From assembly GCA_947085185.1 (NCBI GenBank), contig CAMTVK010000003.1, positions 964-64,963 on the forward strand: a stretch of 64,000 nucleotides of DNA, read 5' to 3'. Position numbers and translations under genes: made by a program. The notes under the pieces are model-generated. The model ran no database searches and was not told where the DNA came from. It worked only from the letters and a program-made list of their open reading frames with translations. Shown piece by piece: positions 1 to 64,000 of this stretch. The DNA is from Candidatus Fraserbacteria bacterium (lineage in GTDB: Bacteria; Bipolaricaulota; Bipolaricaulia; RBG-16-55-9; DRXL01). Every line of letters begins with the position of its first letter. Position 1 is the first letter of the stretch.

Positions 1-479
1 AAGTCACGGCTTTGTTGAATCTCTCCTTCTGTGAGACCCTCGTCTCGCAAGGCCTGGATAAGCCGAGGGTCAAGATCGTTGTAGGTTTCTAATGCTAAAC
101 GAACTGTATAGGCCTCCAGCGCAGCCGTTAGCCCGATTGCGTTATAGTGATTGAAAACCCGTTCTAAGACCTTCCTAGTCCTTGAGATAGCTGAGTATCG
201 ATCTCCATCTCGCTTATAGTCGTCCCTTATCTTCTTTATGGCTTTTGTAGCTTCTCTTGACAACTTCTTATCAACTTTTGCAAAGGCGTTAGCCACTTGT
301 TGTTCTTTTGCTAAAAGAGTAAGCCGCTTAGCACTATTTGAACTCCTTGCCACTCTATCAACTAGCATACACCCTGTGAGGGTCCCCACCGCGATTGCCC
401 CCATACCAACTCCGAACACTCTCAAAACATACCTCCGACTGAACCGAATTGTAACCGACTTCTCCGGTTTCTGCAACAT
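1..479 (-). CDS. Partial (C-terminus beyond window) hypothetical membrane-anchored protein; N-terminal TM helix (VFGVGMGAIAVGTLTGCMLV)
   Basis: Manual translation of minus strand frame from ATG (plus 477-479) shows no stop down to position 1; AGGTGA-like RBS upstream; not in ORF track because no stop inside window; AT-rich (~45% GC). Confidence 0.45.
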   Translation of the reverse strand, partial: MLQKPEKSVTIRFSRRYVLRVFGVGMGAIAVGTLTGCMLVDRVARSSNSAKRLTLLAKEQQVANAFAKVDKKLSREATKAIKKIRDDYKRDGDRYSAISRTRKVLERVFNHYNAIGLTAALEAYTVRLALETYNDLDPRLIQALRDEGLTEGEIQQSRD

Positions 480-551
480 TGGCGCTCACCTCTAAGTTCA
501 CAGTGTAGTTGCTATCACCCCCCTTGTCTATAAAGTAGTTTACACTCATGG

Positions 552-567
552 TGTAAATCACTTTACA
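552..567 (-). promoter_or_regulatory. CRP/FNR(NtcA)-type palindrome TGTAAATCACTTTACA (5-6-5), centred ~41 bp upstream of predicted TSS (-10 TATAGA at 527-532 minus)
   Basis: Perfect inverted repeat GTGTAAA-tcac-TTTACAC seen in sequence immediately downstream of Crp-family gene stop and upstream of minus-strand gene starting at 479; third half-site GTTTACAC at 538-545. Confidence 0.4.
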
Positions 568-575
568 CATCTCGG

Positions 576-1331
576 CTACACCGCTCCAGAACGAGAAAAT
601 TGCTCGATGCTTAGCGGGGGGGGGGCAAACTCCCGTAACTTCCCCTCATTGAGAATTACCAGCTCGCCCCGCCGATAGGCAATCAGCCCACGCTCCTGTA
701 ACACGCCCAGCTGCCGACACACCCATACCCGTGTGTTCCCTACCATATCAGCAAGCTTCTGTTCTGTCAGCGCTAAGTCGATCACAAGGCCTCGCTCACT
801 CTTGTAACCGTACTTCTCTCCCAACTCCATGAGCAGCTTCACCAACTTTTCACGTGTCCCAAGATAGGCTAGCTCAGCCAGGCGCACCCGCAGGGCTCCT
901 ATCTCATCAGTCAATCTCTTCTGCAGTGCGAGCGCAAGAGCCGGGAAATGCTTCATCAACCCCCGAAAGTCTTCGGAGCTCAGCCACCCTACCAAAGAAT
1001 CAGCCAACGCCTGCGCGGAGACGGTACTCGCACTCGCTTGTATAAAGCCTTCTTCTCCAAAGCAGTCGCCATCTTTAAGCAGTTTCACAACTTGCTTATA
1101 ACCACTTTTATTAAGATGTATTAATTGAGCTTTACCATAGCAAAGCATCCAGAGGCCGGAGATTATATCCCCTTGTGAAAAAATCATCTCACCATCATTG
1201 TACATTCTTGTGCGGATGAGAGAACAGAGCTGTGATCGTTCTTCTATGGAAAGAGAGGTGAAAAGGTCAATCTTGAGATCATCACACTTGATACGGGTTT
1301 TAACAGATATCTTTGGTAATCTGACTATCAT
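576..1331 (-). CDS. Crp/Fnr family transcriptional regulator (cNMP-binding domain + C-terminal HTH)
   Basis: Domain pattern cNMP-binding beta-roll then HTH (…RQLGVLQERGLIAYRRGELVI…); start at ATG 1331 with AGGGAG RBS (ORF-track start 1373 is TTG). Confidence 0.85.
   Translation of the reverse strand: MIVRLPKISVKTRIKCDDLKIDLFTSLSIEERSQLCSLIRTRMYNDGEMIFSQGDIISGLWMLCYGKAQLIHLNKSGYKQVVKLLKDGDCFGEEGFIQASASTVSAQALADSLVGWLSSEDFRGLMKHFPALALALQKRLTDEIGALRVRLAELAYLGTREKLVKLLMELGEKYGYKSERGLVIDLALTEQKLADMVGNTRVWVCRQLGVLQERGLIAYRRGELVILNEGKLREFAPPPLSIEQFSRSGAV
616..625. repeat. G10 homopolymer (C10 on coding strand, encodes PPP near C-terminus of Crp-family regulator)
   Basis: Seen directly: ttagc-GGGGGGGGGG-caaac. 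Confidence 0.9.
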
Positions 1332-1369
1332 ATTGAACTCCCTATATTGTAGCAAAGGCAGCCCGCATA

Positions 1370-2095
1370 TCAAATGGCCTGCTGGCTAAGGTCAAGAGCG
1401 ATCTCCCGGAGCGTGCGAGCAAATTCAGTCTGTAAGAAGCTCTTGGGATCGCCCAGGGCGCCCTCAAGCCCCTCATCATAGGGCAGCTCCCCCAAAAAGC
1501 GCACGCCAGAGAAACGTTGTGCTCTGTCACTGGGGCGCCCCATATTCTCGATGACTCCCAGTATGGGCACGCCCAGCTCTTTGAGTAATATCACGAGCTT
1601 GCTCACCGTCTCTTGGGCGATGCGCGACGGCGTCGTCACGATCAGAAATCTCGGTCTCTGCAAGAATCGAATCGCGTCGAGCGTCGTGTCCCCCAACCCC
1701 GGCGGCATGTCCACAATCAAAAAATCTAAATCCCCCCAGCGCGTGATCGCTAATAATTCGATGAGCGCATTGGTCACATCCGGCCCGCGCAGCGGCGCCG
1801 GGCGCTCTCGCGTGTAATAGACGAGCGATATAAACTCGATGCCGTGTACGTTCGGCGGGACGATCCCGCGCTCTTCTGTGGGGTGAATCTCTTCAGGGCC
1901 TCCCAAAATAATATGCGTCGAAGGGCCGTAGAAGTCTAAATCTAAAAGCCCCACTCTGTAGCCGATCTCCGAGAGCACAAGTGCCAGCCCTGTCGCTACG
2001 GTGCTCTTGCCCACCCCGCCTTTGCCCGCCGCCACAGCAATAATTTTTTTGATGCTCTTCAGTCTCTCTCCAATAATGGCAACGCGCGGGTCCAT
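1370..2095 (-). CDS. Mrp/MinD-family P-loop ATPase, cysteine-free; probable archaeal-type HypB-like hydrogenase nickel-insertion ATPase
   Basis: Walker A AAGKGGVGKST, Mrp-type DLDFYGPS motif; protein has no Cys (so no CxxC Fe-S carrier site); adjacent (1 nt gap) to hypA. Confidence 0.8.
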   Translation of the reverse strand: MDPRVAIIGERLKSIKKIIAVAAGKGGVGKSTVATGLALVLSEIGYRVGLLDLDFYGPSTHIILGGPEEIHPTEERGIVPPNVHGIEFISLVYYTRERPAPLRGPDVTNALIELLAITRWGDLDFLIVDMPPGLGDTTLDAIRFLQRPRFLIVTTPSRIAQETVSKLVILLKELGVPILGVIENMGRPSDRAQRFSGVRFLGELPYDEGLEGALGDPKSFLQTEFARTLREIALDLSQQAI

Positions 2096-2096
2096 C

Positions 2097-2501
2097 TCAT
2101 TCCTCTCCCTTCAGGGAAGCCAGCCAGACCCCTCGCCCCGCAATGACTTCAAAATCTGGGCTGTGACAGCGCGGACAGCGAATGTACGCGTGCGCGACCT
2201 CCGGGATGAAGTGAATCGCCTCGGCGATCTCTGCGCTGAGATCTTGTTCTTCAAAAGCCCATTCAGAGCCGCACGCGCGACAGCGAAACTGCGCACGCTC
2301 GAGCTCCACATGAACGTGCGCGTGGCGCAGGAGGGGCTCTTCTTTCACGAGCTGCTCCAGCGCAAACTCGAAGATCTCCCGCTCAATCTGCTGGAGCTCG
2401 CCGAGCTTGATGGTGATCCCTGTGACTTCTTGGAGATGTCCCTCGTGCGCGGCTTTCTTGGCTGTGGCGACGACAGCTTCCGCAAGAGCCCATTCGTGCA
2501 T
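2097..2501 (-). CDS. hypA: Hydrogenase nickel incorporation protein HypA
   Basis: MHEWALAE N-terminus (MHE Ni-binding motif), CxxC…CxxC zinc finger (CRACG…CPRC). Confidence 0.85.
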   Translation of the reverse strand: MHEWALAEAVVATAKKAAHEGHLQEVTGITIKLGELQQIEREIFEFALEQLVKEEPLLRHAHVHVELERAQFRCRACGSEWAFEEQDLSAEIAEAIHFIPEVAHAYIRCPRCHSPDFEVIAGRGVWLASLKGEE

Positions 2502-2517
2502 AGTGTTAGTATACCAG

Positions 2518-2547
2518 TTGACAGTGCCCTCGTCGAATCTTTAAGAT
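2518..2547 (+). promoter_or_regulatory. Sigma70-like promoter TTGACA-N18-TAAGAT; start codon ~7 nt after -10 (leaderless)
   Basis: Consensus -35 seen at 2518-2523, -10 at 2542-2547, ATG of downstream ORF at 2555. Confidence 0.4.
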
Positions 2548-2554
2548 TTTTTGT

Positions 2555-2797
2555 ATGCTGAAAGCTTATGTGTTGTTAAAGTTCCATAAAGACCCAAGTC
2601 GGGCCTTCCCTCTTCAAGAGATCCTCAAAGAGCTGGAGCTCATCCAAGGGGTAAGGGAGGCGCACGCGCTCTTTGGGGACATAGACGGGATCGCACTGGT
2701 CGAAGCGCAGAACCCTAAATTATTAACGGCGATTGTGCAGCAGATCAGCAGTGTTCCTGGGATCGAGCGCACCGACACGAGGATCGTGGTGCCATAA
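2555..2797 (+). CDS. Small Lrp/AsnC-type ligand-binding (RAM) domain protein
   Basis: 80 aa; pattern resembles AsnC C-terminal domain (…HALFGDIDGIALVEA…); divergent from hypA. Confidence 0.55.
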   Translation: MLKAYVLLKFHKDPSRAFPLQEILKELELIQGVREAHALFGDIDGIALVEAQNPKLLTAIVQQISSVPGIERTDTRIVVP

Positions 2798-2807
2798 GGT
2801 TTCCAAG

Positions 2808-3257
2808 TCATGGGGCGACTTGGCGCTCGACTTGCCGGATGAGCCTGCCTAGGGCTTGGGCGACTGCGGGGCTAAGCTGCCCCCCAACGGTGTGGGGGTC
2901 TTCGACTTCGATCGCGAAGATTTTTATCTCTTTGGGGAAATTTAAGGTGAGCGCTTGGGCCGTGGCGATCAGCTCTGGTAGGCCTGCGTAATGGGGGGAC
3001 GGCGCTGCTACTGCGCCCAGATCAGCGGGACTCAGTTCATAGATCGTCCCTGGAGGAGTCTGTCCGGTCTTCACAGCGTCAATGATGATCGCTCGATCGT
3101 AGCCAACCAAAAGATCGAGCAAGGCCATTCCTGACAGAGAGCTTTCGACGACGTCGGCTTGATCTTTTAGTCTCTCTTTAAGGACGCGGGCGGCCAAAAT
3201 CCCCACAGCGTCGTCGCCGAGCAGTTCATTGCCCAGGCCAAGGATGAGCGTCTTCAC
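2808..3257 (-). CDS. [NiFe] hydrogenase maturation endopeptidase (HycI/FrhD/HyaD family)
   Basis: N-terminal LILGLGNELLGDDAVG motif and size 149 aa. Confidence 0.85.
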   Translation of the reverse strand: MKTLILGLGNELLGDDAVGILAARVLKERLKDQADVVESSLSGMALLDLLVGYDRAIIIDAVKTGQTPPGTIYELSPADLGAVAAPSPHYAGLPELIATAQALTLNFPKEIKIFAIEVEDPHTVGGQLSPAVAQALGRLIRQVERQVAP

Positions 3258-3264
3258 TGATCAC

Positions 3265-3732
3265 TTATGCTTTCATTTGCTCCGTCAGATAATTCTGAAT
3301 CCCGATCTGTTTGATCTGGCCGAGCTGCACTTCGAGCCAGTCTACGTGGTCTTCCTCGTCAGATAAAATAGACTCTAACAGCACCTTCGTCCCGTTATCC
3401 CCAACTTCGACGGCAAGCTCGGTGCCCTCATTATACGCTTTGACGGCCATATACTCGTGAGTGAGATCGTTCTCAAACTGTGCTTTCACGTCTGAACCGA
3501 TCTTGATCTCGTTGAGCTTGACGACGGGTATCCCCTCGAGAAAGAGAATGCGTTCGATCAGTTTCTCGGCGTGCTTCATCTCAGTGATGGCGTGCTTTTC
3601 AATCGCTTCATGGAGGCGCTCATAGCCCCAGTTGGCGCACATCTCTGCGTGTACTATATATTGATTGATCGCGGTCAACTCGTCTGCAAGCAACGCGTTT
3701 AAGCGCTCGATGATCTTCTTGTTCCCTTTCAT
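3265..3732 (-). CDS. bfr: Bacterioferritin (Bfr)
   Basis: MKGNKKIIERLNALLADELTAINQY…EMKHA…EEDH ferritin-like diiron motifs; internal ATG at 3732 with GGAGG RBS preferred over ORF-track start 3798. Confidence 0.85.
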   Translation of the reverse strand: MKGNKKIIERLNALLADELTAINQYIVHAEMCANWGYERLHEAIEKHAITEMKHAEKLIERILFLEGIPVVKLNEIKIGSDVKAQFENDLTHEYMAVKAYNEGTELAVEVGDNGTKVLLESILSDEEDHVDWLEVQLGQIKQIGIQNYLTEQMKA

Positions 3733-3761
3733 AGTTCCTCCATTGGCTTTCTTATGCAGTA

Positions 3762-3790
3762 AGTATAAGGCAAGCCCCCCTCTGTGACAA
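3762..3790 (-). promoter_or_regulatory. Candidate bfr promoter TTGTCA-N17-TATACT
   Basis: Hexamers seen on minus strand upstream of bfr RBS; imperfect palindrome CTTATGCAGTAAGTATAAG overlaps -10. Confidence 0.35.
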
Positions 3791-3824
3791 CCGTGCACCT
3801 GGGGAGCTTGCGACCTTGGCAGCT

Positions 3825-5288
3825 TCAGTCGCGTTGGATCTCACGCACAAGATTTCTGTGGCTATCGTACACCCGCACCAGTAAGGGCATCTGCCCTGGC
3901 AGGGCATGGGTCGCGCAGCCATGACAGGGATCGTACGCTCTGAAAGCGATCTCAACGAGATTGAGAATCCCGTCGTCTACTTTGCCGTTCTTGATACAAG
4001 CGCGCGCGGCTTTGTCTACGGACATCGCAATTCGGGCGGCGTTGTTCTGGGTAGCGACGATGAGATTCGCTTTGGTAATCAGGCCCTTCGCGTCGGTCTG
4101 ATAGTGATGAATGAGCGTCCCTCTGGGGGCTTCGACCACGCCGATGCCTTCTTTTGGTGTTGCCGTGGGGATCGTGCGCACGGTGGGACTGGTGATCTCC
4201 GGGTCGGTCGCGAGTTCTTGCATGCGCTCGGCAGCGTAGAGCAATTCGATGAGCCGTGCCCAGTGGTTGGCGAGCGTGTGATGGACGGGTTTGCCGCCGA
4301 GAGTCTTATAGAATTCTTTATACGCTTCTTGGGCTTTGGGGGTGGCCATGCCCTCGGCGGCGTTGAGTCTCGCCAATGGCGCTACGCTGTAGACTCCGCT
4401 CTCCGGGCCGTCTACGAAGCCCTTCCAGCCCACGTCTTTTAAGTAACAGAACTTTATATAGCTCCAGGGCTCGACGTGTTCGGCGACATGCTTGAGATAC
4501 TCTTGCGCTTTGAACTTCAGAAATTCTTTGCCGTTGGGATCGACGACGCGCAGCTGCCCATCGTAAAAATTCACTCTGTTGTGCTCGTCCACCAGGCCCA
4601 TATAGTACGTCTTATGGGTGTACGTCTCGGACGTGATCGTCTCGACGTACTGTTTGTTTTTGAGGACGACGTCATTGAATATTTGCAAGCTGAACAGCCC
4701 GAACTTCACGGCGCGCTCTGCTCCGGCGACGAACTTCTCTTGGTCTTCTTGAGTAAGAGCTTTAGAGATGCCGCCAGGCAGCCCGAAGACCGGATGAATG
4801 ACTTTTCCGCCAGCAAGCGAGATCAAGTCTCTGAGCTGCTTGCGCACCCCGATCACTTCTCGTCCGATCTCCAGACCGACTTTGCCCAAGACTCCTAAGA
4901 TATTGCGCTCGGCTTTGGGAGCCGTCGGCCCGACGACAAAATCGGGCCCGCCCAAGAAGAAGAAGTGCAGCGCATGGTCTTCAACATAAAATGTGCTGTA
5001 GACCAATTCGCGGATCTTCTTGGCTGCCGAGGGCGGCTCGACTTTGTAGAGATCGTCTAGGGCTTTCGTAGAGGCCATGTGATGTGCCGTGGGGCAGACC
5101 CCGCAGATTCGTGAAGTAATCTGGGGCATATCCTCGGCAGGACGACCGACGGCGAATTTCTCAAAACCGCGCAGCTCCGGCACTTGGAAGAACGCCCTCT
5201 CGACGTTGCCCTTCGCATCTAAGAAGATATCTATCTTGCCGTGGCCCTCGAGTCGGGTGATCGGGTCGATGATAATTTCTCTCGTCAT
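3825..5288 (-). CDS. mvhA: [NiFe] hydrogenase large subunit, group 3 (MvhA-like)
   Basis: RLEGHG, RICGVC (N-terminal Ni-Fe ligands), C-terminal DPCHGCATH followed by 26-aa cleavable extension. Confidence 0.9.
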   Translation of the reverse strand: MTREIIIDPITRLEGHGKIDIFLDAKGNVERAFFQVPELRGFEKFAVGRPAEDMPQITSRICGVCPTAHHMASTKALDDLYKVEPPSAAKKIRELVYSTFYVEDHALHFFFLGGPDFVVGPTAPKAERNILGVLGKVGLEIGREVIGVRKQLRDLISLAGGKVIHPVFGLPGGISKALTQEDQEKFVAGAERAVKFGLFSLQIFNDVVLKNKQYVETITSETYTHKTYYMGLVDEHNRVNFYDGQLRVVDPNGKEFLKFKAQEYLKHVAEHVEPWSYIKFCYLKDVGWKGFVDGPESGVYSVAPLARLNAAEGMATPKAQEAYKEFYKTLGGKPVHHTLANHWARLIELLYAAERMQELATDPEITSPTVRTIPTATPKEGIGVVEAPRGTLIHHYQTDAKGLITKANLIVATQNNAARIAMSVDKAARACIKNGKVDDGILNLVEIAFRAYDPCHGCATHALPGQMPLLVRVYDSHRNLVREIQRD

Positions 5289-6280
5289 GCTTGAGCACCT
5301 CCTGTGCGACCGTGCCGCACGCGCCGATGCAAGAGCGACGCCGGCAGACTGTAGCGATAGAACGTCCCCACCGGATCAACGATCTGCTCCATCAGCGCTG
5401 CGATCTCTCTCTCATCTTCAGCGTCTATGAGCGAAGCGATCGCCGAGAGCGCTTTGGCGCCGTAGTCCCTCACGCGGCTTGTCGGGCCTAGACACCCGGT
5501 GCAGGGCATGTTGGCGCTCACACACGGAGCGCCGCAGCCGCTGCGCGTCGCCGGGCCCAGACACAAGAGCCCTTGCGCCAGTAAGCACTTTTCGGGATCT
5601 ATTAATATCTGATGCGGTCGTTTGAGCTCTTTCAGCGCGAGCTTGTCGGGTTTAGTAGCTTTGCGTGGGCACTCGTCACAAAGCGCCACATCGGGCGCAA
5701 GCACCGTGCCTTTGGGCGGCAGCTTATTCTCTAAAATAGCTGTCACAGCGTTGACGATGAGCTTCACCGGCGGCGGGCAGCCCGGTAGATAATAGTCAAC
5801 TTCGACCGTCTGACCCAGCGTTTTGACTGTATCTCGGAACGAGGGCAGCGTCAGGGTGTAGCCGTTGGAGCCGAGCTGTGTCTGCTCCTGCGGGACGACG
5901 CCCTCAGGGTTGGTCACGCTTGGCGCTTCTTTATAGACATAATCGAAGATCGCCTGGCGGTCCCATAGGTTCGCCAAGCCGGGCACACCCCCAAGATGCG
6001 AACAGCTTCCAAACGCGATCAGGAGCTGAGACTTCTTGCGTAAGAGCTCGGCCATCTCTTCTTGCTCTGAAGTCCGAATCGCCCCGTTGATAAAGCAGAC
6101 TGCCATCTCCCTGTCCTTGAAGTTCTCGACATCAGAGCGCTTAAAGTCAAGCGCCACCGGCCAAAAGACAATATCTACGGCCTCGGCGACTTTGAGAATA
6201 TCTTCGGCAAGATCGACGACGGCTTCCTCGCAGCCCCCACACGAGGCGCACCAGTAGAACCCAACTTTGGGCTTGCTCAT
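5285..6280 (-). CDS. mvhG: [NiFe] hydrogenase small subunit, group 3 (MvhG-like)
   Basis: N-terminal CASCGGC proximal cluster motif, further Cys clusters; ATGA overlap with mvhA. Confidence 0.85.
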   Translation of the reverse strand: MSKPKVGFYWCASCGGCEEAVVDLAEDILKVAEAVDIVFWPVALDFKRSDVENFKDREMAVCFINGAIRTSEQEEMAELLRKKSQLLIAFGSCSHLGGVPGLANLWDRQAIFDYVYKEAPSVTNPEGVVPQEQTQLGSNGYTLTLPSFRDTVKTLGQTVEVDYYLPGCPPPVKLIVNAVTAILENKLPPKGTVLAPDVALCDECPRKATKPDKLALKELKRPHQILIDPEKCLLAQGLLCLGPATRSGCGAPCVSANMPCTGCLGPTSRVRDYGAKALSAIASLIDAEDEREIAALMEQIVDPVGTFYRYSLPASLLHRRVRHGRTGGAQA

Positions 6281-6762
6281 CGTGCACCTCCTTGGCTTCC
6301 AATCTCAATGACTTCGCGCTCGTGCTCTTTTGCCCTGGCTGGACGGGGAGCCCTTTCGAGGCGCAACGGCCCAAGCTTCTGAATAGTTTCAGCCATCTCG
6401 TTCATGACTTTCTGGACGCGATCCCCTTCGGAAGCTGAGATCCATTCGAGCCTGAGGCGCTCCGGCTCGATCCCCAGCTCGCTGATCAGGCGCTTCAACA
6501 ACGTATATCGTCGCAGAGCTTTATAGTTGCCCGCCTGGTAGTGACAATCTCCCGGATGGCACCCGCCGATCAAGACCCCGTCGGCCCCATCGCGAAACGC
6601 CTTGAGCACAAACTGCGGGTCCATTCGGCCGGAGCACATCAACCGGACGATGCGCGCGTTGGGGGCATAAGTCATCCGTGAGATGCCCGCCAAATCTGCT
6701 GCGGTGTACGTGCACCACGTACAGAAGAATGCGACGATCCTGGGCTCCCATTCGCTAGACAT
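6277..6762 (-). CDS. mvhD: MvhD-like [2Fe-2S] hydrogenase delta subunit
   Basis: FFCTWCTY…CSGR…GGCHPGDCHY motif set. Confidence 0.85.
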   Translation of the reverse strand: MSSEWEPRIVAFFCTWCTYTAADLAGISRMTYAPNARIVRLMCSGRMDPQFVLKAFRDGADGVLIGGCHPGDCHYQAGNYKALRRYTLLKRLISELGIEPERLRLEWISASEGDRVQKVMNEMAETIQKLGPLRLERAPRPARAKEHEREVIEIGSQGGAR

Positions 6763-9700
6763 AGCTCAACACCCCTTCGATCTCTTGATAGATCTGTTCG
6801 TCGGTGAACAAGTGTTGCTGCGCGGCGCCCGACGGACAGGCTGCGACGCACGTGCCGCAGCCCTTGCACAAAGCTTCGTTTATAACCGCGACGCCCTTGT
6901 CGCTGTTGAAGCTGATCGCGCTGAACGGGCAGAGTGGAATACACGTCTTGCATCCGGAGCACAGCTCTTCTTGGATGAACGCGGTGTTGGGCTCCAGCTC
7001 GACGAAGCCCCGGTCTATAAGCGAAAGGACTTCGGCGGCTGCCGCGCCCGCTTGAGCTACTGTGTCTTGGATGTCTTTAGGCCCTTGACACGCCCCAGCG
7101 ATGAAGATGCCATCGGCGAACGTCTGCACGGGAGCGAGCTTGGGGTGTCGCTCCAAGAAGAAGCCGCCCGTCCCACACGAGATATAGAATTTTCTTCGGA
7201 CCTCGTCGGCATCGGCCTGGGGCTCCAGCCCCACAGCGAGCACCACCATATCGACGGGGATTCTTCTGATGACCCCGATGAGCGTATCTTCGGCGCGAAT
7301 GACGAGCTTGCCCTCTTCTTCAGGGGTCATAGCGTGATCGGTGACTTCGGCGACCCGCCCACGAATGAAGTGGATCCCCTCTTCGAGCATGCGATCGTAG
7401 AACTCTTCGTAGGCCTTGCCGGGAACGCGCATGTCAATGTAGAAGTTATAGACTTCCGCGCCGGTGCGCTCTTTGATTAAGTGCGCGAGCTTGAGCGAGT
7501 AGAGACAACAGACACGCGAGCAGTACGAGTTATAGTTTCTATCGCGCGAACCCACACAGTGAATGATCCCGACGGCTTTGGGTTTTCTGCCGTCGCGCAG
7601 CCGGATCTCCCCTCCGGTTGGCCCGGAGGCGTTGGTCATGCGCTCGACTTCCAAAGCTGTGTAGACGTTGGGATATTTCCCGTAGCCGTAGCGCGGGATT
7701 CTGCGAGCGTCGAAGGGTTTGAAGCCCGTCGCTAAGATGATCGAGCCTACGACGATCTCGCGAATTTCGTCCTCCATCTCGTAGTTGATCGCCTTGGCTT
7801 CGCAGACTGTCGCGCAGAGACGACAGTCACAACAGATGCCACAATCGAGACAGCGCTTCGCTTCAGCAATCGCGAGCTCTTGAGTGTAGCCCGTGTGGAC
7901 TTCGTCGAACGTGCGGCGGCGCGCCAGCTCAATCGTGGGCATGGGGATCTGCTTCTGCACGGGAACTCCGCTGGTGTCGAGAGCATATTCGGTGCGATAG
8001 GGGCCCTCGCGCTCGCGCCCCGCGCGCATATCGAAGTTATTGAGATAGCGATCAATAGAGATCGCAGCTTTCTTGCCGGCGTACATCGCATTGACGACGA
8101 CGTCGGGTCCCGTCACGCAATCGCCACCGGCGAAGATCTTGGGAATATTCGTCTCCAGCGTCACGTCGTCGACTTTGAATGTGCCCCACTTGGTCGTCTC
8201 AATGCCAAGTTTCTCACCGAGAGAGGCGATATCTGGGACCTGCCCAATGGTGACGATAATCGCGTCACAAGAGAGCACGAACTCCGAGCCGGGGATCGGC
8301 TCTGGAGCAGGGCGTCCTGAAGCGTCAGGCGCACCGAGCTTCATCCTGAGACACTCCAGTGCCGTCACTCCTGTCTCTTTGTTCCCCAAGACCATCTTGG
8401 GGGCTGCTAAGAAGACCATCTTGACGCCCTCTTCTTCGGCAGCTTCGATCTCCTTGGGATCAGCGGGCATCTCGGCGCGCGTGCGCCGATAGACGATCGT
8501 CACATCCTCCGCGCCACAACGGAGCGCCGTGCGCGCCGCGTCGAGCGCCGAGTTGCCCCCTCCGATGACTAGAACTTTCTTGCCCAGCTTGAACGGGCCT
8601 TCGAGATTGACTTTTCGCAAGAATTCGATGCCGCCCCAGACGTGGGGCAGGTCTTCACCGGGTATATTGAGTCTGCGCTCGACGTGCGCCCCAATCGCGA
8701 TGAAGACTGCTGCGTACTGCTGGCGCAACTGTTCAAGAGTGATCGCTTTCCCCACGGGAGTATTGGTCTTGATCTCGATGCCGATCTCTTTGAGTCTGTT
8801 TATCTCCTTGTTGATGACGTCGCGCGGGAGCCGGAACGCGGGGATGCCCACCGAGAGCATCCCGCCAGCAACAGGGAGGGCTTCGTAGATGACAGGATGA
8901 TACCCGCGCTGGCGCAGCTCATACGCGCACATCAGCCCGGCTGGCCCTGACCCAACAATCGCAATCTTCTCAGAGCGATTAACAGTGGGCTGCGGGAGCT
9001 TATAGTCGGGGAAGAGATCGGTGACAAAGCGTTTCAGCCCCGGAATATTGAGGGGCTCGTCTACCGTGCCGCGAGTGCAGTGAATAGTGCACGGATGGGT
9101 GCAGATGCGCCCACAGATCGAGGGCAAGGGATTGTCTCGCAGGATCACATCGAGGGCTTCTTTGAATTTCCCGTGCGCGATAAGAGTGATATAGCCCTGG
9201 GCGTTCTGATGAATGGAGCAGGCGGCTTGGCAGGGGGGCGTGCCCCGGCGCGAGATCGTGAAGACATTGGGCACGGCTTGTGGGAAGGGACGGTAGATCG
9301 CTTTGCGCATCCCAAGCCCTTCGTCGAACTCCGAAGGGAGCGTGACTGGACAGACATCAGCACACAGGGCGCACCCCGTACACGTATCTTCGTTGACGTA
9401 GCGCGCCTTGCGCCGGATTCTCACTTTAAAATTTCTCAGGTCGTATGGCTCGACAGACTCGACTTCAGAATACGTCAGAAGCTCGATATTGGGGTGGACG
9501 CGCACTTGGGTCATCTTGGGGGTGAGAATACACGCGGCGCAATCGAGCGTGGGGAAGCACTTGTCAAATTGCGCCATGTGTCCCCCAATGGTGGGCTGGC
9601 GCTCGACAAGATAGACTTTCTTGCCGGCGTCGGCGATCTTGAGTGCTGCTTCGATGCCGGCAATGCCCCCGCCTACGATCAGAACGTGCGGATGGACAGG

Positions 9701-10141
9701 GACGCGCTTCTTCTCTAAGGGCTGATGGACTGCCACACGGCGCACCGCCGCGGCGATGAGCGCTTTGGCTTTCTCTGTCGCATGGTACCCGTCAGCAGTG
9801 ACCCAGCTCACATGCTCACGAATATTGGCCATCTGGAAGAAGAACGGGTTCTGCCCGCCCTCAGCGGTCGCTCGTCGAAAAGTCGCTTCGTGCATCAGCG
9901 GGGAACACGAAGCGACCACGACGCGATTGACTTTCCCTGCGCGCAGGTCTTGTTGGATCAGCTCTTGGCCGGGGTCAGAACACATAAATTTGTACTCGCG
10001 AGCGACCGTGACGAACGGCAATTTTTGCGCGAACTCGACGACCTCAGCAATGTTGACTTTCGCAGCGATGTTGACGCCGCAGTGACAGACATAGACGCCG
10101 ATCTTGGGCGCACCGTCGGTCTCAAGCATGGGCACGGGCAC
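6755..10141 (-). CDS. hdrA: HdrA-like flavoprotein with inserted GltD-like NAD(P)H-binding oxidoreductase module (HdrL-type, 1128 aa)
   Basis: N-terminal HdrA domain (VCHCG), FAD fold GGGIAGIEAA, ferredoxin CTGCALCADVCP, GltD-like CxxC…C region, two Rossmann motifs (IVGSGPAG; VIGGGNSALD), return to HdrA Cys clusters (HCVGSRD, CSRVCC) and C-terminal 2x[4Fe-4S]. Confidence 0.85.
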   Translation of the reverse strand: MPVPMLETDGAPKIGVYVCHCGVNIAAKVNIAEVVEFAQKLPFVTVAREYKFMCSDPGQELIQQDLRAGKVNRVVVASCSPLMHEATFRRATAEGGQNPFFFQMANIREHVSWVTADGYHATEKAKALIAAAVRRVAVHQPLEKKRVPVHPHVLIVGGGIAGIEAALKIADAGKKVYLVERQPTIGGHMAQFDKCFPTLDCAACILTPKMTQVRVHPNIELLTYSEVESVEPYDLRNFKVRIRRKARYVNEDTCTGCALCADVCPVTLPSEFDEGLGMRKAIYRPFPQAVPNVFTISRRGTPPCQAACSIHQNAQGYITLIAHGKFKEALDVILRDNPLPSICGRICTHPCTIHCTRGTVDEPLNIPGLKRFVTDLFPDYKLPQPTVNRSEKIAIVGSGPAGLMCAYELRQRGYHPVIYEALPVAGGMLSVGIPAFRLPRDVINKEINRLKEIGIEIKTNTPVGKAITLEQLRQQYAAVFIAIGAHVERRLNIPGEDLPHVWGGIEFLRKVNLEGPFKLGKKVLVIGGGNSALDAARTALRCGAEDVTIVYRRTRAEMPADPKEIEAAEEEGVKMVFLAAPKMVLGNKETGVTALECLRMKLGAPDASGRPAPEPIPGSEFVLSCDAIIVTIGQVPDIASLGEKLGIETTKWGTFKVDDVTLETNIPKIFAGGDCVTGPDVVVNAMYAGKKAAISIDRYLNNFDMRAGREREGPYRTEYALDTSGVPVQKQIPMPTIELARRRTFDEVHTGYTQELAIAEAKRCLDCGICCDCRLCATVCEAKAINYEMEDEIREIVVGSIILATGFKPFDARRIPRYGYGKYPNVYTALEVERMTNASGPTGGEIRLRDGRKPKAVGIIHCVGSRDRNYNSYCSRVCCLYSLKLAHLIKERTGAEVYNFYIDMRVPGKAYEEFYDRMLEEGIHFIRGRVAEVTDHAMTPEEEGKLVIRAEDTLIGVIRRIPVDMVVLAVGLEPQADADEVRRKFYISCGTGGFFLERHPKLAPVQTFADGIFIAGACQGPKDIQDTVAQAGAAAAEVLSLIDRGFVELEPNTAFIQEELCSGCKTCIPLCPFSAISFNSDKGVAVINEALCKGCGTCVAACPSGAAQQHLFTDEQIYQEIEGVLSYV

Positions 10142-11012
10142 CTCCTCTGGCAGCGGGCAGGGTCAAGGGAATCAAGAGCCGATGCAAGCCGAGCTGACGC
10201 TCCGGCACTCCCAACGCCAGCCCTACTAGTTGCGTGAAGTAAACAACCGGGATTTCTAAGCGCTCTTTGAATTGCTTGCTCATCTTGTCTTGGTAGCACT
10301 CGAGGTTGAACTGGCAAAGCGGGCACGCTGTCGCGACGACGTCCGCACCACGCTTGAGCGCTTCTTTCAAGAGAATATAGCTGAGCGGCACGCCGACTTC
10401 GGGGATCGTGCCCATGAGGCTGCCGCCGCAGCAGCGCGTCTTCAAGGGCCACTCTACCGTCTCGGCCCCGAGCGCCCGCATGAGCCGATCCATCGTCGTC
10501 GGATTGACTTGATCGTCGAACGCTGCGTAGGGACGTACGATCTGACAGCCGTAGTAGCACGCGACCTTCAGCCCTTCCAAGGGCCGGCGCACTCCCTTGG
10601 CAATCGTCTGAACACCGATCTCGTTGATGAGAATATCTAAGGGATGCCGAACGTGCACCGTGCGGGAGTAGCTCAAATGCGCTGCTTGCAGTGCCCTATC
10701 GAGGGTGCGGCTCACTTCAGAGTATTCTTCAAGATAATGCTGTGTCTTGGAGAGCACAAGGTAGCACCCACTGCAGGGGGCCATGAGCGTGGGGCTGTCT
10801 TGGCCTTGGCGCTCGGCGAGCGCTAAGTTTCTCGCAGCCAGCGCAAAGGACTTCATCTCATCTATGGCCATGTAAGCCGTTGCTCCGCAGCAGTTCCAAT
10901 CTTCCAGCTCGTCCACCTCAGCGTTGAGCGCCTCAAACACGGCTAAGACCGATTCTTCATATGCCCGGTTGGTGCCCTTGAGGGAGCATCCGGGATAGTA
11001 GAGATACTTCAT
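10122..11012 (-). CDS. hdrB: Heterodisulfide reductase subunit B (two CCG domains)
   Basis: MKYLYYPGCSL start, CCG…C motifs (NCCGA, CYYGC, RCCGG). Confidence 0.85.
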   Translation of the reverse strand: MKYLYYPGCSLKGTNRAYEESVLAVFEALNAEVDELEDWNCCGATAYMAIDEMKSFALAARNLALAERQGQDSPTLMAPCSGCYLVLSKTQHYLEEYSEVSRTLDRALQAAHLSYSRTVHVRHPLDILINEIGVQTIAKGVRRPLEGLKVACYYGCQIVRPYAAFDDQVNPTTMDRLMRALGAETVEWPLKTRCCGGSLMGTIPEVGVPLSYILLKEALKRGADVVATACPLCQFNLECYQDKMSKQFKERLEIPVVYFTQLVGLALGVPERQLGLHRLLIPLTLPAARGGARAHA

Positions 11013-11656
11013 GGGCGGGCCACCTCCCCATGACGGCGGACCTCGCGTGCAAGCTGCTCGACAAATGCCGTGGCTTTGGCCGCGTCCACCGCTCGCAAGA
11101 GCTGATCGATCTGAGACGCATCTTTGACGGCTTCTGCATGCAAGCTGAATCGGCCCGTTCTGAGCAGTTTCAACCCCAAGCGAGCATGACTCAGAATCTT
11201 GAGGGGATTGGTCTTGGCGTAGAGCCTCAAGACCAAGCGGCTCTCGGTGTTGCGCCCTCGCCGCCGGACGGCTTCAAAGAACTCCTGAGCGATGACAGCC
11301 ACAGGAAGGCGCTTAGGGAGAGCTCCTTCTTGGATGGCCCGTTGCTTCAGCTCGGCCATAAAATCCGTGATCTTGATCTTTCTGGGGCACTCGACGGCGC
11401 AAGCGTAGCACGACGCGCACAGCCAGATCGTGAAGCTATGCAAGACTTCTTCTTTGAAGCCGGCGCGGGTCATGGCGATGATCTTCCGCGGGGAGTAGTC
11501 CATATAGGGGCTCAAGGGGCAAGTGCCGCTACAGGTGCCGCACTGGATGCACGCGAAGAGGGCACGCCCCCCAGGCATGGAGGCGACCTCCTCGGGGAAC
11601 TTGAGATCGAGCTCCGCTTCGTATCGGAACCGTGGCCACGATCGCCACTCGTTCAT
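11009..11656 (-). CDS. hdrC: Heterodisulfide reductase subunit C (2x[4Fe-4S] ferredoxin)
   Basis: CIQCGTCSGTCP and CASCYACAVECP motifs; GGAGG RBS; ATGA overlap with hdrB. Confidence 0.8.
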   Translation of the reverse strand: MNEWRSWPRFRYEAELDLKFPEEVASMPGGRALFACIQCGTCSGTCPLSPYMDYSPRKIIAMTRAGFKEEVLHSFTIWLCASCYACAVECPRKIKITDFMAELKQRAIQEGALPKRLPVAVIAQEFFEAVRRRGRNTESRLVLRLYAKTNPLKILSHARLGLKLLRTGRFSLHAEAVKDASQIDQLLRAVDAAKATAFVEQLAREVRRHGEVARP

Positions 11657-11861
11657 CTGGAGCCTCCTTTCAGCCTCGGTCTCTCTCTACAGATGACTAT
11701 ATAGATTGTAGGGCTTCCCCTCAGTAGAAGGCCATGATGGACGACAGCTCGCTCTATGATCTTAGGCAAGAGGCTGACCAAGATCAGACCCCTAGGCGTC
11801 CCCGGTCATGGCATCTTTGGGTGCTCTTGTCTATAGTGGGTTCAAGAAGGGAGAGTCATCT

Positions 11862-14153
11862 ATGGCGCTCCGAGAAGATGCGTTAGAGTACCACAGCCGA
11901 CGACCAGCGGGCAAGCTCGAGATCACACCGACCAAGCCCTGTCTCACCCAGCGCGATCTGTCATTGGCCTACACCCCCGGTGTGGCCGAGCCCTGCTTAG
12001 AGATCCACAAGAACCCCGAAGATGCGTTCAAGTACACGACCAAGGGGAACTTAGTCGCGGTCATCACCAACGGCACAGCCGTCTTGGGGTTGGGCAATAT
12101 CGGCGCTTTGGCGGGCAAGCCCGTCATGGAGGGCAAGGCCCTGCTCTTCAAGCGCTTCGCTGACATCGATTCTATAGACCTAGAAGTGAACACCGAAGAC
12201 CCAGATCTCTTCATCCAGACCGTCAAACTCTTGGAGCCCACGTTTGGCGGGATCAATTTAGAAGACATCAAAGCCCCGGAGTGTTTCTATATCGAAGAGA
12301 CCCTCAAAAAACAGATGAACATCCCGGTCTTTCACGACGACCAACACGGCACAGCGATCATTTCCGGCGCAGCGTTGATGAACGCACTGGAATTAGTCAA
12401 TAAGAAGCTCTCCGAAGTCAAGATCGTCTTTAGCGGGGCAGGGGCTTCAGCCATCGCCACGGCGAGGTTTTATGTGCTGCTGGGGGCTAGAAGAGAAAAT
12501 ATTATTATGTGCGATACCCGTGGGGTAATCTATCAAGGACGCGAAGAGGGCATGAACCCGTACAAAGCCGAGTTCGCAGCGCAGACCAAAGCGCGCACCC
12601 TCGCCGAAGCTCTGGTAGACGCCGATGTCTTCGTGGGGCTGTCGGGGCCCAACACCGTCACCAAAGAGATGCTCAAGAAGATGGCGAAAAAGCCCATTAT
12701 CTTTGCCATGGCCAACCCCAACCCCGAAATCCCATACCACGACGCCAAAGCCGCGCGCCCCGACGCGATCGTCGCCACCGGACGAAGTGACTTCCCCAAC
12801 CAAGTCAATAACGTCTTGGGATTTCCGTTCATATTCCGTGGCGCCCTAGACGTGCACGCCATCCAAATCAACGAAGCGATGAAGATCGCCGCGGCAAAAG
12901 CCCTCGCGGCGCTCGCCCGCGAAGACGTGCCCGACTCGGTCGTTAAGGCCTATGGGTTAGAATCCCTGCACTTTGGGCCGGATTATATCATCCCCAAGCC
13001 GTTGGACTCCCGCGTGTTGCTCTGGGAGGCCCCAGCAGTGGCCCAAGCGGCCATGGAGACCGGCGTGGCGCGCATCCAGATCGATCTTGAAAAATATAAA
13101 GAACAGCTGGAATCCCGACTGGGCAAGGCCCGCGAGATGATGCGCATTATCATCAATAAAGCTCGGGCCAACCCCAAACGGATCGTCCTCGCTGAGGGCG
13201 AGCACGAAAAGATGATCCGCGCTGCGTATCAGTTGGTCTTCGAGCGCATTGCCAAGCCCATCCTCTTGGGCGATGCCCAAACGATTCGCACTCGGGCCCA
13301 GGCGCTCCAGATCAATCTCAACGGCATCGAAGTGATCGACCCGCGCACCGACGCGCGCCGCGAACGCTACGCCCAGAGACTCTACGAGCTGCGCTGTCGC
13401 AAGGGCGTGGCGCTCACCGAAGCGCACGAGCTCATCACTCGCCCCAATTACTTCGCGGCGGTCATGGTCGAGGTGGGCGATGCCGACGGCATGATCGCCG
13501 GACTGGGCTTTCATTATCCGGAGGGGCTGCGCCCGATCTTGCAGATCATCAAGACCTGTCCCGACTGCAAGACCATTGCTGGGGCGTATCTCATCACGCT
13601 GAAGAACAGAGTCTTGCTCTTTGCCGACGCGACAGTGAACGTCGAGACTGATGCAGAAAAGCTTGCCGAGATCGCGGTCTTGACGGCGCGCTTGGCGCGA
13701 GATTTCGATATTGAGCCGCGCATTGCGATGCTGTCGTATTCTGACTTTGGCAGCGTGCGCCATGCCCGCACCGAAAGGGTTCGCCAAGCTGTCGAGCTGG
13801 TGCGTCAGCGCGATCCCAACTTGATCGTCGACGGCGAGATGCAAGCCGACACTGCGCTCATCCCCGAGATCCTCAACGGTGGGTATCCGTTCAACAGACT
13901 GAAAGAACCTGCCAATATCTTGATCTTCCCCAATCTAGAATCGGGCAATATTAGCTATAAGCTTGTGCAGTGTCTGGCCAACGCGGAGATCGTGGGTCCG
14001 ATCTTGATCGGGACGCGCAAGCCGGCTCACGTGTTGCAGCGCTACCACGAAGTGAAAGACATTGTCAATCTTGCAGCGATCGCGGTCGTCCAGGCCCAAC
14101 AGTTAGAGGAGTCCGTCAAAGGGTGTTGTCCAGACTCACTTGTAGTGCTCTAG
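11862..14153 (+). CDS. maeB: NADP-dependent malic enzyme (malic enzyme + phosphotransacetylase-like domain)
   Basis: Colinear with MaeB pattern (…[11 protein letters not shown]…LAYTPGVA…); start at ATG 11862 after AAGGGAGAG RBS rather than ORF-track 11808. Confidence 0.9.
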
Positions 14154-14836
14154 GGGCGAAGCACCAAGGGGAGCAGTTCTATAAAGAGTGCCGTCCCTAA
14201 GATGATGCTTGCCAGTCCTGCAACAGCCCTGATTCCCCATTGCCAGCGTGCTGCCCAGATGATCGGGAGGCCGATTGCGGTGCTGACCACAAGCATCCCT
14301 ACAATAGACCCTATCCCGAAGACGAGAATATAGAGCACGCCGGCCCAGAGGGAATCGACCGTGCTCAGCACCGACAGCATGACCGCGGCGCTGCCCGCCA
14401 ACCCATGCGCCATCCCCACCACCAGGGGGCGCAGAGCCAAGCGACTCCTATGAAAATGTTCATGGCTGTCTGAGCTCTCATGAGCGTGCACGTGCCAATG
14501 CTCTAGCTCACCGTGCCGGTGCACGTGCGCGTGAACGCGACGGCGGCGCAGATCCCACAACACAGAAAGCCCCAGGCCGATCAGGACTACTCCAACGAAC
14601 AACTCAAAGACCAGAGCAACGCGCTCGGGGATGGCGAGCTTGAACGCCAGCATGGCTATGCCCACACCTAAGAGCGTCGTCGTATGCCCTAGCCCCCACA
14701 AGGCCCCTATCAATGAAGCTCGCGAGAGCCGACGATGCTGACTCACAATAGTCGAGACCGCAACTACGTGATCGGCATCGAGGGCGTGCTTGAGCCCCAA
14801 CAGAAATCCCAGCCCCATCAGGGCAAGCCAGGTCAT
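14150..14836 (-). CDS. Nickel/cobalt transporter (NicO/RcnA/NiCoT-like) with His-rich loop
   Basis: LKHALDADH signature, His-rich [28 protein letters not shown], 6 TM; start ATG overlaps panB stop (ATGA). Confidence 0.7.
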
Positions 14837-15714
14837 GCACGCCTCCCTTCTTGTGATCTCATGAGTTTTTCTAACTCCCCCTCGGCCATACTGTAAAAAT
14901 GCTCCGGTTGCGGGAATTTTTTGGTCTTCACTTCCTCCCGATAGCGCGAGAACGCTTCTAATAAGATCGGACTGAGATTCGCATAGCGTTTGACGAACTT
15001 GGGCGTGAAGCGCTCGAACATCCCGATCATGTCGTGGACGATCATCAGCTGGCCGTCCACATCTTTGCCGCTCCCTAAGCCGTAGACGGGGATCTTCACA
15101 CGCTCGTGAATGATCTTGGCTACCGGGGCTGGGACGCACTCTAAGAGTATAGCGAACGCCCCGGCTTCTTCGAGGGCCTCGGCGTCGGCGATCAATCTTT
15201 GGGCTGTTTGGGCATCGCGCCCTTGGGCTTTGTAGCCGCCCAACTGGGTGTACGATTGCGGCGTTAAGCCAATGTGTCCCATCACGGGGATGCCCGCGTC
15301 GGTGATCGCCCTCACGACAGGGGCCATGCGCGCCCCGCCTTCTAACTTGACGGCATCGGTGCCGCATTCCGCCATAAAGCGCCCGGCATTTCGGATCGCT
15401 TCTTCTTTGGAGATCTGATAGCTCATATAGGGCATATCTCCGATCACAAAAGCGTACTTGACAGCGCGACAGACGGCTGCCGTAAACGTAATCATCACGT
15501 CCATCGTGACGGGCAGCGTCGTTTGATAGCCGAGCATGGTCATGCCGAGCGAGTCCCCTACTAAGATCATGTCGATGCCGGCGCGGTCCATCAGGAGCGC
15601 TGTGGGGTAATCATAGCACGTGAGCCAACTGACGGGCTCTTTGTTCGCCTTCATCTCGTAGAGCTTGGGAATGGTGATCTTCTCGCGATCGGGCTTGTGG
15701 GGTGTGGGTGCCAT
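14833..15714 (-). CDS. panB: 3-methyl-2-oxobutanoate hydroxymethyltransferase
   Basis: Colinear PanB pattern (…LTCYDYPTA…GDSLGMT…). Confidence 0.9.
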   Translation of the reverse strand: MAPTPHKPDREKITIPKLYEMKANKEPVSWLTCYDYPTALLMDRAGIDMILVGDSLGMTMLGYQTTLPVTMDVMITFTAAVCRAVKYAFVIGDMPYMSYQISKEEAIRNAGRFMAECGTDAVKLEGGARMAPVVRAITDAGIPVMGHIGLTPQSYTQLGGYKAQGRDAQTAQRLIADAEALEEAGAFAILLECVPAPVAKIIHERVKIPVYGLGSGKDVDGQLMIVHDMIGMFERFTPKFVKRYANLSPILLEAFSRYREEVKTKKFPQPEHFYSMAEGELEKLMRSQEGRRA

Positions 15715-15744
15715 AAATATCTGCCTCCTTCTTTTTCCATGGGT

Positions 15745-15773
15745 TTGGCTTGTGCACAGTCACGTGCTATACT
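15745..15773 (+). promoter_or_regulatory. Promoter TTGGCT-N17-TATACT for hicB; ATG 7 nt downstream (leaderless)
   Basis: Hexamers seen; hicB ATG at 15780. Confidence 0.4.
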
Positions 15774-15779
15774 TAAAGT

Positions 15780-16034
15780 ATGGCAAGCAAGAAGCGCGAA
15801 CGGATCACATATCTGGTCACGCTGCGTGAGGCCGAGGAAGGGGGCTACACCGTTGAAGTGCCGGCTCTGCCCGGCTGCGTCTCCGAAGGCGCGACCTATG
15901 AGGAGGCGTTGGCAAACATCCGCGAAGCGATCGTTGCTTACCTTGCAGAGCTGGGCGACGAACTGAACCCTCGAGCGCGCGTGATGATCACCGCAGTCGA
16001 AGTGGAGGTGCCAGCTCTGCCAGTCCATGCCTGA
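15780..16034 (+). CDS. hicB: HicB-family antitoxin
   Basis: 84 aa, …GGYTVEVPALPGCVSEGATYEEALANIREAI… HicB fold signature. Confidence 0.75.
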   Translation: MASKKRERITYLVTLREAEEGGYTVEVPALPGCVSEGATYEEALANIREAIVAYLAELGDELNPRARVMITAVEVEVPALPVHA

Positions 16035-16251
16035 CAAGCTGCCCCAGGTTTCGGGCCAGCGAGCTGCCCAGGCTTTTGTGCGCGCAGGCTGGGTCATCCG
16101 TGAAGAAGGTCCGCACATCATCTTGACTAAGGCGGGAGTGCGATACAATCTCTCCGTGCCCAACCATCGCCAGCTCAAGAGGGGCACGCTGCGCAGTTTG
16201 ATTCGCAAAGCCGGCTTGACCGTTGAGGAGTTCATACGATTGCTTCCCTAG
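16027..16251 (+). CDS. hicA: HicA-family mRNA interferase toxin
   Basis: 74 aa, basic YcfA/HicA-like (…GWVIREEGPHIILTK…); 8-bp overlap with hicB. Confidence 0.75.
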   Translation: MPDKLPQVSGQRAAQAFVRAGWVIREEGPHIILTKAGVRYNLSVPNHRQLKRGTLRSLIRKAGLTVEEFIRLLP

Positions 16252-17198
16252 GGTTTGGGGATCGCGAGATCTTTCGTCCCCGGCTCGGACATTATCGCTT
16301 CGGGGTAGTTCTCTTGAATGAGCTCGTGAATGATCTGGGCGTATTTCACTTTCTCGCGGGCCATGTCAGCTAAGAGTTGAGGGCTCGTCCAGGGCTTATA
16401 GAGTGCTCCCGGTCCAGCGGCGCACGCCGGCCCGTGCTCGATCTTAAAATAGCACGGCGCACAGACGCGCACCATCTCCGGGGCATCGTAAAACCGCAAA
16501 TAGCCCCCAAAGGACTCGGTCAAAATAATATGCAAGTCCATGGGGATGTCAATCGCTTTCCGAATAGAAGCAAGCTGGGGCAACGACAAATCTGCGATAG
16601 GGTTGAACGTCCCCGCGCCGAGCATCTGTAAGACTTTGCCCCCGGCAGCATTGGCGTGCCCCGCGTAGATCGAGACTTTGAACGTCACGTCCTTGGGGAT
16701 ATCGCCCTTCTGTTTGAGCTCATTTAAGAGCCACAAGAGTCCTTCGTCAATCACCAAAAACCCCCGAAAGCCCAGCTCTATCGCACGAAAGATATCTGAG
16801 ATCACGGCGCGCAATTGATCCGAGCCGCGAAATCTCAGTCCCGAAAACGCCCCTTCGGAGGTTACTAATTGTCTGCCTGTGTCCCATGCCGAGCGCGGCC
16901 CTGGGGTGAGAATGACTTCGAGCTTCGCTTGCGCGGCAAGCTTGGCAAACTCTTTCAGCTCTTTTCTGTCCAAGAGCGTCGCGCCCATCACGACTGAAAT
17001 AACTCTGTGAATGGGCATCTTGCGCTTTGTGCTCTCGTCAATGAGCGCTTCGAGCACGCCCACACGCTCGACCCCGGAGATCTCCATGCGATACTGTGCT
17101 CCGTCGGGGAAGCGTTTCTCGCTCGTGGGCAGATCATACGCGTCCCGCCCGGGGATCCCCACGCGCTCCATCATCTTGGCGACTGTCTCCATCTTCAT
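16248..17198 (-). CDS. Conserved hypothetical protein (316 aa)
   Basis: Long ORF with RBS, coding-like composition; family not recognised by eye. Confidence 0.6.
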   Translation of the reverse strand: MKMETVAKMMERVGIPGRDAYDLPTSEKRFPDGAQYRMEISGVERVGVLEALIDESTKRKMPIHRVISVVMGATLLDRKELKEFAKLAAQAKLEVILTPGPRSAWDTGRQLVTSEGAFSGLRFRGSDQLRAVISDIFRAIELGFRGFLVIDEGLLWLLNELKQKGDIPKDVTFKVSIYAGHANAAGGKVLQMLGAGTFNPIADLSLPQLASIRKAIDIPMDLHIILTESFGGYLRFYDAPEMVRVCAPCYFKIEHGPACAAGPGALYKPWTSPQLLADMAREKVKYAQIIHELIQENYPEAIMSEPGTKDLAIPKP

Positions 17199-17359
17199 AG
17201 GGGCGACCTCCTTGTCTGTGAGCTTTTTGATTGTAGGGCCCCATCTTGCTGTGCACCATGACCCAGCGCAGCTTTTTCAATGATAATGAGCATGGTCTCT
17301 ATGCTCGAGTGGCAATCGTACTCGTGGCTCCATTATAATAACGCGCGAAGGAGGCATCC

Positions 17360-18526
17360 ATGCGCGATGTGGTCGTTCTTGGGGTTGGCTCGACGACTTT
17401 TTCAAGCCAAACCCCCGAGGTCAACTGGAAGGAGCTCATCTACGACGCGGCTGTGAAAGCCTACGCCGACGCTCAGATAGACCCACGACGCGACGTCGAC
17501 AGCTTCGTCACGTGTGCCGAAGATTTTTGGGAGGGCTTTTCGATCTTCGATGAGTTCACCCCCGATCAGTTGGGGGCAGCGCTGCGCCCGATGATGACCG
17601 TCACTGGCGACGGCCTGCACGGCCTGGCCAACGCCTATATGCAGATCAAATCCGGGGTAGCTCATATCGTTGTGGTCGAGGCCCACAGCAAGATCTCCGA
17701 GCTCTTGACGTACGAGCACGTCACGGAGCTCGCGTTCGATCCCATCTATGAGCGCCCGCTCTCAGCCGAGCGCGAGGTGCACCCGTACTATGTCGCCGGC
17801 TTAGAGATGAATCTCTATCTGCACGCGACGGGGACGACCGAGGAGCAGTGCGCGTTCATCGCCGTGCTCAACCGACGCCAAGCCCTGATGAATCCCATCG
17901 CGCCCTATGGGGCGCGCATTGGGCTCCAAGAGATCTTCAGTTCGGGCTATGCGTTCACGCCCTTAAAGCGCTGGGAGATCGCCTCTCGGGCTGATGGGTG
18001 CATTGTCTTTGTCTTGGCTGCAGAAGAGATCGCACGACGGATCACAAAGAAGCCGTTGGTCTACTTAGAAGGGATCGGGTGGTCGTCGGAATCCCCATGG
18101 ATCTCTGCTCGGAGCGCCGATGCCGGCTACGTCCGACGTGCGGCGCAGCTGGCCTATCGTCAAGCGGGGATCACCGATCCCAGAAGGCAGATTGACGTTA
18201 TCGAGGTCGAGGATCGCTTTGCGTTCAAAGAGCTGCAGCACATTGAAGCGCTAGGGATGGCGCGGCCTGGGGAGGCGGGCTGGCTGGCGCAGTCGGGCGC
18301 TTTAGGGCCTGATGGTGAGCTCAAGGTCAATCCCAGCGGGGGCTCGCTGGGCTGTGGGGACTTACTAGAGGCGTCAGGGCTCCAGCGGGCATTGGAGATT
18401 GTGTTGCAATTGCGTGGCGAGGCTGGGGCACGCCAAGTCCCCAACGCGCGCGTTGGGGTGGCTCAGTCGTGGCGCGGCGTGCCTCATGGGACGGGAGCGG
18501 TGGCAGTGTTTGCAAGAAGGGATTAG
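17360..18526 (+). CDS. Thiolase-superfamily protein (SCP-x/archaeal-type, DUF35-associated)
   Basis: MRDVVVLGVGSTTF… thiolase-like N-terminus; GAAGGAGG RBS. Confidence 0.75.
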   Translation: MRDVVVLGVGSTTFSSQTPEVNWKELIYDAAVKAYADAQIDPRRDVDSFVTCAEDFWEGFSIFDEFTPDQLGAALRPMMTVTGDGLHGLANAYMQIKSGVAHIVVVEAHSKISELLTYEHVTELAFDPIYERPLSAEREVHPYYVAGLEMNLYLHATGTTEEQCAFIAVLNRRQALMNPIAPYGARIGLQEIFSSGYAFTPLKRWEIASRADGCIVFVLAAEEIARRITKKPLVYLEGIGWSSESPWISARSADAGYVRRAAQLAYRQAGITDPRRQIDVIEVEDRFAFKELQHIEALGMARPGEAGWLAQSGALGPDGELKVNPSGGSLGCGDLLEASGLQRALEIVLQLRGEAGARQVPNARVGVAQSWRGVPHGTGAVAVFARRD

Positions 18527-18555
18527 CAGGGGAGAGGTCACGAAAGGAGTAACTT

Positions 18556-19737
18556 ATGGACCTGAAAAAGCGCAGGAAGGACGTGGCGGTCGTCGGCGCG
18601 GGGATGACCATCTTTGCCAGAAGGCTTCAAGAGACGGGCAAGGAGATGAGCTGGGAGGCCGCCAAGATGGCCCTCGAAGGGGCCGGGCTCACTCTCGATG
18701 ACATTGATGCTGTGATTGTAGGCTCAGCCCCGGATGCGTTCGATGGCGTGCACAAGAAGGGCGAGTGGCTCTTAGATGGTGCCGGGGGTACCAATAAGCC
18801 CTTCATGCGCGTCTTCACGGGCGGCGGCACGGCGGTCTTCGCGCCCATTGCTGGCTGGTGGCACGTCGCCTCTGGGATGTTTAGGAGGGTCCTAGTCGTC
18901 TGTGAAGAGAGGATGTCATCAGTCCAGCCCCACGTCCAAAGTGCCTTCGCGCACATTTGGGACCCCATCTTAGACAGGCCCTTAAAGCCCAACTTGGTCT
19001 GGATCTTTGCCATGGAGATGCAGCGCTATATGTATAAGTACAACGTGCGCTACGAAGATATCGCACTCGTAGCTGTGAAGAACAAGCGCAACGCCGTGGG
19101 GCATCCGTGCGCGCAGCTGGCCGATCCCAATATCACCCTCGAAGATGTCTTAAATTCTGAGCCTATGGCCCTGCCCGTCAGAAGATTAGATATCAGTCCG
19201 CCGTCCGATGGCGCCTCAGCTGTGGTGCTCGTCAGCGAGGACGTCGCCTATGAGCACACGGATACGCCCGTGTGGATTGATGGCGTCGGCTGGTGCATCG
19301 ACACGACGATGTGGACGAACAGAGACTTGGCATTCCCCAAGTTCGTCGCCAAGGCCGCGAAGATGGCCTACGAGATGGCCGGCATCAAAGACCCCAGAAG
19401 AGAGATTGATATTGCCGAGCCGTATGACCCCTTCGATTACAAAGAGCTTCAGCATATGGAGGCATTGGGGTTGGCTGATCCCGGGGAAGCGGCTCTCATG
19501 ACGCGCGAGGGCAAGACGCAGCGGGACGGGGAGCTTCCGGTCTGTCCTAGCGGGGGGCTGTTAGGTGTGGGCAATCCCATTTCCGCGGCGTTGGGGATCA
19601 AGATCGGGGAGCTCTATTGGCAGCTATCGGGCCAGGCCGGGCCACGCCAAGTCAAAAGAGACGTGCGCACGGGGGTCGCTCAAGCCTGGGGCGATCTGAT
19701 GCAATTCAGTTCTGTCATTGTGATGAGGAGGCGCTAA
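18556..19737 (+). CDS. Thiolase-superfamily protein, second paralogue
   Basis: MDLKKRRKDVAVVGAGMTIF…; paralogous to preceding gene. Confidence 0.75.
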   Translation: MDLKKRRKDVAVVGAGMTIFARRLQETGKEMSWEAAKMALEGAGLTLDDIDAVIVGSAPDAFDGVHKKGEWLLDGAGGTNKPFMRVFTGGGTAVFAPIAGWWHVASGMFRRVLVVCEERMSSVQPHVQSAFAHIWDPILDRPLKPNLVWIFAMEMQRYMYKYNVRYEDIALVAVKNKRNAVGHPCAQLADPNITLEDVLNSEPMALPVRRLDISPPSDGASAVVLVSEDVAYEHTDTPVWIDGVGWCIDTTMWTNRDLAFPKFVAKAAKMAYEMAGIKDPRREIDIAEPYDPFDYKELQHMEALGLADPGEAALMTREGKTQRDGELPVCPSGGLLGVGNPISAALGIKIGELYWQLSGQAGPRQVKRDVRTGVAQAWGDLMQFSSVIVMRRR

Positions 19738-19740
19738 CTA

Positions 19741-20261
19741 TGAGCAAGAGAGCCGAGTTCGGTCCGCCGCCCAATCCGCGAGGGCATCGCCTTGACGTAG
19801 AAGACTTAGAGAAGATCCCGCACATTCGTGCCAAGCCTTCTGCAAAGTACGCGTGGGCCGCAGGTACGGCGATGAGTCGCTTCTTAGAGGAGCTCAAGAA
19901 CGGCAGGATCATCGGACGCAAGTGCGCTCGATGCCATCGGGTGCTCGTGCCACCAAGAATGTTCTGCGAGCGGTGTTTCCAGCCCACGACAGAGTGGGTC
20001 TATCTGCCGGGCACGGCCGTCGTCGAGACGTTCTCGATCTCATATATAGATACGAACGCCAATCGCATCAAAGAACCGATCTTAGTGGGCACGGTCGCGT
20101 TTGATGGGGCGCCGCCCCATTGTGGGATCATGCACTATTTTGGGGAGGTCTCCCTGGAAGAACTCACGATCGGGATGCCCGTTGAGCCCGTATGGAGGCC
20201 CAAAGAAGAGCGCGTCGGCTCGATCTTAGATATTCAATATTTTCGGCCACGCCGAAAGTGA
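19741..20261 (+). CDS. DUF35 Zn-ribbon/OB-fold protein (thiolase/aldolase partner)
   Basis: CARCHRVLVPPRMFCERC rubredoxin-like motif; ATG 19741 right after upstream stop. Confidence 0.75.
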
Positions 20262-20272
20262 GGGAACATCTC

Positions 20273-20740
20273 ATGCTGGAGAGAATCGAGAAGGCGACAG
20301 AAACCCGTCATTGGCTTGGGGACATGGAGGCCGATCACTATTATTATAGCGCGGGGATCGCCGGGGAGAAATTCTTCACGGCGCTGCGCGATGACGGCAA
20401 GATCCTCGGAGCGCACTGCCCCACGTGCCATCTCACCTACGTACCCCCGAGAATCTACTGCGAGCGCTGCTTCGCCGAGCTCACAGAGTATAAAGACGTA
20501 GGCACGCGCGGCCGTGTTGTGGCGTTCACCATAGCGCACTACGACAAAGCAGGGAATCGCTTAGAGCCGCCGGAGAGCTTCGCTCTCATTAGTTTTGGCC
20601 CGTGCGTGACGCCACTGTTGCACAGATTGGGCGAGGTCGAGCCGGAAAGAATCTGCGTGGGCATGGAAGTCGAGATGGTGTTGAAGCCCAAGCGTGAGGG
20701 CAAGATCACGGATATTCTATATTTTAAGCCGATTTCTTGA
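20273..20740 (+). CDS. DUF35 Zn-ribbon/OB-fold protein, second paralogue
   Basis: CPTCHLTYVPPRIYCERC motif; AGGGA RBS before ATG 20273. Confidence 0.75.
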   Translation: MLERIEKATETRHWLGDMEADHYYYSAGIAGEKFFTALRDDGKILGAHCPTCHLTYVPPRIYCERCFAELTEYKDVGTRGRVVAFTIAHYDKAGNRLEPPESFALISFGPCVTPLLHRLGEVEPERICVGMEVEMVLKPKREGKITDILYFKPIS

Positions 20741-20858
20741 CTTGATTGCCTTCTCTGTGTAACAATACAGAAGTCTCGGTATTGGCTGATTTGGGATGAT
20801 ACTCTTGCGCGGTATCATAGATCGAATGCGCCAGACACAGTATGATAAGGAGCATACG

Positions 20859-21830
20859 ATGGAGATCATCGAATCTGGGCAGAAGGAGCTCCTCCAGCCC
20901 CCCGACGTGGAAGAGTTCCGCCGGTGGCTGAAGGAGAACAAGTCTCCGGCCATGCGGGACAAAGTCATGGACGAGCATGAGGCCGTCAAGCGCTTCGTCA
21001 AAGACGGCGATTATATTGGGGTCGAGCTCTACGGCACGGTGCGCTGCCCCATGTCTATCATTCGGGAGATCGTGCGCCAGGGCAAAAAAAAGCTCAGACT
21101 CGCGGGGCAAGGGCTCCTCGAGATCGACTTTCTCGTGGCCGCCGGCCTGGTCGAAGCCATGGATATCACGTATGTCGGCTATGAAGTTCTGGGACTGTCG
21201 AATATTCTCCGTCGCGCCGCCGAGAGTGGGAAAGTCAAACTCGTCGAGTGGAGCAACGCGGCGATGGCCTGGCGCTTCAAGGCCGCTGCTATGGGCGTCC
21301 CGTTCATCCCTGTGCGTTCTATGCTGGGCACCGATACGCTCAAGTACAGCGCTGCCAAAGTCGTGCGCGACCCGTTCACCGGGATCGCTGTGACGCTCCT
21401 GCCCGCATTAATCTTAGACGTCGGGATCATCCACGTCCATCGCGCAGACAGATACGGCAACGCGCAGATCGACGGGATTTCTGGGTTCGCGTTCGAGATG
21501 GCCCGCGCTTCGAAACGCTTGATTATCAGCACCGAAGAGCTCATCCCCACTGCAGAGATTCAGCGCTATCCCGAGCGCACGATCATCCCATGGTTCTTAG
21601 TCGACGCTGTCGTCGTGGCACCCTTTGGGTCGCACCCTGGCGAGATGTGCTATTGCTATGAGCGCGACCAAGAGCATCTGGTAGAGTTTCTCAAGGCTGC
21701 TGAGACTGAAGAGACGACCCAGCAATACTTACAGAAATACGTCTATGGGCCCAAGACCCATCAAGAGTATCTCGATTTGATTGGGCGAGATCGTTTAGAA
21801 GCGCTGAAGCGGGCGAATAAGGGACGGTGA
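20859..21830 (+). CDS. CoA-transferase family I subunit A (glutaconate/3-oxoacid CoA-transferase alpha-like)
   Basis: Subunit-A-like pattern; AAGGAG RBS before ATG 20859. Confidence 0.8.
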   Translation: MEIIESGQKELLQPPDVEEFRRWLKENKSPAMRDKVMDEHEAVKRFVKDGDYIGVELYGTVRCPMSIIREIVRQGKKKLRLAGQGLLEIDFLVAAGLVEAMDITYVGYEVLGLSNILRRAAESGKVKLVEWSNAAMAWRFKAAAMGVPFIPVRSMLGTDTLKYSAAKVVRDPFTGIAVTLLPALILDVGIIHVHRADRYGNAQIDGISGFAFEMARASKRLIISTEELIPTAEIQRYPERTIIPWFLVDAVVVAPFGSHPGEMCYCYERDQEHLVEFLKAAETEETTQQYLQKYVYGPKTHQEYLDLIGRDRLEALKRANKGR

Positions 21831-21834
21831 GCAG

Positions 21835-22596
21835 ATGGCCAACTATAGCCCCACGGAGCTGATGATCTGTATCGCCGCGCGCTTAATGAAAGAAGCGCGC
21901 ACGGCATTTATCGGCACGGGCATCCCTATGTTAGCAGCGTCTTTGGCGAAAAAGCTCTATAACCCTGATCTCATTGCGATCTTCGAGTTTGGCGGCATCG
22001 GGGCCTCACTCGAAGATCTGCCCCGAGCTGTAGGCGAAGCCCGCACGTTCTATCGCGCCATGGTCGCCACGGGCATCTGCGATGTGATGGAGACGGCCCA
22101 GCGCGGGCTTATTGAATACGGCTTTTTGGGCGGTGCGCAAATTGATCCCTACGGGAACTTAAATACGACCGTGATCGGCCCGCACGACAAACCCAAAGTG
22201 CGCCTTCCCGGCAGCGGCGGGGCCAACGACGTCGGGTCGCTGTGCTGGCGCACGATCGCGATCATGAAGCACGAGAAGAAGCGCTTTGTCGAGAGGGTAG
22301 ATTTTATCACGACGCCGGGGTATTTGAGCGGGCCGGGGGCGCGGGAGCGGGCCGGACTGCCCGCCGGGACGGGACCATATCGCGTCGTCACGGATTTAGC
22401 TCTCTTGGGCTACGACGACGCGACCAAGCGCATGATGCTCGTCGCGACTCATCCTGGTGTGACCGTTGAGCAAGTCACTGAGAACACGGGCTTTGAGCTA
22501 ATTACTCCCAAGAAAGTCACACAGAACGAGCCGCCAACCCCCGATGAGCTGCGCGTGCTGCGCACGGAAGTCGACCCTGAAAGACTGTATATTTGA
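21835..22596 (+). CDS. CoA-transferase family I subunit B
   Basis: EFGGIG catalytic-Glu region, size 253 aa, immediately follows subunit A. Confidence 0.8.
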   Translation: MANYSPTELMICIAARLMKEARTAFIGTGIPMLAASLAKKLYNPDLIAIFEFGGIGASLEDLPRAVGEARTFYRAMVATGICDVMETAQRGLIEYGFLGGAQIDPYGNLNTTVIGPHDKPKVRLPGSGGANDVGSLCWRTIAIMKHEKKRFVERVDFITTPGYLSGPGARERAGLPAGTGPYRVVTDLALLGYDDATKRMMLVATHPGVTVEQVTENTGFELITPKKVTQNEPPTPDELRVLRTEVDPERLYI

Positions 22597-22602
22597 CTGC
22601 AG

Positions 22603-24210
22603 CTACGTCTCTTCGTAGAGATATCTCTTAATATCGAGCTTGCTCGACTTCTCAAAGGGCTTATCTAAAATAATTAAATCGTGCTGGCTGTGCACGCGCT
22701 TGTAGGGTGCTAAGTCTTTGCTCTTCTCTTTGATCGCCTCCCAGATCATCTTCTTGAGATCTTCGAGCGAGTGTCTCTGCAAGAGCTCCGGTTTGGGATA
22801 GACAAACGCCTTGATGACCTCAAGCCCTTTGCGCTTGCCCCCCTTGATCATGATCTCCTCGATCAAGGGGATCTGCTTGAGCTCAAATTCGATTTCCTCG
22901 GGGTAGACGTTCTTGCCCCCTTCTAAGACGATCACGTTCTTCTTGCGGCCCTTAATATAGAGCCAGCCGTCTTCGTCTACGTATCCCAGATCGCCCGTGT
23001 GGAGCCAACCGTCGGGATCTATGACGCTCTTGGTCGCTTCAGGATTTTTATAGTAGCCCTTCATGACATTGGGGCCGCGCACGACAATCTCCCCGATGCC
23101 CTCGTCGTTAGGGTTGTCAATGCGGATCTCCACGCCGGGGATCGCCGGGCCGACCGAGCCGATCTTGTCGTTGAACGGCGTGCTGAATGTCAGCGCCGGC
23201 GATGTCTCTGTCAGCCCGTAGCCCTCGATCATCCCGATCCCCAGCCGCCGCAAGCCCCTCATGACCTTGGTATCCAAGGGGGCCCCACCCGAGAGAAAAT
23301 ATTTGAGCTGATTCCCGCCGACTAAGCGCTTCTTGATCCGTGCCCCCAGCAGCGTCGGCGCGTAACGCCACAAGAGGCGCGCGAGCCGGTTCTCTTGAAT
23401 AGCGCCCTCTAATTTTTCGTACATCGCATGGAAGAGCTTGGGCACGCCCACGAGAATGCTCACCTTGTTCTCAACCATATAGTGGGGCAGATTTTTATAG
23501 TCATCGGTGTAGATGAGCTGCGCGCCGGCATGGAGACAACAGACGAGCACAATAAGCCCAAAGACGTGGTACCATGGGGGGATCGCCAAGACCACGTCTT
23601 GATCGGTGAAATCGATGCGGCTGAGCGCACTTTTGGCGTTGCTCACGATGTTCGTGTGAGAGAGCATGACGCCCTTGGCGTTGCCCGTCGTCCCCGAGGT
23701 GCAGAGCATCACGGCGACTTCGTCGGGATCGGCTTCATAGCCCTCTCCAGACCCGCCGGTGAGCCAATCGCTCACGGCGGGCACTCCCGGCAGACGGTCC
23801 ATAGTCACAATATGCTGAAGGTGTTTTTGATCTTTGACCATCTCATAGTGTGGGGCGTCAGCGACGGCGGCGCCGACGGCGTCCATCTCGCGCAGGACGC
23901 GCTGGACTTCAGGGGCTTGCCATGAGGCATCAATGGGCAGAGCCACCCCGCCAGCTTTGAGAATCCCCAGCCATACTATGGCCCAATCCGTCCGTGGCTT
24001 GCCGATGATCGCGAACTTTTCCCCCTTCTGCAGGCCGCGCCTCTGCAAAGTCGCCGCGAACTGATCCGATTTTCTCTGCAATTCCGCAAAAGAGATCTGA
24101 TCGTATCCTCCGGTGTGCTTGGGGATCTTGAGGGCGATCTTCTCCCCTTGACGGCTCAACGTCTGCTCGATCAACTCAACGAGCGTCTCCGTGCGTAGAG
24201 CTGTGTTCAT
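22603..24210 (-). CDS. AMP-dependent acyl-CoA synthetase/ligase
   Basis: TSGTTGNAKGVMLSH AMP-binding motif; start at internal ATG 24210 with AAGGAGG RBS. Confidence 0.85.
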   Translation of the reverse strand: MNTALRTETLVELIEQTLSRQGEKIALKIPKHTGGYDQISFAELQRKSDQFAATLQRRGLQKGEKFAIIGKPRTDWAIVWLGILKAGGVALPIDASWQAPEVQRVLREMDAVGAAVADAPHYEMVKDQKHLQHIVTMDRLPGVPAVSDWLTGGSGEGYEADPDEVAVMLCTSGTTGNAKGVMLSHTNIVSNAKSALSRIDFTDQDVVLAIPPWYHVFGLIVLVCCLHAGAQLIYTDDYKNLPHYMVENKVSILVGVPKLFHAMYEKLEGAIQENRLARLLWRYAPTLLGARIKKRLVGGNQLKYFLSGGAPLDTKVMRGLRRLGIGMIEGYGLTETSPALTFSTPFNDKIGSVGPAIPGVEIRIDNPNDEGIGEIVVRGPNVMKGYYKNPEATKSVIDPDGWLHTGDLGYVDEDGWLYIKGRKKNVIVLEGGKNVYPEEIEFELKQIPLIEEIMIKGGKRKGLEVIKAFVYPKPELLQRHSLEDLKKMIWEAIKEKSKDLAPYKRVHSQHDLIILDKPFEKSSKLDIKRYLYEET

Positions 24211-24220
24211 AGACCCTCCT

Positions 24221-25174
24221 TCACTCGATCCAACGTCCGTCTTCAAGATACTGTTGGGCCTCTAATGCTGCGATACAGCCGTCTGCTGCCGCGATGACCG
24301 CTTGCGCGTATTCTCCAGAAAACTTGCGCACATCCCCTACCGCGAAGACCCCGGGGATCTTCGTGCGCGTGCGCTCGTCTGTGAGAATGTACCCCTTCTC
24401 GTCCATCTCTACTTTCCCCTTGAGAAATTCTGTGTTGGGGCGGTGCCCGATGCTCACGAAGACCCCGTGCACATCGCGCATCTCCGTGAGCTTCCCCGTC
24501 GCTAAATCTTTGAGCACCACGCCCTCGACACGCATGTCGCCGAGAATCTCTTCAACGGCGGTGTTCCAGAGAAAGCTGAACTTGGGATGGGCTTTCACTT
24601 TTTCGACTAAGAGCTGATCTTTGGCGCGGATCGCTTTGGGATCGTCCTTGGGGTGGCGCACGACCATGCGCACGGAATTCACTAACTTCAATAAGAAGAG
24701 CGCCTCGGTGAACGCCGCGTCCCCTGCCCCTACCATGAGCACGTCTTTATCGCGGAAGAAGTAGCCATCGCACGTGGCACAGTACGAGACGCCACGCCCT
24801 AAGAGCCTCTCGGCGTTTGTGGCGGGGAGCTTCACCGGTTCTGCGCCGGTCGAAATAATGACGACCGGGGCTTCGTAGAGGCCTTGCTCGGTCTTGACGA
24901 GTCTCTTTGCCCCGCTGAGAATAAGATCCTTGGCTTCTTCGAGCTTGATCTGGACCCCAAATCTTTGGGCTTGCTGGACCATGCGCTGCATGAGTTCTGG
25001 CCCCATGATGGGTTCGGGGAACCCCGGAAAATTTTCGACCTCGGTCGTGTCGTTGAGCTGGCCGCCTGGGGTCTTTTTATCTAAAATAAGCGTCTGGAGT
25101 TTGGCGCGCCCCGCGTAGATCGCCGCCGTCAGCCCGGCAGGCCCTCCCCCAATGATAATCAGATCGTAGCCCAT
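24221..25174 (-). CDS. trxB: Thioredoxin-disulfide reductase
   Basis: IIGGGPAG FAD motif, CATC redox motif, NADPH Rossmann. Confidence 0.9.
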   Translation of the reverse strand: MGYDLIIIGGGPAGLTAAIYAGRAKLQTLILDKKTPGGQLNDTTEVENFPGFPEPIMGPELMQRMVQQAQRFGVQIKLEEAKDLILSGAKRLVKTEQGLYEAPVVIISTGAEPVKLPATNAERLLGRGVSYCATCDGYFFRDKDVLMVGAGDAAFTEALFLLKLVNSVRMVVRHPKDDPKAIRAKDQLLVEKVKAHPKFSFLWNTAVEEILGDMRVEGVVLKDLATGKLTEMRDVHGVFVSIGHRPNTEFLKGKVEMDEKGYILTDERTRTKIPGVFAVGDVRKFSGEYAQAVIAAADGCIAALEAQQYLEDGRWIE

Positions 25175-25310
25175 CTCCGTTCGTGCTCCTCCTTCTTGGT
25201 CGTGAACTCTCTATAATAGCGTGTGATGGGAGAACAAGGCAAATGCCCCCTTGCTAAACTGCAAAAAATCGGTAAACTGTAGATACGTACCTATAGAGGA
25301 GGACCTGCTT

Positions 25311-26612
25311 ATGGCTGTCAAAGCACTGTTCAAATCTGGCACAAGAGATTCGAAATCTCTGCTCCAGAAGATGGAGCGCTACGTCCCTCGCGCCGTCTCC
25401 CCTTTGGCGCCGTTTATTATCTCTGAAGGGCGCGGGGCTCTCGTGAGGGACCTCGAAGGGAACTCGTATATTGACTTCACTGGGGGATGGGGGTGTCTCA
25501 TCGTCGGCCATGCCCACCCCAAAGTCGTGCACGCCATCCAAGAGCAAGCACAGAAGTTCACGCATACAGACTGTAGCGTCATCATGTATGACGTGTATAT
25601 TGAGCTGGCCGAGCGCTTAGTCAAGCTTGCCCCCGGCTCTTCTCCGAAGAAAGCGATCTTTTTCAATTCCGGTGCGGAAGCCGTCGAGAATGCTGTCAAG
25701 ATCGCGCGATCGTATACGAAGCGCAAGGCCGTGGTCGTCTTCGACGGGGCGTTTCACGGACGGACCTATATGGCCCTCACCATGACCCATAAAGCTAGAC
25801 CCTACAAAGAGGGCTTCGCCCCGTTCTGCTCTGATGTCTATCGCATGCCCTTCCCCAATCCCTACCGCCAGCCCATGGATTTCCAGCGCTGGGAGAGACA
25901 GCTCTTCAGTTTGGTCAACCCCGAGGAGATCGCGTGTATTGTCTTTGAGCCGGTGCAAGGTGAGGGCGGGTTTGTCGTTCCTCAAGAGGGCTTTGTGCAG
26001 TTCTTGCGCGAGCTTACCAAAAGACACGGGATCGTCTTAGTAGCCGACGAGATTCAAACGGGCGTGGGGCGCACCGGGAAGTTCTACGCCCATGAGCACT
26101 TCTGTGTCGAGCCCGATCTTATCACATTAGCGAAGTCGCTCGCCGCGGGGATGCCCCTCAGCGCTGTTGTTGGCGTTCAAGAGGTCATGGATGCACCAGG
26201 TGATAGCGCCATCGGCGGGACGTATGTGGGCAACCCTGTGGCGTGTGCGGCTGCTTTAGCGGTGCTTGAGATTATCGAAGAAGAGAAGCTCCTAGAGCGC
26301 GCTCTGGCGCTGGGGCAATATATGCGGGAGCGCTTCGAGCAGATGCAGCAAAAATACGAGATCGTAGGGGACGTGCGGGGCCTGGGCGCGATGGTGGGCA
26401 TGGAGCTCGTGAAAGACCGCACGACAAAAGAGCCCGCCTCGGATGAGACGATGGCCGTCGTCAGAGAGTGCTTAGCTCATGGCGTGATCATCGCCAAGGC
26501 CGGCTTATACGGGAACGTCATGCGGATGCTCATCCCGCTCGTCATCAAAGAAGACGAGCTGCAGCGAGGTTGTGACGTCATCGAGCGCGCGATCGCACAA
26601 GTCTCACGCTAA
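25311..26612 (+). CDS. Class III aminotransferase (4-aminobutyrate aminotransferase-like)
   Basis: Colinear class-III PLP aminotransferase pattern; GAGGAGG RBS before ATG 25311. Confidence 0.85.
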   Translation: MAVKALFKSGTRDSKSLLQKMERYVPRAVSPLAPFIISEGRGALVRDLEGNSYIDFTGGWGCLIVGHAHPKVVHAIQEQAQKFTHTDCSVIMYDVYIELAERLVKLAPGSSPKKAIFFNSGAEAVENAVKIARSYTKRKAVVVFDGAFHGRTYMALTMTHKARPYKEGFAPFCSDVYRMPFPNPYRQPMDFQRWERQLFSLVNPEEIACIVFEPVQGEGGFVVPQEGFVQFLRELTKRHGIVLVADEIQTGVGRTGKFYAHEHFCVEPDLITLAKSLAAGMPLSAVVGVQEVMDAPGDSAIGGTYVGNPVACAAALAVLEIIEEEKLLERALALGQYMRERFEQMQQKYEIVGDVRGLGAMVGMELVKDRTTKEPASDETMAVVRECLAHGVIIAKAGLYGNVMRMLIPLVIKEDELQRGCDVIERAIAQVSR

Positions 26613-28558
26613 GAGATCCCCCAAGAATAAGACGCTTCGAGGTCTTCTTGGGGGAGCTCCTCGATGAACCGCGAGGGGGCATTGAAGAGCACCGAGCCGT
26701 AGAGCGAACGCTGATTTGTGAGCGACAGATAGACTCTCTCTTTGGCTCTGGTCAGCCCAACATAGAAGAGCCGGCGCTCTTCTTCGAGGGTGCCCTCACG
26801 GATGCTGCGTGCATGGGGGAGAATATTCTCTTCCAGAGCGACTAAAAAGACATAGTCGAACTCCAGCCCCTTAGCAGAGTGCAAGGTCATCAGGGCAACG
26901 CGCTCGTGCGAGCCTGAGTACGTGTCTGCTTCGGCCATGAGTGCGAGTTCTTCGAGAAAATCTCTGAGATCGCCGCGCTGCTCGAACTCTTTCAAATATC
27001 CCACAAACTCGCGGATATTCCCCAATCGCTCTTCGGACTCTAAGCCGTCGGCTTGGAGCTCCGTCAAGTATCCTGTGCGGCGCAAGAGCTCTTCGGCGAG
27101 CTCGCTGGGACTGTGCGTAGCCGCATAGTCTTGCAAGCTGTTCATCAAGGCGAAAAACTCTGTGAGCCGAGTGCGCGTGCTGCTCCCTAGATCGCCGTTC
27201 TCGCTGGCTTGCGCGATGGCCTCCCACAGGGAGTATCCGCGAGCACGAGCTTGCCGCTGCAGCGTTGCCACGGTCTTATCTCCGATGCCTCGACGGGGCT
27301 TGTTCACAATTCTCAGCAGACTCAAATCGTCATAGGGATTGGAGAGCACTCGCAGATACGCTAAGAGATCTTTGATCTCGGCGCGCTCGTAAAATTTCAA
27401 CCCGCGCACGATCTCGTAGGGGATGTTCCAGCGTATCAAAGACTCTTCGAGCACGCGCGAGAGCGTGTTCACCCGATAGAGCACAGCGATCTGCTTGAGC
27501 GAGACCCCATGGCTGTGCCACAGCTCCCAGATCTGCTGGGCGACAAAATTGGCTTCGTCGTGCTCATCGCGCGCGTAATAGAGAGAGAGTCGTTCCCCCT
27601 CAGGCCGCTCGGCCATGAGCTCTTTGGGCTTTCTGAGCTGATTATTTTGAATCACCGCCGAGGCAGCCCGCAGAATGCGAGCGGTCGAGCGGTAGTTCGA
27701 CTTCAGCTGGACGACCTTACAGTTGGGAAAATCATGCTCGAACTTAAAAATATTCGTGGGATCGGCCCCGCGCCACCCGAAGATCGCCTGATCGTCGTCG
27801 CCGACCACACAGATATTCTCGTACTTCTCTGCCAGCAGTCGGGAGAAGATATACTGAGCATAGTTTGTGTCTTGATATTCGTCAATGACAAGAAAGCGAA
27901 AGCGATCCCGATAGTGATTGAGAATATCCAAGCGCTCGTGGAAGAGTCGCACGGTCAGCCTTATGAGATCGGCGAAATCAAGGGCATTGCTCGACTGGAG
28001 GCGACGCTGATAGTGCTTATAGATTCTGTCTAAGAGCTCAAGGAGATAGCTGTCGAAGACGCCGACGCGGCGGCTGGCGAACTCTTCGGGGCCGATCAAT
28101 TCGTCTTTGGCTCGCTCTATGACGTGCGCCACAAAGTCGGGGCTGAGGCCCTCGTCGCTGTAGCCGAGCTCTTTGATAGTCTGTACGAGCGCGGCGCGGC
28201 TGTCGTCCTCATCGAGAATAGTAAAGTTCTGCGTATAGTTTCCCCCCAGATGATGGATCTGCTCGCGCAAGATTGCCGCAGCTGTCGCGTGGAACGTCTT
28301 GATCCACGGGGTCTGATGGGTTCCCACGAGTCTTTCTACACGACATTTCATCTCTTGGGCAGCTTTGTTGGTGAAGGTGACGCCCAATATCTGATGGGGG
28401 GGGACTTTGTAATGGGCCATGAGATACGCGATGCGATGGGTGATCGTGCGGGTCTTGCCCGAGCCCGCCCCGGCAATAATTAAGAGCGGGCCCTCAAAGT
28501 GGGTGACGGCCTCGCGCTGATAGGGATTGAGATCTTTTACAATAGCGTCCTCCACCAT
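26609..28558 (-). CDS. ATP-dependent DNA helicase, UvrD/PcrA/Rep family
   Basis: LNPYQREAV…AGAGSGKT helicase motifs I etc. Confidence 0.9.
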   Translation of the reverse strand: MVEDAIVKDLNPYQREAVTHFEGPLLIIAGAGSGKTRTITHRIAYLMAHYKVPPHQILGVTFTNKAAQEMKCRVERLVGTHQTPWIKTFHATAAAILREQIHHLGGNYTQNFTILDEDDSRAALVQTIKELGYSDEGLSPDFVAHVIERAKDELIGPEEFASRRVGVFDSYLLELLDRIYKHYQRRLQSSNALDFADLIRLTVRLFHERLDILNHYRDRFRFLVIDEYQDTNYAQYIFSRLLAEKYENICVVGDDDQAIFGWRGADPTNIFKFEHDFPNCKVVQLKSNYRSTARILRAASAVIQNNQLRKPKELMAERPEGERLSLYYARDEHDEANFVAQQIWELWHSHGVSLKQIAVLYRVNTLSRVLEESLIRWNIPYEIVRGLKFYERAEIKDLLAYLRVLSNPYDDLSLLRIVNKPRRGIGDKTVATLQRQARARGYSLWEAIAQASENGDLGSSTRTRLTEFFALMNSLQDYAATHSPSELAEELLRRTGYLTELQADGLESEERLGNIREFVGYLKEFEQRGDLRDFLEELALMAEADTYSGSHERVALMTLHSAKGLEFDYVFLVALEENILPHARSIREGTLEEERRLFYVGLTRAKERVYLSLTNQRSLYGSVLFNAPSRFIEELPQEDLEASYSWGIS

Positions 28559-28571
28559 TGTCCCAATTATA

Positions 28572-29645
28572 TCACACCAATTTGAGCTGGTGCTCCTCGA
28601 GCTCGTGGGGCGACTGGAAGGGCTTGACGCTGATGCGGAACGTCTCAGGGCTGTTTTCGAAGCGCCAGTGGGCTTGGACGTTCCCGAAGGGTCTTTCGCT
28701 CAAGTGACTGGCGGCCACACGCGCAGCCATCTGAATGATCTGAGCGATCTCGCTGGGGCTCTTCTCTTTCCAATTGGCGCGCACGAGGGCCATCGGCCCG
28801 CGCGGCCCCGGCAGATACAAGCGCAAATCCTCAGGAAGAAAGAAATTTTGCAACCGTCGCTTCTCCTCGTCGTCGCGCCCCAGCACGATGGTGACATCGG
28901 GCGGACGCTTATAATAGAGCGGAAACTCTAAAAGCTCCAGGGCATTGACGGTGAGCTTCTCTTCTTTCAAAAGATCGCCCAGTCGCGGCCCAAAGTACGG
29001 CACGGTGAGCTTACAGCGTCGCTGCGCGGGGAAATCAGAGACTTCGACCCCCAGCTCGCGCGCCAAAGTGCGAATCTTTTCTTTATCAGAAGCGCGAAAC
29101 CCTTGAAGCGCCGCACGATCAATCCAGCCCTGCTGCTCCGCGATGGTCGGCGCAAGGAGCTTCGCGGACAGCGGGCGCAGCACCAGCCCTTGGGCCCCAG
29201 CACGCTCCGCGAGCTTCTCTAATTCAGCCACCCCAAGACCACGCTCCCCTACGACCTCCCCGGTGACGATGAAATCCGCGCCGATGCGCTTCATATAGCG
29301 CAGGGCTTTCTTCAGCAGCAGCTGGCGACAGTTGATGCACGTGTGCTTCAGAGAAGAGGAGCCGTTGGTGCTCGGCGGATGCACGATCTTGGCCAGCTCG
29401 CGAAAATCTTTTTTGACGTTCTGGCTGCGGAACGGCGCGTCACAAACCTCACGGACGATATCTTTCACCGTGCGGTGGCAAAAGCCCGTATCGGAGTTCG
29501 GCGACGGGATCGCTTCATACTCGCGAAAGAATGGGGACCGCAGATGGAGAATCCGGACCTCGGTGATGGCAGGTTGCTGGAGAACGAGCTTGGTCGCGAC
29601 GATACTCGCAAGACTCCCAGAAAAGAGAGCTACGGCGCGTGCCAT
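28572..29645 (-). CDS. ThiI-like PP-loop domain protein with degenerate SGGxDS motif (FSGSLAS) and C-terminal extension
   Basis: CINCRQ…GADFIVTGEVVGERG…LRPL resembles ThiI core; no THUMP domain. Confidence 0.5.
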   Translation of the reverse strand: MARAVALFSGSLASIVATKLVLQQPAITEVRILHLRSPFFREYEAIPSPNSDTGFCHRTVKDIVREVCDAPFRSQNVKKDFRELAKIVHPPSTNGSSSLKHTCINCRQLLLKKALRYMKRIGADFIVTGEVVGERGLGVAELEKLAERAGAQGLVLRPLSAKLLAPTIAEQQGWIDRAALQGFRASDKEKIRTLARELGVEVSDFPAQRRCKLTVPYFGPRLGDLLKEEKLTVNALELLEFPLYYKRPPDVTIVLGRDDEEKRRLQNFFLPEDLRLYLPGPRGPMALVRANWKEKSPSEIAQIIQMAARVAASHLSERPFGNVQAHWRFENSPETFRISVKPFQSPHELEEHQLKLV

Positions 29646-29661
29646 TCCTCATCCCTCCCCC

Positions 29662-29680
29662 GGAACGTTTATGGAACGTT
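29662..29680. promoter_or_regulatory. Tandem direct repeat GGAACGTT-tat-GGAACGTT (each unit contains palindromic AACGTT) in thiI-like/helicase upstream region
   Basis: Seen in 54-nt gap between hpf stop and thiI-like start. Confidence 0.3.
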
Positions 29681-29699
29681 CCGCCATTCCCGATGTCTC

Positions 29700-30236
29700 T
29701 CAGTATACTGGCTCGAGAAGCTCGTACTGGCCATCCTTATGCCGATGGAGGATGTTCAGTTTTCGGTCCTCGGCGTCCACAAAAATAAGAAAGTCTTTAT
29801 TGCACGACTCTAATTGGAGACGAGCCTCTTCGAGCGTCATGGGTTTGCGCACATAGACTTTCGTATAGATAATATTGTCTTCGCTTGGAGGTTGAGCGTC
29901 CTCGAGGGCGCGTTGGCGGGCCTTGGCTGCCGCTTGGCGAGCCGGACGCTTCTCGCGCAACTGATCTTTATATTTGCGCAGCTGTTGCTTCAGTTTGTCT
30001 ACCGCTTCGTCAATGGACGCGTACATATCGTCGGACTCGGCGCTGGCTTTCACGACCTTACGCTTGACTAAATGCGCCACGATCTCCACGATCTGGCGCT
30101 CTTTCTCCACGTCCATGACGATATCAACACTGATGATGCCGTCAAAATATCGTGAGAGGGCTTCGACCTTGGAGACGGCATACGTGTTGAGCGCTTCGCT
30201 CTCCGCCATATGCCGTTCGGATACTCGAATCTTCAT
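29700..30236 (-). CDS. hpf: Ribosome hibernation promoting factor, long form
   Basis: N-terminal RaiA/HPF S30AE domain plus C-terminal dimerisation domain, 178 aa. Confidence 0.85.
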   Translation of the reverse strand: MKIRVSERHMAESEALNTYAVSKVEALSRYFDGIISVDIVMDVEKERQIVEIVAHLVKRKVVKASAESDDMYASIDEAVDKLKQQLRKYKDQLREKRPARQAAAKARQRALEDAQPPSEDNIIYTKVYVRKPMTLEEARLQLESCNKDFLIFVDAEDRKLNILHRHKDGQYELLEPVY

Positions 30237-30382
30237 AGCGTCGGTTTACTATAGCACAAGACCTCGAAAAAGTCAAGGCACAGACAGAAAAATCTCGAAT
30301 TCAAGGGAGCTTCCCTGCCGTCAGTAAGAACCAAGAGAGCCCCTGGCAGGGCCTGCACGCGTGGTGTATCTTATGTGCTGCT

Positions 30383-30898
30383 ATGTGTGAACGAGCAGAT
30401 TCAGTGATGCGCCGCGCTCTGATGGCTGATCTGGACAGAATCCTTGAGATCGAGCAGCTCTCGTTTCCCGTGCCCTGGCCGCGGGAGTATCTTGCCCAGC
30501 ACCTGGGCGATGACGGCTTTGTCGTGCTCGAGCACGAGGGGCGTGTCGTGGGGTACACGGTCATCGGGATCAAGATCCCCTCGTTTTTGGCGCGGCTGGA
30601 GCGGCGGACGCGGGCGCTTCTGTCTGGGGAAGACCCCCAAGAACCTCCCCCTGTGGGGCATATTCTCAACATTGCTGTGGATCCGGCGTATCGTGGGCGT
30701 GGTCTGGGGAAGCGTCTCTTGGAGTATGCTCTGGACTACTGCCGTCAAGTGGGGGCAGAGCGTGTCGAGCTGGAGGTGCGCACGAGCAATAGCGCCGCCA
30801 TCGCGCTCTACCAGAAGTACGGCTTTGTGATTCACGAGCTCATCCCGTGCTATTATAGCGATGGTGAAGACGCGTTCGTCATGGTCAGGAGGCTCTAA
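30383..30898 (+). CDS. rimI: GNAT acetyltransferase, RimI-like
   Basis: NIAVDPAYRGRGLGKRLL acetyl-CoA motif; true start may be internal Met (30407). Confidence 0.7.
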   Translation: MCERADSVMRRALMADLDRILEIEQLSFPVPWPREYLAQHLGDDGFVVLEHEGRVVGYTVIGIKIPSFLARLERRTRALLSGEDPQEPPPVGHILNIAVDPAYRGRGLGKRLLEYALDYCRQVGAERVELEVRTSNSAAIALYQKYGFVIHELIPCYYSDGEDAFVMVRRL

Positions 30899-31538
30899 GT
30901 ATCTGTGCTAAGTCTTCGGGGGTATCTATGTCCCATTGGGTTGGCTCTTCGTGGGGGGCGAGCTCTATTTTCACGGCGCTCTCCCAATATTGTGTGAGAA
31001 TCTTTATCCCGCTTGCGTCGCCGGAGAGCTTTTCAAATTCTCCAAAGAGTTCTTTGGGCAGGGCCACGGGGCGTCCTGGGGACCCCTGATAGATGGGAAA
31101 ACAGAGTTTCCGGGAGCCGAGAAAAGCCTCGACGACTCGCGCGATGAGCTCTTTGGTCATCAAGGGCATATCGCCCAAGAGCACGACGGCCCCAGCAGAG
31201 TGCTTGGGCACGGCGGCCAGCCCACACTTGAGCGATTCCGCCCGGCCCTGCCCCCACTGGGGATTCTTGAGCACGCGCAGCTTGGGGGAATCTTTGAGCT
31301 CTTCAAGGGCTTGGAGGGCTTTTTCGCACTCATATCCCAAGACGAGGATCACCGGGTCGAGTGGGGCTTGTAAAGCTTCTTTGAGCGCGTGATAGAGCAC
31401 GGCGTGCCCCCCCACAGGGAAGAGCAGCTTATTCTGTCCGAAGCGACGGCTCGCTCCGGCAGCCAGCACAACCCCAGGCAGGGTCTCTTCTGAAGACCCT
31501 ACGGGCTCTTTAAGATCCCACGCTTCTCCAAGATCCAT
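30885..31538 (-). CDS. MobA-like NTP transferase (molybdenum cofactor cytidylyl/guanylyltransferase-like)
   Basis: VVLAAGASRRFG motif; start chosen at MDLGEAW. Confidence 0.65.
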   Translation of the reverse strand: MDLGEAWDLKEPVGSSEETLPGVVLAAGASRRFGQNKLLFPVGGHAVLYHALKEALQAPLDPVILVLGYECEKALQALEELKDSPKLRVLKNPQWGQGRAESLKCGLAAVPKHSAGAVVLLGDMPLMTKELIARVVEAFLGSRKLCFPIYQGSPGRPVALPKELFGEFEKLSGDASGIKILTQYWESAVKIELAPHEEPTQWDIDTPEDLAQILRAS

Positions 31539-32623
31539 AACCCGCTTCTCATATCGCTCCCTAATACATACTTTCCGAAGGGATAGACATCCCAAAAGCC
31601 GTCGAAGGGATGGGGGAAGCGCGACCGTCCCCCGTAGGGGTCGAACGCCGCGACTTCTTTGGGCTCTTGGGGGTTGCTGTACTCGAAGACCCGAATCCCA
31701 TTGGTGTAGTACGCGACGTACCCGAAGGCCCCGTCTATGACGACGTTATGGGGAATAGTGCCGTTGCCGTACTGCCCCAAAAATTTGATCTCTTGGGGAT
31801 TGGAGATCTCGAAGATTCTGATGGGTTCGCCGGGGGCTTCGTCGGCGGTGAAGACGAGTTTGCCGTCGGGGCTGGGCCAGATGTTATGGCTGGCTCCGCG
31901 CCCATAGACGTGATGGGCGATCAGTTTATAGCTGAGCTGTTGGGGGTTATCTAAGTTCTCAAAGTCAATGATCCAGAAGCCCGTGTCCCAGGCAGCCGCA
32001 TAGAGTCGGTTGCCGATGACCGTGACATCGTGGACGTTGGTGGGGGCTTTGTCCTCGAATTCGACGGGGCCGAAGCTGATGGGCTTAGTGGGGTCAGTCA
32101 AGTCCACCATGAAGAGTTCGCCCTGGCCGCGCCCGATGGTGGGCAGGAAGCAGACTTTGCCGGCAACGAAGACGTTGTGCACTGTGCCATACTCGCTCGA
32201 TTGCACGGTGCTGACGAGCTTAGGGTTCTTCCAGTCGCTGATGTCATAGATTAAGACCCTGCGGCGGTCGGCGGCGCGCACGAGCCCGCAGACCAGAAAA
32301 TTCTCATAAAAATCTATATCGCGGCAGTCGCCGCGGATCTCGCGGATATCAAGAGTGGCGATTTGAGGGTTTTGGGGATCGCTGAACTCCACAAGATGGA
32401 TGAGCGATCCTGCGGCGACTCCGGCGAGGGTGTCGCGGGCCCACATGCCGGTGGCATGCCAGGGTTCTCCGTCGATGAGGCTAAGGGGCAGCTCGACCTG
32501 CTTAATTGGGACTAAGAGCGATTCACTCGACTGGGCGAGGGCGGGGCGTGTTCTGCCAGCAAGCAAGAGGGCTCCCAGGCCCAGGCGCAGGAACGTGCGG
32601 CGTGTCAGGCTGTGTTTGGCCAT
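31499..32623 (-). CDS. Tat-secreted LVIVD-repeat beta-propeller protein
   Basis: Twin-arginine signal TRRTFLRLGLGALLLA; repeated D-[IV]-x-[IV]-x-G-N/ W-D hydrophobic blades; AAGGAGG RBS at ATG 32623. Confidence 0.7.
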   Translation of the reverse strand: MAKHSLTRRTFLRLGLGALLLAGRTRPALAQSSESLLVPIKQVELPLSLIDGEPWHATGMWARDTLAGVAAGSLIHLVEFSDPQNPQIATLDIREIRGDCRDIDFYENFLVCGLVRAADRRRVLIYDISDWKNPKLVSTVQSSEYGTVHNVFVAGKVCFLPTIGRGQGELFMVDLTDPTKPISFGPVEFEDKAPTNVHDVTVIGNRLYAAAWDTGFWIIDFENLDNPQQLSYKLIAHHVYGRGASHNIWPSPDGKLVFTADEAPGEPIRIFEISNPQEIKFLGQYGNGTIPHNVVIDGAFGYVAYYTNGIRVFEYSNPQEPKEVAAFDPYGGRSRFPHPFDGFWDVYPFGKYVLGSDMRSGLWILEKRGILKSP

Positions 32624-32911
32624 GCGGTCCTCCTTTGAAGTATAGACAAAGAGTGTGCCCATTGTATCTGGAGTGGGGGTAGGGGTGCAAGAGGGGTCTT
32701 GACAGCGATGGGCTTCTTATGCTAAGATTTTCTTACACAGGAGCGCATGAGACCTTAAAAATGTCTCTGGGCCGAAGGGCACAAAACGCACAAAAAGGGT
32801 CCTGCGCCAACGGGGTTCTGTTCTAGAAGCAAAGGAGGTGGGAATCGAGGACTGAAGCTCATCTCACAATCGCACACTCAATCTTTCAACTCTCGCGCGA
32901 GGTGATCAACA

Positions 32912-34111
32912 GTGAAGTCGTTGAAGTGGTGTAGCATTGCGGTCATTGTAGCACTCTTAGCTGTGTGGGGTAGCCAGGCGCAAGATTGGAACATTCGGTC
33001 AGTGGCTCAAGGGCCCGATGCTGCCAAGAAGCGGGTCGTGGAACCGGACGTAGCCGTGGCGCCTGGTGGTAGAGTCTATGTCAGCTATATCGATCAACAG
33101 GCGAATGCCATCAAGCTCCTTCAGGTTGGAGGAGCAACAGCCGAGCTAGTGCGTGAGAACCGCGTAGTCGGGACGACGGTCGCAGCTACAGATACGCTTG
33201 TGTGCGTCTCCTGGGAAGAGCTCAGCGACGTCCACGAGGTCTGGCAGGCGTGCTGGAACGCTGATCTTTCACTAGTTGTTGAGCCCTGGCGCTTGTCCAC
33301 TGAAGGGATTATCGCAGGCCAGGCTAACGGGGCTGGCTGGGAGGAGTTCGGGGTCAACTTCGATAACACCTTCGCCCCCGATGGCACGCTCTATGCCATC
33401 TGGTCTGAGGATTACGCCAAGCTTGTAGCTGGCAAGTACAAGGACGGGGCTGTGAGCGCTTGCGGAGAATTCCCGCCTGTGCCCATCCCGGATGCTCCCA
33501 TCCGCTATCCCACAATCTACGTCGACAGTGCTGGTGGGGTTTGGGTGGCAAGTGCCGATGTCTCGTATCCTCCAGGACCGAACATCTGGGTCTGGTACTC
33601 TGATGATCAGTGTGCCAGCTGGAAGGGCCCCGTGGATGTTACCCCAACTGGCCTCTACAGTGATGGTGCGGGGATCGTCCGCCTTGGCGATAAGATCTAT
33701 ATTGTGCTCGATGACGATGCGGGTGCTGCTCCGCAAACCGCAGACATCCACGTCTACACCTGTGATGCCACACCCGCTGGCGTGGCCAACTGTGTGCGCA
33801 GTGTCGTCTACCAAAGAGGCGGCTTCCCGCACATCGCCACCGATGGCAAGGGGCTGTACGTTACCTCCAACGATAATGATGTGCGTGAGGTGCAGTTCGC
33901 CTACTCCTGCGATGCGGGAGTCAGTTGGACGCCGGCGCATATCCCCAACAAGTGGAATCTTGGCTACAGGGACCCGGACTTCGGAGCCGTGCTCTCGCGC
34001 GTCCGAGTAGCGACGAGCGCAGGATCGGACAGCGTCTATGTAGTGTGGTTCTGGCGCGCTGAGGGCAGGAGCAACATCATGCTCGCCTCGCGGCCCAAGC
34101 CCTGCCAATAG
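32912..34111 (+). CDS. Secreted BNR/sialidase-like repeat protein
   Basis: Signal peptide; SxDxGxxW-like motifs (SCDAGVSW, SDDQCASW); GTG start with GAGGTGA RBS. Confidence 0.6.
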   Translation: MKSLKWCSIAVIVALLAVWGSQAQDWNIRSVAQGPDAAKKRVVEPDVAVAPGGRVYVSYIDQQANAIKLLQVGGATAELVRENRVVGTTVAATDTLVCVSWEELSDVHEVWQACWNADLSLVVEPWRLSTEGIIAGQANGAGWEEFGVNFDNTFAPDGTLYAIWSEDYAKLVAGKYKDGAVSACGEFPPVPIPDAPIRYPTIYVDSAGGVWVASADVSYPPGPNIWVWYSDDQCASWKGPVDVTPTGLYSDGAGIVRLGDKIYIVLDDDAGAAPQTADIHVYTCDATPAGVANCVRSVVYQRGGFPHIATDGKGLYVTSNDNDVREVQFAYSCDAGVSWTPAHIPNKWNLGYRDPDFGAVLSRVRVATSAGSDSVYVVWFWRAEGRSNIMLASRPKPCQ

Positions 34112-34189
34112 ACCAAAGCTTATGACGGCTGAGGGGCTAAGCTCACGAGGGCTTGGCCCCTCTTTTTATAATACGCAGCTCTCCGTGAT

Positions 34190-34456
34190 TCACGCACCCC
34201 GGCAGTCCCCCCCGCGCACCCATAAGTCAATGATCGTGATCATAACTGAGTCGCTAATGGGCTGCGGTATATCCGGCCCAACACGGCTCTGCGCGATCCA
34301 TAAATCTAACGCGATCACGATCTCCTGATCGTCAATGAAGTGATCAGGGACGTTGAGCTTGGCGATCAAGCACGGGATGGTGCGCGCCTCTTCAGCCGCT
34401 CCCATAAGCCCAGCAAGCACCAGAAGAAACACACTGACCCTACAGATACTACGCAT
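34190..34456 (-). CDS. Small secreted protein carrying two copies of the I-x-F/D-x-Q-x-x-x-A-[IL]-x-LW motif found in downstream PKD proteins
   Basis: Signal peptide MRSICRVSVFLLVLAGLMGA; motifs IDDQEIVIALDLWIAQ and ISDSVMITIIDLW. Confidence 0.45.
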   Translation of the reverse strand: MRSICRVSVFLLVLAGLMGAAEEARTIPCLIAKLNVPDHFIDDQEIVIALDLWIAQSRVGPDIPQPISDSVMITIIDLWVRGGDCRGA

Positions 34457-35720
34457 ATAACCCCCGCGCGCGTGCCGCTGTGGCCACACGGTCCACCGCG
34501 ACCATATACGCTGCTGTCCTCAGATCGATCTTCTCTCTCTGAGCCATCTCCCAGACGCGATTGAACGCATTGACCATGAAGCGTCGCAGGCGCCTGTCCA
34601 CCCTCTCCGCACTCCAGAAATAGAACGCCCGATCTTGCACCCACTCGAAATACGAGACCGTCACCCCACCGGAGTTCGCCAAAATGTCCGGCACAACAAC
34701 AATACCCCGGTCGTGCAGGATACGGTCGGCCTCGAGGGTCGTGGGGCCGTTGGCGAGCTCGATCACTATCTGAGCGCGAATCTTCTGAGCGTTGGCTGTC
34801 GTAATTTGATTCTCGATCGCTGCAGGAACTAAGATATCGCAGTCGAGCTCGAGCAGCTCTTGATTGGTGATGGGCTCGGTATCTCTGAATCGCACCACAG
34901 AACCGGTCCTGCGCTCGTGTTCTTTGAGGGCGACAGGGTCAATGCCGTGGGGGTTATAGACGCCGCCCTTGGCGTCACTGACGGCAATAATTTTTGCGCC
35001 GCCTTCGGCACAGAAGCGCGCCATGCTTGAGCCGACGTTGCCAAACCCTTGAATAGCGACGCGTGTCCCTTCAAGCTTCATATTGAGACGCTTGAGGGTC
35101 TCTTGGAGCACAAAGTAGCCGCCTCGTCCGGTGGCGGTGTCGCGCCCTTCGGATCCCCCTAAGACTTTAGGCTTTCCCGTCACCAGGCCGGGCATGAACA
35201 TGCTGTTATGATGCATACTGATCGTATCAACGAACCAGGCCATCTCGCGCTCGCCGGTGAAGACATCTGGGGCAGGGATGTCTATATCCGGCCCGATGAT
35301 GGGAGCGATCTCGGCCGCATACCGCCGGGTGATGCGCTCCAGCTCCCCTGGAGAGAGCTCCAACGGATTACAGCGCACGCCCCCCTTGGCCCCACCAAAG
35401 GGGATCTGTGCGACCGCGCACTTCCATGTCATCAGAATCGCGAGCGCTTCGACTTCTTCGAGCGTGACGTCCGGGTGATAGCGAATCCCGCCCTTGGCTG
35501 GTCCCAAGACCAAGTGATGCTGGACGCGAAAGCCCTCAAAGTGCTGGACGCTCCCATCGTCCATGACCACGGGAAAGACGACGATGAGCTTGCGCTTGGG
35601 ATGGCGCAAGAGAATCCGCAACGGCTTTTCCAACTTCAGGCGGTCCGCAGCCTCATCAAAAAAGTGATGGGCCATCTCCAACATGCCCATCTCCGAGCGA
35701 CGCTTGAGTTCTTCAGACAT
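34449..35720 (-). CDS. gdhA: Glutamate dehydrogenase (Glu/Leu/Phe/Val dehydrogenase family)
   Basis: GGAKGGVRCNP active-site motif, GFGNVG Rossmann. Confidence 0.9.
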   Translation of the reverse strand: MSEELKRRSEMGMLEMAHHFFDEAADRLKLEKPLRILLRHPKRKLIVVFPVVMDDGSVQHFEGFRVQHHLVLGPAKGGIRYHPDVTLEEVEALAILMTWKCAVAQIPFGGAKGGVRCNPLELSPGELERITRRYAAEIAPIIGPDIDIPAPDVFTGEREMAWFVDTISMHHNSMFMPGLVTGKPKVLGGSEGRDTATGRGGYFVLQETLKRLNMKLEGTRVAIQGFGNVGSSMARFCAEGGAKIIAVSDAKGGVYNPHGIDPVALKEHERRTGSVVRFRDTEPITNQELLELDCDILVPAAIENQITTANAQKIRAQIVIELANGPTTLEADRILHDRGIVVVPDILANSGGVTVSYFEWVQDRAFYFWSAERVDRRLRRFMVNAFNRVWEMAQREKIDLRTAAYMVAVDRVATAARARGLYA

Positions 35721-35721
35721 A

Positions 35722-38127
35722 TTAGTTCTTTTCTTCCTCCTCTTTTTCGGTTAAGTTTCTGTGGATCTCTTGCAATCGCGCTTCGACGCGCGCGTAGATC
35801 GTCCCTTCTGGGAACTTCCCATCAGGGCCGCGCTCACCTGCCGCAAGCCCTGTGAGCACCTCCAACCCTTCTTCGACAGTCCGGATCGCATAGATATGAA
35901 ATCTCTTCTCACGGACGGCGTCAATGATCTCCTGACGCAGCATGAGATTGTCTCTGTTCTGTTCGGGAATGATGACCCCCTGCTCGCCGGTCAGCCCGTG
36001 AACTTTACAGATCTTAAAGAACCCGTCAATCTTCTCGTTGACGCTCCCGATGGGCTGGATCTCGCCCTTCTGGTTGACCGAACCGGTGACAGCTATCCCT
36101 TGTTTGAGGGGAACCCCAGCTAATGCCGAGATGAGCGCATACAGTTCTGTGATGGAAGCGGAATCCCCGTCGATCTTCGAATAGCTCTGCTCAAAGGTGA
36201 TGCTCGCCGACAGGCTCAATGGGCGCGCGATCGCGAATTTTTCGCCGAGCCAGCCCTTCAAGATCAAGACGCCCTTGCTATGGATCTTCCCAGAAAGGGC
36301 TGCTTCACGCTCGACGTTGAGCACGCCCTCTTTCCCAGTGAAGACATTCGCCGTGATGCGCGTGGGCCGCCCAAACGAAAAGTCGGTCAACTGTAATACG
36401 GAAAGCCCATTCACACATCCGACGCGCTCCCCGCGCGTGTCTACTAAGATATCCCCACGGGCGATGAGCTCATGGATCTTCTCTTCCATCAGATTATTGC
36501 GATAGTATTTCTCTGCGATGGCGCGTTCGACGTGCTCAGCCTTCACGAAGCGCGCTCCCTCGCGCTCGGCCCAGTAAGACGCCTCACGGACTATGGTCAT
36601 TAAGTCGCTGAAGCGCGCCGAGAGCTTCTTTTGATCCCCGGTGAGCTCCGCGGCATACTCTGCCAAGCGTGCTAATGCGGACTTGTGAAAGTGCTTGAGC
36701 CCCGGTCGCTCCCTCACGCGCGCCGCCACAAACGGCCCCAATTGCTTGATAGAGCGCTCCTCCCAAGGGAGCTCGTCGTCGAAATCGGCCTTGACCGAGA
36801 AGAGCTTGGGAAAGTCCTCATCGAGTGCCTCTAACAGATAATAGAGTTCTGGGCTGCCAATGAGAATGACCTTCACCGAGAGGGGCACCGGTTCGGGCTT
36901 GAGGCTCTCCGTCGTGGTAAACCCCATCATCGTCGCGGGGTCTTCGATCTGGATGCGCCCGCTGCGCAGCGCGATCTTGAGCGCCTCCCAACTGATCTCG
37001 TATTTTAAGAGATTATGGGCATTGAGCACTAAGTAGCCCCCGTTGGCTTGGTGCAGCGAGCCCGGCTTGATCATCGTGAAGTCAGCGGTCATGACGCCAA
37101 ACTGAACTCTTCGCTCGATCTTGCCGAAGAGATTCGTATACGTCGCATTCTCCTCCACCACGACCGGGGTCCCTTTGGTCTTGCTATGATCTACCAAGAC
37201 ATTCACTGTATAGCGTGTGAACAGATCGATCATGCCGGTGGGGAGGGGGACGCCTTCACCGTCTTGGTGGGACTGTGGAGAGGGTTCAGCGAATCTCTGA
37301 ATATTTTCTAAGATATCAGTTTCGACGTCCTCGAGAAACTCTAGCACGCGTGGGTGTTCACGGTAGCGGGCCTGCAGGCGCTGGATAAGGGGCTTGACGG
37401 TGTAGAGCGCAATATCTCGATCGAGTTCTTCGATAGCTTTGAGACGCTGCTCTTCGATGCCTTCGAGTTGGCTCATCGCTTCTTGGATGATCTCTTGGAG
37501 CTCTTCGCGGTGGCGCGCGATCTTGTGGCGTTCCCGCTCGGGAAGTTTTTCAAAGATCTCTTCGGTGAGGGGTTTGCCATCGAGCAGAGGGGTTGCTTGG
37601 AATCCCAAAGCCGACAGTTGGAAGAGGAAGCCGCGGCGCTGGGCCTCGTGTGCGACGGCGTTGGCGACTTTATTCCGCAGCTCGTTGAACTGCTCATCGA
37701 GGCTTTGGCGCTTCTTGCGGTACTCTTCGCTGTGATAGGCGGCGGGGATGCGCTCGCGCAGCTTCTCTATGAGATCTTTCATATCTGTAGCGAGCTTCCG
37801 CCCCATCCCGGGAGGCAAGAGAATATAGCGTGGGCAGTAGGGGTCATCGAAATTATGCACATAGCACACATCTTGCGGAGGAGGCTCTTTAAGACTGATC
37901 TTCTGAAGGAACGCTTGGACGATCGAGTTCTTCCCCGTGCCGGGGCTGCCGGCAACATAGATATTATAGCGAAAATCTTTGATGCCCAAGCCCAGCTCCA
38001 GGGCGCGCAGGGCGCGCTCTTGGCCGATCACATCATCGAGGGGCTTGCATTCGGCTGTGGTCTCAACCCCGAAGATCTCAGGGTCGCAGCGGCGGCGCAG
38101 CTCTTCCGGCTCGAGGCGATGTGCCAT
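35722..38127 (-). CDS. LonC-like protease (degenerate AAA-like domain with long helical insert + S16 Lon protease domain)
   Basis: Walker A GSPGTGKN but no acidic Walker B (YLVLNAHNLL); C-terminal DGDSAS (Ser) and …EKIDG (Lys) Lon dyad; start at ATG 38127 with AAGGAG RBS. Confidence 0.75.
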   Translation of the reverse strand: MAHRLEPEELRRRCDPEIFGVETTAECKPLDDVIGQERALRALELGLGIKDFRYNIYVAGSPGTGKNSIVQAFLQKISLKEPPPQDVCYVHNFDDPYCPRYILLPPGMGRKLATDMKDLIEKLRERIPAAYHSEEYRKKRQSLDEQFNELRNKVANAVAHEAQRRGFLFQLSALGFQATPLLDGKPLTEEIFEKLPERERHKIARHREELQEIIQEAMSQLEGIEEQRLKAIEELDRDIALYTVKPLIQRLQARYREHPRVLEFLEDVETDILENIQRFAEPSPQSHQDGEGVPLPTGMIDLFTRYTVNVLVDHSKTKGTPVVVEENATYTNLFGKIERRVQFGVMTADFTMIKPGSLHQANGGYLVLNAHNLLKYEISWEALKIALRSGRIQIEDPATMMGFTTTESLKPEPVPLSVKVILIGSPELYYLLEALDEDFPKLFSVKADFDDELPWEERSIKQLGPFVAARVRERPGLKHFHKSALARLAEYAAELTGDQKKLSARFSDLMTIVREASYWAEREGARFVKAEHVERAIAEKYYRNNLMEEKIHELIARGDILVDTRGERVGCVNGLSVLQLTDFSFGRPTRITANVFTGKEGVLNVEREAALSGKIHSKGVLILKGWLGEKFAIARPLSLSASITFEQSYSKIDGDSASITELYALISALAGVPLKQGIAVTGSVNQKGEIQPIGSVNEKIDGFFKICKVHGLTGEQGVIIPEQNRDNLMLRQEIIDAVREKRFHIYAIRTVEEGLEVLTGLAAGERGPDGKFPEGTIYARVEARLQEIHRNLTEKEEEEKN

Positions 38128-38221
38128 CTTTGGTCTCCTTGCTCTGAATGCCTCCCCCTCCAAGGAGGAGATGAGGGTGAGGTCTTCTAGAATACAGAAT
38201 AAAGCTCAGGGGAGCAAGGAG

Positions 38222-38938
38222 TCAGCGAGCGACTCTGATCTCGCTGTCCCCAACGACGGAGACCGCCAGGCGCGGCGAAAAGCTCGTCACCAGCCCTTTC
38301 ACAGAGAAGACATGAACTGGAGCATTGGACGGGACGACCAGATCATAGACGACGGCTACAGTCTGCCCTGGGGAGAACCGTTGTGTCCACAGCCATTGGA
38401 GCTCAGATTTTTTTAAGATTGCTCCGCCGTTTTGGACTTCTTTCATGGTCCAGGCTGGGGGAGGGTCTTCGTCGAGCCCAAGCCCGTTGACAATCTGATT
38501 GATGCGCAGTACTATAATGACTCGCACGGTCTGGCCAGGGGCGACGGAGCCGCTGGGGGGCAGGACGAACGAGCGTCGCACCATCACGGGCGCGTCTGTG
38601 ACTTTGACGATCTTGCTGAGTGAGCCCGTGGCGCCGCGATTGTCGGTCACTCTCAAATTGATGCGCCACTCCCCGGCGCGCTCGAAGAGCCGCGTCGTTG
38701 TTGGCACTGTCTTGGCTTCGTCGAAGCGACCGTCGCCGTTGAAGTCCCATTCGTATTTTATTATAGCGCCGTCGGGATCTTTGGAAGCCGAGGCATCGAA
38801 GAGCACGACGGTATTCGTATCAGGATTTTGCGGGGTGAAGCGGAAATCGGCGCGGGGCGGAGTGTTGCTCTGTGCTTGTGCTCCTCCCCAAAGCCCCAGC
38901 GCTATGAACAGCATCAGCGTTGTGAGAGAGATTCTCAT
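38222..38938 (-). CDS. Secreted PKD-domain protein
   Basis: Signal peptide; PKD motif FDASASKDPDGAIIKYEWDFNGDG…LRVTDNRG; GLGLDEDPP…W element shared with neighbours. Confidence 0.7.
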   Translation of the reverse strand: MRISLTTLMLFIALGLWGGAQAQSNTPPRADFRFTPQNPDTNTVVLFDASASKDPDGAIIKYEWDFNGDGRFDEAKTVPTTTRLFERAGEWRINLRVTDNRGATGSLSKIVKVTDAPVMVRRSFVLPPSGSVAPGQTVRVIIVLRINQIVNGLGLDEDPPPAWTMKEVQNGGAILKKSELQWLWTQRFSPGQTVAVVYDLVVPSNAPVHVFSVKGLVTSFSPRLAVSVVGDSEIRVAR

Positions 38939-38973
38939 CGCACAGACCTCCACGGGACAGTTCCAAACTCTGT

Positions 38974-40845
38974 TTACGGGAGCGGCCCGAAGACGGACGC
39001 CCCGGTCAGCCAATACGCTACGAGCGTCTGTAATATCTTGAGATCGATTTTACCAAAGACTACCTTGCCGTCAGCCTCTCGGTTCTTCACCGGTTTATCA
39101 CCGAGCCAAAAGAACGAGACGGCCGATTGAATTTGCTCGAAGTTGATCGTCGTTGTCTCCAGCCAAAGATTGACCTTGGGGTTGGCGGCATCGCTGACGT
39201 CCATGCGCGCGAAGATCACGGGGAAGGGGAGTCTGGTGACGACTTTGATCTCCGCTTCGCCGGCGATGGCAAGCTCAAACGCCGGTGAGGCGCTGCTGAT
39301 CGAACCGGAGAGCTTGACCACCCGCGGTGTCGGGTCTTTAGGAGGTTCAGGAATAGTCAGCTCATACTCGATGGTGCGCACGGTCCCTGGCTCGAGGACT
39401 TCCAAGAAGACCCAGAGCACTTCGCCTGGGAGTGGTCGTGCGGTGCCGCTCTCTGTGGAGACGAGGTTGAACGTGAGATCGTTAGGGAAGCGCTCAGTGA
39501 CGACGAGGCCATTGATGCGATCCAGGGCCTGGATAGTGATCTTGACTCTGACGCGCTCGCCGTGAATAGTCTCGTCGTTGGGGAGGTTCGTATCAAGAGT
39601 TCGGGTAGCGATGGCTCGCGGGGTAAAGACTTTGACGGTCTTTGTTGCGCTCGCTCTTTCGCCGTCGGTGTCGGTGACGGTCAGAGTCACAGAATAGCTT
39701 CCGTCGGCGCTGTAGCGATGGACGGGGTTCTGTTCGCTTGAGCTTGTCCCGTCGCCAAAGTTCCACGCCCACGCGACGATCCCCACATCATCGGTCGAGC
39801 GATCTAGGAACGTGATGGGCTCATTGGCCTTGGGCTCAGCGGGCGTGAACTCAAAGCTCACCGTAGGTGGGCGGTTGCGATCCCGCGCGACAATAGACAG
39901 AGCAGCGACCGTGGGGGTGACGAGCCTCCCCCGCGCGTCCAAATAACTGAGGGTGGGCTTGATGAGCGCTGTTCCCGTCTGAGAGCTGGTCACGGTAAAG
40001 CTCGCTTCGAAGGTCTCCCCAGCGCTCAAGCCGTCGAGCTCCCACACGATCGTCGTCGTGGTATCGGGGTTCTTCGTGACGCGATTGGGGGCATTGAGCG
40101 TCGCGATCCCGTAGGTCAAGAACGCGGGCAGCACGAGCGTAATTCTTATCTGCCGCGCGACGACTCTCCTTCCCAACGCTTGAGCGATCTGTTGCGGGAC
40201 GAGCTCACTGAACTGCTCGAAGAACTGTCCCTGGGTGAGCCGGGCCAGCTCGCGCAAGAGCGTCTTATCGGGGGTGCGCCCCGTCGCAATAGTGAAGATC
40301 GTCACGCCGCTCTCGGCAGATCGTTGGGCTTGCGACAGAGGAGTTCGCCCGACGTTGGCCCGCCCGTCGCTCACCAAGACCATGGCCCACGAAGCGTCTT
40401 CGCGCCCGTTTCTCTGCAGAGTCTCGAGGGCTGTGGCAATCCCTTCCCCCACGGCCGTCTTGCCCAAGGGGCGCAGGAGCTTCAGCCCTTGGCGGACAGC
40501 TTCATGATCGAACGTGAGCGGGACATCCACACGCGCGTCCGTCCCAAACGAGACAAGACCAACACGATCTGATGGCGACAGCGCCTCAACGATCGCCGTG
40601 CCGATCTTCTCCATCTCGCGAACGTTCACAGTCGCCGAGCGATCTATGACGAGAAAGAGATCTGTTGGGGCGCGCGCGCCGGGCTCGCCTGCCGAGAGCC
40701 GCACGGTGATCGTGCCCTCCTGGTTGACAAAGAGCGCCGTGGGGGAGATGCTCAGCTCCAGCTGCACCGGCGGCGCGGCGACTTGAGCCAGCCCAGTCAG
40801 TGCTCCAAGACCAAGCAGGCTCATCGCGCCGAGTATTCGTCTCAT
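38974..40845 (-). CDS. Secreted vWA + PKD multidomain protein with C-terminal shared module
   Basis: Signal peptide; vWA (LVIDRSATV…LVSDGRANVG); PKD (WNFGDGTSS…LTVTDTDG); C-terminal ~80-aa module (…INFEQIQSAVSFFWLGD…). Confidence 0.75.
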   Translation of the reverse strand: MRRILGAMSLLGLGALTGLAQVAAPPVQLELSISPTALFVNQEGTITVRLSAGEPGARAPTDLFLVIDRSATVNVREMEKIGTAIVEALSPSDRVGLVSFGTDARVDVPLTFDHEAVRQGLKLLRPLGKTAVGEGIATALETLQRNGREDASWAMVLVSDGRANVGRTPLSQAQRSAESGVTIFTIATGRTPDKTLLRELARLTQGQFFEQFSELVPQQIAQALGRRVVARQIRITLVLPAFLTYGIATLNAPNRVTKNPDTTTTIVWELDGLSAGETFEASFTVTSSQTGTALIKPTLSYLDARGRLVTPTVAALSIVARDRNRPPTVSFEFTPAEPKANEPITFLDRSTDDVGIVAWAWNFGDGTSSSEQNPVHRYSADGSYSVTLTVTDTDGERASATKTVKVFTPRAIATRTLDTNLPNDETIHGERVRVKITIQALDRINGLVVTERFPNDLTFNLVSTESGTARPLPGEVLWVFLEVLEPGTVRTIEYELTIPEPPKDPTPRVVKLSGSISSASPAFELAIAGEAEIKVVTRLPFPVIFARMDVSDAANPKVNLWLETTTINFEQIQSAVSFFWLGDKPVKNREADGKVVFGKIDLKILQTLVAYWLTGASVFGPLP

Positions 40846-40878
40846 CGTCCCGCTCCTTCTTGCATCCAAGCTCTGGGT

Positions 40879-43017
40879 CTAGCGCGTCGCGGCCGGCAGA
40901 GGCCGGTCCACCGGCGTGTCCGTCAGCCAGTACGAGATGAGCGTCTGGAGCATCCGGAAGTCTATGGTCTTGCCGCACGTGCCCACGACCTCTTCGTCCT
41001 CAAGCCAGAGCGCAATGGCCGTCTGAATCTGAGCGAAGCTGATCTTGTTCGACAGCGCCACGTCAATCGCGTTCTGCTCCACGTTGAGATACGCGATCGC
41101 TACGGGGATGTCGAGACATTCGACGACGTTGACGGTCTGATCTCTTCCAACTGCGCTTTCAAAGCGCGGCGCAAACGACTCGATGAGCCCTTGAATCGTG
41201 TACGGGCTGATGATCTCGTCGGTGGGGACGGTCACTTCGTAGAGGATGCTGCGGCGCGCGCCTGCCGGGATCTTTTCTGTAAAGATCCAGGTGTTGACAG
41301 ATTGCTTGAACGCGGCGCTGCCGCCGCCCTCACGAGGACGTACCTCCCAGCGCTCGGGCAGCTTCTCTGTGAGCGTCAGCCCGAATAAGTCTTTTTCGGC
41401 TTGGACTTCGACGCGCACTCTGAAGATATTGCCGCCTGGCGCGCGCAGATAGACTTGATAGAACGGCAATGGCGTCAAGATCGAGCGCATCGCACTTCCG
41501 CCGATCGCAGCGTCTTCCGGGATGGTGCGATCTACAGGGACGTTCGCCAAGTGATGGGCCACGATCTGCTTGAGCGATTCAAGATCGAGCGGGGCGTCGC
41601 ATGTTCCGGGCACAGGCGTGTCTTCTTGCCAGAACGCGACCGCCCGCTGCATCTGATCGAACGTGATCTCCTCGGACATGCGCAAATCTACGGTATTCGT
41701 AGCCGTGTCCAAGTGCGCCATAGCGACGAGAGCGGGCAAGCACGTCACCACAGAGATCCTCGAGAAGGGCTCGTTGGTCTCGCCCAGCACCGGGATCTCT
41801 TTGATATCGGGGACGGTGCTGGAGACGCGCCCTACGATATCGAAGTCTTGGGGGAGCGGCCCGCCGATCAACTGATCGGTCTTGGGAATGGTGACGTCGT
41901 AGACGATGCGGCGGGTCTCACCGCTGCGCACGATCGTGGGGAAGACCCACTGGGTCGTAGCGGCCTTGAATGTCGCTCCGGCGCTGTCGATGGGGGTGAC
42001 CTCCCAGTTGGCGGGCAGGTCTTCGTCCAATCCCAGACCGCTCATGGACGTCCTGACAGTGATCGTGACCGTCACGCGGAAGGTCGTTCCGGGGGCAGCA
42101 TGAGTCGTCGAGAGGGTGCGCGTGGCGAACGCAACTTCTTTCTCGACCATAATAGTCTTAGTGATCTGGCCGATGGCCCCCTTGTCGTCGGTGACTCTTA
42201 GGGTCACTTTCACTGCGCCGATCTGGGTGAACGTCCACTGAACTGTTGGCTTATCGGTAGAGATCTCAAAGATGCCATCAGAATTGAAGTCCCACTCGTA
42301 CTTGACGATCTTGCCATCGGCGACGGTGCTTGGGCGAGCGTCGAACGTCACGGGCACGTTGACGCTCACTACGGAGGGGGAGAACGTGAAATCTGCTTTG
42401 GGGGGAGCGCGGCGGAAGGCGCTCAAGACCAAGGGTTCTACTAGGCTAGGAAGCTGAAATCTTTCTGGAGAGAGAGGGTCACCGCTGAGCACCTGCCAGC
42501 CGTCGATGCCCCGGGTGAACGTGGGGGTGATGACGATCTCGAACTCATCGGGCAGCCCGCTGATCACGACGCCGTCGGCGCGCTCGGGTAGCCAGCGCCA
42601 GGTCATCGTTGCCGTGGGCGGCGTGAACTCATACGTATCGGCGGGGTCATCGCGCAGGGCGATCCGCGCCGTGGGCGGCAGCCCATCGAAGCGCAGGGTT
42701 GCCTCTCCGCCGGCGGGGTTTCCCGGCTTGCTCAAGATAATAATTAAGCTGAGATCGCGCGTGTTGGCATCCCGATAGAAAAAGACCAGAGCTTGATTAG
42801 CGACCTCTAAGCCCGTATTGGGCTGATCGTTGGCGAAGCGATAGAAGTCTACGGCCGACCCCGGCTGACTGAGCGGGGTGATCGGGGTTGAGAACGCTCC
42901 TTGACGCGCAAGAAAGAACGAAGTCGTCTGCTCCAAGACAGTTCCTTGGCTGGCTCCGCTGAGAGCGATCAGGGCCAGTACTATAAGCCCACAGAGAGAC
43001 TGTCGCATGACACGCAT
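40879..43017 (-). CDS. Secreted PKD-domain protein with two copies of the shared ~80-aa C-terminal module
   Basis: Signal peptide from internal ATG 43017 (AAGGAGG RBS); PKD (KYEWDFNSDG…LRVTDDKG); modules …ITFDQMQRAVAFWQED…GTCD… and …ISFAQIQTAIALWLED…GTCG…. Confidence 0.75.
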   Translation of the reverse strand: MRVMRQSLCGLIVLALIALSGASQGTVLEQTTSFFLARQGAFSTPITPLSQPGSAVDFYRFANDQPNTGLEVANQALVFFYRDANTRDLSLIIILSKPGNPAGGEATLRFDGLPPTARIALRDDPADTYEFTPPTATMTWRWLPERADGVVISGLPDEFEIVITPTFTRGIDGWQVLSGDPLSPERFQLPSLVEPLVLSAFRRAPPKADFTFSPSVVSVNVPVTFDARPSTVADGKIVKYEWDFNSDGIFEISTDKPTVQWTFTQIGAVKVTLRVTDDKGAIGQITKTIMVEKEVAFATRTLSTTHAAPGTTFRVTVTITVRTSMSGLGLDEDLPANWEVTPIDSAGATFKAATTQWVFPTIVRSGETRRIVYDVTIPKTDQLIGGPLPQDFDIVGRVSSTVPDIKEIPVLGETNEPFSRISVVTCLPALVAMAHLDTATNTVDLRMSEEITFDQMQRAVAFWQEDTPVPGTCDAPLDLESLKQIVAHHLANVPVDRTIPEDAAIGGSAMRSILTPLPFYQVYLRAPGGNIFRVRVEVQAEKDLFGLTLTEKLPERWEVRPREGGGSAAFKQSVNTWIFTEKIPAGARRSILYEVTVPTDEIISPYTIQGLIESFAPRFESAVGRDQTVNVVECLDIPVAIAYLNVEQNAIDVALSNKISFAQIQTAIALWLEDEEVVGTCGKTIDFRMLQTLISYWLTDTPVDRPLPAATR

Positions 43018-43418
43018 CGCGGCCTCCTTTGTCGTCATACCTGCCTCAGTATAGCGAGCGATCCCCCCTGAGACAGTGATTCAAATTACCCATTGCGCAC
43101 GTTTCCCCTTGGCTTGAGCATAGCACAGCGTGCGGCCAAAGGCAAGCGGGCGTAATGGCAATTACAGTCTAAGAAAATCTCTAGGGGCTTTCGAGGTCTG
43201 GGGACAGCATCGAAGTGGGCGTTTGTCTGGAGGCAGGGTGCGCTCTGTCCAAATGGTTGGGCCCCATGCCGTGTGACAGGAGGGTCGAGGCTTTGTTCGC
43301 GGCAATCTGGCGGGCCAGATTGACGATGGCTTCGGATGGGGCCCAACTCACTGGTCATAGTATGGAGGGGGAACATGGAGAGGTCAATGAGCTCAATCAT
43401 GAGAAAATCTGAGATTCG

Positions 43419-43751
43419 TTAGGTTCGCTCGATATTGCGAAGGAATTCTGCGTACAGATCAACGTCACCGTTCTTGGCGATCTGTTTGTCCTCATAGGGT
43501 ACCCCCAGCCGACGATAGAACTCGTCGGCGATATTTTTGAAGACGCCCGTTACAAGGGCGATAATCCAGTAGCGCAGCGCGCCGAAGTGGAGCTTGATCA
43601 CTTTGAGTGCCAGCCGGGTGCATGTGTAATTGAGAAGCCCAGCGAACGCCGTGTCTGAGCCGTGGGCTTTCGCTTGAGTGACGATCTGCTGGGCGAGCTC
43701 GTCAATCAACGGGTCAAGGGGCCGACGGTCTTGCTGAGTGATATAGGGCAT
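43419..43751 (-). CDS. Hypothetical protein (110 aa)
   Basis: ORF with plausible start; family not recognised. Confidence 0.45.
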   Translation of the reverse strand: MPYITQQDRRPLDPLIDELAQQIVTQAKAHGSDTAFAGLLNYTCTRLALKVIKLHFGALRYWIIALVTGVFKNIADEFYRRLGVPYEDKQIAKNGDVDLYAEFLRNIERT

Positions 43752-43846
43752 AGAGAGACCTCCTTCGCTTCAATCCTGCGGCTTTGCTTGGCACGCTTCT
43801 GGGACGTGCTGAGCATAATTGCTTGTTTAAGAAGCCAAGAGCGCGC

Positions 43847-44866
43847 TCAGCGCAGCAGCACAACCTGCCCGCTGCCCCGCACAATCTCCCCGACTCTATA
43901 CGCCCGCTCCCCTTGAGCTTCTAAGAACTTCATGACACTATCGGCTTGCTTGCTGGACACGATCAGAATACATCCCACCCCCATGTTGAAGACCTCCCAC
44001 AGCTCGTCTTCGGGCACGTCTCCCCAGCGTTGTAACGCGCGAAAGAGCTTTGGGATGGGCCAGCTTCCCTTGCGCACAAGAGCGTCTACACCGTCATGCA
44101 AAGCTCGGACTACATTCCCAGCAATCCCACCCCCGGTGATGTGCGCCGCTCCCTTTATAGAAAATTTATCAAAGAGCTCAAGTACAGTCTTGGCATAGAG
44201 CGGCATCGGCTCCAGCAGCAGCTCCCCCAGAGGACGATCCCCGGCTTCAGTATAAGTCTTTCTCAGATCGAGCCTCTGTCTTTCTAAAATCTTGCGGATG
44301 AGCGAGAATCCGTTGCAGTGCGGCCCTCGAGCAGCAAGCCCCACTAAAAGATCCCCCGGCTCAACTCGCTGGGGATCGGGGACCCGCGAGCGCTCGACGA
44401 CCCCCACGACAAAGCCGACAAGCTCGATCTCATCAGATCGCACAAACAGATCGGGCAGCTGCGCCGTCTCGCCTCCCATCAAGACACAGCCCGCTTCATC
44501 ACACGCCCGCACCAGCCCGGAAAAGATCTCTCGGCTCATCTCTACATCGAGTCTGGCCGTCGCATAGTAATCTAAGAAGAACAAGGGCCGAGCCCCAAGA
44601 CAGACTATGTCATTGACGTTCATGGCTACTAAGTCCTGCCCCAACCCGTCAAATTTTTTGTAGTCGAGCGCGATGCGCGTCTTGGTGCCGATGCCGTCGG
44701 TGGAGCTGACCAGCAGCGGGTCCCGATAATCCTGCAAGATCTCTCTGAGCTCAAAGACCCCTGCAAACGGGCCGATCTGAGCGCTCCCTCTCTTATTGAG
44801 CTCTTTGATAAGCGCGACAAGCTTATCGGCTTGGTCTATGTCGACTCCAGCATCTCGATAGCGCAT
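43847..44866 (-). CDS. purM: Phosphoribosylformylglycinamidine cyclo-ligase
   Basis: YRDAGVDID N-terminus, AIR synthase pattern. Confidence 0.9.
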   Translation of the reverse strand: MRYRDAGVDIDQADKLVALIKELNKRGSAQIGPFAGVFELREILQDYRDPLLVSSTDGIGTKTRIALDYKKFDGLGQDLVAMNVNDIVCLGARPLFFLDYYATARLDVEMSREIFSGLVRACDEAGCVLMGGETAQLPDLFVRSDEIELVGFVVGVVERSRVPDPQRVEPGDLLVGLAARGPHCNGFSLIRKILERQRLDLRKTYTEAGDRPLGELLLEPMPLYAKTVLELFDKFSIKGAAHITGGGIAGNVVRALHDGVDALVRKGSWPIPKLFRALQRWGDVPEDELWEVFNMGVGCILIVSSKQADSVMKFLEAQGERAYRVGEIVRGSGQVVLLR

Positions 44867-46227
44867 GGCAGGCTCCCCTCAGGGTATCGCCCCGTAAAGC
44901 ACGAGGTACAGAAGAGCTCAGGGTGCTCTACGCACCGCTGCAGCTCCTCTACCGTCAGATAGATCACGGAATCCGCCCCAATAAAGCGCGCGATCTCGCT
45001 CAGCGTCCGACTGGAAGCGACGAGCTCCTCTTTGGTAGGCATGTCAATCCCAAAATAACACGGCGAGATCAAGGGCGGCGACGCGATCCTCAGATGGACT
45101 TCTTTGGCGCCAAACTCTCGTAACACGTGGACGATCGCGCGCGAGGTCGTCCCCCGCACGATCGAGTCGTCTACGAGCGCAATGCGTCGGCCGTGCAACA
45201 CGTCACGCAAGGGCAGCAGCTTCATGCGCACTCTGTGAACGCGCGACTCTTGAGAGGGCTCGATGAAGCTCCGCCCGACATAGTGACTCCGGATGAGCCC
45301 AAACTCCAAGGGCTTCTGCAGCTCACGAGAGTACCCCAGCGCCGCCGGCAGCCCCGAATCGGGCACCGGCACGACAATATCGATCTCGTACGTCTCTTTC
45401 TGCGCCAGCAGCACCCCAGCAGCCTTGCGAAACTCATAGACGTTCTGCCCAAAGAGTTTACTATCGGGTCGGGCAAAATAAATAAGTTCAAAGACGCACT
45501 GGCGGCACGGGCGCTTTGGACCAAAACGCACCGATTGCATCCCGTCCCTATTGATAATCACGGCTTCGCCGGGCTCGATCTCGCGGAGGAACTGCGCCCC
45601 AACCATGTCCAACGCGGCCGTCTCCGAGGCGACACAGAAGTCAGCACCCCGCCGCCCCACCACCAACGGACGGAACCCAAAGGGATCGCGCGCCGCAATC
45701 AGATGCTCCCCGTCAATCATGACGAGCGCATACGCCCCCAGGGCCCTGTGAGCGATAAATTCTAATCTCTCGTGAGGGCTTGCCTTGGGGACTTGCGCGT
45801 ACAGATGGAGCAAGCTCTCCGTGTCTGAGGTGCTCTGAAACGAGACGCCCTTGGCGTGAAGCTCCGCTCTCAGCTGGGCAGCATTGGAGAGATTGCCGTT
45901 GTGAGCGAGCGCGATCCAGCGCCCTTCTCTGCGCACAATAAACGGCTGCGCGTTCTCTTGGCGGGCGCTCTCCCCGTGGGTCGAGTATCGGGTATGCGCG
46001 ATCCCCATGTGCCCTCGCAAGAGCTCCACCCGCCCCCGACTATAGACATCGGTGACGAGCCCCAGATCTTTGTAGCAGCGCAGCTCTCGTCCGTCGGAGA
46101 CCGCAAATCCTGCGGCCTCTTGACCGCGGTGCTGCACCGCGAAGATCCCCAGATACAGGGCCTCGGCGATCTCGTCCGACTCGCTGAAGATCGCAAAGAG
46201 CCCGCACTCTTCTTTGAGTTTCATCAT
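44836..46227 (-). CDS. purF: Amidophosphoribosyltransferase (with N-terminal propeptide before catalytic Cys)
   Basis: …EECGLFAIF… Ntn Cys, PRTase motif. Confidence 0.9.
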   Translation of the reverse strand: MMKLKEECGLFAIFSESDEIAEALYLGIFAVQHRGQEAAGFAVSDGRELRCYKDLGLVTDVYSRGRVELLRGHMGIAHTRYSTHGESARQENAQPFIVRREGRWIALAHNGNLSNAAQLRAELHAKGVSFQSTSDTESLLHLYAQVPKASPHERLEFIAHRALGAYALVMIDGEHLIAARDPFGFRPLVVGRRGADFCVASETAALDMVGAQFLREIEPGEAVIINRDGMQSVRFGPKRPCRQCVFELIYFARPDSKLFGQNVYEFRKAAGVLLAQKETYEIDIVVPVPDSGLPAALGYSRELQKPLEFGLIRSHYVGRSFIEPSQESRVHRVRMKLLPLRDVLHGRRIALVDDSIVRGTTSRAIVHVLREFGAKEVHLRIASPPLISPCYFGIDMPTKEELVASSRTLSEIARFIGADSVIYLTVEELQRCVEHPELFCTSCFTGRYPEGSLPCAIEMLEST

Positions 46228-48377
46228 ACGCTCTCTGGGAGCGCCGCCTCATAGATCCGATACAGCTCGGCGATCGAGACGCGCTCCCCACAGAACTCAA
46301 GGGAATCTCCCGACACAACCCCCACTCGCCGATAGGGCACCCCAAACTCCTCAAGCGTCTTGCGAAGCGGCGCTTCACATTCAGGCGCTACGGTGATGAC
46401 CAAGCGCGACGGCCACTCCCCAAAGAGAAATTCTTCACAAGAATCTCCCAGATCCAGACGCGCCCCCAACCCCCGCACAAATCCCTTCTCCGCCACAGCT
46501 ACACATAATCCCCCCTCCGAGACATCATGAGCGCTCGCTAAAATCTGGCGATCTGTGAGAGCCAGCATCGCGCGAAGCAGCCTGCGCTCAAGCTCTATGT
46601 CGGTCCTGTCTAAGTCCCCCCACCACGCCTTATAAAAGACTTTCATAAACTCACTGCCCCCAACATGCCCTCCCTCAAGCTGCCCAATGAGATAGATCAG
46701 ATCCCCCTCACGCTGAAACCCCATAGGCACCAGCTTCCCTAAGTCTTCTACAAGCCCCACCATCCCCACGATCGGCGTGGGATAGATCTGACGCTCTGCG
46801 GATTGATTGTAGAAACTCACATTTCCCGAGACAAACGGCAGCTCCAACGCTTGAGCGGCCTTGGCCATGCCGCGGATTGTCTGCTCGAACGACCAGAAGA
46901 CTTGTGGATCGGTGGGGTTGGCAAAATTGAGACAGTCCGTGATCCCCAGCGGCCGCGCCCCCACACTGATCAGGTTATGAACGGCTTCGCAGACCGCCCG
47001 AACGCCCCCTTCGTAGGGGTCTATCTGACAGAAGCGTCCGTTGCCCCCTATCGTGACGGCTATCCCAAATCGTTCGCCCTTCACCCGCAAGACCGCGGCA
47101 TCGTGCGATCCCGGACCGACGACGGTGTTGGTCTGCACCGTGTGATCGTATTGCTCAAAGATCCAGCGCTTCGAGGCGATCGTTGCCGATCGCAAGAGCT
47201 CTTTGAGCACGTCGCAACGTGCCCCTACACCCTGGCGCTTCATGGGCACGTTGCAACGTGCCCCTACACCCTGGCGCTTCATGGGCACGTCGCAACGTGC
47301 CCCTACTGGCGCCCCACCCACTAAGAGCTCTATGGGCACCTCCGCGATCGTCCGCCCCTCGTGACGAATTCTGTAGACCCGCTCGGCGATCACCTCCCCG
47401 ATCACCGCCGCCTCCAAGCCCCACTTGCGATAGACTTGCACGAATTTCTGTGCGCTCCCAGCTTGGACGCAGAGCACCATGCGCTCCTGCGACTCCGACA
47501 GAAGGATCTCAGAGGGGGTCATGGTGGGATCGCGCAGCGGGATCTCCTCCAGATCAAGGGCAATCCCCACTCCCCCTCGAGCGGCCATCTCCGCTGGGGC
47601 GGTCGCAAGCCCTCCCGCCCCTAAGTCTTGCAGCCCGATCAGCTCTGGAAATTGACAGACTTCTAACGTGGCTTCGATCAAAGACTTCCCCGTGAACGGA
47701 TCCCCCACTTGGACGTTGGGACGCTTCGCTTCGGTCTCCCCAATAAGATCTTGCGAAGCAAAAGTCGCCCCGTGGATCCCGTCACGTCCCGTGCGCGCCC
47801 CCACTAAGAGAATCTTATTGCCGACCCCACCGGCTCGTGCCCTCTTGAGCTCCGACTTCTTCAGCAGCCCCACACACATCACGTTGACCAGACAGTTCTC
47901 AGCGTAGGCCTCATCGAAAGCGACGTCGCCCCCCACCGTGGGCACCCCCACGCAATTCCCATAATGACTGATCCCCGCCACGACCCCCCTCAAGAGCCGC
48001 CGGGCATGAGCACCCTCCCCAAAGCGCAGAGAGTCTAACAGCGCTATGGGCCGCGCCCCCATGCTCAAAATATCTCGGATAATCCCACCAACCCCGGTCG
48101 CCGCCCCATGGAACGGCTCGACGGCCGAGGGATGATTGTGGCTCTCGACTTTGAACGCGACACACCACGTATTCTGGAGCTCAATCACCCCGGCGTTCTC
48201 CCCAGGCCCCGCTACCACGTGCTTGCCCGTCGTCGGCAAGAGTTTTAAGAGCCTCTTGGAGCTCTTGTAGCTACAGTGCTCCGACCAGTTGAGCTCAAAG
48301 AGCCCAAGCTCCAGCTCGTTGGGCCTACGCCCCAACGCCGCACAGATTCTCTGGTATTCCTCCGGAGAAAGCCTCAT
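46224..48377 (-). CDS. purL: Phosphoribosylformylglycinamidine synthase II
   Basis: Colinear PurL pattern; contains in-frame 13-aa tandem insert VGARC[DN]VPMKRQG x2.5. Confidence 0.9.
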   Translation of the reverse strand: MRLSPEEYQRICAALGRRPNELELGLFELNWSEHCSYKSSKRLLKLLPTTGKHVVAGPGENAGVIELQNTWCVAFKVESHNHPSAVEPFHGAATGVGGIIRDILSMGARPIALLDSLRFGEGAHARRLLRGVVAGISHYGNCVGVPTVGGDVAFDEAYAENCLVNVMCVGLLKKSELKRARAGGVGNKILLVGARTGRDGIHGATFASQDLIGETEAKRPNVQVGDPFTGKSLIEATLEVCQFPELIGLQDLGAGGLATAPAEMAARGGVGIALDLEEIPLRDPTMTPSEILLSESQERMVLCVQAGSAQKFVQVYRKWGLEAAVIGEVIAERVYRIRHEGRTIAEVPIELLVGGAPVGARCDVPMKRQGVGARCNVPMKRQGVGARCDVLKELLRSATIASKRWIFEQYDHTVQTNTVVGPGSHDAAVLRVKGERFGIAVTIGGNGRFCQIDPYEGGVRAVCEAVHNLISVGARPLGITDCLNFANPTDPQVFWSFEQTIRGMAKAAQALELPFVSGNVSFYNQSAERQIYPTPIVGMVGLVEDLGKLVPMGFQREGDLIYLIGQLEGGHVGGSEFMKVFYKAWWGDLDRTDIELERRLLRAMLALTDRQILASAHDVSEGGLCVAVAEKGFVRGLGARLDLGDSCEEFLFGEWPSRLVITVAPECEAPLRKTLEEFGVPYRRVGVVSGDSLEFCGERVSIAELYRIYEAALPESV
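47207..47306. repeat. 39-bp tandem repeat (2.5 copies) containing hairpin GGGCACGT-N4-ACGTGCCC, inserted in-frame in purL
   Basis: Seen directly; unit gcacgt[ct]gcaacgtgcccctacaccctggcgcttcatgg; same palindrome family at 53956-53998. Confidence 0.85.
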
Positions 48378-49039
48378 AGAGATGAAAGCACCGACTGAAA
48401 GAATCTCACCCCATCTCCAGACCCAAAGAGTTTTTCGCTGTTGCGCTCCGGATGGGGCATCATGCCAAAGACCGTCCCGGTCTTATCGCAGATCCCCGCG
48501 ATCTGCTCGAGGGAGCCGTTGGGGTTCTCCCCCTCATAGCGCAGCACGATCTGCCGATCTCTCTTGAGAGACTCGAGAGTCTCGGCAGACGCGACGTAGC
48601 GCCCCTCCCCGTGCGCGATGGGCAGTTCTACAATCTCCCCCAGCTGAAAGAGCCGGGTCAGCGCGGTCGCGTTGTTCTCGATGCGCACCTTCACGGTCTT
48701 ACAGAGAAATCTCTGCGAGAGGTTCTTGGTGAGCGCCCCAGGAAGCAACCGTGCTTCTGTGAGGATCTGGAAGCCGTTACAAATCCCAAGCACGATCCCG
48801 CGCCCCCTCTCGACATACTCCGGCAGGGCTTGCACGAGGGGAGCAAAGCGCGCGATCGCTCCCGCTCTCAGATAATCCCCATAGGAAAATCCCCCAGGAA
48901 GCACGATCAGACTATAGGGATCGAGATGCGTCTCGCGATACCACACCAAGTCCGTCTCGACCCCCAAGAGCTCCTTGAGCACATAGTACGTATCGTGATC
49001 GCAGGTGGAGCCGGGAAAGACCACGACGGCCGCACGCAT
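48374..49039 (-). CDS. purQ: Phosphoribosylformylglycinamidine synthase I (glutaminase)
   Basis: GATase1 triad region (GICNGFQ…HPE). Confidence 0.9.
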   Translation of the reverse strand: MRAAVVVFPGSTCDHDTYYVLKELLGVETDLVWYRETHLDPYSLIVLPGGFSYGDYLRAGAIARFAPLVQALPEYVERGRGIVLGICNGFQILTEARLLPGALTKNLSQRFLCKTVKVRIENNATALTRLFQLGEIVELPIAHGEGRYVASAETLESLKRDRQIVLRYEGENPNGSLEQIAGICDKTGTVFGMMPHPERNSEKLFGSGDGVRFFQSVLSSL

Positions 49040-49290
49040 CAGAGTTCCTCCAGCTCGAGGGAGTATCTTTCGATGACGGGGTTGGCCAAGAATTTCCGGG
49101 CGACTTCGTCGACCCGTGCGCGGGCTTGCTGGGCAGAGAGCGCTTTCACTCTCAATGTGATATACTTTCCCACGCGCGTCCCTTGGGCGCTCAGCCCAAG
49201 CTCCGCAAGTGCGCGCTCTACTGCTTGTCCTTGGGGGTCGAGGAGTTCGGGTTTAGGCTCGACCAAGACTCTTACGAGAAATTCTTTCAT
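49039..49290 (-). CDS. purS: Phosphoribosylformylglycinamidine synthase subunit PurS
   Basis: 83 aa, PurS-like, between purC and purQ. Confidence 0.85.
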   Translation of the reverse strand: MKEFLVRVLVEPKPELLDPQGQAVERALAELGLSAQGTRVGKYITLRVKALSAQQARARVDEVARKFLANPVIERYSLELEEL

Positions 49291-49988
49291 AGGAGTCCCA
49301 TGCGTCGTGCGACTTCTCTATAAGTTGCGAGCAGATCGGCCTTGTCCTCGCGGAACACATCTTTATCGAGGCTGGCACCGGTGTGGGCATCCCAGAGCCT
49401 CATGGTGTCGGGGCTGAGCTCGTCGGCCAGCAGGATCTCCCCGGAGGGGGCGCGCCCAAACTCAAATTTGATATCGACGAGCGTCAGCCCCAGCGAAGCA
49501 AAATATTCTTGTAAGATCCCGTGAGCGCGCAGGGCGTGCTCTCTGACGAGCGCGAGTTCCTGTGGGGTAGCCAGTCCCATGGCCAGGGCGTGGGCCTCAC
49601 AGATGAGGGGATCTCCCAGGGGATCGGACTTATAGAAGAGCTCGAGCAGAGGGGGCTGGAGCGGCGTTCCGCGGGGGATTCCCAAGCGTTTGACGAGGGA
49701 GCCTGCGGCGCAGGAGCGGACGACGACTTCCAGGGGGATGATGTGCACGGCATGGGCGAGGAAGCTTGTGTCGTCGAGTTGTTTGATATAGTGTGAGGGG
49801 AGATTGTGTGTCCGAAGCAGCTCGAAGAGCTTTATAGAGATGTGTGCGGCCAGAGCGCCTTTGCCGAAGATTTCGGCGCGTTTTTTGCCGTTGCCGGCGG
49901 TGACGGAGTCGGTGAAGCGCACGATAAGAGTCTTGGGGTCTTCTGTGGCGAGGATCTGTTTGGCTTTGCCTTGGTAGAGGAGCTGCAT
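49287..49988 (-). CDS. purC: SAICAR synthetase
   Basis: MQLLYQGKAK…SAICAR synthase pattern. Confidence 0.9.
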   Translation of the reverse strand: MQLLYQGKAKQILATEDPKTLIVRFTDSVTAGNGKKRAEIFGKGALAAHISIKLFELLRTHNLPSHYIKQLDDTSFLAHAVHIIPLEVVVRSCAAGSLVKRLGIPRGTPLQPPLLELFYKSDPLGDPLICEAHALAMGLATPQELALVREHALRAHGILQEYFASLGLTLVDIKFEFGRAPSGEILLADELSPDTMRLWDAHTGASLDKDVFREDKADLLATYREVARRMGLL

Positions 49989-50021
49989 AGCGCCTTATGA
50001 TATCAGGTGGGGGGAGTCGTT

Positions 50022-53000
50022 TCAAGCGGTGAGGGATTCCGTGAGGATCTCGCGGTAAATGGGGATGTTCAAGAACGAGGAGCGCAGGGAGGGATCAGTG
50101 ACCTGAGCTGCTGTTTTTTGGAGCTCGTCCACTGCTGCGTGCAGGGCATCAAGAGCTTCGGGGTGGCTGAGGGCTTTCAGGGCACGATACTTCAGATAGT
50201 GAGCACGGATGACGAGCTCCCCGCCCCAGCTGTGTTGTGTGATCAGCTCCAGTGCTGCTTGGGCAGCACTCCAAGCGCTCTGGGCATCATGGCACGCGAG
50301 ATGTGCTGCGCTTTGAGCGAGATAGACGCGCGCTGTCAGGTACGACCAGTCAAGCTGGTGACTCAACTGGAGTGCCAGCTGAAGTTTCTGTAAGGATTTT
50401 TCGAGATCTCCAACATCGAGCAGGGTTTGAGCCATCTCGAGCAAACATTCTCCCTCTTCAGCGTGAGCTTTTATAGCGTAGGCATTCTCTAAAGCTTGCT
50501 TCAGATACTTTTGGGCGCGCTGGGGGTCGCCCAGCTCTCGGTACGTGGCGCCGAGCCACCGCTGCATCATGCATTGTCCAAATCGGTCTTCAAGGGAGCT
50601 GAAGATCTGATATGCTTCTTGGCTGAGCTTGAGGGCTTCGCTCCAGCGTCCCAGGAGCCGATATGTCTGGGCGAGATTGCAGAGGCTAAATCCCAGACCA
50701 AGGCGGTCGCCTGTAGTTCTATCTATCGCACAGGCTTGCTCCAAATGGCTGAGCGCCTGCTGGTACTCCCCCAGATAGCGCCGTGCGGCCCCCATGTTGT
50801 TCAAAACGGCACTGACTTTCTTCTGCTCCTGAAGCTCACGATACAGCTTGAGCGACATCTCATAGTGCTCAAGCGCTCGGCGATAATCTCCCAGCTTGAC
50901 TAGGGCATTTGCGCAATCATTCCACGCATGGGCTTCTTTGAGTCGGTCACATGTACGAAAGATTTCGAGAGCCTGCTGATAGTATTGCAACGCGGCCCTG
51001 TAGTCGCCCATGCGAAAGTGAATAAGCCCGATTTGATCTAAGATCACAGCTTGGAGTGTGGAGTTGCTGTCGCTGAGCCTATAAGCTTCCTGAGCGTACT
51101 GGAGCGCTTGGTGGTAGTGCGCTGCGCGGATGTGCCACAGGGCTTGCCAGTGAAGTGCTTTCGCTTGATGGAGAATATCTAATCTCCCAGCGAGCGATAG
51201 CAAGCCCTCAAGGTTTTCTTGGGCTGCCTTAAGCTGGCTCCCTTTAAGCTGAAGATCCAAGCGTTCGAGAATCAGATCAAATTCCTTTTCCAGCCGTTCT
51301 CGCTCAGAAAGCCGGCCTGCCAGTTTTTGTAACAATCGCAGCCCTTGCTCAACCAGTTGGAGTCCTTCTTCTAAATGATAGCGTCTCCCATAGTCATTGA
51401 TTGCCTTGAACGTCCACTCCAAAGCGTGCACGAGCTGCCCACCCTGCTCATAGTGCTCCGCCAGCCGTCCGGCCATGCCCGCAGCTTGAGGGTCCACATA
51501 CACACGCGCGATCGCCTGCGCCAGCCGACGGTGCCACCATATCTTTTGGGGAGCCTCAAGCTGTTTGGACATAACCTCCCGGAATTTGTCGTGCGCGAAC
51601 TCGTACCGCCCCCCACGCTCCACCACAAGCCCTTGCGCACCTAACTCCCCCAGATGCACCAAGAGCTCCTCGGCTGTGCCATCCCAAGCGCTCTCTAAGA
51701 CCTCAAGTTCAGCATGCACCGCGCACGAGAGAAGCTGCAACACCCGCTGAGCCGCTGAGCTTATCCGCTTCACCCGACGCTCCAAAAGCTGCATTGCTGC
51801 AGAAGCCAACTCGATCTGCGATGGGGCCACCACACGCCACTTGGACCCCTCCCGCACAAAGGCCCCGTTCTCAAAGAGCGCCTCCAGCGCCGCTATACAA
51901 AAGAGCGGATTGCCTAGGCTCTCTTGATAGAGTCGCTCCCTAAAGTCTGCCGTCGCCTCCAGAGCCAAACTCTTCACGAACTCTCCCAGCTCTTGCTCGC
52001 TCCATCTTCCCAGGGGGATCTCCTCAAAAATCCCCAAGCGCAGCGCATGATGCCGCACCCGCTCCAGACGATCCCCCAGCTCCTCCAAGCGCGCTGCCCC
52101 AAGAATCAAGAGAGGGGCGTGCGCGCATCGCTCCAAGAGAAACAAGAGAAGATCGAGCGAGCTGAGATCGGCCCACTGCAAGTCATCAAGCATCACCACG
52201 AGTGGGGCGCGATGTGCCAGCGCACATACCATCTGAGAGAGCGTCTCGAAGAGCCGATACTGGCGGAAATCCGGAGGAAGCGCCACCGCCGAGACCCCCT
52301 CACAGAGACGACGCAGCTCGGGCATGATCTCTGCAAGCTCCGCCACCCATGCCAGCGGAACGTTCACCAGATCGGCTCTGCTTAAAAGTGAGATCCCCTC
52401 GCGGAGAGCCTCCCCCCACAGATGCAACGGCATGGGGCTCTCCAGCTCGTAGCACCTCCCATAGAGAGTCTGGACTCCCGCGTGCTCGCGCGCATAGCTG
52501 AGAAATTCTTCCCCAAGACGCGTCTTGCCCACCCCAGCCTCGCCCACAAGCAGCACCAAGCGGGCAGAGCCCGCCCGGGCGCGCTCTAAAGCCCTACATA
52601 AACGCCCCCATTCGATATGGCGCCCCACAAACGGGAGGCGTCGCGCCGCAAACGTCGAGGGCTTCTTGGGCTTGGGATAGACCCGCTCCCAGTCGGGAGC
52701 TCTCTCACTTTGAATCTGTCTATAGATCTCTTCTGTGTGCGACGACGGCCGCTCCCCAAGCTCCCTCTCTAAGACGGCTCGGCACCGCTCATATGCCGAA
52801 ACTGCCCGCCCCCTATCCCCCGCACAGAACGCATAGACCATCACCTGGCGATAGAGCGTCTCCTGCAAGGGGGATTCGCTCACGGCTCGCTCCAGACAAG
52901 ACAAAGCCCTGCGATACTCCCCGCGCCGCGCCAGACAATCCGCAAGCAGACTCAAGACCTCAACAAAGCGCTCGCGCCAGCGCTCTCGCGGCAGGTGCGC

Positions 53001-53519
53001 CCATTCTTCATAGCGATCTTCACTCAAATACTCCCCACGATAGAGCGCCACGGCCCTCTCAAACGAACGGAGCGCTTCCTCGAACTTCCCCGCGCTATGG
53101 GCGCGCCGCCCCGCCTCTTCGAGCTTGGAAAACTCTTCAGCATCTATCCAACAATCACTCGCCTCAGAGAAGAGATAGCCCCCGCGCTGCGTGAGAATAT
53201 AGCGTGACTGCTCCCCGCGTCCCGGCTCTAAGATCTTTCTCAGTTCGGCGACACGGCTTCTCAGATTGGACGCGGCGCTACGCAAAGACAGCCCTTCCCC
53301 AGGCCACAGATACTCGATCAACTCGTCGGCAGAGAAGACCCGGCCACGCTCGCCCGCGAGAATCTTTAAGAGTGCCAGAGTCTTGGCGTTCCTCCAAGAC
53401 CCCACAAGCTCCCCATCACGAAAGACTGCAAAATTGCCGAAGAAGAAAATTTTTACCCCATAGGAGTGCCTGCTATTGTAGCCCCCAGACAAGGGGGGTG
53501 CAAAGTGCCCACTTTGCAC
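50022..53519 (-). CDS. STAND-type transcriptional regulator: OmpR-like winged helix + BTAD (SARP/AfsR) + NB-ARC/AAA ATPase + TPR repeats (1165 aa)
   Basis: Winged-helix and BTAD pattern at N-terminus, Walker A GEAGVGKT, extended TPR array; GTG start at 53519. Confidence 0.8.
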   Translation of the reverse strand: MQSGHFAPPLSGGYNSRHSYGVKIFFFGNFAVFRDGELVGSWRNAKTLALLKILAGERGRVFSADELIEYLWPGEGLSLRSAASNLRSRVAELRKILEPGRGEQSRYILTQRGGYLFSEASDCWIDAEEFSKLEEAGRRAHSAGKFEEALRSFERAVALYRGEYLSEDRYEEWAHLPRERWRERFVEVLSLLADCLARRGEYRRALSCLERAVSESPLQETLYRQVMVYAFCAGDRGRAVSAYERCRAVLERELGERPSSHTEEIYRQIQSERAPDWERVYPKPKKPSTFAARRLPFVGRHIEWGRLCRALERARAGSARLVLLVGEAGVGKTRLGEEFLSYAREHAGVQTLYGRCYELESPMPLHLWGEALREGISLLSRADLVNVPLAWVAELAEIMPELRRLCEGVSAVALPPDFRQYRLFETLSQMVCALAHRAPLVVMLDDLQWADLSSLDLLLFLLERCAHAPLLILGAARLEELGDRLERVRHHALRLGIFEEIPLGRWSEQELGEFVKSLALEATADFRERLYQESLGNPLFCIAALEALFENGAFVREGSKWRVVAPSQIELASAAMQLLERRVKRISSAAQRVLQLLSCAVHAELEVLESAWDGTAEELLVHLGELGAQGLVVERGGRYEFAHDKFREVMSKQLEAPQKIWWHRRLAQAIARVYVDPQAAGMAGRLAEHYEQGGQLVHALEWTFKAINDYGRRYHLEEGLQLVEQGLRLLQKLAGRLSERERLEKEFDLILERLDLQLKGSQLKAAQENLEGLLSLAGRLDILHQAKALHWQALWHIRAAHYHQALQYAQEAYRLSDSNSTLQAVILDQIGLIHFRMGDYRAALQYYQQALEIFRTCDRLKEAHAWNDCANALVKLGDYRRALEHYEMSLKLYRELQEQKKVSAVLNNMGAARRYLGEYQQALSHLEQACAIDRTTGDRLGLGFSLCNLAQTYRLLGRWSEALKLSQEAYQIFSSLEDRFGQCMMQRWLGATYRELGDPQRAQKYLKQALENAYAIKAHAEEGECLLEMAQTLLDVGDLEKSLQKLQLALQLSHQLDWSYLTARVYLAQSAAHLACHDAQSAWSAAQAALELITQHSWGGELVIRAHYLKYRALKALSHPEALDALHAAVDELQKTAAQVTDPSLRSSFLNIPIYREILTESLTA

Positions 53520-53589
53520 GAGCTTTGCAAGGGGCTGCTAGACTCCAGCCGTCGAACACCACAACACACAAAAGAAGGAGGCGATCAGC

Positions 53590-53943
53590 ATGTTCGACAG
53601 AGTGAAGGTCGTGCGGACGGTCGTAGCGGTTCTGGCCCTGATGGTCGTGGGGACGGTCTTGGTGGGGACGGCGCAGCAGCCGACAAACCCCGCGGATATC
53701 GCGAGCGCGCTCGTAGCATACTATAAGATCGGCAACCGGCCCACCAGCATCACCGCAGCGGAACTCGATCAGCGCATCGCGTACTTCCCAGACTTTGGAG
53801 ATGGCACGATCGAAGCGATGAAGAAGGCTGCCCCGATCGAGACCGTCAGCAAGCTTGTCAATCTCAAAAACAGCAAGGGCAAAAACTTGCTCTCGCAAAA
53901 GCAGATCATTCTGCTCTTGACGTTCTATAACTTAAAGCCGTAG
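53590..53943 (+). CDS. Small secreted/membrane-anchored hypothetical protein
   Basis: AAGGAGG RBS, signal/TM segment VVAVLALMVVGTVLVG. Confidence 0.6.
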   Translation: MFDRVKVVRTVVAVLALMVVGTVLVGTAQQPTNPADIASALVAYYKIGNRPTSITAAELDQRIAYFPDFGDGTIEAMKKAAPIETVSKLVNLKNSKGKNLLSQKQIILLLTFYNLKP

Positions 53944-53955
53944 GCCGGGCCACGC

Positions 53956-53998
53956 GTAGGGGCACGTCGCGTAGGGGCACGTCGCAACGTGCCCCTAC
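53956..53998. repeat. Palindromic repeat element GTAGGGGCACGTCGC(x2)-AACGTGCCCCTAC; 12-bp stem hairpin, likely bidirectional terminator
   Basis: Seen between convergent genes; overlaps stop codon of 53995-54480 gene; related to purL insert. Confidence 0.65.
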
Positions 53999-54480
53999 GC
54001 CCGCACAAACCGCACCCGCCCGTCAGCACCCTTCTCCGCATAGTACGCTTCTACAGCAATGGGCAGCCCCAGACCCCGCAGCGCCTGCACGATCTGTCGC
54101 AAGTCCTCCCGCTGCCGTTCCTTGAGAGAACCACCCACCCCAAACCTCTGCAAGAACTGCGGGACGAACCGCTCGTCACTATACCAAGCACAGTCCTCGT
54201 GCGCGATCGCGATGACCCTCTGGAGCCTGTGGCGCTCGACTAAGAACTTCACCCAGCGCTGTCCAACCCACGCGAACTTGGGCAAGTACTCGGTCAGTAA
54301 CAGAAACTGCGGCCCACCAGGAACAGCTAACAGATCATACGCCCCCTTCTGGAGCCCCAGCCCCTTCTCTAAGAACTCCTGAGTGTAGGGCAAGAACGCA
54401 TTGCTGGAACACGCGATCACCAACACGGTGCTCTGGTGCTCCACAAACGGCGTCTGCACAGTGTAGACAGATTCTGCCAT
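53995..54480 (-). CDS. Hypothetical protein (161 aa), weak beta-carbonic-anhydrase-like Cys…HxxC pattern
   Basis: VLVIACSS… and IAHEDCAW motifs; otherwise unrecognised. Confidence 0.5.
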   Translation of the reverse strand: MAESVYTVQTPFVEHQSTVLVIACSSNAFLPYTQEFLEKGLGLQKGAYDLLAVPGGPQFLLLTEYLPKFAWVGQRWVKFLVERHRLQRVIAIAHEDCAWYSDERFVPQFLQRFGVGGSLKERQREDLRQIVQALRGLGLPIAVEAYYAEKGADGRVRFVRA

Positions 54481-54490
54481 CGGCGCTCCT

Positions 54491-56047
54491 CTATTTCTTC
54501 GCTTCTTCAGACTTGACCCCGATCTTGCTCAACAGCCCACTGATGTCCAACCCCAGCGCTTGAGCTGCTTGCATCACGTTGAACATCGTCGTCGGGACGG
54601 TATTCGCCAGACGACTGAGCGTGTTCGCGCCATCGGGGGAGCCACCGCTGTCGAGCATCACGAGTTTATCTATATTGCCCAACGGGGCCGCGACAGCTCC
54701 GGCGACCGGAGCGAACGCTTTGATCACATCGGGCAGTCTCTCGAGCACGAGCATCGTCTTGGCGGACTCGTCGAGCTTCGCGAACGCCTCGGCTTTTTTC
54801 AGAGCGCCCTCGGCTTCGGCTAAGAGCTTGGCTTTGGTCCCCTCAGCTTCGGCCAAGAGCTTGGCTTTAGTGCCTTCGGCTTCGGCCAAGAGCTTGGCTT
54901 TGGTGCCTTCGGCTTCGGCCAAGAGCTTGGCGCGCATGGCGTCGGCCTCGCCAATGCCCTCCAGCGCTAAGCGCTGCTTCTCCGCGTCGGCAATGACGAT
55001 GATCGCCGTCTTGCGGCCTTCGGCCTCTAAGATCTCTTTCTGTTTGGTTGCTTCGGCTTGCAAGATGATCTGCTGTCTTTGGGCTTCGGCGGGCTTGATC
55101 ACCTCGGCTAAGAGCTGGCGCTCGCGCCGGATCGCCTCGGCTTCAGCCACTTCGATCTGCTTCTTCGTGCGCACGTATTCGACTTGAACTTCTTGTTCGA
55201 CGACCTCTTGACGGGCCTTCGCTTCGGCCAGCGGGCCGGCTTGACGGGCTTTGGCTTGTTGGGCTTGGACTTCTGCTTCAAATTGGGCTCTCTTCACATC
55301 GCGCTCTTTTTCGGCTTGGGCGATGAGCGCCAGATTCTCATTCTCGCGCTCTTTGGCCTCGCGCAGCGCCGTGCTCGATTTGATGATGGCTTCGCGCTCG
55401 GCTTCCGCTTCCCCAATGCGCGCATCACGCTTGACTTCCGCCGTGCGCTTCTTGCCCAGCGCTTCGATATACCCCTCAGAGTCCCAGATCTTCTGAATCG
55501 TCAAGACGTCCACGCCCAGGCCGATCTTGGCCAAGTCTGCCGCGGCCTCCATCAGAACTTCTTGATTGAACTTGGCGCGATCCCGCACGATCTCTTCGAC
55601 CGTCAGCCGCCCGATGATCGAGCGCAGATGGCCCTCTAAATTTTTATAGGCGATCTGCTTAATATCGTCCAAGCTGCGCCCAAGAAATCTCTCCGCGGCG
55701 GCGATGAGCGACTCCTCATCGTTGCGGATCTTGACGTTCGCAACGGCCTGAGCGCTGACGAGCACCCCGTCTTTGTTGGGCATGTCCCGCACTTCTAGAT
55801 CGATGGGGAAGATCGTGAGATCGAGATACGTGACGCTCTCGATGACCGGCCACTTGAGCGCGGCGCCCCCGGTCACGAGGCGAAAACCGATCACTTTGCC
55901 GTCGGGCGTGCGGTGCTTGCGCCCGTAGAAGACCGCCACTTTGTTCGGGGGCACTTTGATATAATTGCGCACCGCGGTCATCACGACCACCAGCATGATC
56001 AACGCGATGAGCACCAGCAAGAACGGCAACGTCGTCAGTCCGAACAT
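54491..56047 (-). CDS. Flotillin-like SPFH/band-7 protein
   Basis: N-terminal TM + SPFH domain, long EA-rich coiled coil with KLLAEAEGTKA repeats. Confidence 0.85.
   Translation of the reverse strand: MFGLTTLPFLLVLIALIMLVVVMTAVRNYIKVPPNKVAVFYGRKHRTPDGKVIGFRLVTGGAALKWPVIESVTYLDLTIFPIDLEVRDMPNKDGVLVSAQAVANVKIRNDEESLIAAAERFLGRSLDDIKQIAYKNLEGHLRSIIGRLTVEEIVRDRAKFNQEVLMEAAADLAKIGLGVDVLTIQKIWDSEGYIEALGKKRTAEVKRDARIGEAEAEREAIIKSSTALREAKERENENLALIAQAEKERDVKRAQFEAEVQAQQAKARQAGPLAEAKARQEVVEQEVQVEYVRTKKQIEVAEAEAIRRERQLLAEVIKPAEAQRQQIILQAEATKQKEILEAEGRKTAIIVIADAEKQRLALEGIGEADAMRAKLLAEAEGTKAKLLAEAEGTKAKLLAEAEGTKAKLLAEAEGALKKAEAFAKLDESAKTMLVLERLPDVIKAFAPVAGAVAAPLGNIDKLVMLDSGGSPDGANTLSRLANTVPTTMFNVMQAAQALGLDISGLLSKIGVKSEEAKK
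54812..54936. repeat. 33-bp tandem repeat x~4 within flotillin gene
   Basis: ggcttcggccaagagcttggctttggtgccttc units seen directly. Confidence 0.8.
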
Positions 56048-56068
56048 ACGCGTTCCTCCTTCTTGAAT

Positions 56069-56578
56069 TTATATCACCGGCTCGACGAGCACGACGTCCC
56101 CTTGAACTTCTCTAATACGAACGATGGCCCCTTCAGGGATCGCTTGGCGGTTCTGAGAGCGCGCCAACCGCCGAGTCGTCTGGGCCTTGACGGTGCAGCT
56201 CACTTCCCCCAAGCCGTCGGGGGGAATGGCAACCGTGACGCGCCCGGTCAGGCCGAGTAAGTCCCTGTCTTCGATGAGCGAGCTCGCTTCTTGAGAGCGC
56301 ATCAGGTGCATCGCCCCAAGATAGATGCCGCTCATCGCCACCCCGGCAACCACCCCCCACAGCGAGCTGAGCAACGCCGAGAGATTATAGTATCGCGCGA
56401 TCGCCCCCACCGTCCCAAACGCCGTCAAAAAGACTGCTATAGACCGTAAGCTCAGAAAGTGCGGCCCACCGCCCTCAACCTCAGGAGCAGCTTCGATATC
56501 GTCGCCAAAGACCCCAAAGAACGCCGAGATCACCAGCAGCACCAGGCCGATGCCAGCAAGCACGACAAAGACGAACAT
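56069..56578 (-). CDS. NfeD-like membrane protein (short form, flotillin partner)
   Basis: N-terminal TM helices + C-terminal OB-fold-like domain; upstream of flotillin in same orientation. Confidence 0.7.
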   Translation of the reverse strand: MFVFVVLAGIGLVLLVISAFFGVFGDDIEAAPEVEGGGPHFLSLRSIAVFLTAFGTVGAIARYYNLSALLSSLWGVVAGVAMSGIYLGAMHLMRSQEASSLIEDRDLLGLTGRVTVAIPPDGLGEVSCTVKAQTTRRLARSQNRQAIPEGAIVRIREVQGDVVLVEPVI

Positions 56579-56650
56579 GGTGCCTACCTCCCTTGCTCAC
56601 TCAGAGATCTTAGCGGATCGAGCTCTCTGGGGGCAAGTGCGAAAGAGACG

Positions 56651-56676
56651 CGGGGCGACTGGGTCGGTCGCCCCGG
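56651..56676 (-). terminator. Hairpin GGGGCGAC-N7-GTCGCCCC downstream of guaB
   Basis: Inverted repeat seen; followed on minus strand by TCTCTTTCG and then candidate nfeD promoter TTGCCC-N18-TAAGAT. Confidence 0.35.
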
Positions 56677-56915
56677 TGGGGGAGATTGGGAGGGGAGGGA
56701 GGGGGGCGACCCCTTCAAAGCCGCTGGGGAAAAATCCCCGCCCCGGAGGCAAGGAACGGGGCAAAACCCTGGCGGCCGCTGCGAACCCGCAGGCCGGGGT
56801 CGCCTCAGCACCCAAAGGAGGTCTCTAATATACTCTCGAACCCGCCATCCAGTTTTTATAATAACGGACTTTACTCGGGGCTATTATACTCAAGAGCAGG
56901 GGCGCGTGCAAGGGG

Positions 56916-58373
56916 TCAGCCCTCGTCGCCAAATCTGTAATTAGGGGCTTCTTTGGTGATCTGGACGTCGTGGGGGTGGCTCTCGATGAGGGCCGCGCGG
57001 GTGATCTGGATGAACTCTGCGGTCTTCTGAAGTGTGGGGATATCGGGGGCGCCGCAGTAGCCCATGGCGACTTTGACGCCCCCAACTAATTGATAGAGCA
57101 CGTCGGCGACCTTGCCGCGATAGCGCACGCGGCCCTCGACCCCCTCGGCGATGGGTTCTTGGGAATCGTCCCAAAAATAGCGACGATCTCCAGGGGGGGC
57201 GGCCTTGAGCGCCCCTACTGACCCCATCCCCCTATAGGTCTTATAAGCCTCACCCTTGAGGGTGAAGAGCTCGCCGGGAGCTTCTTCGGTGCCGGCAAGG
57301 AGCGCGCCGATCATCACGGCATTGGCGCCCGCCGCCAACGCTTTGGCGATGTCTCCAGAGGAGCGAATCCCCCCGTCAGCAATGATGGGAATACGAGCGT
57401 GTTGAGCGACTTGAGCGCACTCTAATACGGCGGAGAGCTGGGGGACGCCGACCCCGCTGATGACGCGGGTCGTGCAGATCGAGCCGCCGCCGATACCGAC
57501 TTTGACGGCGTCGGCCCCGGCGTCGATGAGCGCTCTTGTTCCGTCAGCGGTGGCGACATTGCCCGCGATCACGTCAATGGGAAAGTGTCTCTTGAGCGCC
57601 CGTACCTTCTCGAGGACGCGCGCGCTGTGCCCATGTGCCGTGTCCACGACGAACACGTCTACTCCGGCTTCTATGAGCAGCTGCTCGCGCTCCATATCGA
57701 GCGACGTGCCTACGGCCGCGCCGCAGAGCAGGCGCCCATGGCGATCCTTGCAGGCATTGGGGAATTTCTCAGCTTTTTTGAGGTCTTTGATGGTGATCAG
57801 TCCGCAGAGCCGGAACTTCTCGTCAACGAGCGGGAGTTTTTCTATGCGATGCTCTTGTAAGATTCTTTTGGCTTCTTCGAGGGTGACTGTGGGCGGCGCG
57901 GTGATGAGTCTCTCTTTGGGGGTCATGCGCTGGGAGATTGGGGCATCGAGGTCCTCTTGAAGCTGCAGATCTCTGATAGTGATCAGCCCCTCGAGGACTT
58001 TTGTCTTGGGGTCAACGATAGGCACGCCAGAGATATTATGTTCGGCCATGAGGCGCAGCGCTCTGCCGACGGGCTCGTCTTTTGTCAGCGTCCAGGGATC
58101 TTTGATGATCCCGGCTTCGTAGCGTTTGACTTTACGGACCTCTTCGGCTTGTTGTTCGGGGGTGAGATTGCGATGAATAATCCCCAGGCCCCCTTCTTTG
58201 GCCATGGCGATGGCCATTGGGGCTTCGGTGACCGTGTCCATGGCCGCGCTGATGATGGGGATCGCAAGCTCGATATTCTTGGTCAGCTTGGTGGAGAGAT
58301 TCACTTCGTGGGGCAAGACTTGGGAATACTTTGGGACAAGCAGCACATCATCGAATGTGAATGCGAGCTTCAC
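56916..58373 (-). CDS. guaB: IMP dehydrogenase
   Basis: Colinear IMPDH pattern with CBS pair and [11 protein letters not shown] catalytic loop. Confidence 0.9.
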
Positions 58374-58443
58374 CGTGATCCCTCCCGTGCTCGCTTTGGT
58401 CTATTATACAGGGTTTCTTCCAGGGTGCAATATAATAAGAGTT

Positions 58444-58902
58444 ATGATAGAGATCTTGACGGTGCTGTTTCTGGCGGCGCTGCCTGGGCTGGAGCTGCGC
58501 GGTGCGATCCCTGTAGCGATTGGGGTCTACGGGTTCGACCCGGTGACGGCGTATATAGTCGGGGTGCTGGGGAATCTGCTGCCGGTGCCGATCTTACTCA
58601 AGCTCTTGGGGCCGGTGACGGCTCTGGTGCGTCGGTTTTCGGTGCTCGATCGTCTTATGGACTGGCTCTTTGCCCACACAAGGGCAAGACATGGGGCGCG
58701 GATTGCGCGTGTGGGGGCAGGAGCGCTGGTGCTCTTTGTGGCGGTGCCCTTGCCGGCGACGGGGGCATGGACGGGAGCGCTGATCGCGCACGTCTTTGGG
58801 ATTCCGTTCCGATACGCGTTTCCGTTGATCGCTCTTGGGGTGGGGATCGCCGGGATAGTGGTGACGCTGGCGACGATGGGAGTGATAAGGCTCTTCTTTT
58901 AG
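58444..58902 (+). CDS. Small multidrug-export-like membrane protein (COG2426-like)
   Basis: 152 aa, 4 TM; TATAAT at 58431-58436 only 7 nt before ATG (leaderless); ORF-track N-terminal extension overlaps guaB. Confidence 0.55.
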   Translation: MIEILTVLFLAALPGLELRGAIPVAIGVYGFDPVTAYIVGVLGNLLPVPILLKLLGPVTALVRRFSVLDRLMDWLFAHTRARHGARIARVGAGALVLFVAVPLPATGAWTGALIAHVFGIPFRYAFPLIALGVGIAGIVVTLATMGVIRLFF

Positions 58903-59465
58903 GTATGCCCTTCCAAGACCTCCTCGATAGTCAGCTCTAGGGAGATAGGCTGCGCCGTAAGGGTCTGGCCGCGCCCTAGGATCTGACTCTGCTGATAGCC
59001 TTCTGGGTGAGGGTCTCGATAGACCTCGATCTGCCCCTGTGTTACATCTACGATCCAGACTTCGGGGATGCCCGCGCGGGCATAGATGGGGAGCTTCACA
59101 CGCCGATCGAACTCCCCCGAAGTCTCGCAGACTTCTATGATGAGCAAGACATCTTTGGGAGTGGGGTGCTCGGCGCTGTAGAAATCCTGACGAAACGCAA
59201 GCACCGCCAGATCGGGCTGGGGCTCAGAGTGCTCGCTCAGACGGATTGGGTCCTGCACACTAATAATAAAATGCCCTCCCAGCTTCCGAGTGAGTAAGTC
59301 GTTGAGGCGCTTGACACAGCTTGCATGACGACTGCTGATAGGGCTCATCTGGACGATCTCTCCCTCCACGAGCTCCACGCGATCATCCTCGGAGAGAATA
59401 CCGGCTTGCGCCATCCGATGGTACTCGGCAACCGTGAACAATCGCTTGGGGATCTGGACGGCCAT
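58899..59465 (-). CDS. Uma2-family (DUF820) endonuclease-like protein
   Basis: FTVAEYHRMAQAGI…LVEGEI…PDLAV pattern typical of Uma2. Confidence 0.8.
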   Translation of the reverse strand: MAVQIPKRLFTVAEYHRMAQAGILSEDDRVELVEGEIVQMSPISSRHASCVKRLNDLLTRKLGGHFIISVQDPIRLSEHSEPQPDLAVLAFRQDFYSAEHPTPKDVLLIIEVCETSGEFDRRVKLPIYARAGIPEVWIVDVTQGQIEVYRDPHPEGYQQSQILGRGQTLTAQPISLELTIEEVLEGHT

Positions 59466-59491
59466 GGCGTCACCTCTAGCTTATTATACTC

Positions 59492-61936
59492 TTATGCTGG
59501 GACGGAAGCGACCGAGGCCTCACCCACGGTGATCACGAAGCGTCCCTCTTGGGCGTCTACGCGAACGGTGTCGCCTTCTTTGAGCTTGTTTTCGACGATC
59601 TGCAGCGCGAGCTCGTTCTCAATCTCTTCTTGGATGACTCTCTGCAGGGGCCGCGCCCCATAGAGCGGGTCATACCCCTTCTCAGCCAAGAGTGCCTTGG
59701 CCGCATCGCTGACTTCAAGGGCGATCTCTTTTTCCGCGAGCTTCTTGCGCACAGATTTTAACTTCAGCTCCACAATCTCCAAGAGATTCTCTTTGGACAG
59801 CGGCCGGAAGACGATAACCCCATCAAGTCTGTTGAGAAACTCCGGACGGAAGAACCTCTTCACCTCGCCCAAGACTCGTTCCTTGATCTCTTGATAGGAG
59901 CGCTCGTGAGCGTCGTCCTTTTCGCTGACAAAGCCCAGCTGCGTCGTCTTGGAGACGATCTGCTCACTGCCCAAGTTGCTCGTCATCAAGATCAGAGTGT
60001 TCTTGAAGTCCACGGTGCGCCCGTGGCCGTCGGTGAGCCGCCCGTCGTCTAAGACCTGGAGCAAGATATTGAAGACGTCTCTGTGGGCTTTTTCGATCTC
60101 GTCGAAGAGTATGACTCTATAGGGCTTTCTGCGCACCGCTTCGGTGAGCTGGCCCCCTTCTTCGTAGCCCACGTAGCCAGGGGGAGCCCCAATGAGCTTG
60201 GCGACCGAGTGCGGCTCCATAAACTCGGACATATCGAATCGTAAGAGCGCAGTCTCGTCGCCAAAGAGCGCCTCAGCCAGAGCTTTTGCCAGCTCGGTCT
60301 TGCCCACGCCGCTGGGCCCCAAGAACAAGAAGCTCCCTGCCGGACGCTTTGGGTCTTTTAAGCCGGCGCGGGCGCGGCGCACCGCTTGGGCCACGGCTGT
60401 GACGGCGTCGTTTTGGTCAATGACTCTGCGATGGAGACGCTCTTCGAGCTTGGCCAATCTTTCGCGTTCTTCCTCGAACATCTGCTCGACGGGGATGCCC
60501 GTCCACAGCGCGACCGTCTCGGCGATCTCCCGCTCGGTGACGATGGGCTCACGCTGGACGCGCTCGCGCTGCTCCGCTTCGCGTTGGGCGCGCTCCGCTT
60601 GGAGTCTTTCAAGCTCCCTCTGGAGCTGCTGAGCTGTCTTGGGGTCGGCGTTCGTGATCCGCCCTTCGAGAAGCTTAATCTTTTCTGTGATCTCTTGGAC
60701 TTCCGGGGCGAACGTCCGATCCACCCTGAGCTTGGACGCGGCTTCGTCTAGGAGATCAATCGCTTTGTCGGGTAAGAATCTGTCGGAGATATATCGCACA
60801 GAGAGCTGCGCTGCAGCGCGCAGCGCGCCGTCTGTAATTGTGACGTGGTGATGGGCCTCGAGCTTGGGGCGCAGCCCCTCTAGGATCGCGATCGTCTCAT
60901 CTACGGAGGGCTCTTCTATGAGGACTTTCTGGAAGCGCCGCTCCAGAGCCGGGTCCTGCTCGATGTGCTCTCTGTATTCGTCGAGCGTCGTCGCCCCGAT
61001 CACTTGGAACGCCCCGCGCGCTAGGACGGGCTTTAAGATATTCGACGCATCAATAGCCCCCTCGGCTGCGCCAGCTCCCACGACCGTGTGCAGCTCGTCA
61101 ATGAAGACGATCATCTTGCCTTTGGCGTTCTCGATCTCGCTGATGACGGCTTTGAGGCGTTCTTCGAACTCCCCGCGAAACTTCGTGCCCGCAACGAGCG
61201 CTGCTAAGTCCAGCTGGACCAATTCTTTCTCTTTGAGGGTCTCGGGGACGTCGCCGGCGACGATCCGTTGGGCAAGCCCCTCGACGATGGCCGTCTTGCC
61301 CACGCCGGGTTCGCCGATGAAGACGGGATTGTTCTTCTTTCTGCGCGAGAGAATCTGCACAGCCCGACGGATCTCCCGAGAGCGCCCAATGACCGGATCG
61401 AGCTTGCCCTCTCGTGCGAGCGCCGTCAGATTGACAGAGAATCTCTCTAATGCTTTATAGCGACTCTCGGCTTCTCTGTCGGTGACGCGCTGGGCACCGC
61501 GCACCTTGGAGAGCGCCTGATAGACGGCCTCGGGGGTTATACCATATTTCTGTAAGACCCTTCTGAGGGCGGTGTTGGGATCTTGGCTGATCGCAATGAG
61601 CAGATGTTCGATCCCGATGAATTCGTCCTTGAGGCGGTCCGCTTCCAGTTGGGCAGACTTCACCAACATCTCCAGCCGGGGCGTGATATAGATCTGTTGC
61701 CCCACGGTTGTGGAGACGCTCGGTTTCTCGGCCAAGAGAAGCTCTAAGTCTTTGAGCAAGCCGGGGATGGGCACCCCGATCTCTTTGAGCAGTTCTTGGC
61801 CGACGCCTTCCTTGGTGGCCAGCGTATAGAAGATGTGTTCCACATCGAGTTGGTTGTGCTTGTATCGCTCCAAGAGATCGGTCGAGTCGCGGAAGACCTC
61901 TTGGGCTTTCTCGGTGAACCGATCGAATCGGATCAT
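59492..61936 (-). CDS. clpC: ClpC/ClpB-family AAA+ chaperone (two NBDs, Clp_N repeats, short middle domain)
   Basis: Two Walker A (GEPGVGKT; GPSGVGKT), Clp_N repeats, 814 aa. Confidence 0.85.
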
Positions 61937-61957
61937 CTGAGCTCACTCCTCCAAAAA

Positions 61958-61984
61958 ATTAGCAGACTGTTCGTTATTCTGCTA
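61958..61984 (-). promoter_or_regulatory. CIRCE-like inverted repeat TTAGCAGAA-N9-GTCTGCTAA (minus-strand reading)
   Basis: Resembles HrcA operator TTAGCACTC-N9-GAGTGCTAA; lies between clpC -10 and RBS. Confidence 0.5.
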
Positions 61985-61985
61985 A

Positions 61986-62014
61986 ATTATAGGGGACAAA
62001 CTTCCCGGAGTCAA
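61986..62014 (-). promoter_or_regulatory. clpC promoter TTGACT-N17-TATAAT
   Basis: Hexamers seen on minus strand. Confidence 0.45.
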
Positions 62015-62030
62015 GGCCGCCTCCCCCCTC

Positions 62031-62059
62031 TTGACAATCGAGGGAGGGACGGCTATAAT
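62031..62059 (+). promoter_or_regulatory. Perfect consensus sigma70 promoter P1 TTGACA-N17-TATAAT
   Basis: Seen directly. Confidence 0.5.
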
Positions 62060-62094
62060 ACGGCCAGCAAAAAAGAGTCAGGAGGCGCTCAACC

Positions 62095-62238
62095 ATGCCA
62101 AGAAAAAAATTCGGCGCTTCCAAAGAATATACACGGGGGCAAAATCAAAAAGTGACGCTCGTCCTAGTGGGTCGTGGACATGCGGACTTGACAACCTCGC
62201 AGCGTGTAATCTATAATACGCTTTCGAGGCGGGACTAA
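62095..62238 (+). CDS. Possible 47-aa small ORF/leader peptide (MPRKKFGASKEY…) with AGGAGG RBS
   Basis: AGGAGG 8 nt before ATG, immediately downstream of P1; P2 embedded in it. Confidence 0.25.
   Translation: MPRKKFGASKEYTRGQNQKVTLVLVGRGHADLTTSQRVIYNTLSRRD
62188..62217 (+). promoter_or_regulatory. Perfect consensus sigma70 promoter P2 TTGACA-N18-TATAAT
   Basis: Seen directly, ~60 nt upstream of SLH gene ATG. Confidence 0.5.
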
Positions 62239-62278
62239 AACCCGAGGAGGTTGGGCAAACGAACTCGGGGAGGTAGAG

Positions 62279-62938
62279 ATGAAGAGTCTCAAAGTCGTGA
62301 GCCTGGGGCTGATGGTTGTGAGCGTGGGGCTATTGGCGTTGGCCGATGGACAGCCCAAGCAGCCCACTCCGTCCAAGCCCACCGTCCAGCGCGGTTCGAT
62401 CTTTGTGGACGTTCCCGCAGGTCACTATGCTGCTAGTGATTTGAAGTTTTTGGTGGAGCGCGGCATCATCACCGGGTTGCCCAACGGGGAATTCCAGGGC
62501 ACCAAGGCCCTCACTCGCTACGACGCCGCCATGCTCATCGCCCGGGCTATAAGATACTTACAGAACGACCCGGAGAAGATCCAGCCGGCAGATCTCAAGA
62601 TCCTGCAAGACTTGATCTTCAAGCTCTCAGAGCGCGTGCAGTCGCTGGACAAGCTCGAGCAAGATGTGGCGGCCCTCAAGAGCCGACCGACAAGCGACAG
62701 CAGCGCGGATGTGACGGCGCTCAAGGAGAAGCTCAGCCGGTCTGAGGCGCAGCTTGCCAGCCTCCAAAACCAAGTGCAGAATCTCAAGAGCGAGCTGCAG
62801 CAGGCCAAAGCCGCCTCCGGAGGCGTCGTCCCCGACGAGGTCGAGGCGCTGCGCCGCCAGGTCAATAATAGTCTCTTGATCGCGGCGTTTGCTGCGCTCG
62901 CTGGCGTTGTCGCGGTGATCTGGGCCATTGTGACCTAA
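62279..62938 (+). CDS. SLH-domain protein with coiled coil and C-terminal TM anchor
   Basis: Signal peptide; SLH motif FVDVPAGHYAASDLKFLVERGIITG…TRYDAAMLIARA; C-terminal hydrophobic helix. Confidence 0.8.
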   Translation: MKSLKVVSLGLMVVSVGLLALADGQPKQPTPSKPTVQRGSIFVDVPAGHYAASDLKFLVERGIITGLPNGEFQGTKALTRYDAAMLIARAIRYLQNDPEKIQPADLKILQDLIFKLSERVQSLDKLEQDVAALKSRPTSDSSADVTALKEKLSRSEAQLASLQNQVQNLKSELQQAKAASGGVVPDEVEALRRQVNNSLLIAAFAALAGVVAVIWAIVT

Positions 62939-63101
62939 GCGTGCCGGCCCCGGCCAAGCAAGACTCAAGCGCCGGGTTTGGTGAGAGCAAAAACCCAAAA
63001 AGGAGGTGGTCGCCAAGCTGGGGGAGAACACAAAAAACCAACGGCAGAGTCGTGCGTTCGTGCGTACGTCGAAAACCGAGTAAAAAAGGAGGTTTCTGTA
63101 C

Positions 63102-64000
63102 ATGTTTAGAAGATTGCTCGTTCTGACTTGTGCGCTCGCAGTTGTGAGTGCGCTTTCGTGGGGAGCGAACGCTGCTCCTGTCAGCGGGAGCTTCGCCATT
63201 GACATCGTCTTCTACCCGCAAGCTCCGATCACCAAGGTCGACCTCATCAATATGAAGTTTGAGGCCGACCTGATCTTGACGCTCTCGATCAGCGGCATAG
63301 ATATCACCAGCACCACGGTCTTCACCTTCCTGGGATTGGAGTATCAATCGTTCGTGATCAGCGCCACGTTGGGTGCCTTGACCATCAAGGACACGATCAT
63401 CTTCTCGCCGACGTTCTTTGAGTTCGAGGAGCTGCGCGACCAGTACGGACGGGTGCGCTATTGCTTACAACTCTCCCTGCCCAGCTTTGCCGGTACCCCA
63501 GCGGACTGTACCTTCCCGGCCTACCCCAACCTGAACGCGGGTATACTTGATCCCGACTTTGGGTTCGTGGGCTTCCATGATATCTTTCTGGGCGGGATTC
63601 ACCCCGTCTCCCAGAACTTGATATTGGCCCGCTGGATCCAGGGGACCAATGCGCTCAACAACACCATCCGGTTCCGCAAGAAGATCGCGGATCTATCACT
63701 CAACATCGCCGGGTTGGTCCTCAACGTCAAGGCGCTCTTTGCCAACGTTGCTTCGACTGACACTGGCTTCAGCTTGCTCAGCGGCTTGGTCCTGGCAATG
63801 GAGGGCAAGACGGTCAGCGGCGTGGGCGTGCGCGGGGAGCTGTGGCTGGGCGCCAAGCAGGGGTTGGAGTGCTTCGGCGAGTGCAAGCCCCTGGAGCGCT
63901 TCTTCAACCAGATGGTCACCGGCGGCGGCTTCAATAACGTTGAGGAGGAGAAGCTCTTCCTCACCAATGTCCAGATCGCCGGCATCCGCCACGACCTGCG
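63102..64000 (+). CDS. Partial (3' end beyond window) secreted hypothetical protein
   Basis: AAGGAGG RBS, signal peptide MFRRLLVLTCALAVVSALSWGANA; open frame to window end (manual translation). Confidence 0.6.
   Translation, partial: MFRRLLVLTCALAVVSALSWGANAAPVSGSFAIDIVFYPQAPITKVDLINMKFEADLILTLSISGIDITSTTVFTFLGLEYQSFVISATLGALTIKDTIIFSPTFFEFEELRDQYGRVRYCLQLSLPSFAGTPADCTFPAYPNLNAGILDPDFGFVGFHDIFLGGIHPVSQNLILARWIQGTNALNNTIRFRKKIADLSLNIAGLVLNVKALFANVASTDTGFSLLSGLVLAMEGKTVSGVGVRGELWLGAKQGLECFGECKPLERFFNQMVTGGGFNNVEEEKLFLTNVQIAGIRHDL

Follow-up and report, generated by a model that had tools for sequence, protein, structure and literature searches.

[quoted passage not shown] In CRP, Arg180 reads the G at position 2 of the operator half-site and Glu181 reads the G:C pair at position 4; FNR, which is without that arginine, reads TTGA, and specificity swaps between FNR and CRP are established. 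CRP, FNR and NtcA canonically activate from an operator that is centred at about -41.5 and slightly overlaps the -35 element, and a near-consensus -35 element is unusual in class-II activated promoters. In the cyanobacterial regulator NtcA, the operator bases are read by Arg186, Val187, Thr190 and Arg191, and a Val187Glu substitution abolishes binding to the NtcA box (PMC11850224), which is centred at -41.5 (PMC3898017). The CRP-family protein TTHB099 of Thermus thermophilus selects the motif TGT(A/g)-N8-(T/c)ACA in vitro (PMC7662524).

The window, by which we mean the whole 64-kb stretch of DNA that was analysed, contains near its left end a 96-nt gap (480-575) between a Crp/Fnr-family gene (576-1331, minus strand) and a partial gene (1-479, minus strand). 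The regulator stop codon, TAG, occupies 576-578 and the next ATG lies at 479, in agreement with the gap described in the first-pass annotation of this DNA. That annotation had flagged a TGTA-N8-TACA palindrome of 5-6-5 architecture, and its 16-bp core (TGTAAATCACTTTACA) is indeed present as an exact match at 552-567, in the operator format of the Crp/Fnr type: a 16-bp inverted repeat whose 5-bp half-sites, TGTGA, TTTGA or TGTAA in type, stand 6 bp apart (here TGTAA-ATCACT-TTACA). In its extended form this palindrome, which we call site 1, is a perfect 7-4-7 repeat (GTGTAAA-tcac-TTTACAC, 551-568). A third TTTACAC half-site had also been pointed out 6 nt from it; the half-site exists (539-545) but is not a lone one, being half of a second full palindrome with one mismatch (TATAAAGTAGTTTACA, 529-544; 528-545 when extended). 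This site 2 lies 23 bp from site 1, centre to centre, and reads GTGTAAA-CTAC-TTTATAG on the minus strand, so that the minus-strand reading of the gap is GTGTAAA-gtga-TTTACAC, then ccatga, then GTGTAAA-ctac-TTTATAG.

Palindromes of this kind are rare in the window. Allowing at most one mismatch, TGTAA-N6-TTACA was matched three times across the 64 kb against 0.35 expected, a count that 0 of 100 shuffles attained. Two of these three near-matches fall in the 96-nt gap, and 552-567 is the sole perfect match in 64 kb; a chance origin of the gap palindromes is disfavoured. Within the window, the further sites that the first-pass annotation had suggested looking for in the genome amount to site 2; no other strong or convincing site was found beyond the gap in the 64-kb window, and hence no regulon is visible there. 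The only other match with one mismatch (CGTAATGGCAATTACA, 43151-43166) is situated within a 104-aa minus-strand ORF (43086-43400) and is probably a chance occurrence.

The gene at 576-1331 (minus strand) encodes a Crp/Fnr-family transcription regulator of 251 aa, identified through matches to Pfam and to solved structures. The Pfam families PF00027 (cNMP_binding, 3.4e-17), PF13545 (HTH_Crp_2, 3e-14) and PF00325 (1.1e-5) were all above their cutoffs, and among solved structures the best matches were a Crp/Fnr regulator (7ets) and NtcA (2xgx, E 3e-16), with Crp/Fnr proteins covering residues 23-231. The protein has the two parts of the superfamily, an N-terminal beta-barrel of the cNMP-binding type and a C-terminal winged helix-turn-helix of the Crp type. 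No other Crp-family ORF was found in the 64-kb window. The arginine by which CRP contacts cAMP is presumably replaced in the window protein, reading it against E. coli CRP, and the regulator is probably not a cAMP receptor. Nor is it FNR: the E. coli cluster involves C20, C23, C29 and a fourth cysteine, whereas the window protein has a single N-terminal cysteine (C16).

Its recognition helix reads GNT-RVWVCR and aligns, as TRVWVCR, with TRVTVTR of NtcA. Both helices begin with Arg-Val and end with Arg, so that three of the four base-contacting residues of NtcA are identical here (R, V and R) and only Thr190 is exchanged, for Cys. The valine that stands in place of the glutamate of CRP is a documented discriminator (PMC11850224). 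The superfamily fold and the TGTA-N8-TACA operator are shared with NtcA as well, and the site is of the NtcA-like flavour that had been ascribed to it. The regulator nevertheless scores 56.4 bits against the NtcA equivalog model TIGR03697 (NCBIfam), for which the cutoff is 244.95, and it is therefore neither NtcA nor an orthologue of it. Unlike NtcA, moreover, it belongs to the phylum Bipolaricaulota, its tandem sites lie just 3' of its own gene, and in the 64-kb window a single, local candidate target was seen.

The comparison with E. coli CRP and FNR runs along similar lines. The inverted repeats share the 5-6-5 layout, the proximal site would occupy the class-II position, and among the relatives of the window protein TGTGA occurs with Arg-Glu and TTGA where the Glu follows a residue other than Arg. 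By contrast, the 23-bp spacing of the two sites is non-classical for a tandem CRP arrangement, and the window regulator is local, not global, as far as visible. TTHB099 has the same half-site type and provides a precedent for TGTA-type sites outside cyanobacteria, being otherwise unrelated in detail; we know of no conserved operator cassette 3' of a regulator gene described for it.

A promoter scan of the gap found, on the minus strand, a -35-like hexamer (TAGACA, 525-530) and, 17 nt from it, a -10-like hexamer (TACACT, 502-507). A ribosome-binding site is apparent from the sequence (GAGGTGA, 486-492, minus strand), 6 nt before the ATG. TAGACA recurs in most related loci, with the variants TTGACA (L058), TAGAAG (L063), TAGACG (L061 and L088) and CAGACA (L089) in others, and the -10 element takes the forms TACACT, TACAAT, TACATT, TATAAT, TATACT, TATATT, TATAGT and TAAATT. 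Hexamers and the spacing of about 17 nt recur even where the spacer sequence and the downstream gene differ, and the ribosome-binding site is GGAGGTG(A/G) in relatives sharing the same downstream gene.

From this geometry we infer a transcription start near 495, possibly off by about 2 nt, which would put the centre of site 2 at about -41.5 and that of site 1 at about -64.5. The promoter-proximal half of site 2 runs into the -35 hexamer, its edge overlapping the hexamer by 2 bp, and nothing overlaps the -10 element or the start. In this respect the promoter resembles those activated from the GTA-N8-TAC box at -41.5 in cyanobacteria, with one predicted site abutting the -35 element at about -41.5. 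The arrangement originally proposed has to be redrawn on two points. TATAGA, which had been taken for the -10 element, does occur on the minus strand (532-527), but it spans the point where site 2 meets the -35 hexamer, and relatives have CATAGA or CATTGA(CA) in its place, which suits a -35 and not a -10 element. Likewise, the flagged palindrome had been placed at the class-II position of about -41, whereas the conserved hexamers put it at about -64.5; relative to TAGACA-17-TACACT and its predicted start, the class-II position fits site 2.

The candidate target of this promoter is represented in the window by its 5' part (159 codons, 1-479, minus strand), which opens with the ATG at 479 and is cut short by the left end of the window. 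The gene, which the first-pass annotation had added although it was missing from the list of ORFs, is real: a full-length product from the same genome (P0033) was found, and in other loci the gene behind that of the regulator encodes an orthologue of 266-322 aa. Its description as a membrane protein was roughly right, in that the N-terminus carries a Tat-like SRR motif and an LTGC lipobox, and the C-terminus of full-length relatives is a hydrophobic hairpin that contains two CxxC motifs (CSAC...CYLC). The protein matched no Pfam or NCBIfam family, only four homologues sharing words with it were found, and its AlphaFold model is all-helical at low confidence (pLDDT 48). It is probably an exported, lipid-anchored, all-helical protein, as judged from these motifs and the model. 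P0033, P0034 and P0036 share a conserved CSAC...C(Y/L)xC, and small multi-pass membrane proteins are encoded next in relatives.

On the other side of the regulator gene lies a hydrogenase-maturation cluster. All genes near the regulator are on the minus strand, namely those for a Mrp/NUBPL-type P-loop ATPase (1370-2095), hypA (2097-2501), a HycI-type maturation protease (2808-3257) and the large subunit of a NiFe-hydrogenase (3825-5288), with a bacterioferritin-like gene (3265-3798) between the last two. The exception is a small AsnC-type ORF inside the cluster (2555-2797, plus strand), which encodes a stand-alone AsnC/Lrp ligand-binding-domain protein of 80 aa. The same arrangement of this ORF and the bacterioferritin-like gene is seen in L047.

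We compared about 20 distinct related loci, nearly all from Bipolaricaulota, by sequence analysis of contigs that were metagenome-derived throughout. The closest relatives of the window are Candidatus Bipolaricaulota sequences, and regulator homologues with 50-67% identity occur in Bipolaricaulota assemblies. All of the loci except L087, which is decayed, share one layout. The regulator gene closes with a PP(P)-encoding poly-C tract and a short tail; then come two or three tandem palindromes (triple or tandem in L060-L065), TAGACA or a near variant and, some 17 nt further on, TAnnnT; a ribosome-binding site leads into the next gene. With the same exception, site 2 lies beside a -35-like hexamer in all 20 related loci, its half-site being clade-specific. 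In each locus the class-specific motif is essentially confined to the stretch just after the regulator stop codon, and autoregulatory sites upstream of the regulator gene were found in none.

The unit of regulator, sites and promoter persists where the upstream neighbours differ. These neighbours include hyp genes, HU and BamA/OmpH/FabZ. The downstream genes of other lineages encode radical-SAM/SPASM (PqqD-domain) maturases or a Tat-signal protein (L086:1102-2517, L091:3754-5536, L092:943-2367 and L085:4927-5265), and in L091 a 44-aa ORF precedes the maturase gene. A more distant orthologous pair is found at L089:4900-5000, with 47% identity in the regulator and 73% in the downstream protein; here two perfect GTGAAC-N3-GTTCAC palindromes, equivalent to TGTGA-N7-TCACA and one base wider than canonical, are followed by a perfect TATAAT.

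Within the window's clade (6 distinct loci), positions 516-575 are 86-91% conserved, which is the level of the segment coding for the helix-turn-helix, as compared with 30-60% for the downstream gene. If half-sites and hexamers are counted as motif, 8 of 46 motif columns are variable, as opposed to 17 of the remaining 43 (Fisher p = 0.03). The spacer of site 1 varies among orthologous loci (GTGA, GTAC or GCAC) while its half-sites are kept, and in the window's clade the spacer of site 2 (CTAC, CAAG or CGAG) and the linker vary as well. The annotated length of several regulator homologues is about 300 aa, and what they have in excess at the C-terminus (...MCKVIYTLSVNYFIDKGG...) is the palindrome region translated; it is therefore the intergenic DNA itself that is conserved.

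Across the loci, bases 2 and 4 of the half-site track the helix residues equivalent to CRP 180 and 181. Regulators with Arg-Val (R-V) helices are followed by GTGTAAA-N4-TTTACA(C/G) in the window, L002, L047, L049, L055, L056 and L091, as is the Q-V regulator of L053; R-E helices go with TGTGAA-type half-sites (L057, L085, L086 and L089), although L057 and L085 each retain one distal TTGAA half-site; and P/H-E or P-A helices go with ATTGAA-N4-TTCAA (L001, L058, L060-L065 and L092). In all, about 18 of 20 loci show this correspondence between the sites and the helix encoded next to them. The exceptions are L088, which combines an R-E helix with TTGAA sites and, given how closely it is related to the P-E loci, may reflect a recent change; L087, with its decayed site; and L089, with half-sites one base further apart. 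Two loci of a single metagenome, L086 (R-E) and L091 (R-V), both lie ahead of radical-SAM genes, and position 4 of the half-site distinguishes them in 4 of 4 half-sites. On a neighbour-joining tree L091's R-V protein (P0023) groups with P-E proteins, apart from the window's R-V clade, which indicates that the Glu/Val switch, together with matching operators, occurred at least twice. The independent evolutionary events are few, roughly three to four, each spanning several half-sites. P/H-E and R-E relatives also carry an FNR-like N-terminal C-x2-C-x3-5-C (alignment A1, in which window positions 1240-1331 represent the regulator N-terminus), of which the window's Arg-Val clade retains a single cysteine, and DNA specificity and likely sensing chemistry seem to have changed together.

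Because this pairing of helix and site fits the contact rules known from CRP, FNR and NtcA, it points to the neighbouring regulator as the binder, and on the strength of the comparison we consider it very probable that this protein binds the gap sites. That the downstream gene is the target, as had been proposed together with the binder, likewise draws comparative support from conserved half-sites, free spacers and helix tracking in about 20 loci. We put at roughly 0.78 the probability of the resulting main reading, in which the gap carries tandem operators through which the Crp/Fnr regulator encoded upstream controls, in class-II fashion, the sigma-70-type promoter of the next gene. Two tandem 16-bp operators would serve a dimeric regulator encoded immediately upstream on the same strand, and would abut a sigma-70-type promoter, TAGACA-17-TACACT, driving the lipoprotein gene. 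A dimer on site 2 (about -41.5) would contact RNA polymerase as a class-II activator, and a dimer on site 1 (about -64.5) would aid occupancy or polymerase recruitment. Arg-Val at the start of the recognition helix would set the preference for TGTAA over TGTGA or TTGAA, as in NtcA. This would be an ordinary kind of switch, which reveals no new mechanism.

The sign of the regulation is a separate matter, on which the predicted position of site 2 at -41.5 leads us to lean towards activation, as the first-pass annotation had suggested. The same protein could instead act as a repressor at the same sites, with two dimers beside or over the -35 hexamer blocking RNA polymerase, or blocking read-through from the regulator and hyp genes, and the good -35 element leaves room for repression or fine-tuning. 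Even unaided, the promoter hexamers look reasonably strong, TAGACA matching 5 of 6 positions with a 17-nt spacer and TATAAT in some relatives; tandem or triple sites such as those of L060-L065 are common in repressor operators; and no terminator stands between the regulator gene and the target. We still regard repression as unlikely, though by no means far-fetched, for the -10 element and the start are free of overlap, and a 2-bp overlap of the -35 element at about -41.5 is the canonical activating place, as given for NtcA in PMC3898017.

That some other Crp/Fnr paralogue, encoded elsewhere in the genome, binds the sites appears improbable. Our view is limited to 64 kb of the genome, several paralogues are frequent in bacteria, and the mismatch of helix and site in L088 would be in keeping with a different binder. 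A paralogue would, however, leave unexplained why the helix of the neighbour predicts the site at all, as it does across nearly all loci and through two independent Glu/Val switches, and why gene and sites stay together when both flanks change.

A further alternative turns on the end of the regulator gene, where a C10 homopolymer on the coding strand (616-625, minus strand; G10 on the plus strand) codes for the conserved PP(P), just ahead of the short tail at the C-terminus. In orthologous loci the tract is between C6 and C13 long, and the frame in which the tail is read changes with it; the close relatives L060, L061, L062 and L088 have C8, C10, C9 and C8. Three C-terminal tails result, namely 'PP(P)*', a 15-aa 'VSVE...' and a long read-through, and the 15-aa tail of the window arises from a 1-nt difference (GC-TAAGC vs GCGTAAGC). 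L047 and L056 can be aligned gap-free across the poly-C region, where they differ by a T/C substitution. The variation in length could be real slippage or assembly error.

In most clade relatives the regulator ORF reads past the poly-C tract, to 299-306 aa with the tail shown above, and the conservation of the gap might thus be that of a protein-coding extension from which the window is merely frameshifted. The long frame is open in L002, L047, L049 and L053, and variable columns show a mild excess at the third codon position (12 vs 7 and 6). The replacements, however, are radical exactly at the operator spacers (Y/K/E, V/A, M/L), all three frames occur among close relatives, and the extension contains a stop in L055, while the TAG of the window is conserved in 5 of 5 aligned clade relatives (L002, L047, L049, L053 and L055). 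The start of the downstream gene would, in addition, sit inside the extension, and most R-E and P/H-E ORFs stop before or at site 1 with the sites and the promoter still there. Coding across the operators was rejected on the grounds of frame inconsistency, radical spacer replacements and absence from other clades, and we consider it very improbable.

The least probable explanation is that the inverted repeats act as RNA, either terminating or stabilising the regulator mRNA or folding into a stem-loop at its 3' end, through a hairpin with 15-nt arms (531-545/551-565) or through small 7-bp hairpins. The repeats do lie right behind the stop codon, and a long imperfect hairpin is predicted, the 106-nt region folding at -29.8 kcal/mol, but this fold reaches a z-score of just -1.95 and is equalled by 8 of 200 shuffles, the long stem has 0 compensatory pairs and 6 of 16 pairs broken in the 6-locus alignment, the gap has no U-tract, terminator prediction or Rfam match and does not qualify as an intrinsic terminator or structured 3' RNA element, the arms of P-E relatives are 5 bp, A/T-rich and too weak for structure, and the changes follow the helix residues of the protein, which an RNA model does not predict. 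The long hairpin was rejected on the covariation counts, the weak z-score and the absence of an Rfam match; since the palindromes stay palindromic when they change, covariation alone leaves the small hairpins open.

Returning to the tandem operators and their class-II promoter, we also entertain a joint reading of the locus, which we hold to be improbable, in which the regulator gene, poly-C tract, operators and promoter form a portable cassette that has been repeatedly re-coded and in which the poly-C tract is phase-variable. Such a cassette may have been placed before unrelated targets (the lipoprotein, radical-SAM/SPASM peptide maturases and Tat-signal proteins), and the re-coding of helix and operators (Glu/Val at least twice, and Pro/Arg) may keep paralogous circuits insulated from one another. 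If this were true, slippage in the poly-C tract would decide whether the regulator ends in a short tail, in one of 15 aa, or in an extension whose translation runs through the regulator's own operator.

To our knowledge, Bipolaricaulota are known almost only from metagenome-derived genomes and essentially no transcription regulation has been described in them; a literature search on Bipolaricaulota and Crp returned nothing relevant. The main reading would give this phylum (OP1/Acetothermia) a concrete and testable assignment of regulator, operator and target. The related loci would, in addition, constitute a natural series of joint changes in two helix residues and two operator bases, arising at least two independent times, and such a series would be useful for checking the recognition code of the Crp/Fnr family and for predicting regulons from sequence.

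Follow-up and report, generated by a model that had tools for sequence, protein, structure and literature searches.

The architecture of a module inserted into HdrA has already been published, for HdrL in 2009, for HdrA9-11 of ANME-1 in 2022, and for type III HdrA in 2025. HdrL was proposed to use NADH (2009). The study of type III HdrA (Microbiol Spectr 2025) treats the significance of the HdrA bifurcation residues K409 and E356, and quotes published structures that put the ferredoxin exit at the inserted ferredoxin domain of HdrA. Among bacteria, an hdr-mvh cluster was noted in a passage of Kublanov 2017. The Lys-type module present in StnC and Csac NfnA is, by structure and mutation, a non-bifurcating NADPH/FAD port. 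The locus analyzed here lies in a stretch of 64,000 nucleotides (the window) of a Candidatus Fraserbacteria bacterium.

The operon and its neighbors

The operon has the order hdrC-hdrB-hdrA-mvhD-mvhG-mvhA, with overlapping ORFs that are all on the minus strand.

11656-11009, minus strand: hdrC, 215 aa, two CxxCxxCxxxCP motifs (C36-46, C80-90)
11012-10122, minus strand: hdrB, 296 aa, two complete CCG motifs
10141-6755, minus strand: hdrA, 1128 aa, GTG start
6762-6277, minus strand: mvhD, 161 aa, FlpD domain, Cys 14, 17, 43, 68, 73
6280-5285, minus strand: [NiFe]-hydrogenase small subunit, MvhG/VhuG-like, 331 aa
5288-3825, minus strand: [NiFe]-hydrogenase large subunit, MvhA/VhuA-like, 487 aa
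3265..3798, minus strand: ferritin-like gene, 26 bp downstream of mvhA
2808..3257, minus strand: HycI-type hydrogenase maturation protease, found in synteny at most related loci
2097-2501, minus strand: hypA, Ni/FeS maturation accessory
1370-2095, minus strand: Mrp/NUBPL-type P-loop ATPase, Ni/FeS maturation accessory

An earlier note on this DNA had placed the six ORFs exactly at these positions, with overlaps of 4-20 bp; from hdrC to the large subunit gene, the overlaps are 4, 20, 8, 4, and 4 bp. Its assignments of HdrC, HdrB, HdrA, MvhD, and the hydrogenase subunits are upheld by Pfam/NCBIfam and by matches to PDB sequences. In Pfam/NCBIfam, HdrC is a Fer4 dicluster protein (TIGR03290), HdrB a protein with two CCG domains (TIGR03288), MvhD a match to FlpD (3.5e-55), the small subunit an Oxidored_q6/VhuG protein, and the large subunit a NiFeSe_Hases/VhuA protein (2e-122). 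The CCG motifs of HdrB (C9, C41C42, C80, and C83 in the first; C152/156, C194C195, C230, and C233 in the second) are predicted to hold two non-cubane [4Fe-4S] clusters. The large subunit contains the L1 motif RICGVCPTAHH (60) and the L2 motif DPCHGCATH (453), past which there is a 26-aa C-terminal extension. [quoted passage not shown]

The ferritin-like gene is syntenic only in Bipolaricaulota-type loci and is therefore a probable passenger of the operon. In a scan covering nearly every ORF of 180 aa or more in the window and the shorter neighbors of the operon, there is no fdhAB, metFV, or nfnA-like gene; for fdhAB and metFV, as for the bacterial host, this agrees with what had been noted before. 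Among the same ORFs, neither NfnA (the partner of NfnB) nor GltB (the partner of GltD) is present, and the window showed no CoM/CoB context.

The module inserted in HdrA

The hdrA gene can be divided into four parts.

9251..10141, minus strand: N-terminal part of hdrA, aa 1-297, aligning with methanogen HdrA
8027..9250, minus strand: core of the GltD/NfnB-like insert, aa 298-705, with cluster Cys, Lys370, and FAD and NADPH motifs
7841..8026, minus strand: linker and permuted NfnB 'N-terminal' helix RRRTFDEVHTGYTQELAIAEAKRCLDC, ending with C764 and C767
6755..7840, minus strand: C-terminal part of hdrA, aa 768-1128, with the second ferredoxin Cys motif and the thioredoxin-reductase-like domain

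In searches against PDB sequences, aa 7-297 match methanogen HdrA 7-297 and aa 765-1125 match methanogen HdrA 285-642 (E about 1e-213), so that HdrA resumes in frame and colinearly past the insert. The intervening aa ~300-776 match NfnB/StnC/GltD-type chains (E from 1e-127 to 1e-73), which bears out the internal GltD-like NAD(P)H module claimed earlier. The N-terminal part contains the FeS domain (C19, C21, C54, C79), the FAD Rossmann motif GGGIAG (157), and C201/C204. The module interrupts the inserted ferredoxin domain precisely between its first Cys motif (C254-C264) and its second (C770/C773/C776/C780, immediately after RCLDC), at a point where HdrA relatives lacking the insert have 16-17 aa, 'PETCIWFKTGKCKRTC'. 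Downstream are the thioredoxin-reductase-like domain, which holds HCVGSRD and CSRVCC (874-879), and the C-terminal 2x[4Fe-4S] ferredoxin domain with two CxxCxxCxxxC motifs (1061, 1092). These motifs had all been quoted correctly, tandem ferredoxins included, as had IVGSGPAG (397) and VIGGGNSALD (527) of the insert. The equivalents of the bifurcation residues E356 and K409 are conserved as E833 and K884. By these alignments, the protein is a 'type III'/HdrL-like HdrA with a 470-aa NADPH-type FAD/2x[4Fe-4S] module in its ferredoxin domain.

An insert of ~400 aa had been claimed; it does exist, and with its linker it is longer, at about 470 aa (aa 298-767). Its core has six cluster-ligand Cys (304, 308, 343, 347, 351, 355), the proximal-cluster ligand Lys370 (nt 9032-9034), the FAD motif GSGPAG (aa 397-402, nt 8936-8953), the NADPH-type motif GGGNSA (aa 527-532, nt 8546-8563), and YRR (aa 551-553, nt 8483-8491). 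By alignment, the last two cluster Cys of the module (C764, C767) come from the permuted helix. That the insert binds NAD(P)H is supported by its NADPH-type motifs as well as by the matches; in alignments, its GxGxxA and YRR are identical to those of NADPH-binding homologs, and it is predicted to prefer NADPH. YRR is found in 63 of 69 relatives, a few having acidic residues instead. Lys370 is invariant (94/94 relatives), and a Lys ligand occurs in every HdrA-inserted module examined, whereas the Tm NfnB reference has Glu at this position, as do the four loci grouped with it by the tree. The top PDB matches of the insert are 9bov_A, 9n5u_A (NfnA), and 8oh5_C (StnC), with NfnB and GltD behind: StnC and Bfu-NfnA score 429-380 bits, classical NfnB 354-344, and true GltD 252. 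The module is nearer to the 'GltD-like NADPH domain' of StnC/Bfu-NfnA than to classical NfnB or true GltD. On these similarities, the insert is of the Stn/Bfu type and not a classical NfnB.

That hdrA and gltD are separate genes, joined by an assembly chimera or a frameshift, was considered and rejected as extremely improbable. The 1128-aa ORF is uninterrupted, and full-length relatives (1115-1152 aa, 60-93% identity) occur in many independent assemblies, so it is neither a frameshift product nor a chimera. The same junction is found in 112 of the best 150 representatives at 50% identity, and the genomes of the cultured isolates Caldithrix abyssi and Thermoanaerobaculum aquaticum encode the fusion. 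No support for an artifact was found. At least 69 clusters at 90% identity, of 1000-1300 aa, carry all ligands.

The fusion and the operon are found in Bipolaricaulota (the lineage of the window), Calditrichota, Acidobacteriota, Sumerlaeia, and others. The operon is kept across phyla, and hycI is syntenic at most of the related loci; by gene order and similarity, a widespread bacterial operon is represented here in its Bipolaricaulota version. Thermoflexus and Ignavibacterium have operons of identical gene order that lack the insert, with 75-77% identity in the HdrA backbone and 79-85% in MvhA. Because their HdrAs group with the insert-bearing ones in 100/100 NJ bootstraps and the backbone is near-orthologous, the module behaves as a plug-in on an Mvh-Hdr machine that is otherwise unchanged.

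Possible electron routes

In the best reading, to which we give an even chance of being right, H2 would be the donor, a disulfide the high-potential acceptor, and NADP+ would replace ferredoxin. Electrons from H2 would pass through MvhG and MvhD to the FAD of HdrA and be bifurcated there. One electron would travel via HdrC and reach HdrB, whose non-cubane clusters would reduce a disulfide, while the low-potential one would exit by way of the N-terminal cluster and inserted ferredoxin domain, not to free ferredoxin but through the two [4Fe-4S] clusters of the module, whose second, non-bifurcating FAD would then reduce NADP+. The net reaction would be 2 H2 + RSSR + NADP+ -> 2 RSH + NADPH + H+. 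In methanogen HdrA, the domain that here receives the module is the one reducing ferredoxin, which makes it more probable that NAD(P)+ takes the place of ferredoxin than that it is a fourth substrate. The standard potentials are -414 mV for H2, -320 mV for NADP+, and -140 mV for heterodisulfide. Both acceptors are thus above H2, and bifurcation would then seem unnecessary; the scheme would pay only when H2 is low and the NADP pool is reduced. If it is true, disulfide reduction would drive the formation of NADPH even when the H2 pressure is low and the NADPH/NADP+ ratio high. The homologous Stn/Nfn module is physiologically an NADPH-oxidizing entry, and the archaeal study (2025) assigns NAD(P)H as mid-potential donor and H2 as product; both points run against this scheme.

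The opposite direction is unlikely, though it has several points in its favor. Here, NAD(P)H would enter through the module as mid-potential two-electron donor, and the HdrA flavin would bifurcate to the disulfide, as high-potential branch, and to protons via MvhD and MvhGA, with net 2 NAD(P)H + RSSR -> 2 NAD(P)+ + 2 RSH + H2, or the reverse confurcation; the complex would then be an H2-evolving valve for NADPH. This has been proposed for archaeal type III HdrA with mvhADG (Microbiol Spectr 2025). It suits the NADPH-oxidizing role of the Lys-type module in Stn and Csac Nfn, and carriers such as C. abyssi and Acetothermia are fermenters. By established standard potentials, NAD(P)H lies between H+/H2 and heterodisulfide. 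A MaeB-type malic enzyme gene is a conserved divergent neighbor in Bipolaricaulota loci, but this synteny is limited to one closely related lineage. Moreover, the MvhD and inserted-ferredoxin branches would have to exchange their functions in comparison with the canonical enzyme, even though the remaining complex is 75-85% identical to insert-less orthologs, and a partner regenerating the disulfide would still be needed.

The earlier note, like a 2022 suggestion for ANME-1 HdrA (Chadwick 2022), had H2, NAD(P)H, ferredoxin, and disulfide coupled as four partners. In such a complex, two bifurcating flavins (the HdrA FAD and an NfnB-like b-FAD) would act in series. The insert is indeed homologous to bifurcating NfnB (E 1e-104/1e-101 in the PDB sequence search), and Tm NfnB Arg187 has its equivalent conserved as R437. 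However, the Lys ligand and permuted topology are those of StnC/NfnA(Bfu), whose FAD is non-bifurcating despite the same Arg, and neither the scanned ORFs of the window nor the related operons examined contain an NfnA-like [2Fe-2S]/FAD partner for a second flavin exit. In the predicted structure of archaeal type III HdrA, the ferredoxin docking site also looks occluded (Microbiol Spectr 2025). Four-way coupling found no support in any test made, and we regard it as improbable.

Comparison with described systems

Methanogen MvhAGD-HdrABC (PDB 5odc, 8rvu, 7bkb) has the same six subunits and cofactor motifs. Its HdrA is colinear with this one outside the insert (E about 1e-213), its MvhA matches the large subunit with 378 bits, and its HdrB likewise has both CCG motifs. 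The differences are the bacterial host and the 470-aa NADPH module in the ferredoxin-reducing domain.

Type III HdrA (classes A9/A10; ANME-1, Bathyarchaeota) and ANME-1 HdrA9-11 were compared by description. In type III HdrA, a ~500-aa GltD/NfnB-like domain also interrupts the inserted ferredoxin domain, K409/E356 are kept, and the Bathyarchaeota cluster also has mvhADG (Microbiol Spectr 2025). These proteins are archaeal and rare, with nine sequences in that survey, and the bacterial insert-bearing family, as counted from sequence matches, is far larger. Their authors inferred NADH from GxGxxG, whereas the dinucleotide site here is GxGxxA with YRR. HdrL (Desulfobacterium autotrophicum; Syntrophobacter fumaroxidans Sfum_0824), also compared by description, has been characterized in the literature as an Hdr/glutamate-synthase fusion followed by mvhD. 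Relatives of ~1490 aa have the insert at the same site but are longer, lacking the N-terminal HdrA domain and having a C-terminal extension, and HdrL has no link to mvhGA.

StnC (Sporomusa ovata StnABC, 8oh5) and NfnA of Bfu-type NfnABC (9n5u), among the best matches to the insert, share its core-then-RCLxC-helix order, proximal-cluster Lys ligand, and GxGxxA/YRR; in those enzymes, a NuoG/Fdh-like domain is the fusion partner of the module, which supplies a HydBC-type FMN bifurcation site. NfnB (the NfnAB large subunit; 4ylf_B, 5jca_L) and GltD (6s6s_G) have the same fold and cofactors (FAD, NADPH, 2x[4Fe-4S]), but NfnB has a Glu ligand and an N-terminal RCLxC helix and requires NfnA, whereas GltD scores far lower (252 bits) and requires GltB.

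Apparently the same operon as here are the hdr and group 3c hydrogenase cluster of Caldithrix abyssi, Thermoanaerobaculum aquaticum, and Ca. Acetothermum, described in a passage of Kublanov 2017, and the 'MvhADG-HdrABC' mentioned in passages of the Acetothermia/Bipolaricaulota papers. HdrA of the C. abyssi cluster has 70% identity to this one and HdrA of the T. aquaticum cluster 68%, and loci belonging to these clusters show the same order of six genes. The relevant passages of those papers present an ordinary Mvh-Hdr that probably depends on ferredoxin, and the NADPH module goes unmentioned in them. The new detail here is that the insert is of the Stn/Bfu type, its proximal cluster having a Lys ligand and its RCLxC helix being permuted.

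Gene content of the operon and its surroundings

The six overlapping minus-strand genes encode a complete Mvh:HdrABC set (HdrA, HdrB, HdrC, MvhD, MvhG, and MvhA). They lie exactly where the earlier note had placed them, and Pfam and NCBIfam assign each product to the family that it had named. From hdrC to mvhA the overlaps are 4, 20, 8, 4, and 4 bp, but an alternative in-frame ATG lies four codons into hdrA, and starting there would reduce the hdrB/hdrA overlap from 20 to 8 bp.

Genes of the operon
11656-11009, minus strand: hdrC, 215 aa, two CxxCxxCxxxCP motifs (by motif inspection)
11012-10122, minus strand: hdrB, 296 aa
10141-6755, minus strand: hdrA, 1128 aa, GTG start
6762-6277, minus strand: mvhD, 161 aa, five Cys
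6280-5285, minus strand: hydrogenase small subunit, 331 aa
5288-3825, minus strand: hydrogenase large subunit, 487 aa

HdrB has both CCG motifs (CX31-39CCX35-36CXXC) for noncubane clusters, at C9/C41C42/C80/C83 and at C152(156)/C194C195/C230/C233. The hydrogenase large subunit (3825-5288, minus strand) contains the Ni-binding motifs L1 (RICGVCPTAHH) and L2 (DPCHGCATH), the latter followed by a C-terminal extension of 26 residues. Its best NCBIfam match is VhuA. Among PDB chains it scores highest with 7t2r_D ("NiFe hydrogenase large subunit," 390 bits), slightly ahead of methanogen MvhA (5odc_F, 378 bits) and well above the 316 bits obtained with the chain of an NAD-reducing hydrogenase. A homolog of the large subunit with 88% identity is present in L014, a related locus apparently from a MAG of the Samail ophiolite wells. 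Colman 2022 assigns the Acetothermia MvhA from these wells to group 3c by HydDB.

Downstream of the operon lie genes for a ferritin-like protein, a maturation protease of the HycI type, HypA, an Mrp/NUBPL-type ATPase, and a regulator of the Crp family. The ferritin-like gene (3265-3798, minus strand), between mvhA and the protease gene, is syntenic in Bipolaricaulota-type loci and missing from the operon in other phyla; iron supply and oxidative protection are candidate roles. Upstream, hdrC has a divergent neighbor, conserved across Bipolaricaulota loci, that codes for a MaeB-type malic enzyme (malic enzyme and PTA domains; 11808-14153, plus strand). The next gene along encodes a putative metal transporter, NicO/DsbD-like (14150-15367, minus strand). 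These two neighbors are a possible link to NADPH or nickel, in one lineage only.

The remainder of the window contains thiolase/CoA-transferase, purine biosynthesis, protease, and surface-protein genes. A thioredoxin-reductase-like flavoprotein (24221-25174, minus strand), three consecutive PKD/VWA-domain proteins (38222-43038, minus strand), and a BTAD-AAA-TPR regulator of 1165 aa (50022-53519, minus strand) have no evident link to the operon. Among the window ORFs of at least 180 aa (essentially all of these) and a few shorter neighbors of the operon, no fdhAB, metFV, or nfnA-like gene turned up, in agreement with the earlier observation that the window holds no fdhAB or metFV partner. Genes for NuoEF/HydBC and GltB are also absent from the scanned window ORFs. 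A sigma-70 scan of positions 1-12200 found no minus-strand promoter-like site directly upstream of hdrC, and the count of terminator-like sites in the same interval is at chance level and does not inform on the operon boundaries.

The module spliced into HdrA

HdrA aligns with methanogen HdrA in two blocks (PDB sequences, E ~1e-213): residues 7-297 match 7-297, and residues 765-1125 match 285-642. The residues between the two blocks match chains of the NfnB/StnC/GltD type (E from 1e-127 to 1e-73). The splice point is inside the inserted ferredoxin domain, between the Cys motifs C254-C264 and C770/C773/C776/C780, and the backbone resumes at methanogen residues 285-291, corresponding to residues 765-768 in the window. 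In close relatives without the insert, PETCIWFKTGKCKRTC is all that stands between the two motifs. The residues K409 and E356 of the Methanothermococcus thermolithotrophicus HdrA, which the literature ties to bifurcation, are kept as K884 and E833. Each ligand Cys is kept in at least 65 of the 69 relatives of ~1120 aa, with the exception of the variable C195. This extra Cys (nucleotides 9557-9559, in FDKCFPTLDC) adjoins the conserved cluster ligands C201/C204 and is replaced by Thr in 57 of the 69 relatives.

Two dinucleotide motifs mark the insert: GSGPAG at 397, the Rossmann motif for FAD, and GGGNSA at 527, after which comes YRR at 551. Its eight ligand Cys (304, 308, 343, 347, 351, 355, 764, and 767) suffice for two [4Fe-4S] clusters. 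The internal GltD-like module described in the earlier note, with its Cys cluster and two Rossmann motifs, is present in all its elements, and HdrA does resume after it, as the colinearity with methanogen HdrA 285-642 indicates. Domain, motif, and colinearity data together support that structural interpretation. The present analysis adds the exact splice geometry and, from sequence comparison, the assignment of the module to the nonbifurcating Stn/Bfu type with NADPH-type motifs.

The best PDB matches to the insert are three long fusion proteins, namely 9bov_A (429 bits), NfnA of the Bfu-type NfnABC (9n5u, 406 bits), and StnC (8oh5_C, 380 bits). Classical NfnB (354 and 344 bits), GltD (252 bits), and dihydropyrimidine dehydrogenase (159 bits) score lower. 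The insert is circularly permuted: the helix RRxFxEVxxGYxxExAxxEAxRCLxC lies at its end (residues 742-767) and runs directly into the second ferredoxin motif. In classical NfnB the RCLxC helix opens the protein, whereas in StnC and in the Bfu-type NfnA it comes after the core, as in the window. Cryo-EM and mutagenesis of StnABC and Csac NfnABC have shown that in these enzymes the proximal [4Fe-4S] cluster is held by three Cys and a lysine (K170, in LKxF), where NfnB has a glutamate, and that their FAD is nonbifurcating and ends the electron chain. The window HdrA has the ligand lysine (Lys370, in GLKRFV), which is invariant in the 69 relatives of ~1120 aa and in 25 relatives of ~1490 aa. The lysine is found in every HdrA-embedded module examined, and LERF is found in the Tm NfnB reference and in the four loci grouped with it by the insert tree (neighbor joining, without bootstrap).

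An identity of the insert with classical NfnB is rejected on the lysine ligand in place of glutamate, the permuted topology, the lower scores, and the missing NfnA partner: no NfnA-like ([2Fe-2S]/FAD) protein occurs among the scanned window ORFs or in the related operons examined. An identity with true GltD is also rejected, given its score of 252 bits against 429 for the StnC-like chain and the absence of GltB from the window.

In alignments with the window insert, GxGxxA and YRR are common to the NADPH-binding homologs. YRR is kept in 63 of the 69 relatives, and the replacements in the other six include Asp or Glu, which is the pattern expected of a specificity determinant. Hence, we infer that the module prefers NADPH, and the six relatives lacking YRR may be variants of this fusion that are specific for NADH.

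Distribution of the fusion and relatives lacking the insert

The bacterial family of insert-bearing HdrA is well populated. Full-length relatives of 60-93% identity come from many independent assemblies, and a scan of one genome per species gives 79 loci. A junction query of 141 residues (E <= 1e-10, among 1.84 billion proteins) matched 409 representatives; among the best 150, the junction is spanned in 112 and the fused motif RCxxCxxC[C/S]xCxxCxxxC is found in 93. Against Bipolaricaulota/Acetothermia MAGs, the window is 80-85% identical in nucleotides and its HdrA 92-95% identical in protein sequence, which places the host in this bacterial lineage; an exact-sequence look-up of the window HdrA gave no record. 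The order hdrC-hdrB-hdrA(+insert)-mvhD-mvhG-mvhA-(ferritin)-hycI-hypA-mrp holds throughout Bipolaricaulota. The six core genes are also found in Deferrimicrobium, hdrA(+insert)-mvhDGA-hycI stands at the end of a Sumerlaeia contig, and loci from the clusters holding the Caldithrix abyssi and Thermoanaerobaculum aquaticum proteins have the same six-gene order. A frameshift splitting the 1128-aa protein, raised in the earlier note, was looked for. The ORF is uninterrupted, and because the same fusion recurs in many independent assemblies, as well as in two isolate genomes, a frameshift, a chimera, or another assembly artifact is excluded.

Several related proteins have other architectures. Relatives of ~1490 aa (P0085, P0090, and P0117) lack the HdrA N-terminal domain, have the insert at the same site, and carry ~500 additional C-terminal residues. 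In four Chloroflexia-type loci (L021-L024), a further HdrA-like unit is apparently fused in tandem to the insert-bearing HdrA, and the insert, in a clade of its own, is only 36-37% identical. Dehalococcoidales/Chloroflexi MAGs encode proteins of 660-705 aa (L043, 3173-5152; L051, 3495-5609; also L048, L053, L054, L057, and L058), in which a Lys-type GltD-like NADPH module and two ferredoxin-type Cys motifs precede a C-terminal MvhD domain, a different wiring of NADPH into Hdr-type complexes. Compared with the window, two further MAG loci (L007 and L009) are 83-94% identical in the N-terminal HdrA region, in the insert, and in MvhD/G/A, 79-81% in the C-terminal HdrA region, and only 51-57% in HdrC/HdrB; this uneven identity suggests that a recombination breakpoint lies within hdrA.

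The same operon with an insert-less HdrA (~660 aa) is present in Thermoflexus, in an Ignavibacterium MAG, and in one further bacterium. These operons are close to the window in the HdrA backbone (68-77% identity), MvhA (72-85%), and MvhD (76-85%). A backbone tree was made by neighbor joining, a rough method, and rooted with a distant insert-less HdrA of Phycisphaerae; bootstraps were made on this tree only. In it, four insert-less HdrAs cluster with 18 insert-bearing ones, and the insert-bearing HdrAs of Dehalococcoidia and P0061, another relative, fall outside (100/100 bootstraps). Because the insert-less proteins group within the insert-bearing clade, more than one gain or loss of the module appears, by this crude method, to have occurred inside a tight clade of HdrAs, with the rest of the complex constant.

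Proposed electron flow and comparison with known systems

Structures in the literature locate the exit toward ferredoxin in the inserted ferredoxin domain of HdrA. Because of this, and because the complex is otherwise almost the same as in the insert-less orthologs, the most economical reading is that the roles of the branches would be unchanged from the insert-less enzyme. H2 would be oxidized at MvhA, and the electrons would pass via MvhG and MvhD to the FAD of HdrA. One electron would then go via HdrC to the noncubane clusters of HdrB and a putative disulfide, and the low-potential electron would leave by the ferredoxin domain and reach NADP+ through the two clusters of the module and its second, nonbifurcating FAD. 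The predicted net reaction is 2 H2 + RSSR + NADP+ -> 2 RSH + NADPH + H+, a scheme to which we give an even chance. Its weakness is thermodynamic. The standard potentials are -414 mV for H2, -320 mV for NADP+, and -140 mV for heterodisulfide, so that both reductions are downhill and their coupling would be sensible only at low H2 and with a reduced NADP pool.

In the main rival, a scheme put forward for archaeal type III HdrA, NAD(P)H would be the mid-potential donor and disulfide and protons the acceptors. Such a scheme agrees with the standard potentials, and the module does oxidize NADPH in Stn/Nfn enzymes, but the two branches would have to swap roles, and we consider it rather unlikely. 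The earlier note had predicted a single complex coupling H2, NAD(P)H, ferredoxin, and a disulfide. Four substrates imply two bifurcating flavins in one complex, an idea against which the Lys-type module speaks, as does the lack of an NfnA-like partner in the scanned window ORFs and the related operons examined; it seems improbable.

The reading with H2 as donor and NADP+ in place of ferredoxin leads to a broader proposal, which is tentative and falls somewhat short of even confidence: the complex would be a ferredoxin-independent H2:NADP+/disulfide oxidoreductase of the Hdr family, widespread in bacteria, with a nonbifurcating Stn-type NADPH port plugged into the ferredoxin exit of an Mvh-Hdr complex that is unchanged elsewhere and, in some lineages, removed from that exit. 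If true, this would be a type of reaction not so far demonstrated for any HdrABC enzyme, and "MvhADG-HdrABC" would have to be read differently in the genomes of Bipolaricaulota, Calditrichota, Acidobacteriota, and others. It is routine to annotate bacterial Mvh-Hdr clusters as ferredoxin reducers and to model the metabolism of acetogens and fermenters, Acetothermia/Bipolaricaulota among them, on that basis. Should the NADPH port stand in for the ferredoxin exit, the electron carrier in such models is wrong. As the operon is found in the cultured C. abyssi and T. aquaticum, the question is directly testable.

An HdrA with an inserted GltD-like domain is already known and is not new here. The name type III HdrA comes from a 2025 survey, which found mvhADG alongside it in Bathyarchaeota and suggested a repurposing of the ferredoxin site for NADH. 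A 2017 report describes a cluster of hdr and group 3c hydrogenase genes in C. abyssi, T. aquaticum, and Ca. Acetothermum as of unknown function and "probably ferredoxin-dependent," and the Acetothermia/Bipolaricaulota papers model the operon as a plain MvhADG-HdrABC. In Colman 2022, HdrBC and MvhAG are co-located, apart from metVF-hdrA-mvhD. The isolate name of L014 points to these ophiolite wells, and its hdrCB-hdrA(+insert)-mvhDGA operon is complete; the fused HdrA therefore probably went unrecognized. The literature searched, with subscription journals mostly outside it, contained no account of the insert in a bacterial mvh-linked hdrA or of the enzymology of such a fusion. What is added here is that an archaeal/HdrL design seldom remarked upon extends to a large family in bacteria, with insert-less near-orthologs as natural controls and with cultured carriers.

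The architecture will not surprise a specialist, and the variant offers a concrete and testable handle on the function of bacterial Mvh-Hdr. The window HdrA resembles type III HdrA/HdrL, as matched by published descriptions, in having a GltD/NfnB-like domain inside the inserted ferredoxin domain. With the Stn/Bfu enzymes it shares the Lys-ligated proximal cluster and the RCLxC helix C-terminal to the core. In these, however, the module is fused to a NuoG/Fdh-like domain and accompanied by HydBC-like subunits, whereas in the window it is embedded in HdrA.

Follow-up and report, generated by a model that had tools for sequence, protein, structure and literature searches.

A conserved gene triad of Bipolaricaulota combining a CLIPPER-like sandwich with a predicted three-helix domain

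Type I dockerins (PF00404) are the cohesin-binding modules of cellulosomes. Gram-positive sortase-assembled pili combine a VWA tip adhesin, a CnaA/CnaB shaft pilin and a small base pilin. According to PMC12617251, CLIPPER/DUF11 (PF01345) is an isopeptide domain of CnaA-like type found in fibrillar adhesins, in which an intramolecular Lys-Asn bond forms with a catalytic Asp; the parts of that source consulted make no mention of a helical module appended to CLIPPER. Here we compare these systems, together with EF-hand pairs, with a locus in a 64,000-nucleotide stretch of DNA from Candidatus Fraserbacteria (the window). Genes and protein features described below lie on the minus strand unless stated otherwise.

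Three paralogous proteins with a common cassette

Genes C (40879..43017, 712 aa, with an alternative ATG at 43038), B (38974..40845, 623 aa) and A (38222..38938, 238 aa) have the coordinates and reading frames given by an earlier note on this DNA. The paralogy proposed there is retained on proper alignment (blastp E values of 1e-40 for A-C, 1e-22 for A-B and 2e-29 for B-C), and each protein has, as also claimed, a signal-peptide-like N-terminus and a PKD domain (Pfam PKD_4/PKD, 59.6, 68.4 and 46.4 bits in A, B and C; cut-off 27), to which we add a CLIPPER/DUF11-like beta-sandwich. Secretion of these proteins, and of the smaller protein D discussed below, was inferred by reading their N-terminal sequences. 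In Bipolaricaulota, C, B and A are conserved as a unit of three genes for paralogous, beta-sandwich-rich proteins with signal-peptide-like N-termini, and their order is kept at 47-56% identity in three genomic contexts with differing flanking genes.

Protein C, whose orthologues fall into about 70 full-length clusters, runs from the signal-peptide-like N-terminus through an all-beta domain, PKD, sandwich 1 and module 1 to sandwich 2 and module 2 (AlphaFold2 (AF2) model, pLDDT 89.4). The conserved N-terminal domain (aa 32-200, 42418..42924) contains strands only in the model and gave no Pfam or NCBIfam match; Y59, G104, D123, D124, D127, W142, D148 and G149 are invariant in 53 orthologues. After the PKD domain (aa 204-290, 42148..42408; PF18911 E 4.2e-12, PF00801 E 1.1e-10) comes sandwich 1 (aa 296-419, 41761..42132), which carries GLGLDEDLPANW, is modelled as beta strands and keeps G327, G329, E332 and P335 invariant in the same 53 sequences. 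Sandwich 2 (aa 508-627, 41137..41496) was placed from the model and from a blastp alignment of A 133-236 with C 526-631 (E 1e-13).

In protein B, the signal-peptide-like N-terminus is followed by a VWA domain (aa 62-209, 40219..40662; PF00092 65.9 bits, cut-off 23.8, E 7.1e-18), a beta region without an assigned family, PKD (aa 324-406, 39628..39876; PF18911 E 5.6e-19), a sandwich (aa ~410-531, 39253..39618) that aligns with those of A and C, and a module. Among the three proteins VWA is confined to B, in agreement with the earlier note. Read against the motif DxSxS...T...D, its MIDAS-like site is D67-R-S-A-T71, then GKTAVGEG and VSDGRAN; B-like relatives have DRSAT, DTSAS or DKSVD at this site, and the B-like architecture was seen again among relatives from a library-wide search. 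Protein A has only the signal-peptide-like N-terminus, PKD (38600-38866, PKD_4) and a sandwich with GLGLDEDPPPAW (38225-38587, blastp against C). It gave no match to the module HMM and stops exactly at the last sandwich strand, which is the sandwich/module boundary. The common cassette is PKD, CLIPPER/DUF11-like sandwich and, in B and C, an unclassified ~80-aa three-helix domain.

Two motifs that had been described as common to all three proteins are less uniform than that. Only A and sandwich 1 of C have an exact GLGLDEDxPxxW; the versions of B (NGLVVTERFPNDL) and of the sandwich 2 loop of C (FGLTLTEKLPERW) are degenerate. KYEWDF occurs in A and C, but B reads WAWNFGDG.

Judged by sequence, the sandwich is likely related to CLIPPER/DUF11, although PF01345 stays below its gathering score of 24.6 bits here (22.0 bits in B, 21.8 in sandwich 1 of C) and Pfam gave no such match in A; several orthologues have precomputed matches. 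As in CLIPPER proteins, a DUF11-matching sandwich, here before each module, belongs to secreted multi-domain proteins beside PKD-type domains, but it occurs in single or double copies and not in long tandem stalks. An isopeptide bond seems unlikely, because the first strand conserves R300, S303 and T304 across the 53 orthologues but no Lys. The triad also recalls sortase-assembled pili, as a cluster for three secreted Ig-like paralogues that differ in size and include one with VWA. Unlike pilins, however, the proteins have no LPXTG, C-terminal transmembrane segment or pilin motif, and the cluster contains no sortase gene. Sequence reading, Pfam and NCBIfam gave no LPXTG/sortase, PEP-CTERM, T9SS CTD or lipoprotein signal in A, B or C, which bears out the earlier statement on sortase and PEP-CTERM: C, B and A end in ...PVDRPLPAATR, ...SVFGPLP and ...EIRVAR without a hydrophobic tail, and no Cys was read at the signal-peptide cleavage region.

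A predicted three-helix domain compared with dockerins and EF-hands

The module HMM finds two copies in C, module 1 (aa 420-499, 41521..41760; 114 bits) and module 2 (aa 628-707, 40897..41136; 123 bits), and one in B (aa 532-623, 38977..39252, placed by alignments; 62 bits), the numbers counted previously. Structure prediction with AF2, a check that had been suggested, gives both C copies as three helices with pLDDT ~95 (429-434, 453-465 and 479-491 in module 1; 637-642, 661-672 and 687-699 in module 2). Across 53 C orthologues, C426, C473 and W463 are conserved in module 1, and C634, C681, Q663 and W671 in module 2. In the family as a whole the Trp is invariant and the Cys pair is conserved in most copies; the B copy lacks the pair and has a longer loop between helices 2 and 3. 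The ~80-aa domain arose when a ~24-residue loop-helix unit, with the consensus I-[STD]-x-x-[QE]-[IL]-Q-x-A-[IV]-x-x-W-x(4)-V, was duplicated in tandem, as half-versus-half hhalign comparisons indicate (96-98%, E 1e-9 to 1e-12). The acidic type reaches 97.7% in them (E 1.4e-12), the window type 96.4% (E 1.1e-9).

Searches of Pfam, NCBIfam and PDB sequences gave no significant match to the module, in line with the earlier failure to assign it to a known domain, and its sequence marks it as a new domain family of an ordinary kind. An exhaustive search of 1.84 billion proteins, a step also proposed earlier, returned only 108 relatives; where organism names are given, these are Bipolaricaulota/Acetothermia. 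Very acidic proteins of halophile-like composition have a shorter form.

The statement that the module is neither dockerin nor EF-hand holds for membership, in that all profile and hhalign tests were negative, but the layout of a duplicated loop-helix is common to both. Like the module, type I dockerins have 60-80 residues, usually sit at the C-terminus of diverse secreted proteins, consist of a tandemly duplicated ~22-24-residue loop-helix segment and can occur in non-cellulosomal surface proteins. By contrast, the module loops read IDVALSNKISFAQ and GTCGKTIDFRML without DxNxDG calcium loops, and the module has an extra short N-terminal helix and usually a Cys pair. EF-hand pairs (PF13499 and related) share the two loop-helix units, with the Ile and the Glu/Gln of the module at positions equivalent to 8 and 12, and differ in the extracellular setting, invariant Trp and Cys pair of the module and in the calcium ligands, most of which are missing from the window loops.

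One reading to be weighed is that the module is related to dockerins or is an EF-hand pair, in degenerate form, with calcium bound in a structural role. The duplicated unit with its Ile and Gln/Glu speaks for such kinship, as do faint matches to ALG-2 (E 1.3) and to EF-hand_7 (2 of 83 members, best E 1.3e-3) and a canonical 12-residue loop, DADDDGTIEDDE, in P0264, a relative that JGI names an EF-hand protein. P0264 is, however, the only relative with such a loop and reaches 15.3 bits where the cut-off is 30, and every other EF-hand and dockerin score is likewise far under threshold. No member exceeded the thresholds of PF13499 or PF00036, and Dockerin_1 matched none of the 83 module sequences at E<=10. 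In hhalign, calmodulin reached 1.3%, and a pair of dockerin sequences, of which one came from P0216, reached 0.3% and 0.6%. P0216 also contains a cohesin, and there Dockerin_1 detects the true dockerin but misses the modules of the same protein. At loop positions 3 and 12 the window copies have no acidic residue, and Pfam matched no cohesin in the window proteins. We regard this kinship as improbable.

A free-standing copy in protein D and the gene neighbourhood

Gene D (34190..34456, 88 aa) encodes a signal-peptide-like N-terminus and one divergent module (aa 26-86, 34199-34381). The two motif copies that the earlier note had seen here are not two modules; they are the two halves of one. The proposal that the module also exists on its own in this small protein fared better, and by its sequence D is a putatively secreted free-standing copy of the helical domain. 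Against the broad module profile D reaches 94% in hhalign (E 1.4e-7), and against the acidic-type profile 87%. When the window was scanned in six frames with the module HMM (911 ORFs), D ranked next after B and C (E 1.4e-3), and it is the best remaining match in five independent loci. The D family in Bipolaricaulota has 28 invariant columns, and all 43 of its members match a module profile built without D in one register, at 17-20 bits. The AF2 model of D (pLDDT 68) has three helices in the same order as the module models.

These low bit scores, and the fact that D is not among the 108 relatives from the library-wide search, would fit a convergent resemblance, in which two amphipathic Trp-containing helices arose without common descent with, or a functional tie to, C, B and A. 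Short helical profiles can also inflate hhalign probabilities, and the Cys positions of D differ from those of the C modules. Yet the two hhalign results, the single alignment register, the five loci and the shared helix order argue against convergence, and in D, as in the acidic-type copies, Cys residues stand at both ends of the domain. Convergence appears quite unlikely to us.

The triad and D are separated by a LonC-like protease gene (35722..38163; PF20437 57, PF13654 182, PF20436 85 and PF05362 41.6 bits) and a glutamate dehydrogenase (GDH) gene (34449..35720; PF02812 and PF00208 in relatives). The protease has the LonC helical insert, LonB-like AAA domain and S16 protease domain that define LonC (Pfam) and no signal peptide; its gene is co-directional and tightly packed with the triad. 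The earlier note had placed it in a cell-surface context; it is real and adjacent, but it accompanies the triad in part of the lineage only and is not beside it in loci L026 and L027. GDH is present at this position in some species and absent in others. The start of D overlaps the GDH stop by 8 nt in the window and the LonC stop in some other species. A 14-bp GC-rich hairpin (34131..34162, no strand assigned; terminator scan, sequence) between the 3' ends of D and a convergent gene (32912-34111) is likely a shared terminator at the operon end, and a sigma-70-like match upstream of C (43359..43387, minus strand; 9/12 consensus) is weak evidence of a promoter. Within this one operon, A and D have complementary parts, A a sandwich without module and D a module without sandwich.

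All 12 species that carry D retain the order C-B-A-LonC-(GDH)-D. D is restricted to a shallow clade of 12 species representatives, and because the whole neighbourhood is syntenic there, its linkage is weak evidence of shared function. A-type proteins lie beside C and B in genomes without D nearby; therefore A does not need D. An S-layer context, which had been suggested from an SLH protein gene, was not supported: the gene (62279-62938, strand not given; 28.5 bits) is real but unlinked, 19 kb from the triad beyond purine-synthesis genes, a BTAD/TPR regulator and ClpC, and absent from the syntenic loci examined.

A possible docking role for the module

We propose, with a probability of about 40%, that the module is a docking or anchoring domain of an assembly of C, B, A and D. 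The helical domain would be a portable, non-catalytic element that works in a dockerin-like manner though it is no dockerin. Its most likely partner would be the sandwich to which it is nearly always fused, engaged via the conserved GLGLDE-LP-GW loop. Contacts of sandwich with module, in one chain or across chains, would keep C, B and A together in an extracellular assembly. Adhesion would come from the PKD domains and from VWA/MIDAS in B; in the clade with D, D could fill a module-less sandwich such as that of A. The confidently modelled fold, the occurrence of the module behind varied passengers and alone in D, its coupling to the sandwich, the complementary parts of A and D and the conserved gene linkage speak for this proposal.

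A purely intramolecular cap would account equally well for the tight fusion. Since 101 of 115 full copies (88%) directly follow one particular beta-sandwich, the module could, in place of the freely shared interaction domain suggested by the earlier note, be a helical cap that belongs to the CLIPPER-like sandwich as an integral part, one composite domain without a partner of its own. The cap would stabilise the sandwich in the secreted proteins of a thermophile, with D and the short acidic forms as offshoots in other roles. In the C model the last sandwich strand (VVxCL) runs straight into helix 1 with high pLDDT across the junction, and both Cys of the pair lie inside the module, as expected for a cap. 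Modules nevertheless occur without a sandwich in D, the acidic-type proteins, P0215, P0216, P0221 and P0224; P0197 and P0207 carry free copies in tandem. The sandwich in turn occurs without a module in A and in proteins with the order sandwich-module-sandwich. We consider an integral cap possible but rather unlikely.

The distribution of the module also bears on a third reading, in which it would anchor its passengers non-covalently to the envelope (S-layer, cell-wall polymer or membrane surface), analogous to SLH/CWB2, with D as competitor or regulator. Of 139 copies, 79 lie within 15 aa of the protein end, and in 106 representatives the module comes after enzymes and adhesins as diverse as VWA-PKD, C-type, S8 peptidase, CARDB, PQQ beta-propeller, Big_9/cadherin-like and cohesin/dockerin proteins. 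Module proteins often end in ...[DE]PLP, and many share the extreme C-terminus ...PLP, as B does (...VFGPLP). The proteins have no LPXTG, C-terminal transmembrane segment or lipobox, and therefore need another means of retention. However, the module is unlike any known wall-binding family in Pfam, NCBIfam or PDB sequences, one copy in C is internal, and S8 peptidases carry a further sandwich and a C-terminal tail behind the module. Envelope anchoring thus seems to us an improbable explanation.

A more specific reading, in our view a long shot, is that sandwich and module form a self-complementary pair of acceptor and donor, a cohesin-dockerin analogue that is specific to Bipolaricaulota and independent of calcium, through which C, B, A and D would assemble. 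If so, C would contribute two pairs, B one pair, A an acceptor only and D a donor only; contacts between chains would build a defined extracellular fibre or lattice, with A and D as its chain-end caps.

A triad of paralogous proteins in a six-gene cluster

Six tightly packed minus-strand genes run from ~43.0 kb down to 34.2 kb, encoding protein C (712 aa; 40879–43017), B (623 aa; 38974–40845), A (238 aa; 38222–38938), a LonC-like protease (35722–38163), glutamate dehydrogenase (GDH; 34449–35720) and the 88-aa protein D (34190–34456). Neighbouring genes are separated by gaps of 33–58 nt or else overlap, as does the start of D with the stop of GDH. A promoter-like site lies upstream of C, and a GC-rich hairpin of 14 bp (34131–34162) occupies the space between D and the convergent gene.

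It is firmly established that A, B and C are paralogues forming a conserved triad, and they look like secreted, adhesin-like proteins. Pairwise blastp comparisons gave E values of 1e-40 (A–C), 1e-22 (A–B) and 2e-29 (B–C), bearing out the paralogy proposed in the earlier note, and Pfam placed PKD domains in all three and a VWA domain in B, as described there. When the sequences were read, the N-termini of A, B, C and D all displayed a positive charge and a hydrophobic stretch, then a cleavage-type motif of small residues, in agreement with the signal peptides previously ascribed to the triad; all four proteins lack both a lipobox and a hydrophobic C-terminal tail. A sortase-pilus reading was rejected: both sorting signals and a sortase gene are absent, the former as already remarked in the earlier note.

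The PKD domain is followed by a beta-sandwich in A, B and C, the last of which has two. Its match to DUF11 is sub-threshold (~22 bits against a cut-off of 24.6). DUF11 has lately been renamed CLIPPER, after work that established it as an isopeptide domain of the CnaA-like kind, found in fibrillar adhesins (PMC12617251). A conserved Lys was not found in the first strand of the sandwich, so an isopeptide bond is not predicted. The element GLGLDEDxPxxW, once thought common to all three proteins, sits in the sandwich; A and sandwich 1 of C have it in exact form, B and sandwich 2 of C in degenerate form. Residues G327, G329, E332 and P335 of C are invariant among 53 orthologues.

C also begins with a conserved all-beta domain of ~170 aa (residues 32–200; 42418–42924) that has no match in Pfam or NCBIfam and in which Y59, G104, D123, D124, D127, W142, D148 and G149 are invariant in the 53 orthologues. 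Like the module described below, it may be an unclassified domain, and it could serve C as a ligand-binding head. Many B-type proteins end exactly in ...[DE]PLP (...VFGPLP in the window's B, 38977–38994), and this unusually conserved extreme C-terminus might be a recognition or processing site.

A duplicated helical module and its relatives

Directly after the sandwich comes a module of ~80 aa, present twice in C (residues 420–499 and 628–707) and once in B (residues 532–623), exactly the copies noted before; A ends at the sandwich/module boundary. AlphaFold2 modelling of C from 53 orthologues (mean pLDDT 89.4; module region ~95), a step that the earlier note had suggested, gave both modules a short helix followed by two longer ones. 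Conserved in C orthologues are the Cys pairs C426/C473 and C634/C681, an invariant Trp (W463, W671), Q663 and a VPGTCG loop. Half-against-half hhalign identified the two long helices with their preceding loops as a tandem duplication, both in the window-type family (96.4%, E 1.1e-9) and in a shorter form of the module (97.7%, E 1.4e-12); short helical profiles can inflate such figures, so this support is good, not absolute. As modelled, the module is a small, confidently predicted and putatively disulfide-containing domain built of a duplicated loop–helix.

The earlier verdict that the module fits no known domain held. The module had no significant match in Pfam or NCBIfam in the window proteins, nor in 83 diverse family members scanned singly at E ≤ 10, and a family profile scored against all PDB sequences returned nothing significant (best E 1.3, an EF-hand protein). 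Fold searches were uninformative for the module: the whole C model matched nothing but proteins with tandem Ig-like domains (PrgB, integrins and alpha-2-macroglobulins, for example), and the D model is of modest quality.

Specific candidates were likewise rejected, including the dockerin and EF-hand assignments already dismissed in the earlier note. None of the 83 members had a Pfam dockerin match, and hhalign gave <1% against each of two dockerin sequences, one of them that of P0216, a metagenomic relative; the Pfam model finds the true dockerin of P0216 and misses the modules in the same chain. DUF3717 recurred as matches of 16–18 residues in 6 of 83 members (best E 2.6e-5), which span only one helix of that family's 68-residue model and were thus not taken as membership. 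EF-hand matches were faint and all sub-threshold, with hhalign at 1.3% against calmodulin. However, P0264 (91 aa, JGI metagenome), related to the acidic-type form described below, has DADDDGTIEDDE, a canonical EF-hand loop, as its first loop, unlike most family members, whose loops are degenerate, and Ile and Gln/Glu in the module are spaced like EF-loop positions 8 and 12. These features offer no more than a lead, hinting at distant descent from a loop–helix calcium-binding motif; calcium binding as the module's function seems improbable.

Scoring a module-only profile against 1.84 billion representative proteins, a search likewise suggested earlier, yielded 108 relatives at E ≤ 1e-3, of which 63 reached E ≤ 1e-10. 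Every match with a source name came from Candidatus Bipolaricaulota or Acetothermia. Architectures comprised C-type proteins, many B-type VWA-PKD(-PKD)-sandwich-module proteins with the ...[DE]PLP end, S8 peptidases, a CARDB protein and giant SprB/PKD repeat proteins. P0216 (1184 aa, JGI metagenome) combines true Dockerin_1, Cohesin, HYDIN-like Ig and PKD domains with two modules. The weaker matches are very acidic proteins with the shorter, acidic-type form at their C-terminus (consensus ISLxEIQxAINWWAxxxEVPxTGGxTIxLxxIQxLIxAWA, often bracketed by two Cys). Profile comparison (hhalign 99%, E 6.5e-18) makes its homology to the window module clear; a word-indexed protein search with its cores found only five proteins. 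The composition of the acidic proteins would suggest a halophile ('haloarchaeal') origin.

In a census of 106 representatives with profiles built here, we counted 139 modules, 115 of them full-length. The CLIPPER-like sandwich directly precedes 101 of these 115 (88%), and 79 of the 139 lie ≤15 residues from the C-terminus. Two points are firmly established: sandwich and helical domain form a composite cassette, and the helical domain represents a family that the libraries searched do not contain and that has one free-standing member.

Protein D and gene linkage across genomes

The free-standing member is D; the proteins of its family are ~88 aa long, share 28 invariant columns and all come from Bipolaricaulota. 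D fell below significance in the library-wide module-profile search. A profile iterated without D sequences recovered 43 of 43 family members at 17–20 bits in one register, and hhalign matched D to the broad module profile (94%, E 1.4e-7) and to the acidic-type profile (87%). In a six-frame scan of the window, D was the best match after C and B (E 1.4e-3 among 911 ORFs), as it was in scans of four other loci, and its AlphaFold2 model (pLDDT 68) has the module's three-helix order. Together, these tests support homology and D as one free-standing module: the relationship suspected from two motif copies stands, but the motifs are two halves of a single module.

Scanning for the D family in one genome per species revealed 13 loci in 12 species, all with the order C-B-A-LonC-(GDH present or absent)-D, flanked by a DUF6899 gene upstream and two secreted BNR-like genes downstream on the opposite strand. 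This clade is shallow (C 75–93% identical) and its whole neighbourhood is syntenic, so the linkage of D argues only weakly for a shared function. More informative are genomes where C is 47–56% identical: the C-B-A triad is kept and flanking genes differ, with LonC in one of three genomes and D in none of three; at 32–42% identity, C stands alone. LonC, cited earlier as fitting a cell-surface context, accompanies the triad only in part of the lineage. The SLH gene (62279–62938) invoked for an S-layer context is genuine but unlinked, and that reading was rejected.

The neighbourhood has further features. The window's DUF6899 gene (43419–43751) lies on the same strand directly upstream of C, and keeps this place in most D-bearing species. 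The LonC-like protease has a Walker-A-like GSPGTGKN, with Lys then Asn, and by eye its protease dyad, Ser and Lys, seems to be complete; it lacks a signal peptide, yet adjoins the secreted triad in that part of the lineage. GDH, between LonC and D, occurs in about half of the species (window, L011, L014–L016, L019–L023) and not in the rest (L001, L007, L009, L013, L017, L018), where the start of D overlaps or abuts the LonC stop; a housekeeping gene has been inserted or deleted within an otherwise fixed order. In one species, a BrnT/CopG-type toxin–antitoxin pair lies directly downstream of D, before the BNR-like genes (L007/L008, 10317–10884). On the other side of D (31499–34111), the window encodes an LVIVD-repeat protein, whose N-terminus (RRTFLRLG) is twin-arginine-like, and one of 399 aa that starts with a signal-peptide-like segment and lacks a Pfam match (faint BNR_2 in orthologues); both genes are syntenic across D-bearing species, so that exported proteins abound here outside the operon too. 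Several MAGs that bear the titles 'Fraserbacteria' or 'uncultured Thermotogae' (L016, L017, L018, L023, L025; P0104) carry the same operon at 85–91% protein identity to the Bipolaricaulota version, and are probably mislabelled or misbinned assemblies.

Possible roles of the module

We infer that the module is a docking or anchoring element, with a probability of roughly 0.4; the readings considered overlap, and their likelihoods are not meant to sum to one. Its mosaic, mostly C-terminal spread on unrelated passenger domains is typical of such modules. Anchoring to the envelope itself appears improbable. The near-obligatory fusion to one type of sandwich makes that sandwich the likely contact partner, whether within one chain, as a cap, or between chains, as an assembly. 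A purely structural cap, to which the intrachain contact would correspond, is rather unlikely, although less so than calcium binding or envelope anchoring. As regards docking between chains, the operon encodes A, whose sandwich has no module, and D, a module that has no sandwich, which fits an acceptor/donor scheme. However, A is found without D in other genomes; a split sandwich–module unit, although the boundaries of A and D fit, is therefore a low-probability reading and was rejected as proof of interaction.

We found no paper on the module or operon in the literature searched, including by motif strings. What is new is a domain family, from a phylum about which little is known, and a conserved gene triad, not a new kind of system. 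At present the module adds to the list of uncharacterised extracellular domains and merits a Pfam entry; if docking is true, it would be a calcium-independent counterpart to dockerins and a possible compact tag for protein assembly. The Bipolaricaulota (Acetothermia, OP1) are uncultured, and a triad of adhesin-like secreted proteins with a new domain family offers a concrete starting point for studying how their surface is built or decorated.

Follow-up and report, generated by a model that had tools for sequence, protein, structure and literature searches.

The window analysed here, a 64-kb stretch of DNA, carries a purine operon in the order purC-purS-purQ-purL-purF, in which the purL gene contains an array of short palindromic repeats (Table 1). 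The product of this gene is PurL (FGAM synthase II), as Pfam detects two AIRS domains, two AIRS_C domains and one FGAR-AT linker domain (FGAR-AT_linker) in it, its match to PDB 3VIU spans the full length (E=3e-194), and its top homologues are PurL proteins of Bipolaricaulota/Acetothermia. Tandem Repeats Finder (TRF) reports a repeat at 47207–47306 with a period of 39, 2.6 copies, 96% matches and a score of 193. The repeat peptide is VGARC[DN]VPMKRQG, and the array is read in the purL frame throughout, giving in order the peptides listed in Table 1. An earlier note on this DNA had described about 2.5 tandem 39-bp copies that keep the frame, and both points are confirmed by TRF and the in-frame translation.

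Table 1. Coordinates of the features at the two repeat loci of the window
Feature	Position	Strand	Basis
purL, FGAM synthase II, 717 aa, host gene	46224–48377	-	Pfam domains, PDB 3VIU match, homologues
REP array, 99 nt / 33 codons, within the PurL inter-half linker	47208–47306	-	TRF and alignment to L001
Unit 1: GTAG-headed hairpin GTAGGGGCACGT-TGCG-ACGTGCCC and 15-nt spacer ATGAAGCGCCAGGGT; encodes VGARCDVPMKRQG	47268–47306	-	
Unit 2: as unit 1 but loop TGCA; encodes VGARCNVPMKRQG	47229–47267	-	
Unit 3: truncated REP; encodes VGARCDV	47208–47228	-	
Conserved 117-aa ORF running towards the REP	53590–53943	+	L001, L121, L122, L123
Left REP arm duplicated directly, 15 nt, CGCGTAGGGGCACGT x2	53953–53982	+	TRF period 15, 2.2 copies, 100% matches
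'Double-foot' REP GTAG-GGGCACGT-CGCA-ACGTGCCC-CTAC, perfect, between convergent genes	53971–53998	.	Fold and palindrome match
TAG stop of the 161-aa ORF (53995–54480, -), the palindrome's own foot	53995–53997	-	Comparison with L001

Each 39-nt (13-codon) unit consists of a 24-nt GTAG-headed hairpin and a 15-nt spacer, and the units are direct head-to-tail repeats with a period of 39. The stem of the third unit ends in ...GTGCTC, the native flank CTCAAAGAG supplying the last stem bases imperfectly. In all purL hairpins the GTAG foot is present on the coding strand only (GTAG-GGGCACGT-TGCG-ACGTGCCC, followed by ATG), and the last copy is truncated, so that of the full palindrome previously ascribed to purL the hairpin stands and the second foot does not. 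The motif GTAG-GGGCACGT-N4-ACGTGCCC is found at 47217–47228, 47256–47267 and 47295–47306 (all on the minus strand) and at 53971–53998. Allowing up to two mismatches, GGGGCACGT-N4-ACGTGCCCC occurs four times in the 64 kb against 0.00 expected, three times in purL and once at 53974–53995, and GTAGGGGCACGT occurs six times against 0.16 expected. Together with the Pfam assignment and the frame check, these counts bear out the proposal that a REP-like palindromic repeat lies in frame in a housekeeping gene.

The array forms nearly all of the PurL inter-half linker, which extends over 35 residues (aa 356–390) and comprises the 33 REP codons and Ala-Pro (47307–47312); the linker measures 38 aa in the closest relative, L001, and has a comparable length in the T. 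thermophilus PurL structure. AlphaFold2 (AF2) models the window PurL with a pTM of 0.89 and a pLDDT below 50 at aa 359–383, and the 33 REP-encoded residues, three of them cysteines, correspond to a loop between the two PurL halves that is predicted to be disordered. At the RNA level, the array region is much more stable than its shuffles (z=-7.4). We also considered whether PurL linker DNA is always unusually structured and rejected this idea: five of five linkers fold better than shuffles (z -2.5 to -5.5), yet one of two flanking controls reaches z=-3.2, and strong folding is therefore not distinctive of PurL linkers.

The intergenic copy and both sites in a close relative

The earlier note had also reported the same palindrome between convergent genes, overlapping a stop codon, and this is what we find 6.7 kb from the purL array. 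The segment 53953–53998 starts 10 nt downstream of the 117-aa ORF, and consists of a 15-nt half-site duplication followed by a perfect 28-nt palindrome, GTAGGGGCACGTCGCAACGTGCCCCTAC, which overlaps the stop codon of the 161-aa ORF. With its 14-bp stem, the hairpin is the strongest local one of the window, whose two REP loci hold four hairpins and the half-site in 64 kb. An intrinsic terminator, which the palindrome had been said to resemble, is not supported, since a scan of 53500–54500 calls none at 53971–53998 and neither strand has a T-run after the hairpin. Most likely, the hairpin instead protects the two convergent transcripts as a stem at their RNA 3' ends.

The relative L001 is syntenic with the window at about 96% DNA identity (95–97%) and has unrelated sequence at both REP sites. 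In purL, the 99 nt of the array correspond to about 108 nt of ancestral-type linker in L001; the array boundaries were set by this alignment, in which both flanks are common and 108 unrelated nucleotides lie between them. Local and global alignments of the two linker DNAs score no better than shuffles (p about 0.3–0.4), and homology between them was rejected. The L001 linker still starts with PEPEL and ends in SWxxxLK, both of them found clade-wide and both lacking from the window linker. The REP array occupies exactly the place of the ancestral-type PurL linker, with the frame kept. The alignment supports the idea that the segment is lineage-specific, as L001, at about 96% DNA identity, lacks it, but not that it adds 26 aa: about 108 nt of ancestral linker were replaced by 99 nt, and the linker has 35 residues against 38.

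At the intergenic site, L001 lacks the REP and carries a different hairpin. The genes on either side are shared: the 117-aa ORF is identical to a called 117-aa gene of L001 at 114 of 118 aligned positions (stop codon counted) and is also called in L121, L122 and L123, and the protein of the 161-aa ORF ends in ...RFVRA* in the window and in ...HFAREG* in its L001 orthologue. The second REP copy replaced another hairpin between convergent genes, and it donates the TAG stop. Comparing the window with L001, no target-site duplication was found at either junction.

In-frame palindromic repeats of other kinds occupy the same loops in other Bipolaricaulota PurL genes. A broader possibility, which we consider doubtful, is that the PurL loops of Bipolaricaulota (the LRFGE loop, the inter-half linker and the C-terminus) and the convergent gap between the 161-aa and 117-aa genes hold the current palindromic family of each lineage, one structured element replacing another.

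The same hairpin in other genomes and among known repeat families

A scan of a genome collection found the palindrome in at least 119 stretches from many phyla, the perfect 28-nt form being dominant; none of the listed stretches is from the organism of the window. Over at least 128 sites, the conserved unit is the 24–28-nt hairpin only and the flanks are unrelated, and the hairpin of the window is identical to this one dispersed across many phyla. In other phyla, the same REP lies in frame, mostly at domain boundaries, in MutL, TsaD, chorismate synthase (AroC), PheT, an FAD oxidoreductase and a B12-radical SAM protein, and the palindrome gives VGARCNVPL in unrelated proteins. The 15-nt spacer of the purL array is absent next to the REPs at all other loci among the matches listed. 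Five of 2.9 million viral contigs carry the palindrome, and phage carriage is therefore rare in that collection.

Among the matches listed, a RAYT/TnpA_REP-like ORF lies at the REP in 9 of 119 loci, and in eight of these ORFs the palindrome is inside and in frame. There it reads RGTLQRAPT and sits between the HuH and Tyr motifs, with PNH[VILF]HGI before it and WQRNYYEH...YIxNNP after it. These ORFs match NCBIfam REP_Tyr_transpos with E=5e-19 and a score of 68.7, under the curated cut-off of 80, and their match to Pfam Y1_Tnp is weak. A tblastn search with the eight RAYT-like ORFs detected no RAYT gene in the window (64 kb) or in another 79 kb taken from four related contigs.

The nearest known family is that of the GTAG-tagged 'double-foot' REPs of subclass 2.4 TnpA_REP (PMC3733652, PMC6006769), and not the RPEs of Rickettsia. 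As in GTAG REPs (Nunvar 2010, PMC2817692; Di Nocera 2013, PMC3733652; Quentin 2018, PMC6006769), the repeats of the window are short GC-rich stem-loops (20–40 bp in the definition) with GTAG directly at the foot, to which the intergenic copy adds a CTAC foot. Subclass 2.4 'double-foot' REPs are defined as hairpins with GT[AG]G as the 5' foot and the complementary C[TC]AC as the 3' foot (PMC6006769); both feet are present at 53971–53998, and the purL copies have one foot only. Published REPs prefer positions just 3' of ORFs, often in convergent intergenic gaps, where their ends can donate TAG stops (PMC3733652), and 53953–53998 likewise lies 3' of convergent ORFs and provides a TAG stop. In-frame groups of GTAG REPs that encode 20–30 aa are also published (PMC3733652), and the purL array similarly encodes a peptide of about this size in a linker. 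Finally, a REP in frame within the tnpA_REP gene is a published trait of subclass 2.4 (PMC6006769), and the same sequence has this position in RAYT-like genes with the signature NH[IFV]H, WQ and YIxNNP, in other genomes only. Taken together, the purL feature is probably a short array of GTAG-tagged REPs, of the 'double-foot' type associated in other genomes with the HuH tyrosine nucleases of RAYT/TnpA_REP subclass 2.4, with replacement of the linker. It differs from the published families, among which head-to-head or tail-to-tail dimers predominate, in that the purL units are direct and tandem, with a constant spacer of 15 nt, and took the place of a linker instead of extending it. GTAG REPs are characterised by many dispersed copies per genome, and a RAYT gene usually flanked by the REP accompanies them; the 64-kb window shows two REP loci and no RAYT gene, and the active small repeat family that the earlier note had suggested for this genome is not supported by it.

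The closest published parallel for the host function is the FGAM synthase Oter_3711 of O. terrae, which carries two in-frame GTAG-17 REP dimers (PMC3733652, supplementary file 4). In contrast to the window PurL, Oter_3711 is a large single-chain PurL (1438 aa) with 16-aa dimers of another REP family at two sites. The analogy with Rickettsia RPEs drawn in the earlier note holds as a mode of behaviour, since RPEs are palindromic repeats in frame in functional protein genes, at surface or linker sites (PMC3733652), but not as closest family. RPE-1 is a 'longer palindromic insertion' (PMC3733652) and the unit here a 24–28-nt hairpin, a separation from RPEs made by description only; the intragenic RPE-4 and RPE-6 of R. 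conorii are CGTC-tagged (PMC3733652), whereas the purL repeat is GTAG-tagged; and Rickettsia is obligately intracellular, whereas the host here is Bipolaricaulota-like and presumably free-living, judging by the metagenome sources of its relatives. The array shares with REPINs (Bertels and Rainey 2011, PMC3116915) the character of short REP-derived, RAYT-associated repeats, but a REPIN consists of two inverted REPs around a spacer (PMC3116915), and we rejected this class because the purL units are head-to-tail and the intergenic half-site duplication is also direct.

The label 'MITE-like', also from the earlier note, was abandoned: MITEs are 70–300 bp long with terminal inverted repeats and a target-site duplication, whereas the conserved unit here measures only 24–28 nt and has neither. 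The mobile unit is the 24–28-nt hairpin only, and its flanks differ from genome to genome without relation. A CRISPR array was rejected, as the 15-nt 'spacers' are identical and the entire array is coding. Likewise, no real Rfam RNA family was detected at gathering or permissive thresholds, which returned only sub-threshold miRNA-like noise.

Origin of the array and rival explanations

A plausible route to the present purL allele would start with the arrival of a REP copy in the linker, either brought there by a RAYT that is encoded elsewhere in the genome and processes single-stranded DNA, or copied from another REP by gene conversion or template switching. The 39-nt unit would then have been duplicated by slipped-strand mispairing, favoured by the hairpins, and the ancestral linker lost through deletion. 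Purifying selection on an essential enzyme of purine synthesis may have kept only those net changes that were multiples of three in a tolerant loop, and the REP-encoded peptide is most likely a neutral passenger. We know of no in vivo demonstration of RAYT-driven REP transposition.

Tandem hairpins could also result from short-read mis-assembly, in which a palindrome had given rise to a chimera or a repeat had been collapsed or expanded. The sequence belongs to a metagenome-assembled genome, the protein P0001 comes from one NCBI contig, and the JGI metagenomes hold no second assembly of the purL array allele (0 matches to its 30-nt spacer/REP junction). Against this, the purL ORF is intact and in frame, both flanks of the array are collinear with the purL of the relative, point changes distinguish the copies (loop TGCG vs TGCA), the 99-nt array is shorter than a typical read, the copy at the second locus forms a sensible stop codon, and the palindrome is present in at least about 100 independent assemblies, all of which makes an artefact highly improbable. 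Import of an allele, in which homologous recombination would have brought in a purL segment whose REP-bearing linker originated in a different strain, would fit the flanks next to the linker, which are nearly identical to the relative while the locus differs by 3–5%, as expected of a recombination patch. Those flanks, however, also encode strongly conserved protein segments, and the same REP was gained at an unlinked site 6.7 kb off, a second gain that argues for REP activity in the lineage of the window; we consider import unlikely.

The stable RNA fold, the three linker cysteines and the retention of the array in frame could suggest that the Cys peptide or the purL mRNA structure is adaptive, as a metal or redox site, a ribosome pause or an exonuclease block tuning purCSQ vs purLF. 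Yet the peptide is simply frame 1 of the palindrome, and its VGARCNVPL form recurs in unrelated proteins; the segment is predicted to be disordered (AF2), the closest relative does without the array, and related lineages carry quite different repeats at the same place. A selected function therefore appears very unlikely, and we favour the neutral insertion of REPs with linker replacement.

Consequences for annotation and for REP spread

In-frame GTAG REPs are already published, FGAM synthase included; the purL case is real and an event of a known type, and the array reveals neither a new kind of element nor a new function. With it, the range of in-frame REP colonisation comes to include an uncultured phylum, Bipolaricaulota/Acetothermia, on whose repeats our literature search found nothing relevant, as well as the small PurL at its inter-half linker. 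For annotation, the VGARC... peptide is translated REP DNA and not a PurL feature, which corrects an easy mis-annotation, and the RGTLQRAPT and VGARCNVPL stretches of many metagenomic proteins are likewise translated REP DNA. The mechanisms of REP dissemination are described as 'poorly understood' (PMC8266576). If the replacement of one hairpin by another reflected HuH-type single-strand enzymes targeting pre-existing hairpins, rather than neutral survival, the comparison would give direct evidence on the way in which REPs find their sites. In any case, the window and its relative of about 96% identity form a clean before/after pair at two sites, which is useful for the study of REP spread.

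The purL array and the linker it occupies

A single strong tandem array (period 39, 2.6 copies, 96% matches, score 193 in Tandem Repeats Finder) lies within a 717-aa ORF that encodes PurL (Pfam: AIRS x2, AIRS_C x2, FGAR-AT linker domain), in the operon order purC-purS-purQ-purL-purF. There are four copies of the palindrome GGGGCACGT-N4-ACGTGCCCC (≤2 mismatches) in the window, three of them in the array and one in an intergenic region, where shuffles predict 0.00; the 12-mer GTAGGGGCACGT has six copies, with 0.16 expected. The repeat reported in the earlier note is thus correctly placed and far beyond chance. On the coding strand, the hairpin GTAGGGGCACGT-TGCG-ACGTGCCC is followed by ATGAAGCGCCAGGGT, then by a repeat of this unit with the loop TGCA instead, and then by a third, truncated hairpin. 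The array is translated in frame as VGARCDVPMKRQG VGARCNVPMKRQG VGARCDV, and its RNA has a very stable fold (z=-7.4).

The top PurL homologues come from metagenome assemblies of Bipolaricaulota/Acetothermia. Among them is P0002 (92% identity to the window PurL), encoded on contig L001, which shares 22 kb of synteny with the window at a DNA identity of ~95-97%; with the linker left out, protein identity is 97% and 96%. Between the common flanks ...GGTGGGGC(G/A)CC and CTCAAAGAGCTC..., the window has a 99-nt array of GTAG-type REP hairpins and L001 has 108 nt, the two DNAs showing no similarity (alignment against shuffles, p ~0.3-0.4). The linker measures 35 aa in the window vs 38 aa in L001, similar to the T. 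thermophilus PurL structure (PDB 3VIU). Because a linker starting with PEPEL and ending with SWxxxLK is kept by L001 and most of the clade and both motifs are missing from the window, the window linker is the derived one. These alignments indicate that the ancestral linker was lost and that the REP array now fills its position without a change of frame, a replacement instead of the addition of 26 aa proposed earlier.

GCGCCAG occurs both in the flank upstream of the array (GGGGCGCCA abutting GTAG) and in the 3' part of the 15-nt spacer (AAGCGCCAGGGT abutting GTAG), possibly as microhomology for duplication or as a degenerate fourth unit; the corresponding L001 codons are GCACCT. Elsewhere, L001 has ~1.05 kb extra, holding a 324-aa bicupin/AraC_binding gene that the window does not have, and a further patch of ~470 nt diverges between the two.

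The intergenic copy and rival readings

At the second locus, between convergent 117-aa (plus) and 161-aa (minus) ORFs, the left arm CGCGTAGGGGCACGT is duplicated (15 nt, two copies), and then comes GTAGGGGCACGTCGCAACGTGCCCCTAC, a perfect palindrome of 28 nt and the window's strongest local hairpin. L001 has another hairpin, GGGAGGGCACGGAA-TC-TTCCGTGCTCCTCCC, in exactly the same place and zero copies of the REP palindrome in its 22 kb. This locus repeats the purL pattern, with a REP in the window and different sequence in L001. The final Ala codon and TAG stop of the 161-aa ORF come from the REP, the protein ending ...RFVRA in the window vs ...HFAREG in L001, and the converging 117-aa ORF is conserved (114/118 aligned positions identical; gene called in 4/4 relatives). 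A 33-nt tandem repeat in a flotillin/Band 7 gene (~3.8 copies), which has no relation to the REP, codes for perfect 11-aa repeats, (T)KAKLLAEAEG x4, in what looks like a coiled coil.

An assembly artefact at purL is unlikely because the frame is intact, the array flanks are collinear, the units differ by point changes and the second locus makes a sensible stop codon. A scan for GTAGGGGCACGT-N4-ACGTGCCC in one genome per species returned at least 119 stretches, those listed coming from Planctomycetota (many Brocadiales), Nitrospirota, Desulfobacterota, Chloroflexota, Acidobacteriota, Bacteroidota/Ignavibacteria, Cyanobacteria, Dadabacteria and others. The majority of the 119 listed are perfect 28-nt palindromes with the loop TGCA, and their flanks are unrelated, which makes the hairpin alone the unit instead of a longer MITE, and the "MITE-like" label of the earlier note has to be dropped. 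A REPIN and a CRISPR array likewise fail on anatomy. Rfam has nothing for the repeat and, at gathering thresholds, no RNA family across window 1-64000, which means that tRNAs, riboswitches and other known RNAs all went undetected. E. coli REPs stabilise 3' ends. At the intergenic copy a T-run is missing and no intrinsic terminator was called, so that the terminator reading first suggested for it fails on anatomy; by analogy, stabilisation of 3' ends would be more likely than termination. Among 2.9 million viral contigs (IMG/VR), five carry the palindrome (L124-L128), one of them (L128) with three copies in 14 kb.

Coordinates of the repeats, genes and divergent segments
Feature	Locus	Coordinates
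purL array	window	47207-47306
PurL ORF	window, minus strand	46224-48377
15-nt spacer	window	47229-47243
Upstream flank of array	window	47307-47315
Second locus	window	53953-53998
GGGGCACGT-N4-ACGTGCCCC match at second locus	window	53974-53995
Convergent gap	window; L001	53943-53995; 4343-4422
Convergent gap	L121; L122; L123	285-369; 4098-4197; 2295-2384
Flotillin/Band 7 repeat	window	54803-54967
Flotillin/Band 7 ORF	window, minus strand	54491-56047
Extra ~1.05 kb	L001	15145-16201 (relative to window 43251/43252)
Divergent patch	window	39018-39485
Longer purL element (LRFGE loop and inter-half linker), 86-nt exact repeat	L123	10372-10457
Longer purL element, second copy of the 86-nt repeat	L123	11218-11303
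Longer element, intergenic	L123	~2350; ~4365
RAYT-like genes with in-frame 28-nt palindrome	L035; L051; L073; L078	679-1233; 86-616; 7255-7755; 3759-4322
RAYT-like genes, continued	L089; L094; L111; L116	3636-4196; 3430-4011; 5845-6435; 3062-3811
REPs in MutL, TsaD, chorismate synthase, PheT, SAM and FAD genes	L009; L043; L052; L100	827-854; 3744-3771; 1290-1313; 543-566
REPs in those genes, continued	L119; L093; L040	6347-6370; 3019-3046; 6438-6461

Association with RAYT-like genes and known REP families

When ORFs near the palindrome at the 119 listed loci were clustered into families, the sole one recurring across genomes was a ~180-aa protein with PNH[VILF]HGI, WQRNYYEH and YIxNNP (9/119 loci). 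In eight of these nine, all from unrelated genomes, the ORF includes the palindrome, which is translated as RGTLQRAPT and separates the HuH from the Tyr motif; the genes of L089 and L116 have additional partial copies. The top library match of this RAYT-like protein is NCBIfam REP_Tyr_transpos (E=5e-19), at 68.7 bits under the curated cut-off of 80, and its Pfam Y1_Tnp match is weak. TnpA_REP subclass 2.4 is characterized by the signature NH[IFV]H / WQ / YIxNNP, by "double-foot" REPs (5' GT[AG]G, 3' C[TC]AC), by REPs in frame within the tnpA_REP gene itself and by a patchy scatter over many phyla (Quentin et al., 2018; PMC6006769). Our RAYT-like proteins and REP match this description. A RAYT gene is absent from the window and from 79 kb of related contigs.

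GTAG-tagged REPs have already been described: they favour convergent and unidirectional intergenic sites, their ends furnish TAG stops, and more than half of those within genes form dimers or groups coding 20-30 aa, with clusters up to 82 aa (Di Nocera et al., 2013; PMC3733652). The same study proposed that intragenic REPs in flexible linkers are neutral, and its supplementary table lists the Opitutus terrae FGAM synthase as carrying two GTAG REP dimers in frame. The comparison with Rickettsia RPEs made in the earlier note is fair as an analogy, but the GTAG double-foot REP is nearer to the window element.

In-frame tolerance and reuse of sites

In an AlphaFold2 model of PurL (31 homologues, pTM 0.89), residues 359-383 have pLDDT <50 and 354-386 have no secondary structure, thus the REP-coded segment is a predicted disordered loop joining the two pseudo-symmetric halves. 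In other phyla the same REP also lies in frame in MutL (interdomain linker), TsaD, PheT (flanked by the B3_4 and B5 domains), an FAD oxidoreductase and a B12-radical SAM protein (separating its two domains), and in the chorismate synthase of two Thermodesulfovibrionia MAGs at an identical site. The palindrome reads as VGARCNVPL or RGTLQRAPT depending on the open frame, the third frame having TAG; a peptide dictated by the frame in this way argues that the amino acids ride as a passenger of the DNA element.

The purL genes of three more distant relatives (P0012, P0030 and P0049; L121-L123) have other palindromic repeats in frame, in the loop after LRFGE, the inter-half linker and the C-terminus, and these repeats also recur intergenically within their own loci. 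Examples are CCCCCTTCCCTTTAGGGAAGGGGG in L121, CCCTCTCCG-N4-CGGAGAGGG in L122 and, in L123 (Bipolaricaulota MAG GCA_037440025.1), one longer element that occupies both the LRFGE loop and the inter-half linker of a single purL, its two copies sharing 86 nt exactly. Between the convergent 161-aa and 117-aa genes, each of five lineages has its own strong palindrome (RNA folding energies of -44 to -72 kcal/mol), with the conserved motif GGCCCGGCCTACGG after it. The five PurL linker DNAs are all more stably folded than shuffles, as is one flanking control segment. Reuse of the same sites may reflect targeting of existing hairpins or mere survival of harmless insertions.

With the identity of the element, the loss of ancestral sequence to the REP at two sites, the conservation of frame, the position in a predicted disordered loop and the RAYT-like association in other genomes demonstrated, we propose a model in which either single-strand processing of the RAYT type or a template switch from another copy would have brought in the REP, slipped-strand mispairing would have multiplied the 13-codon unit, a deletion would have removed the old linker, and selection would have passed net changes in multiples of three. 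The mechanisms of REP dissemination are "poorly understood" (PMC8266576), and mobility of REPs in general is unproven in vivo.

For Bipolaricaulota, our literature search turned up no paper that deals with such repeats. The novelty is modest: the host phylum is new, the PurL inter-half linker is cleanly replaced, the units are direct tandem copies separated by a fixed spacer, and different repeat families across the phylum have repeatedly colonised the same PurL loops.
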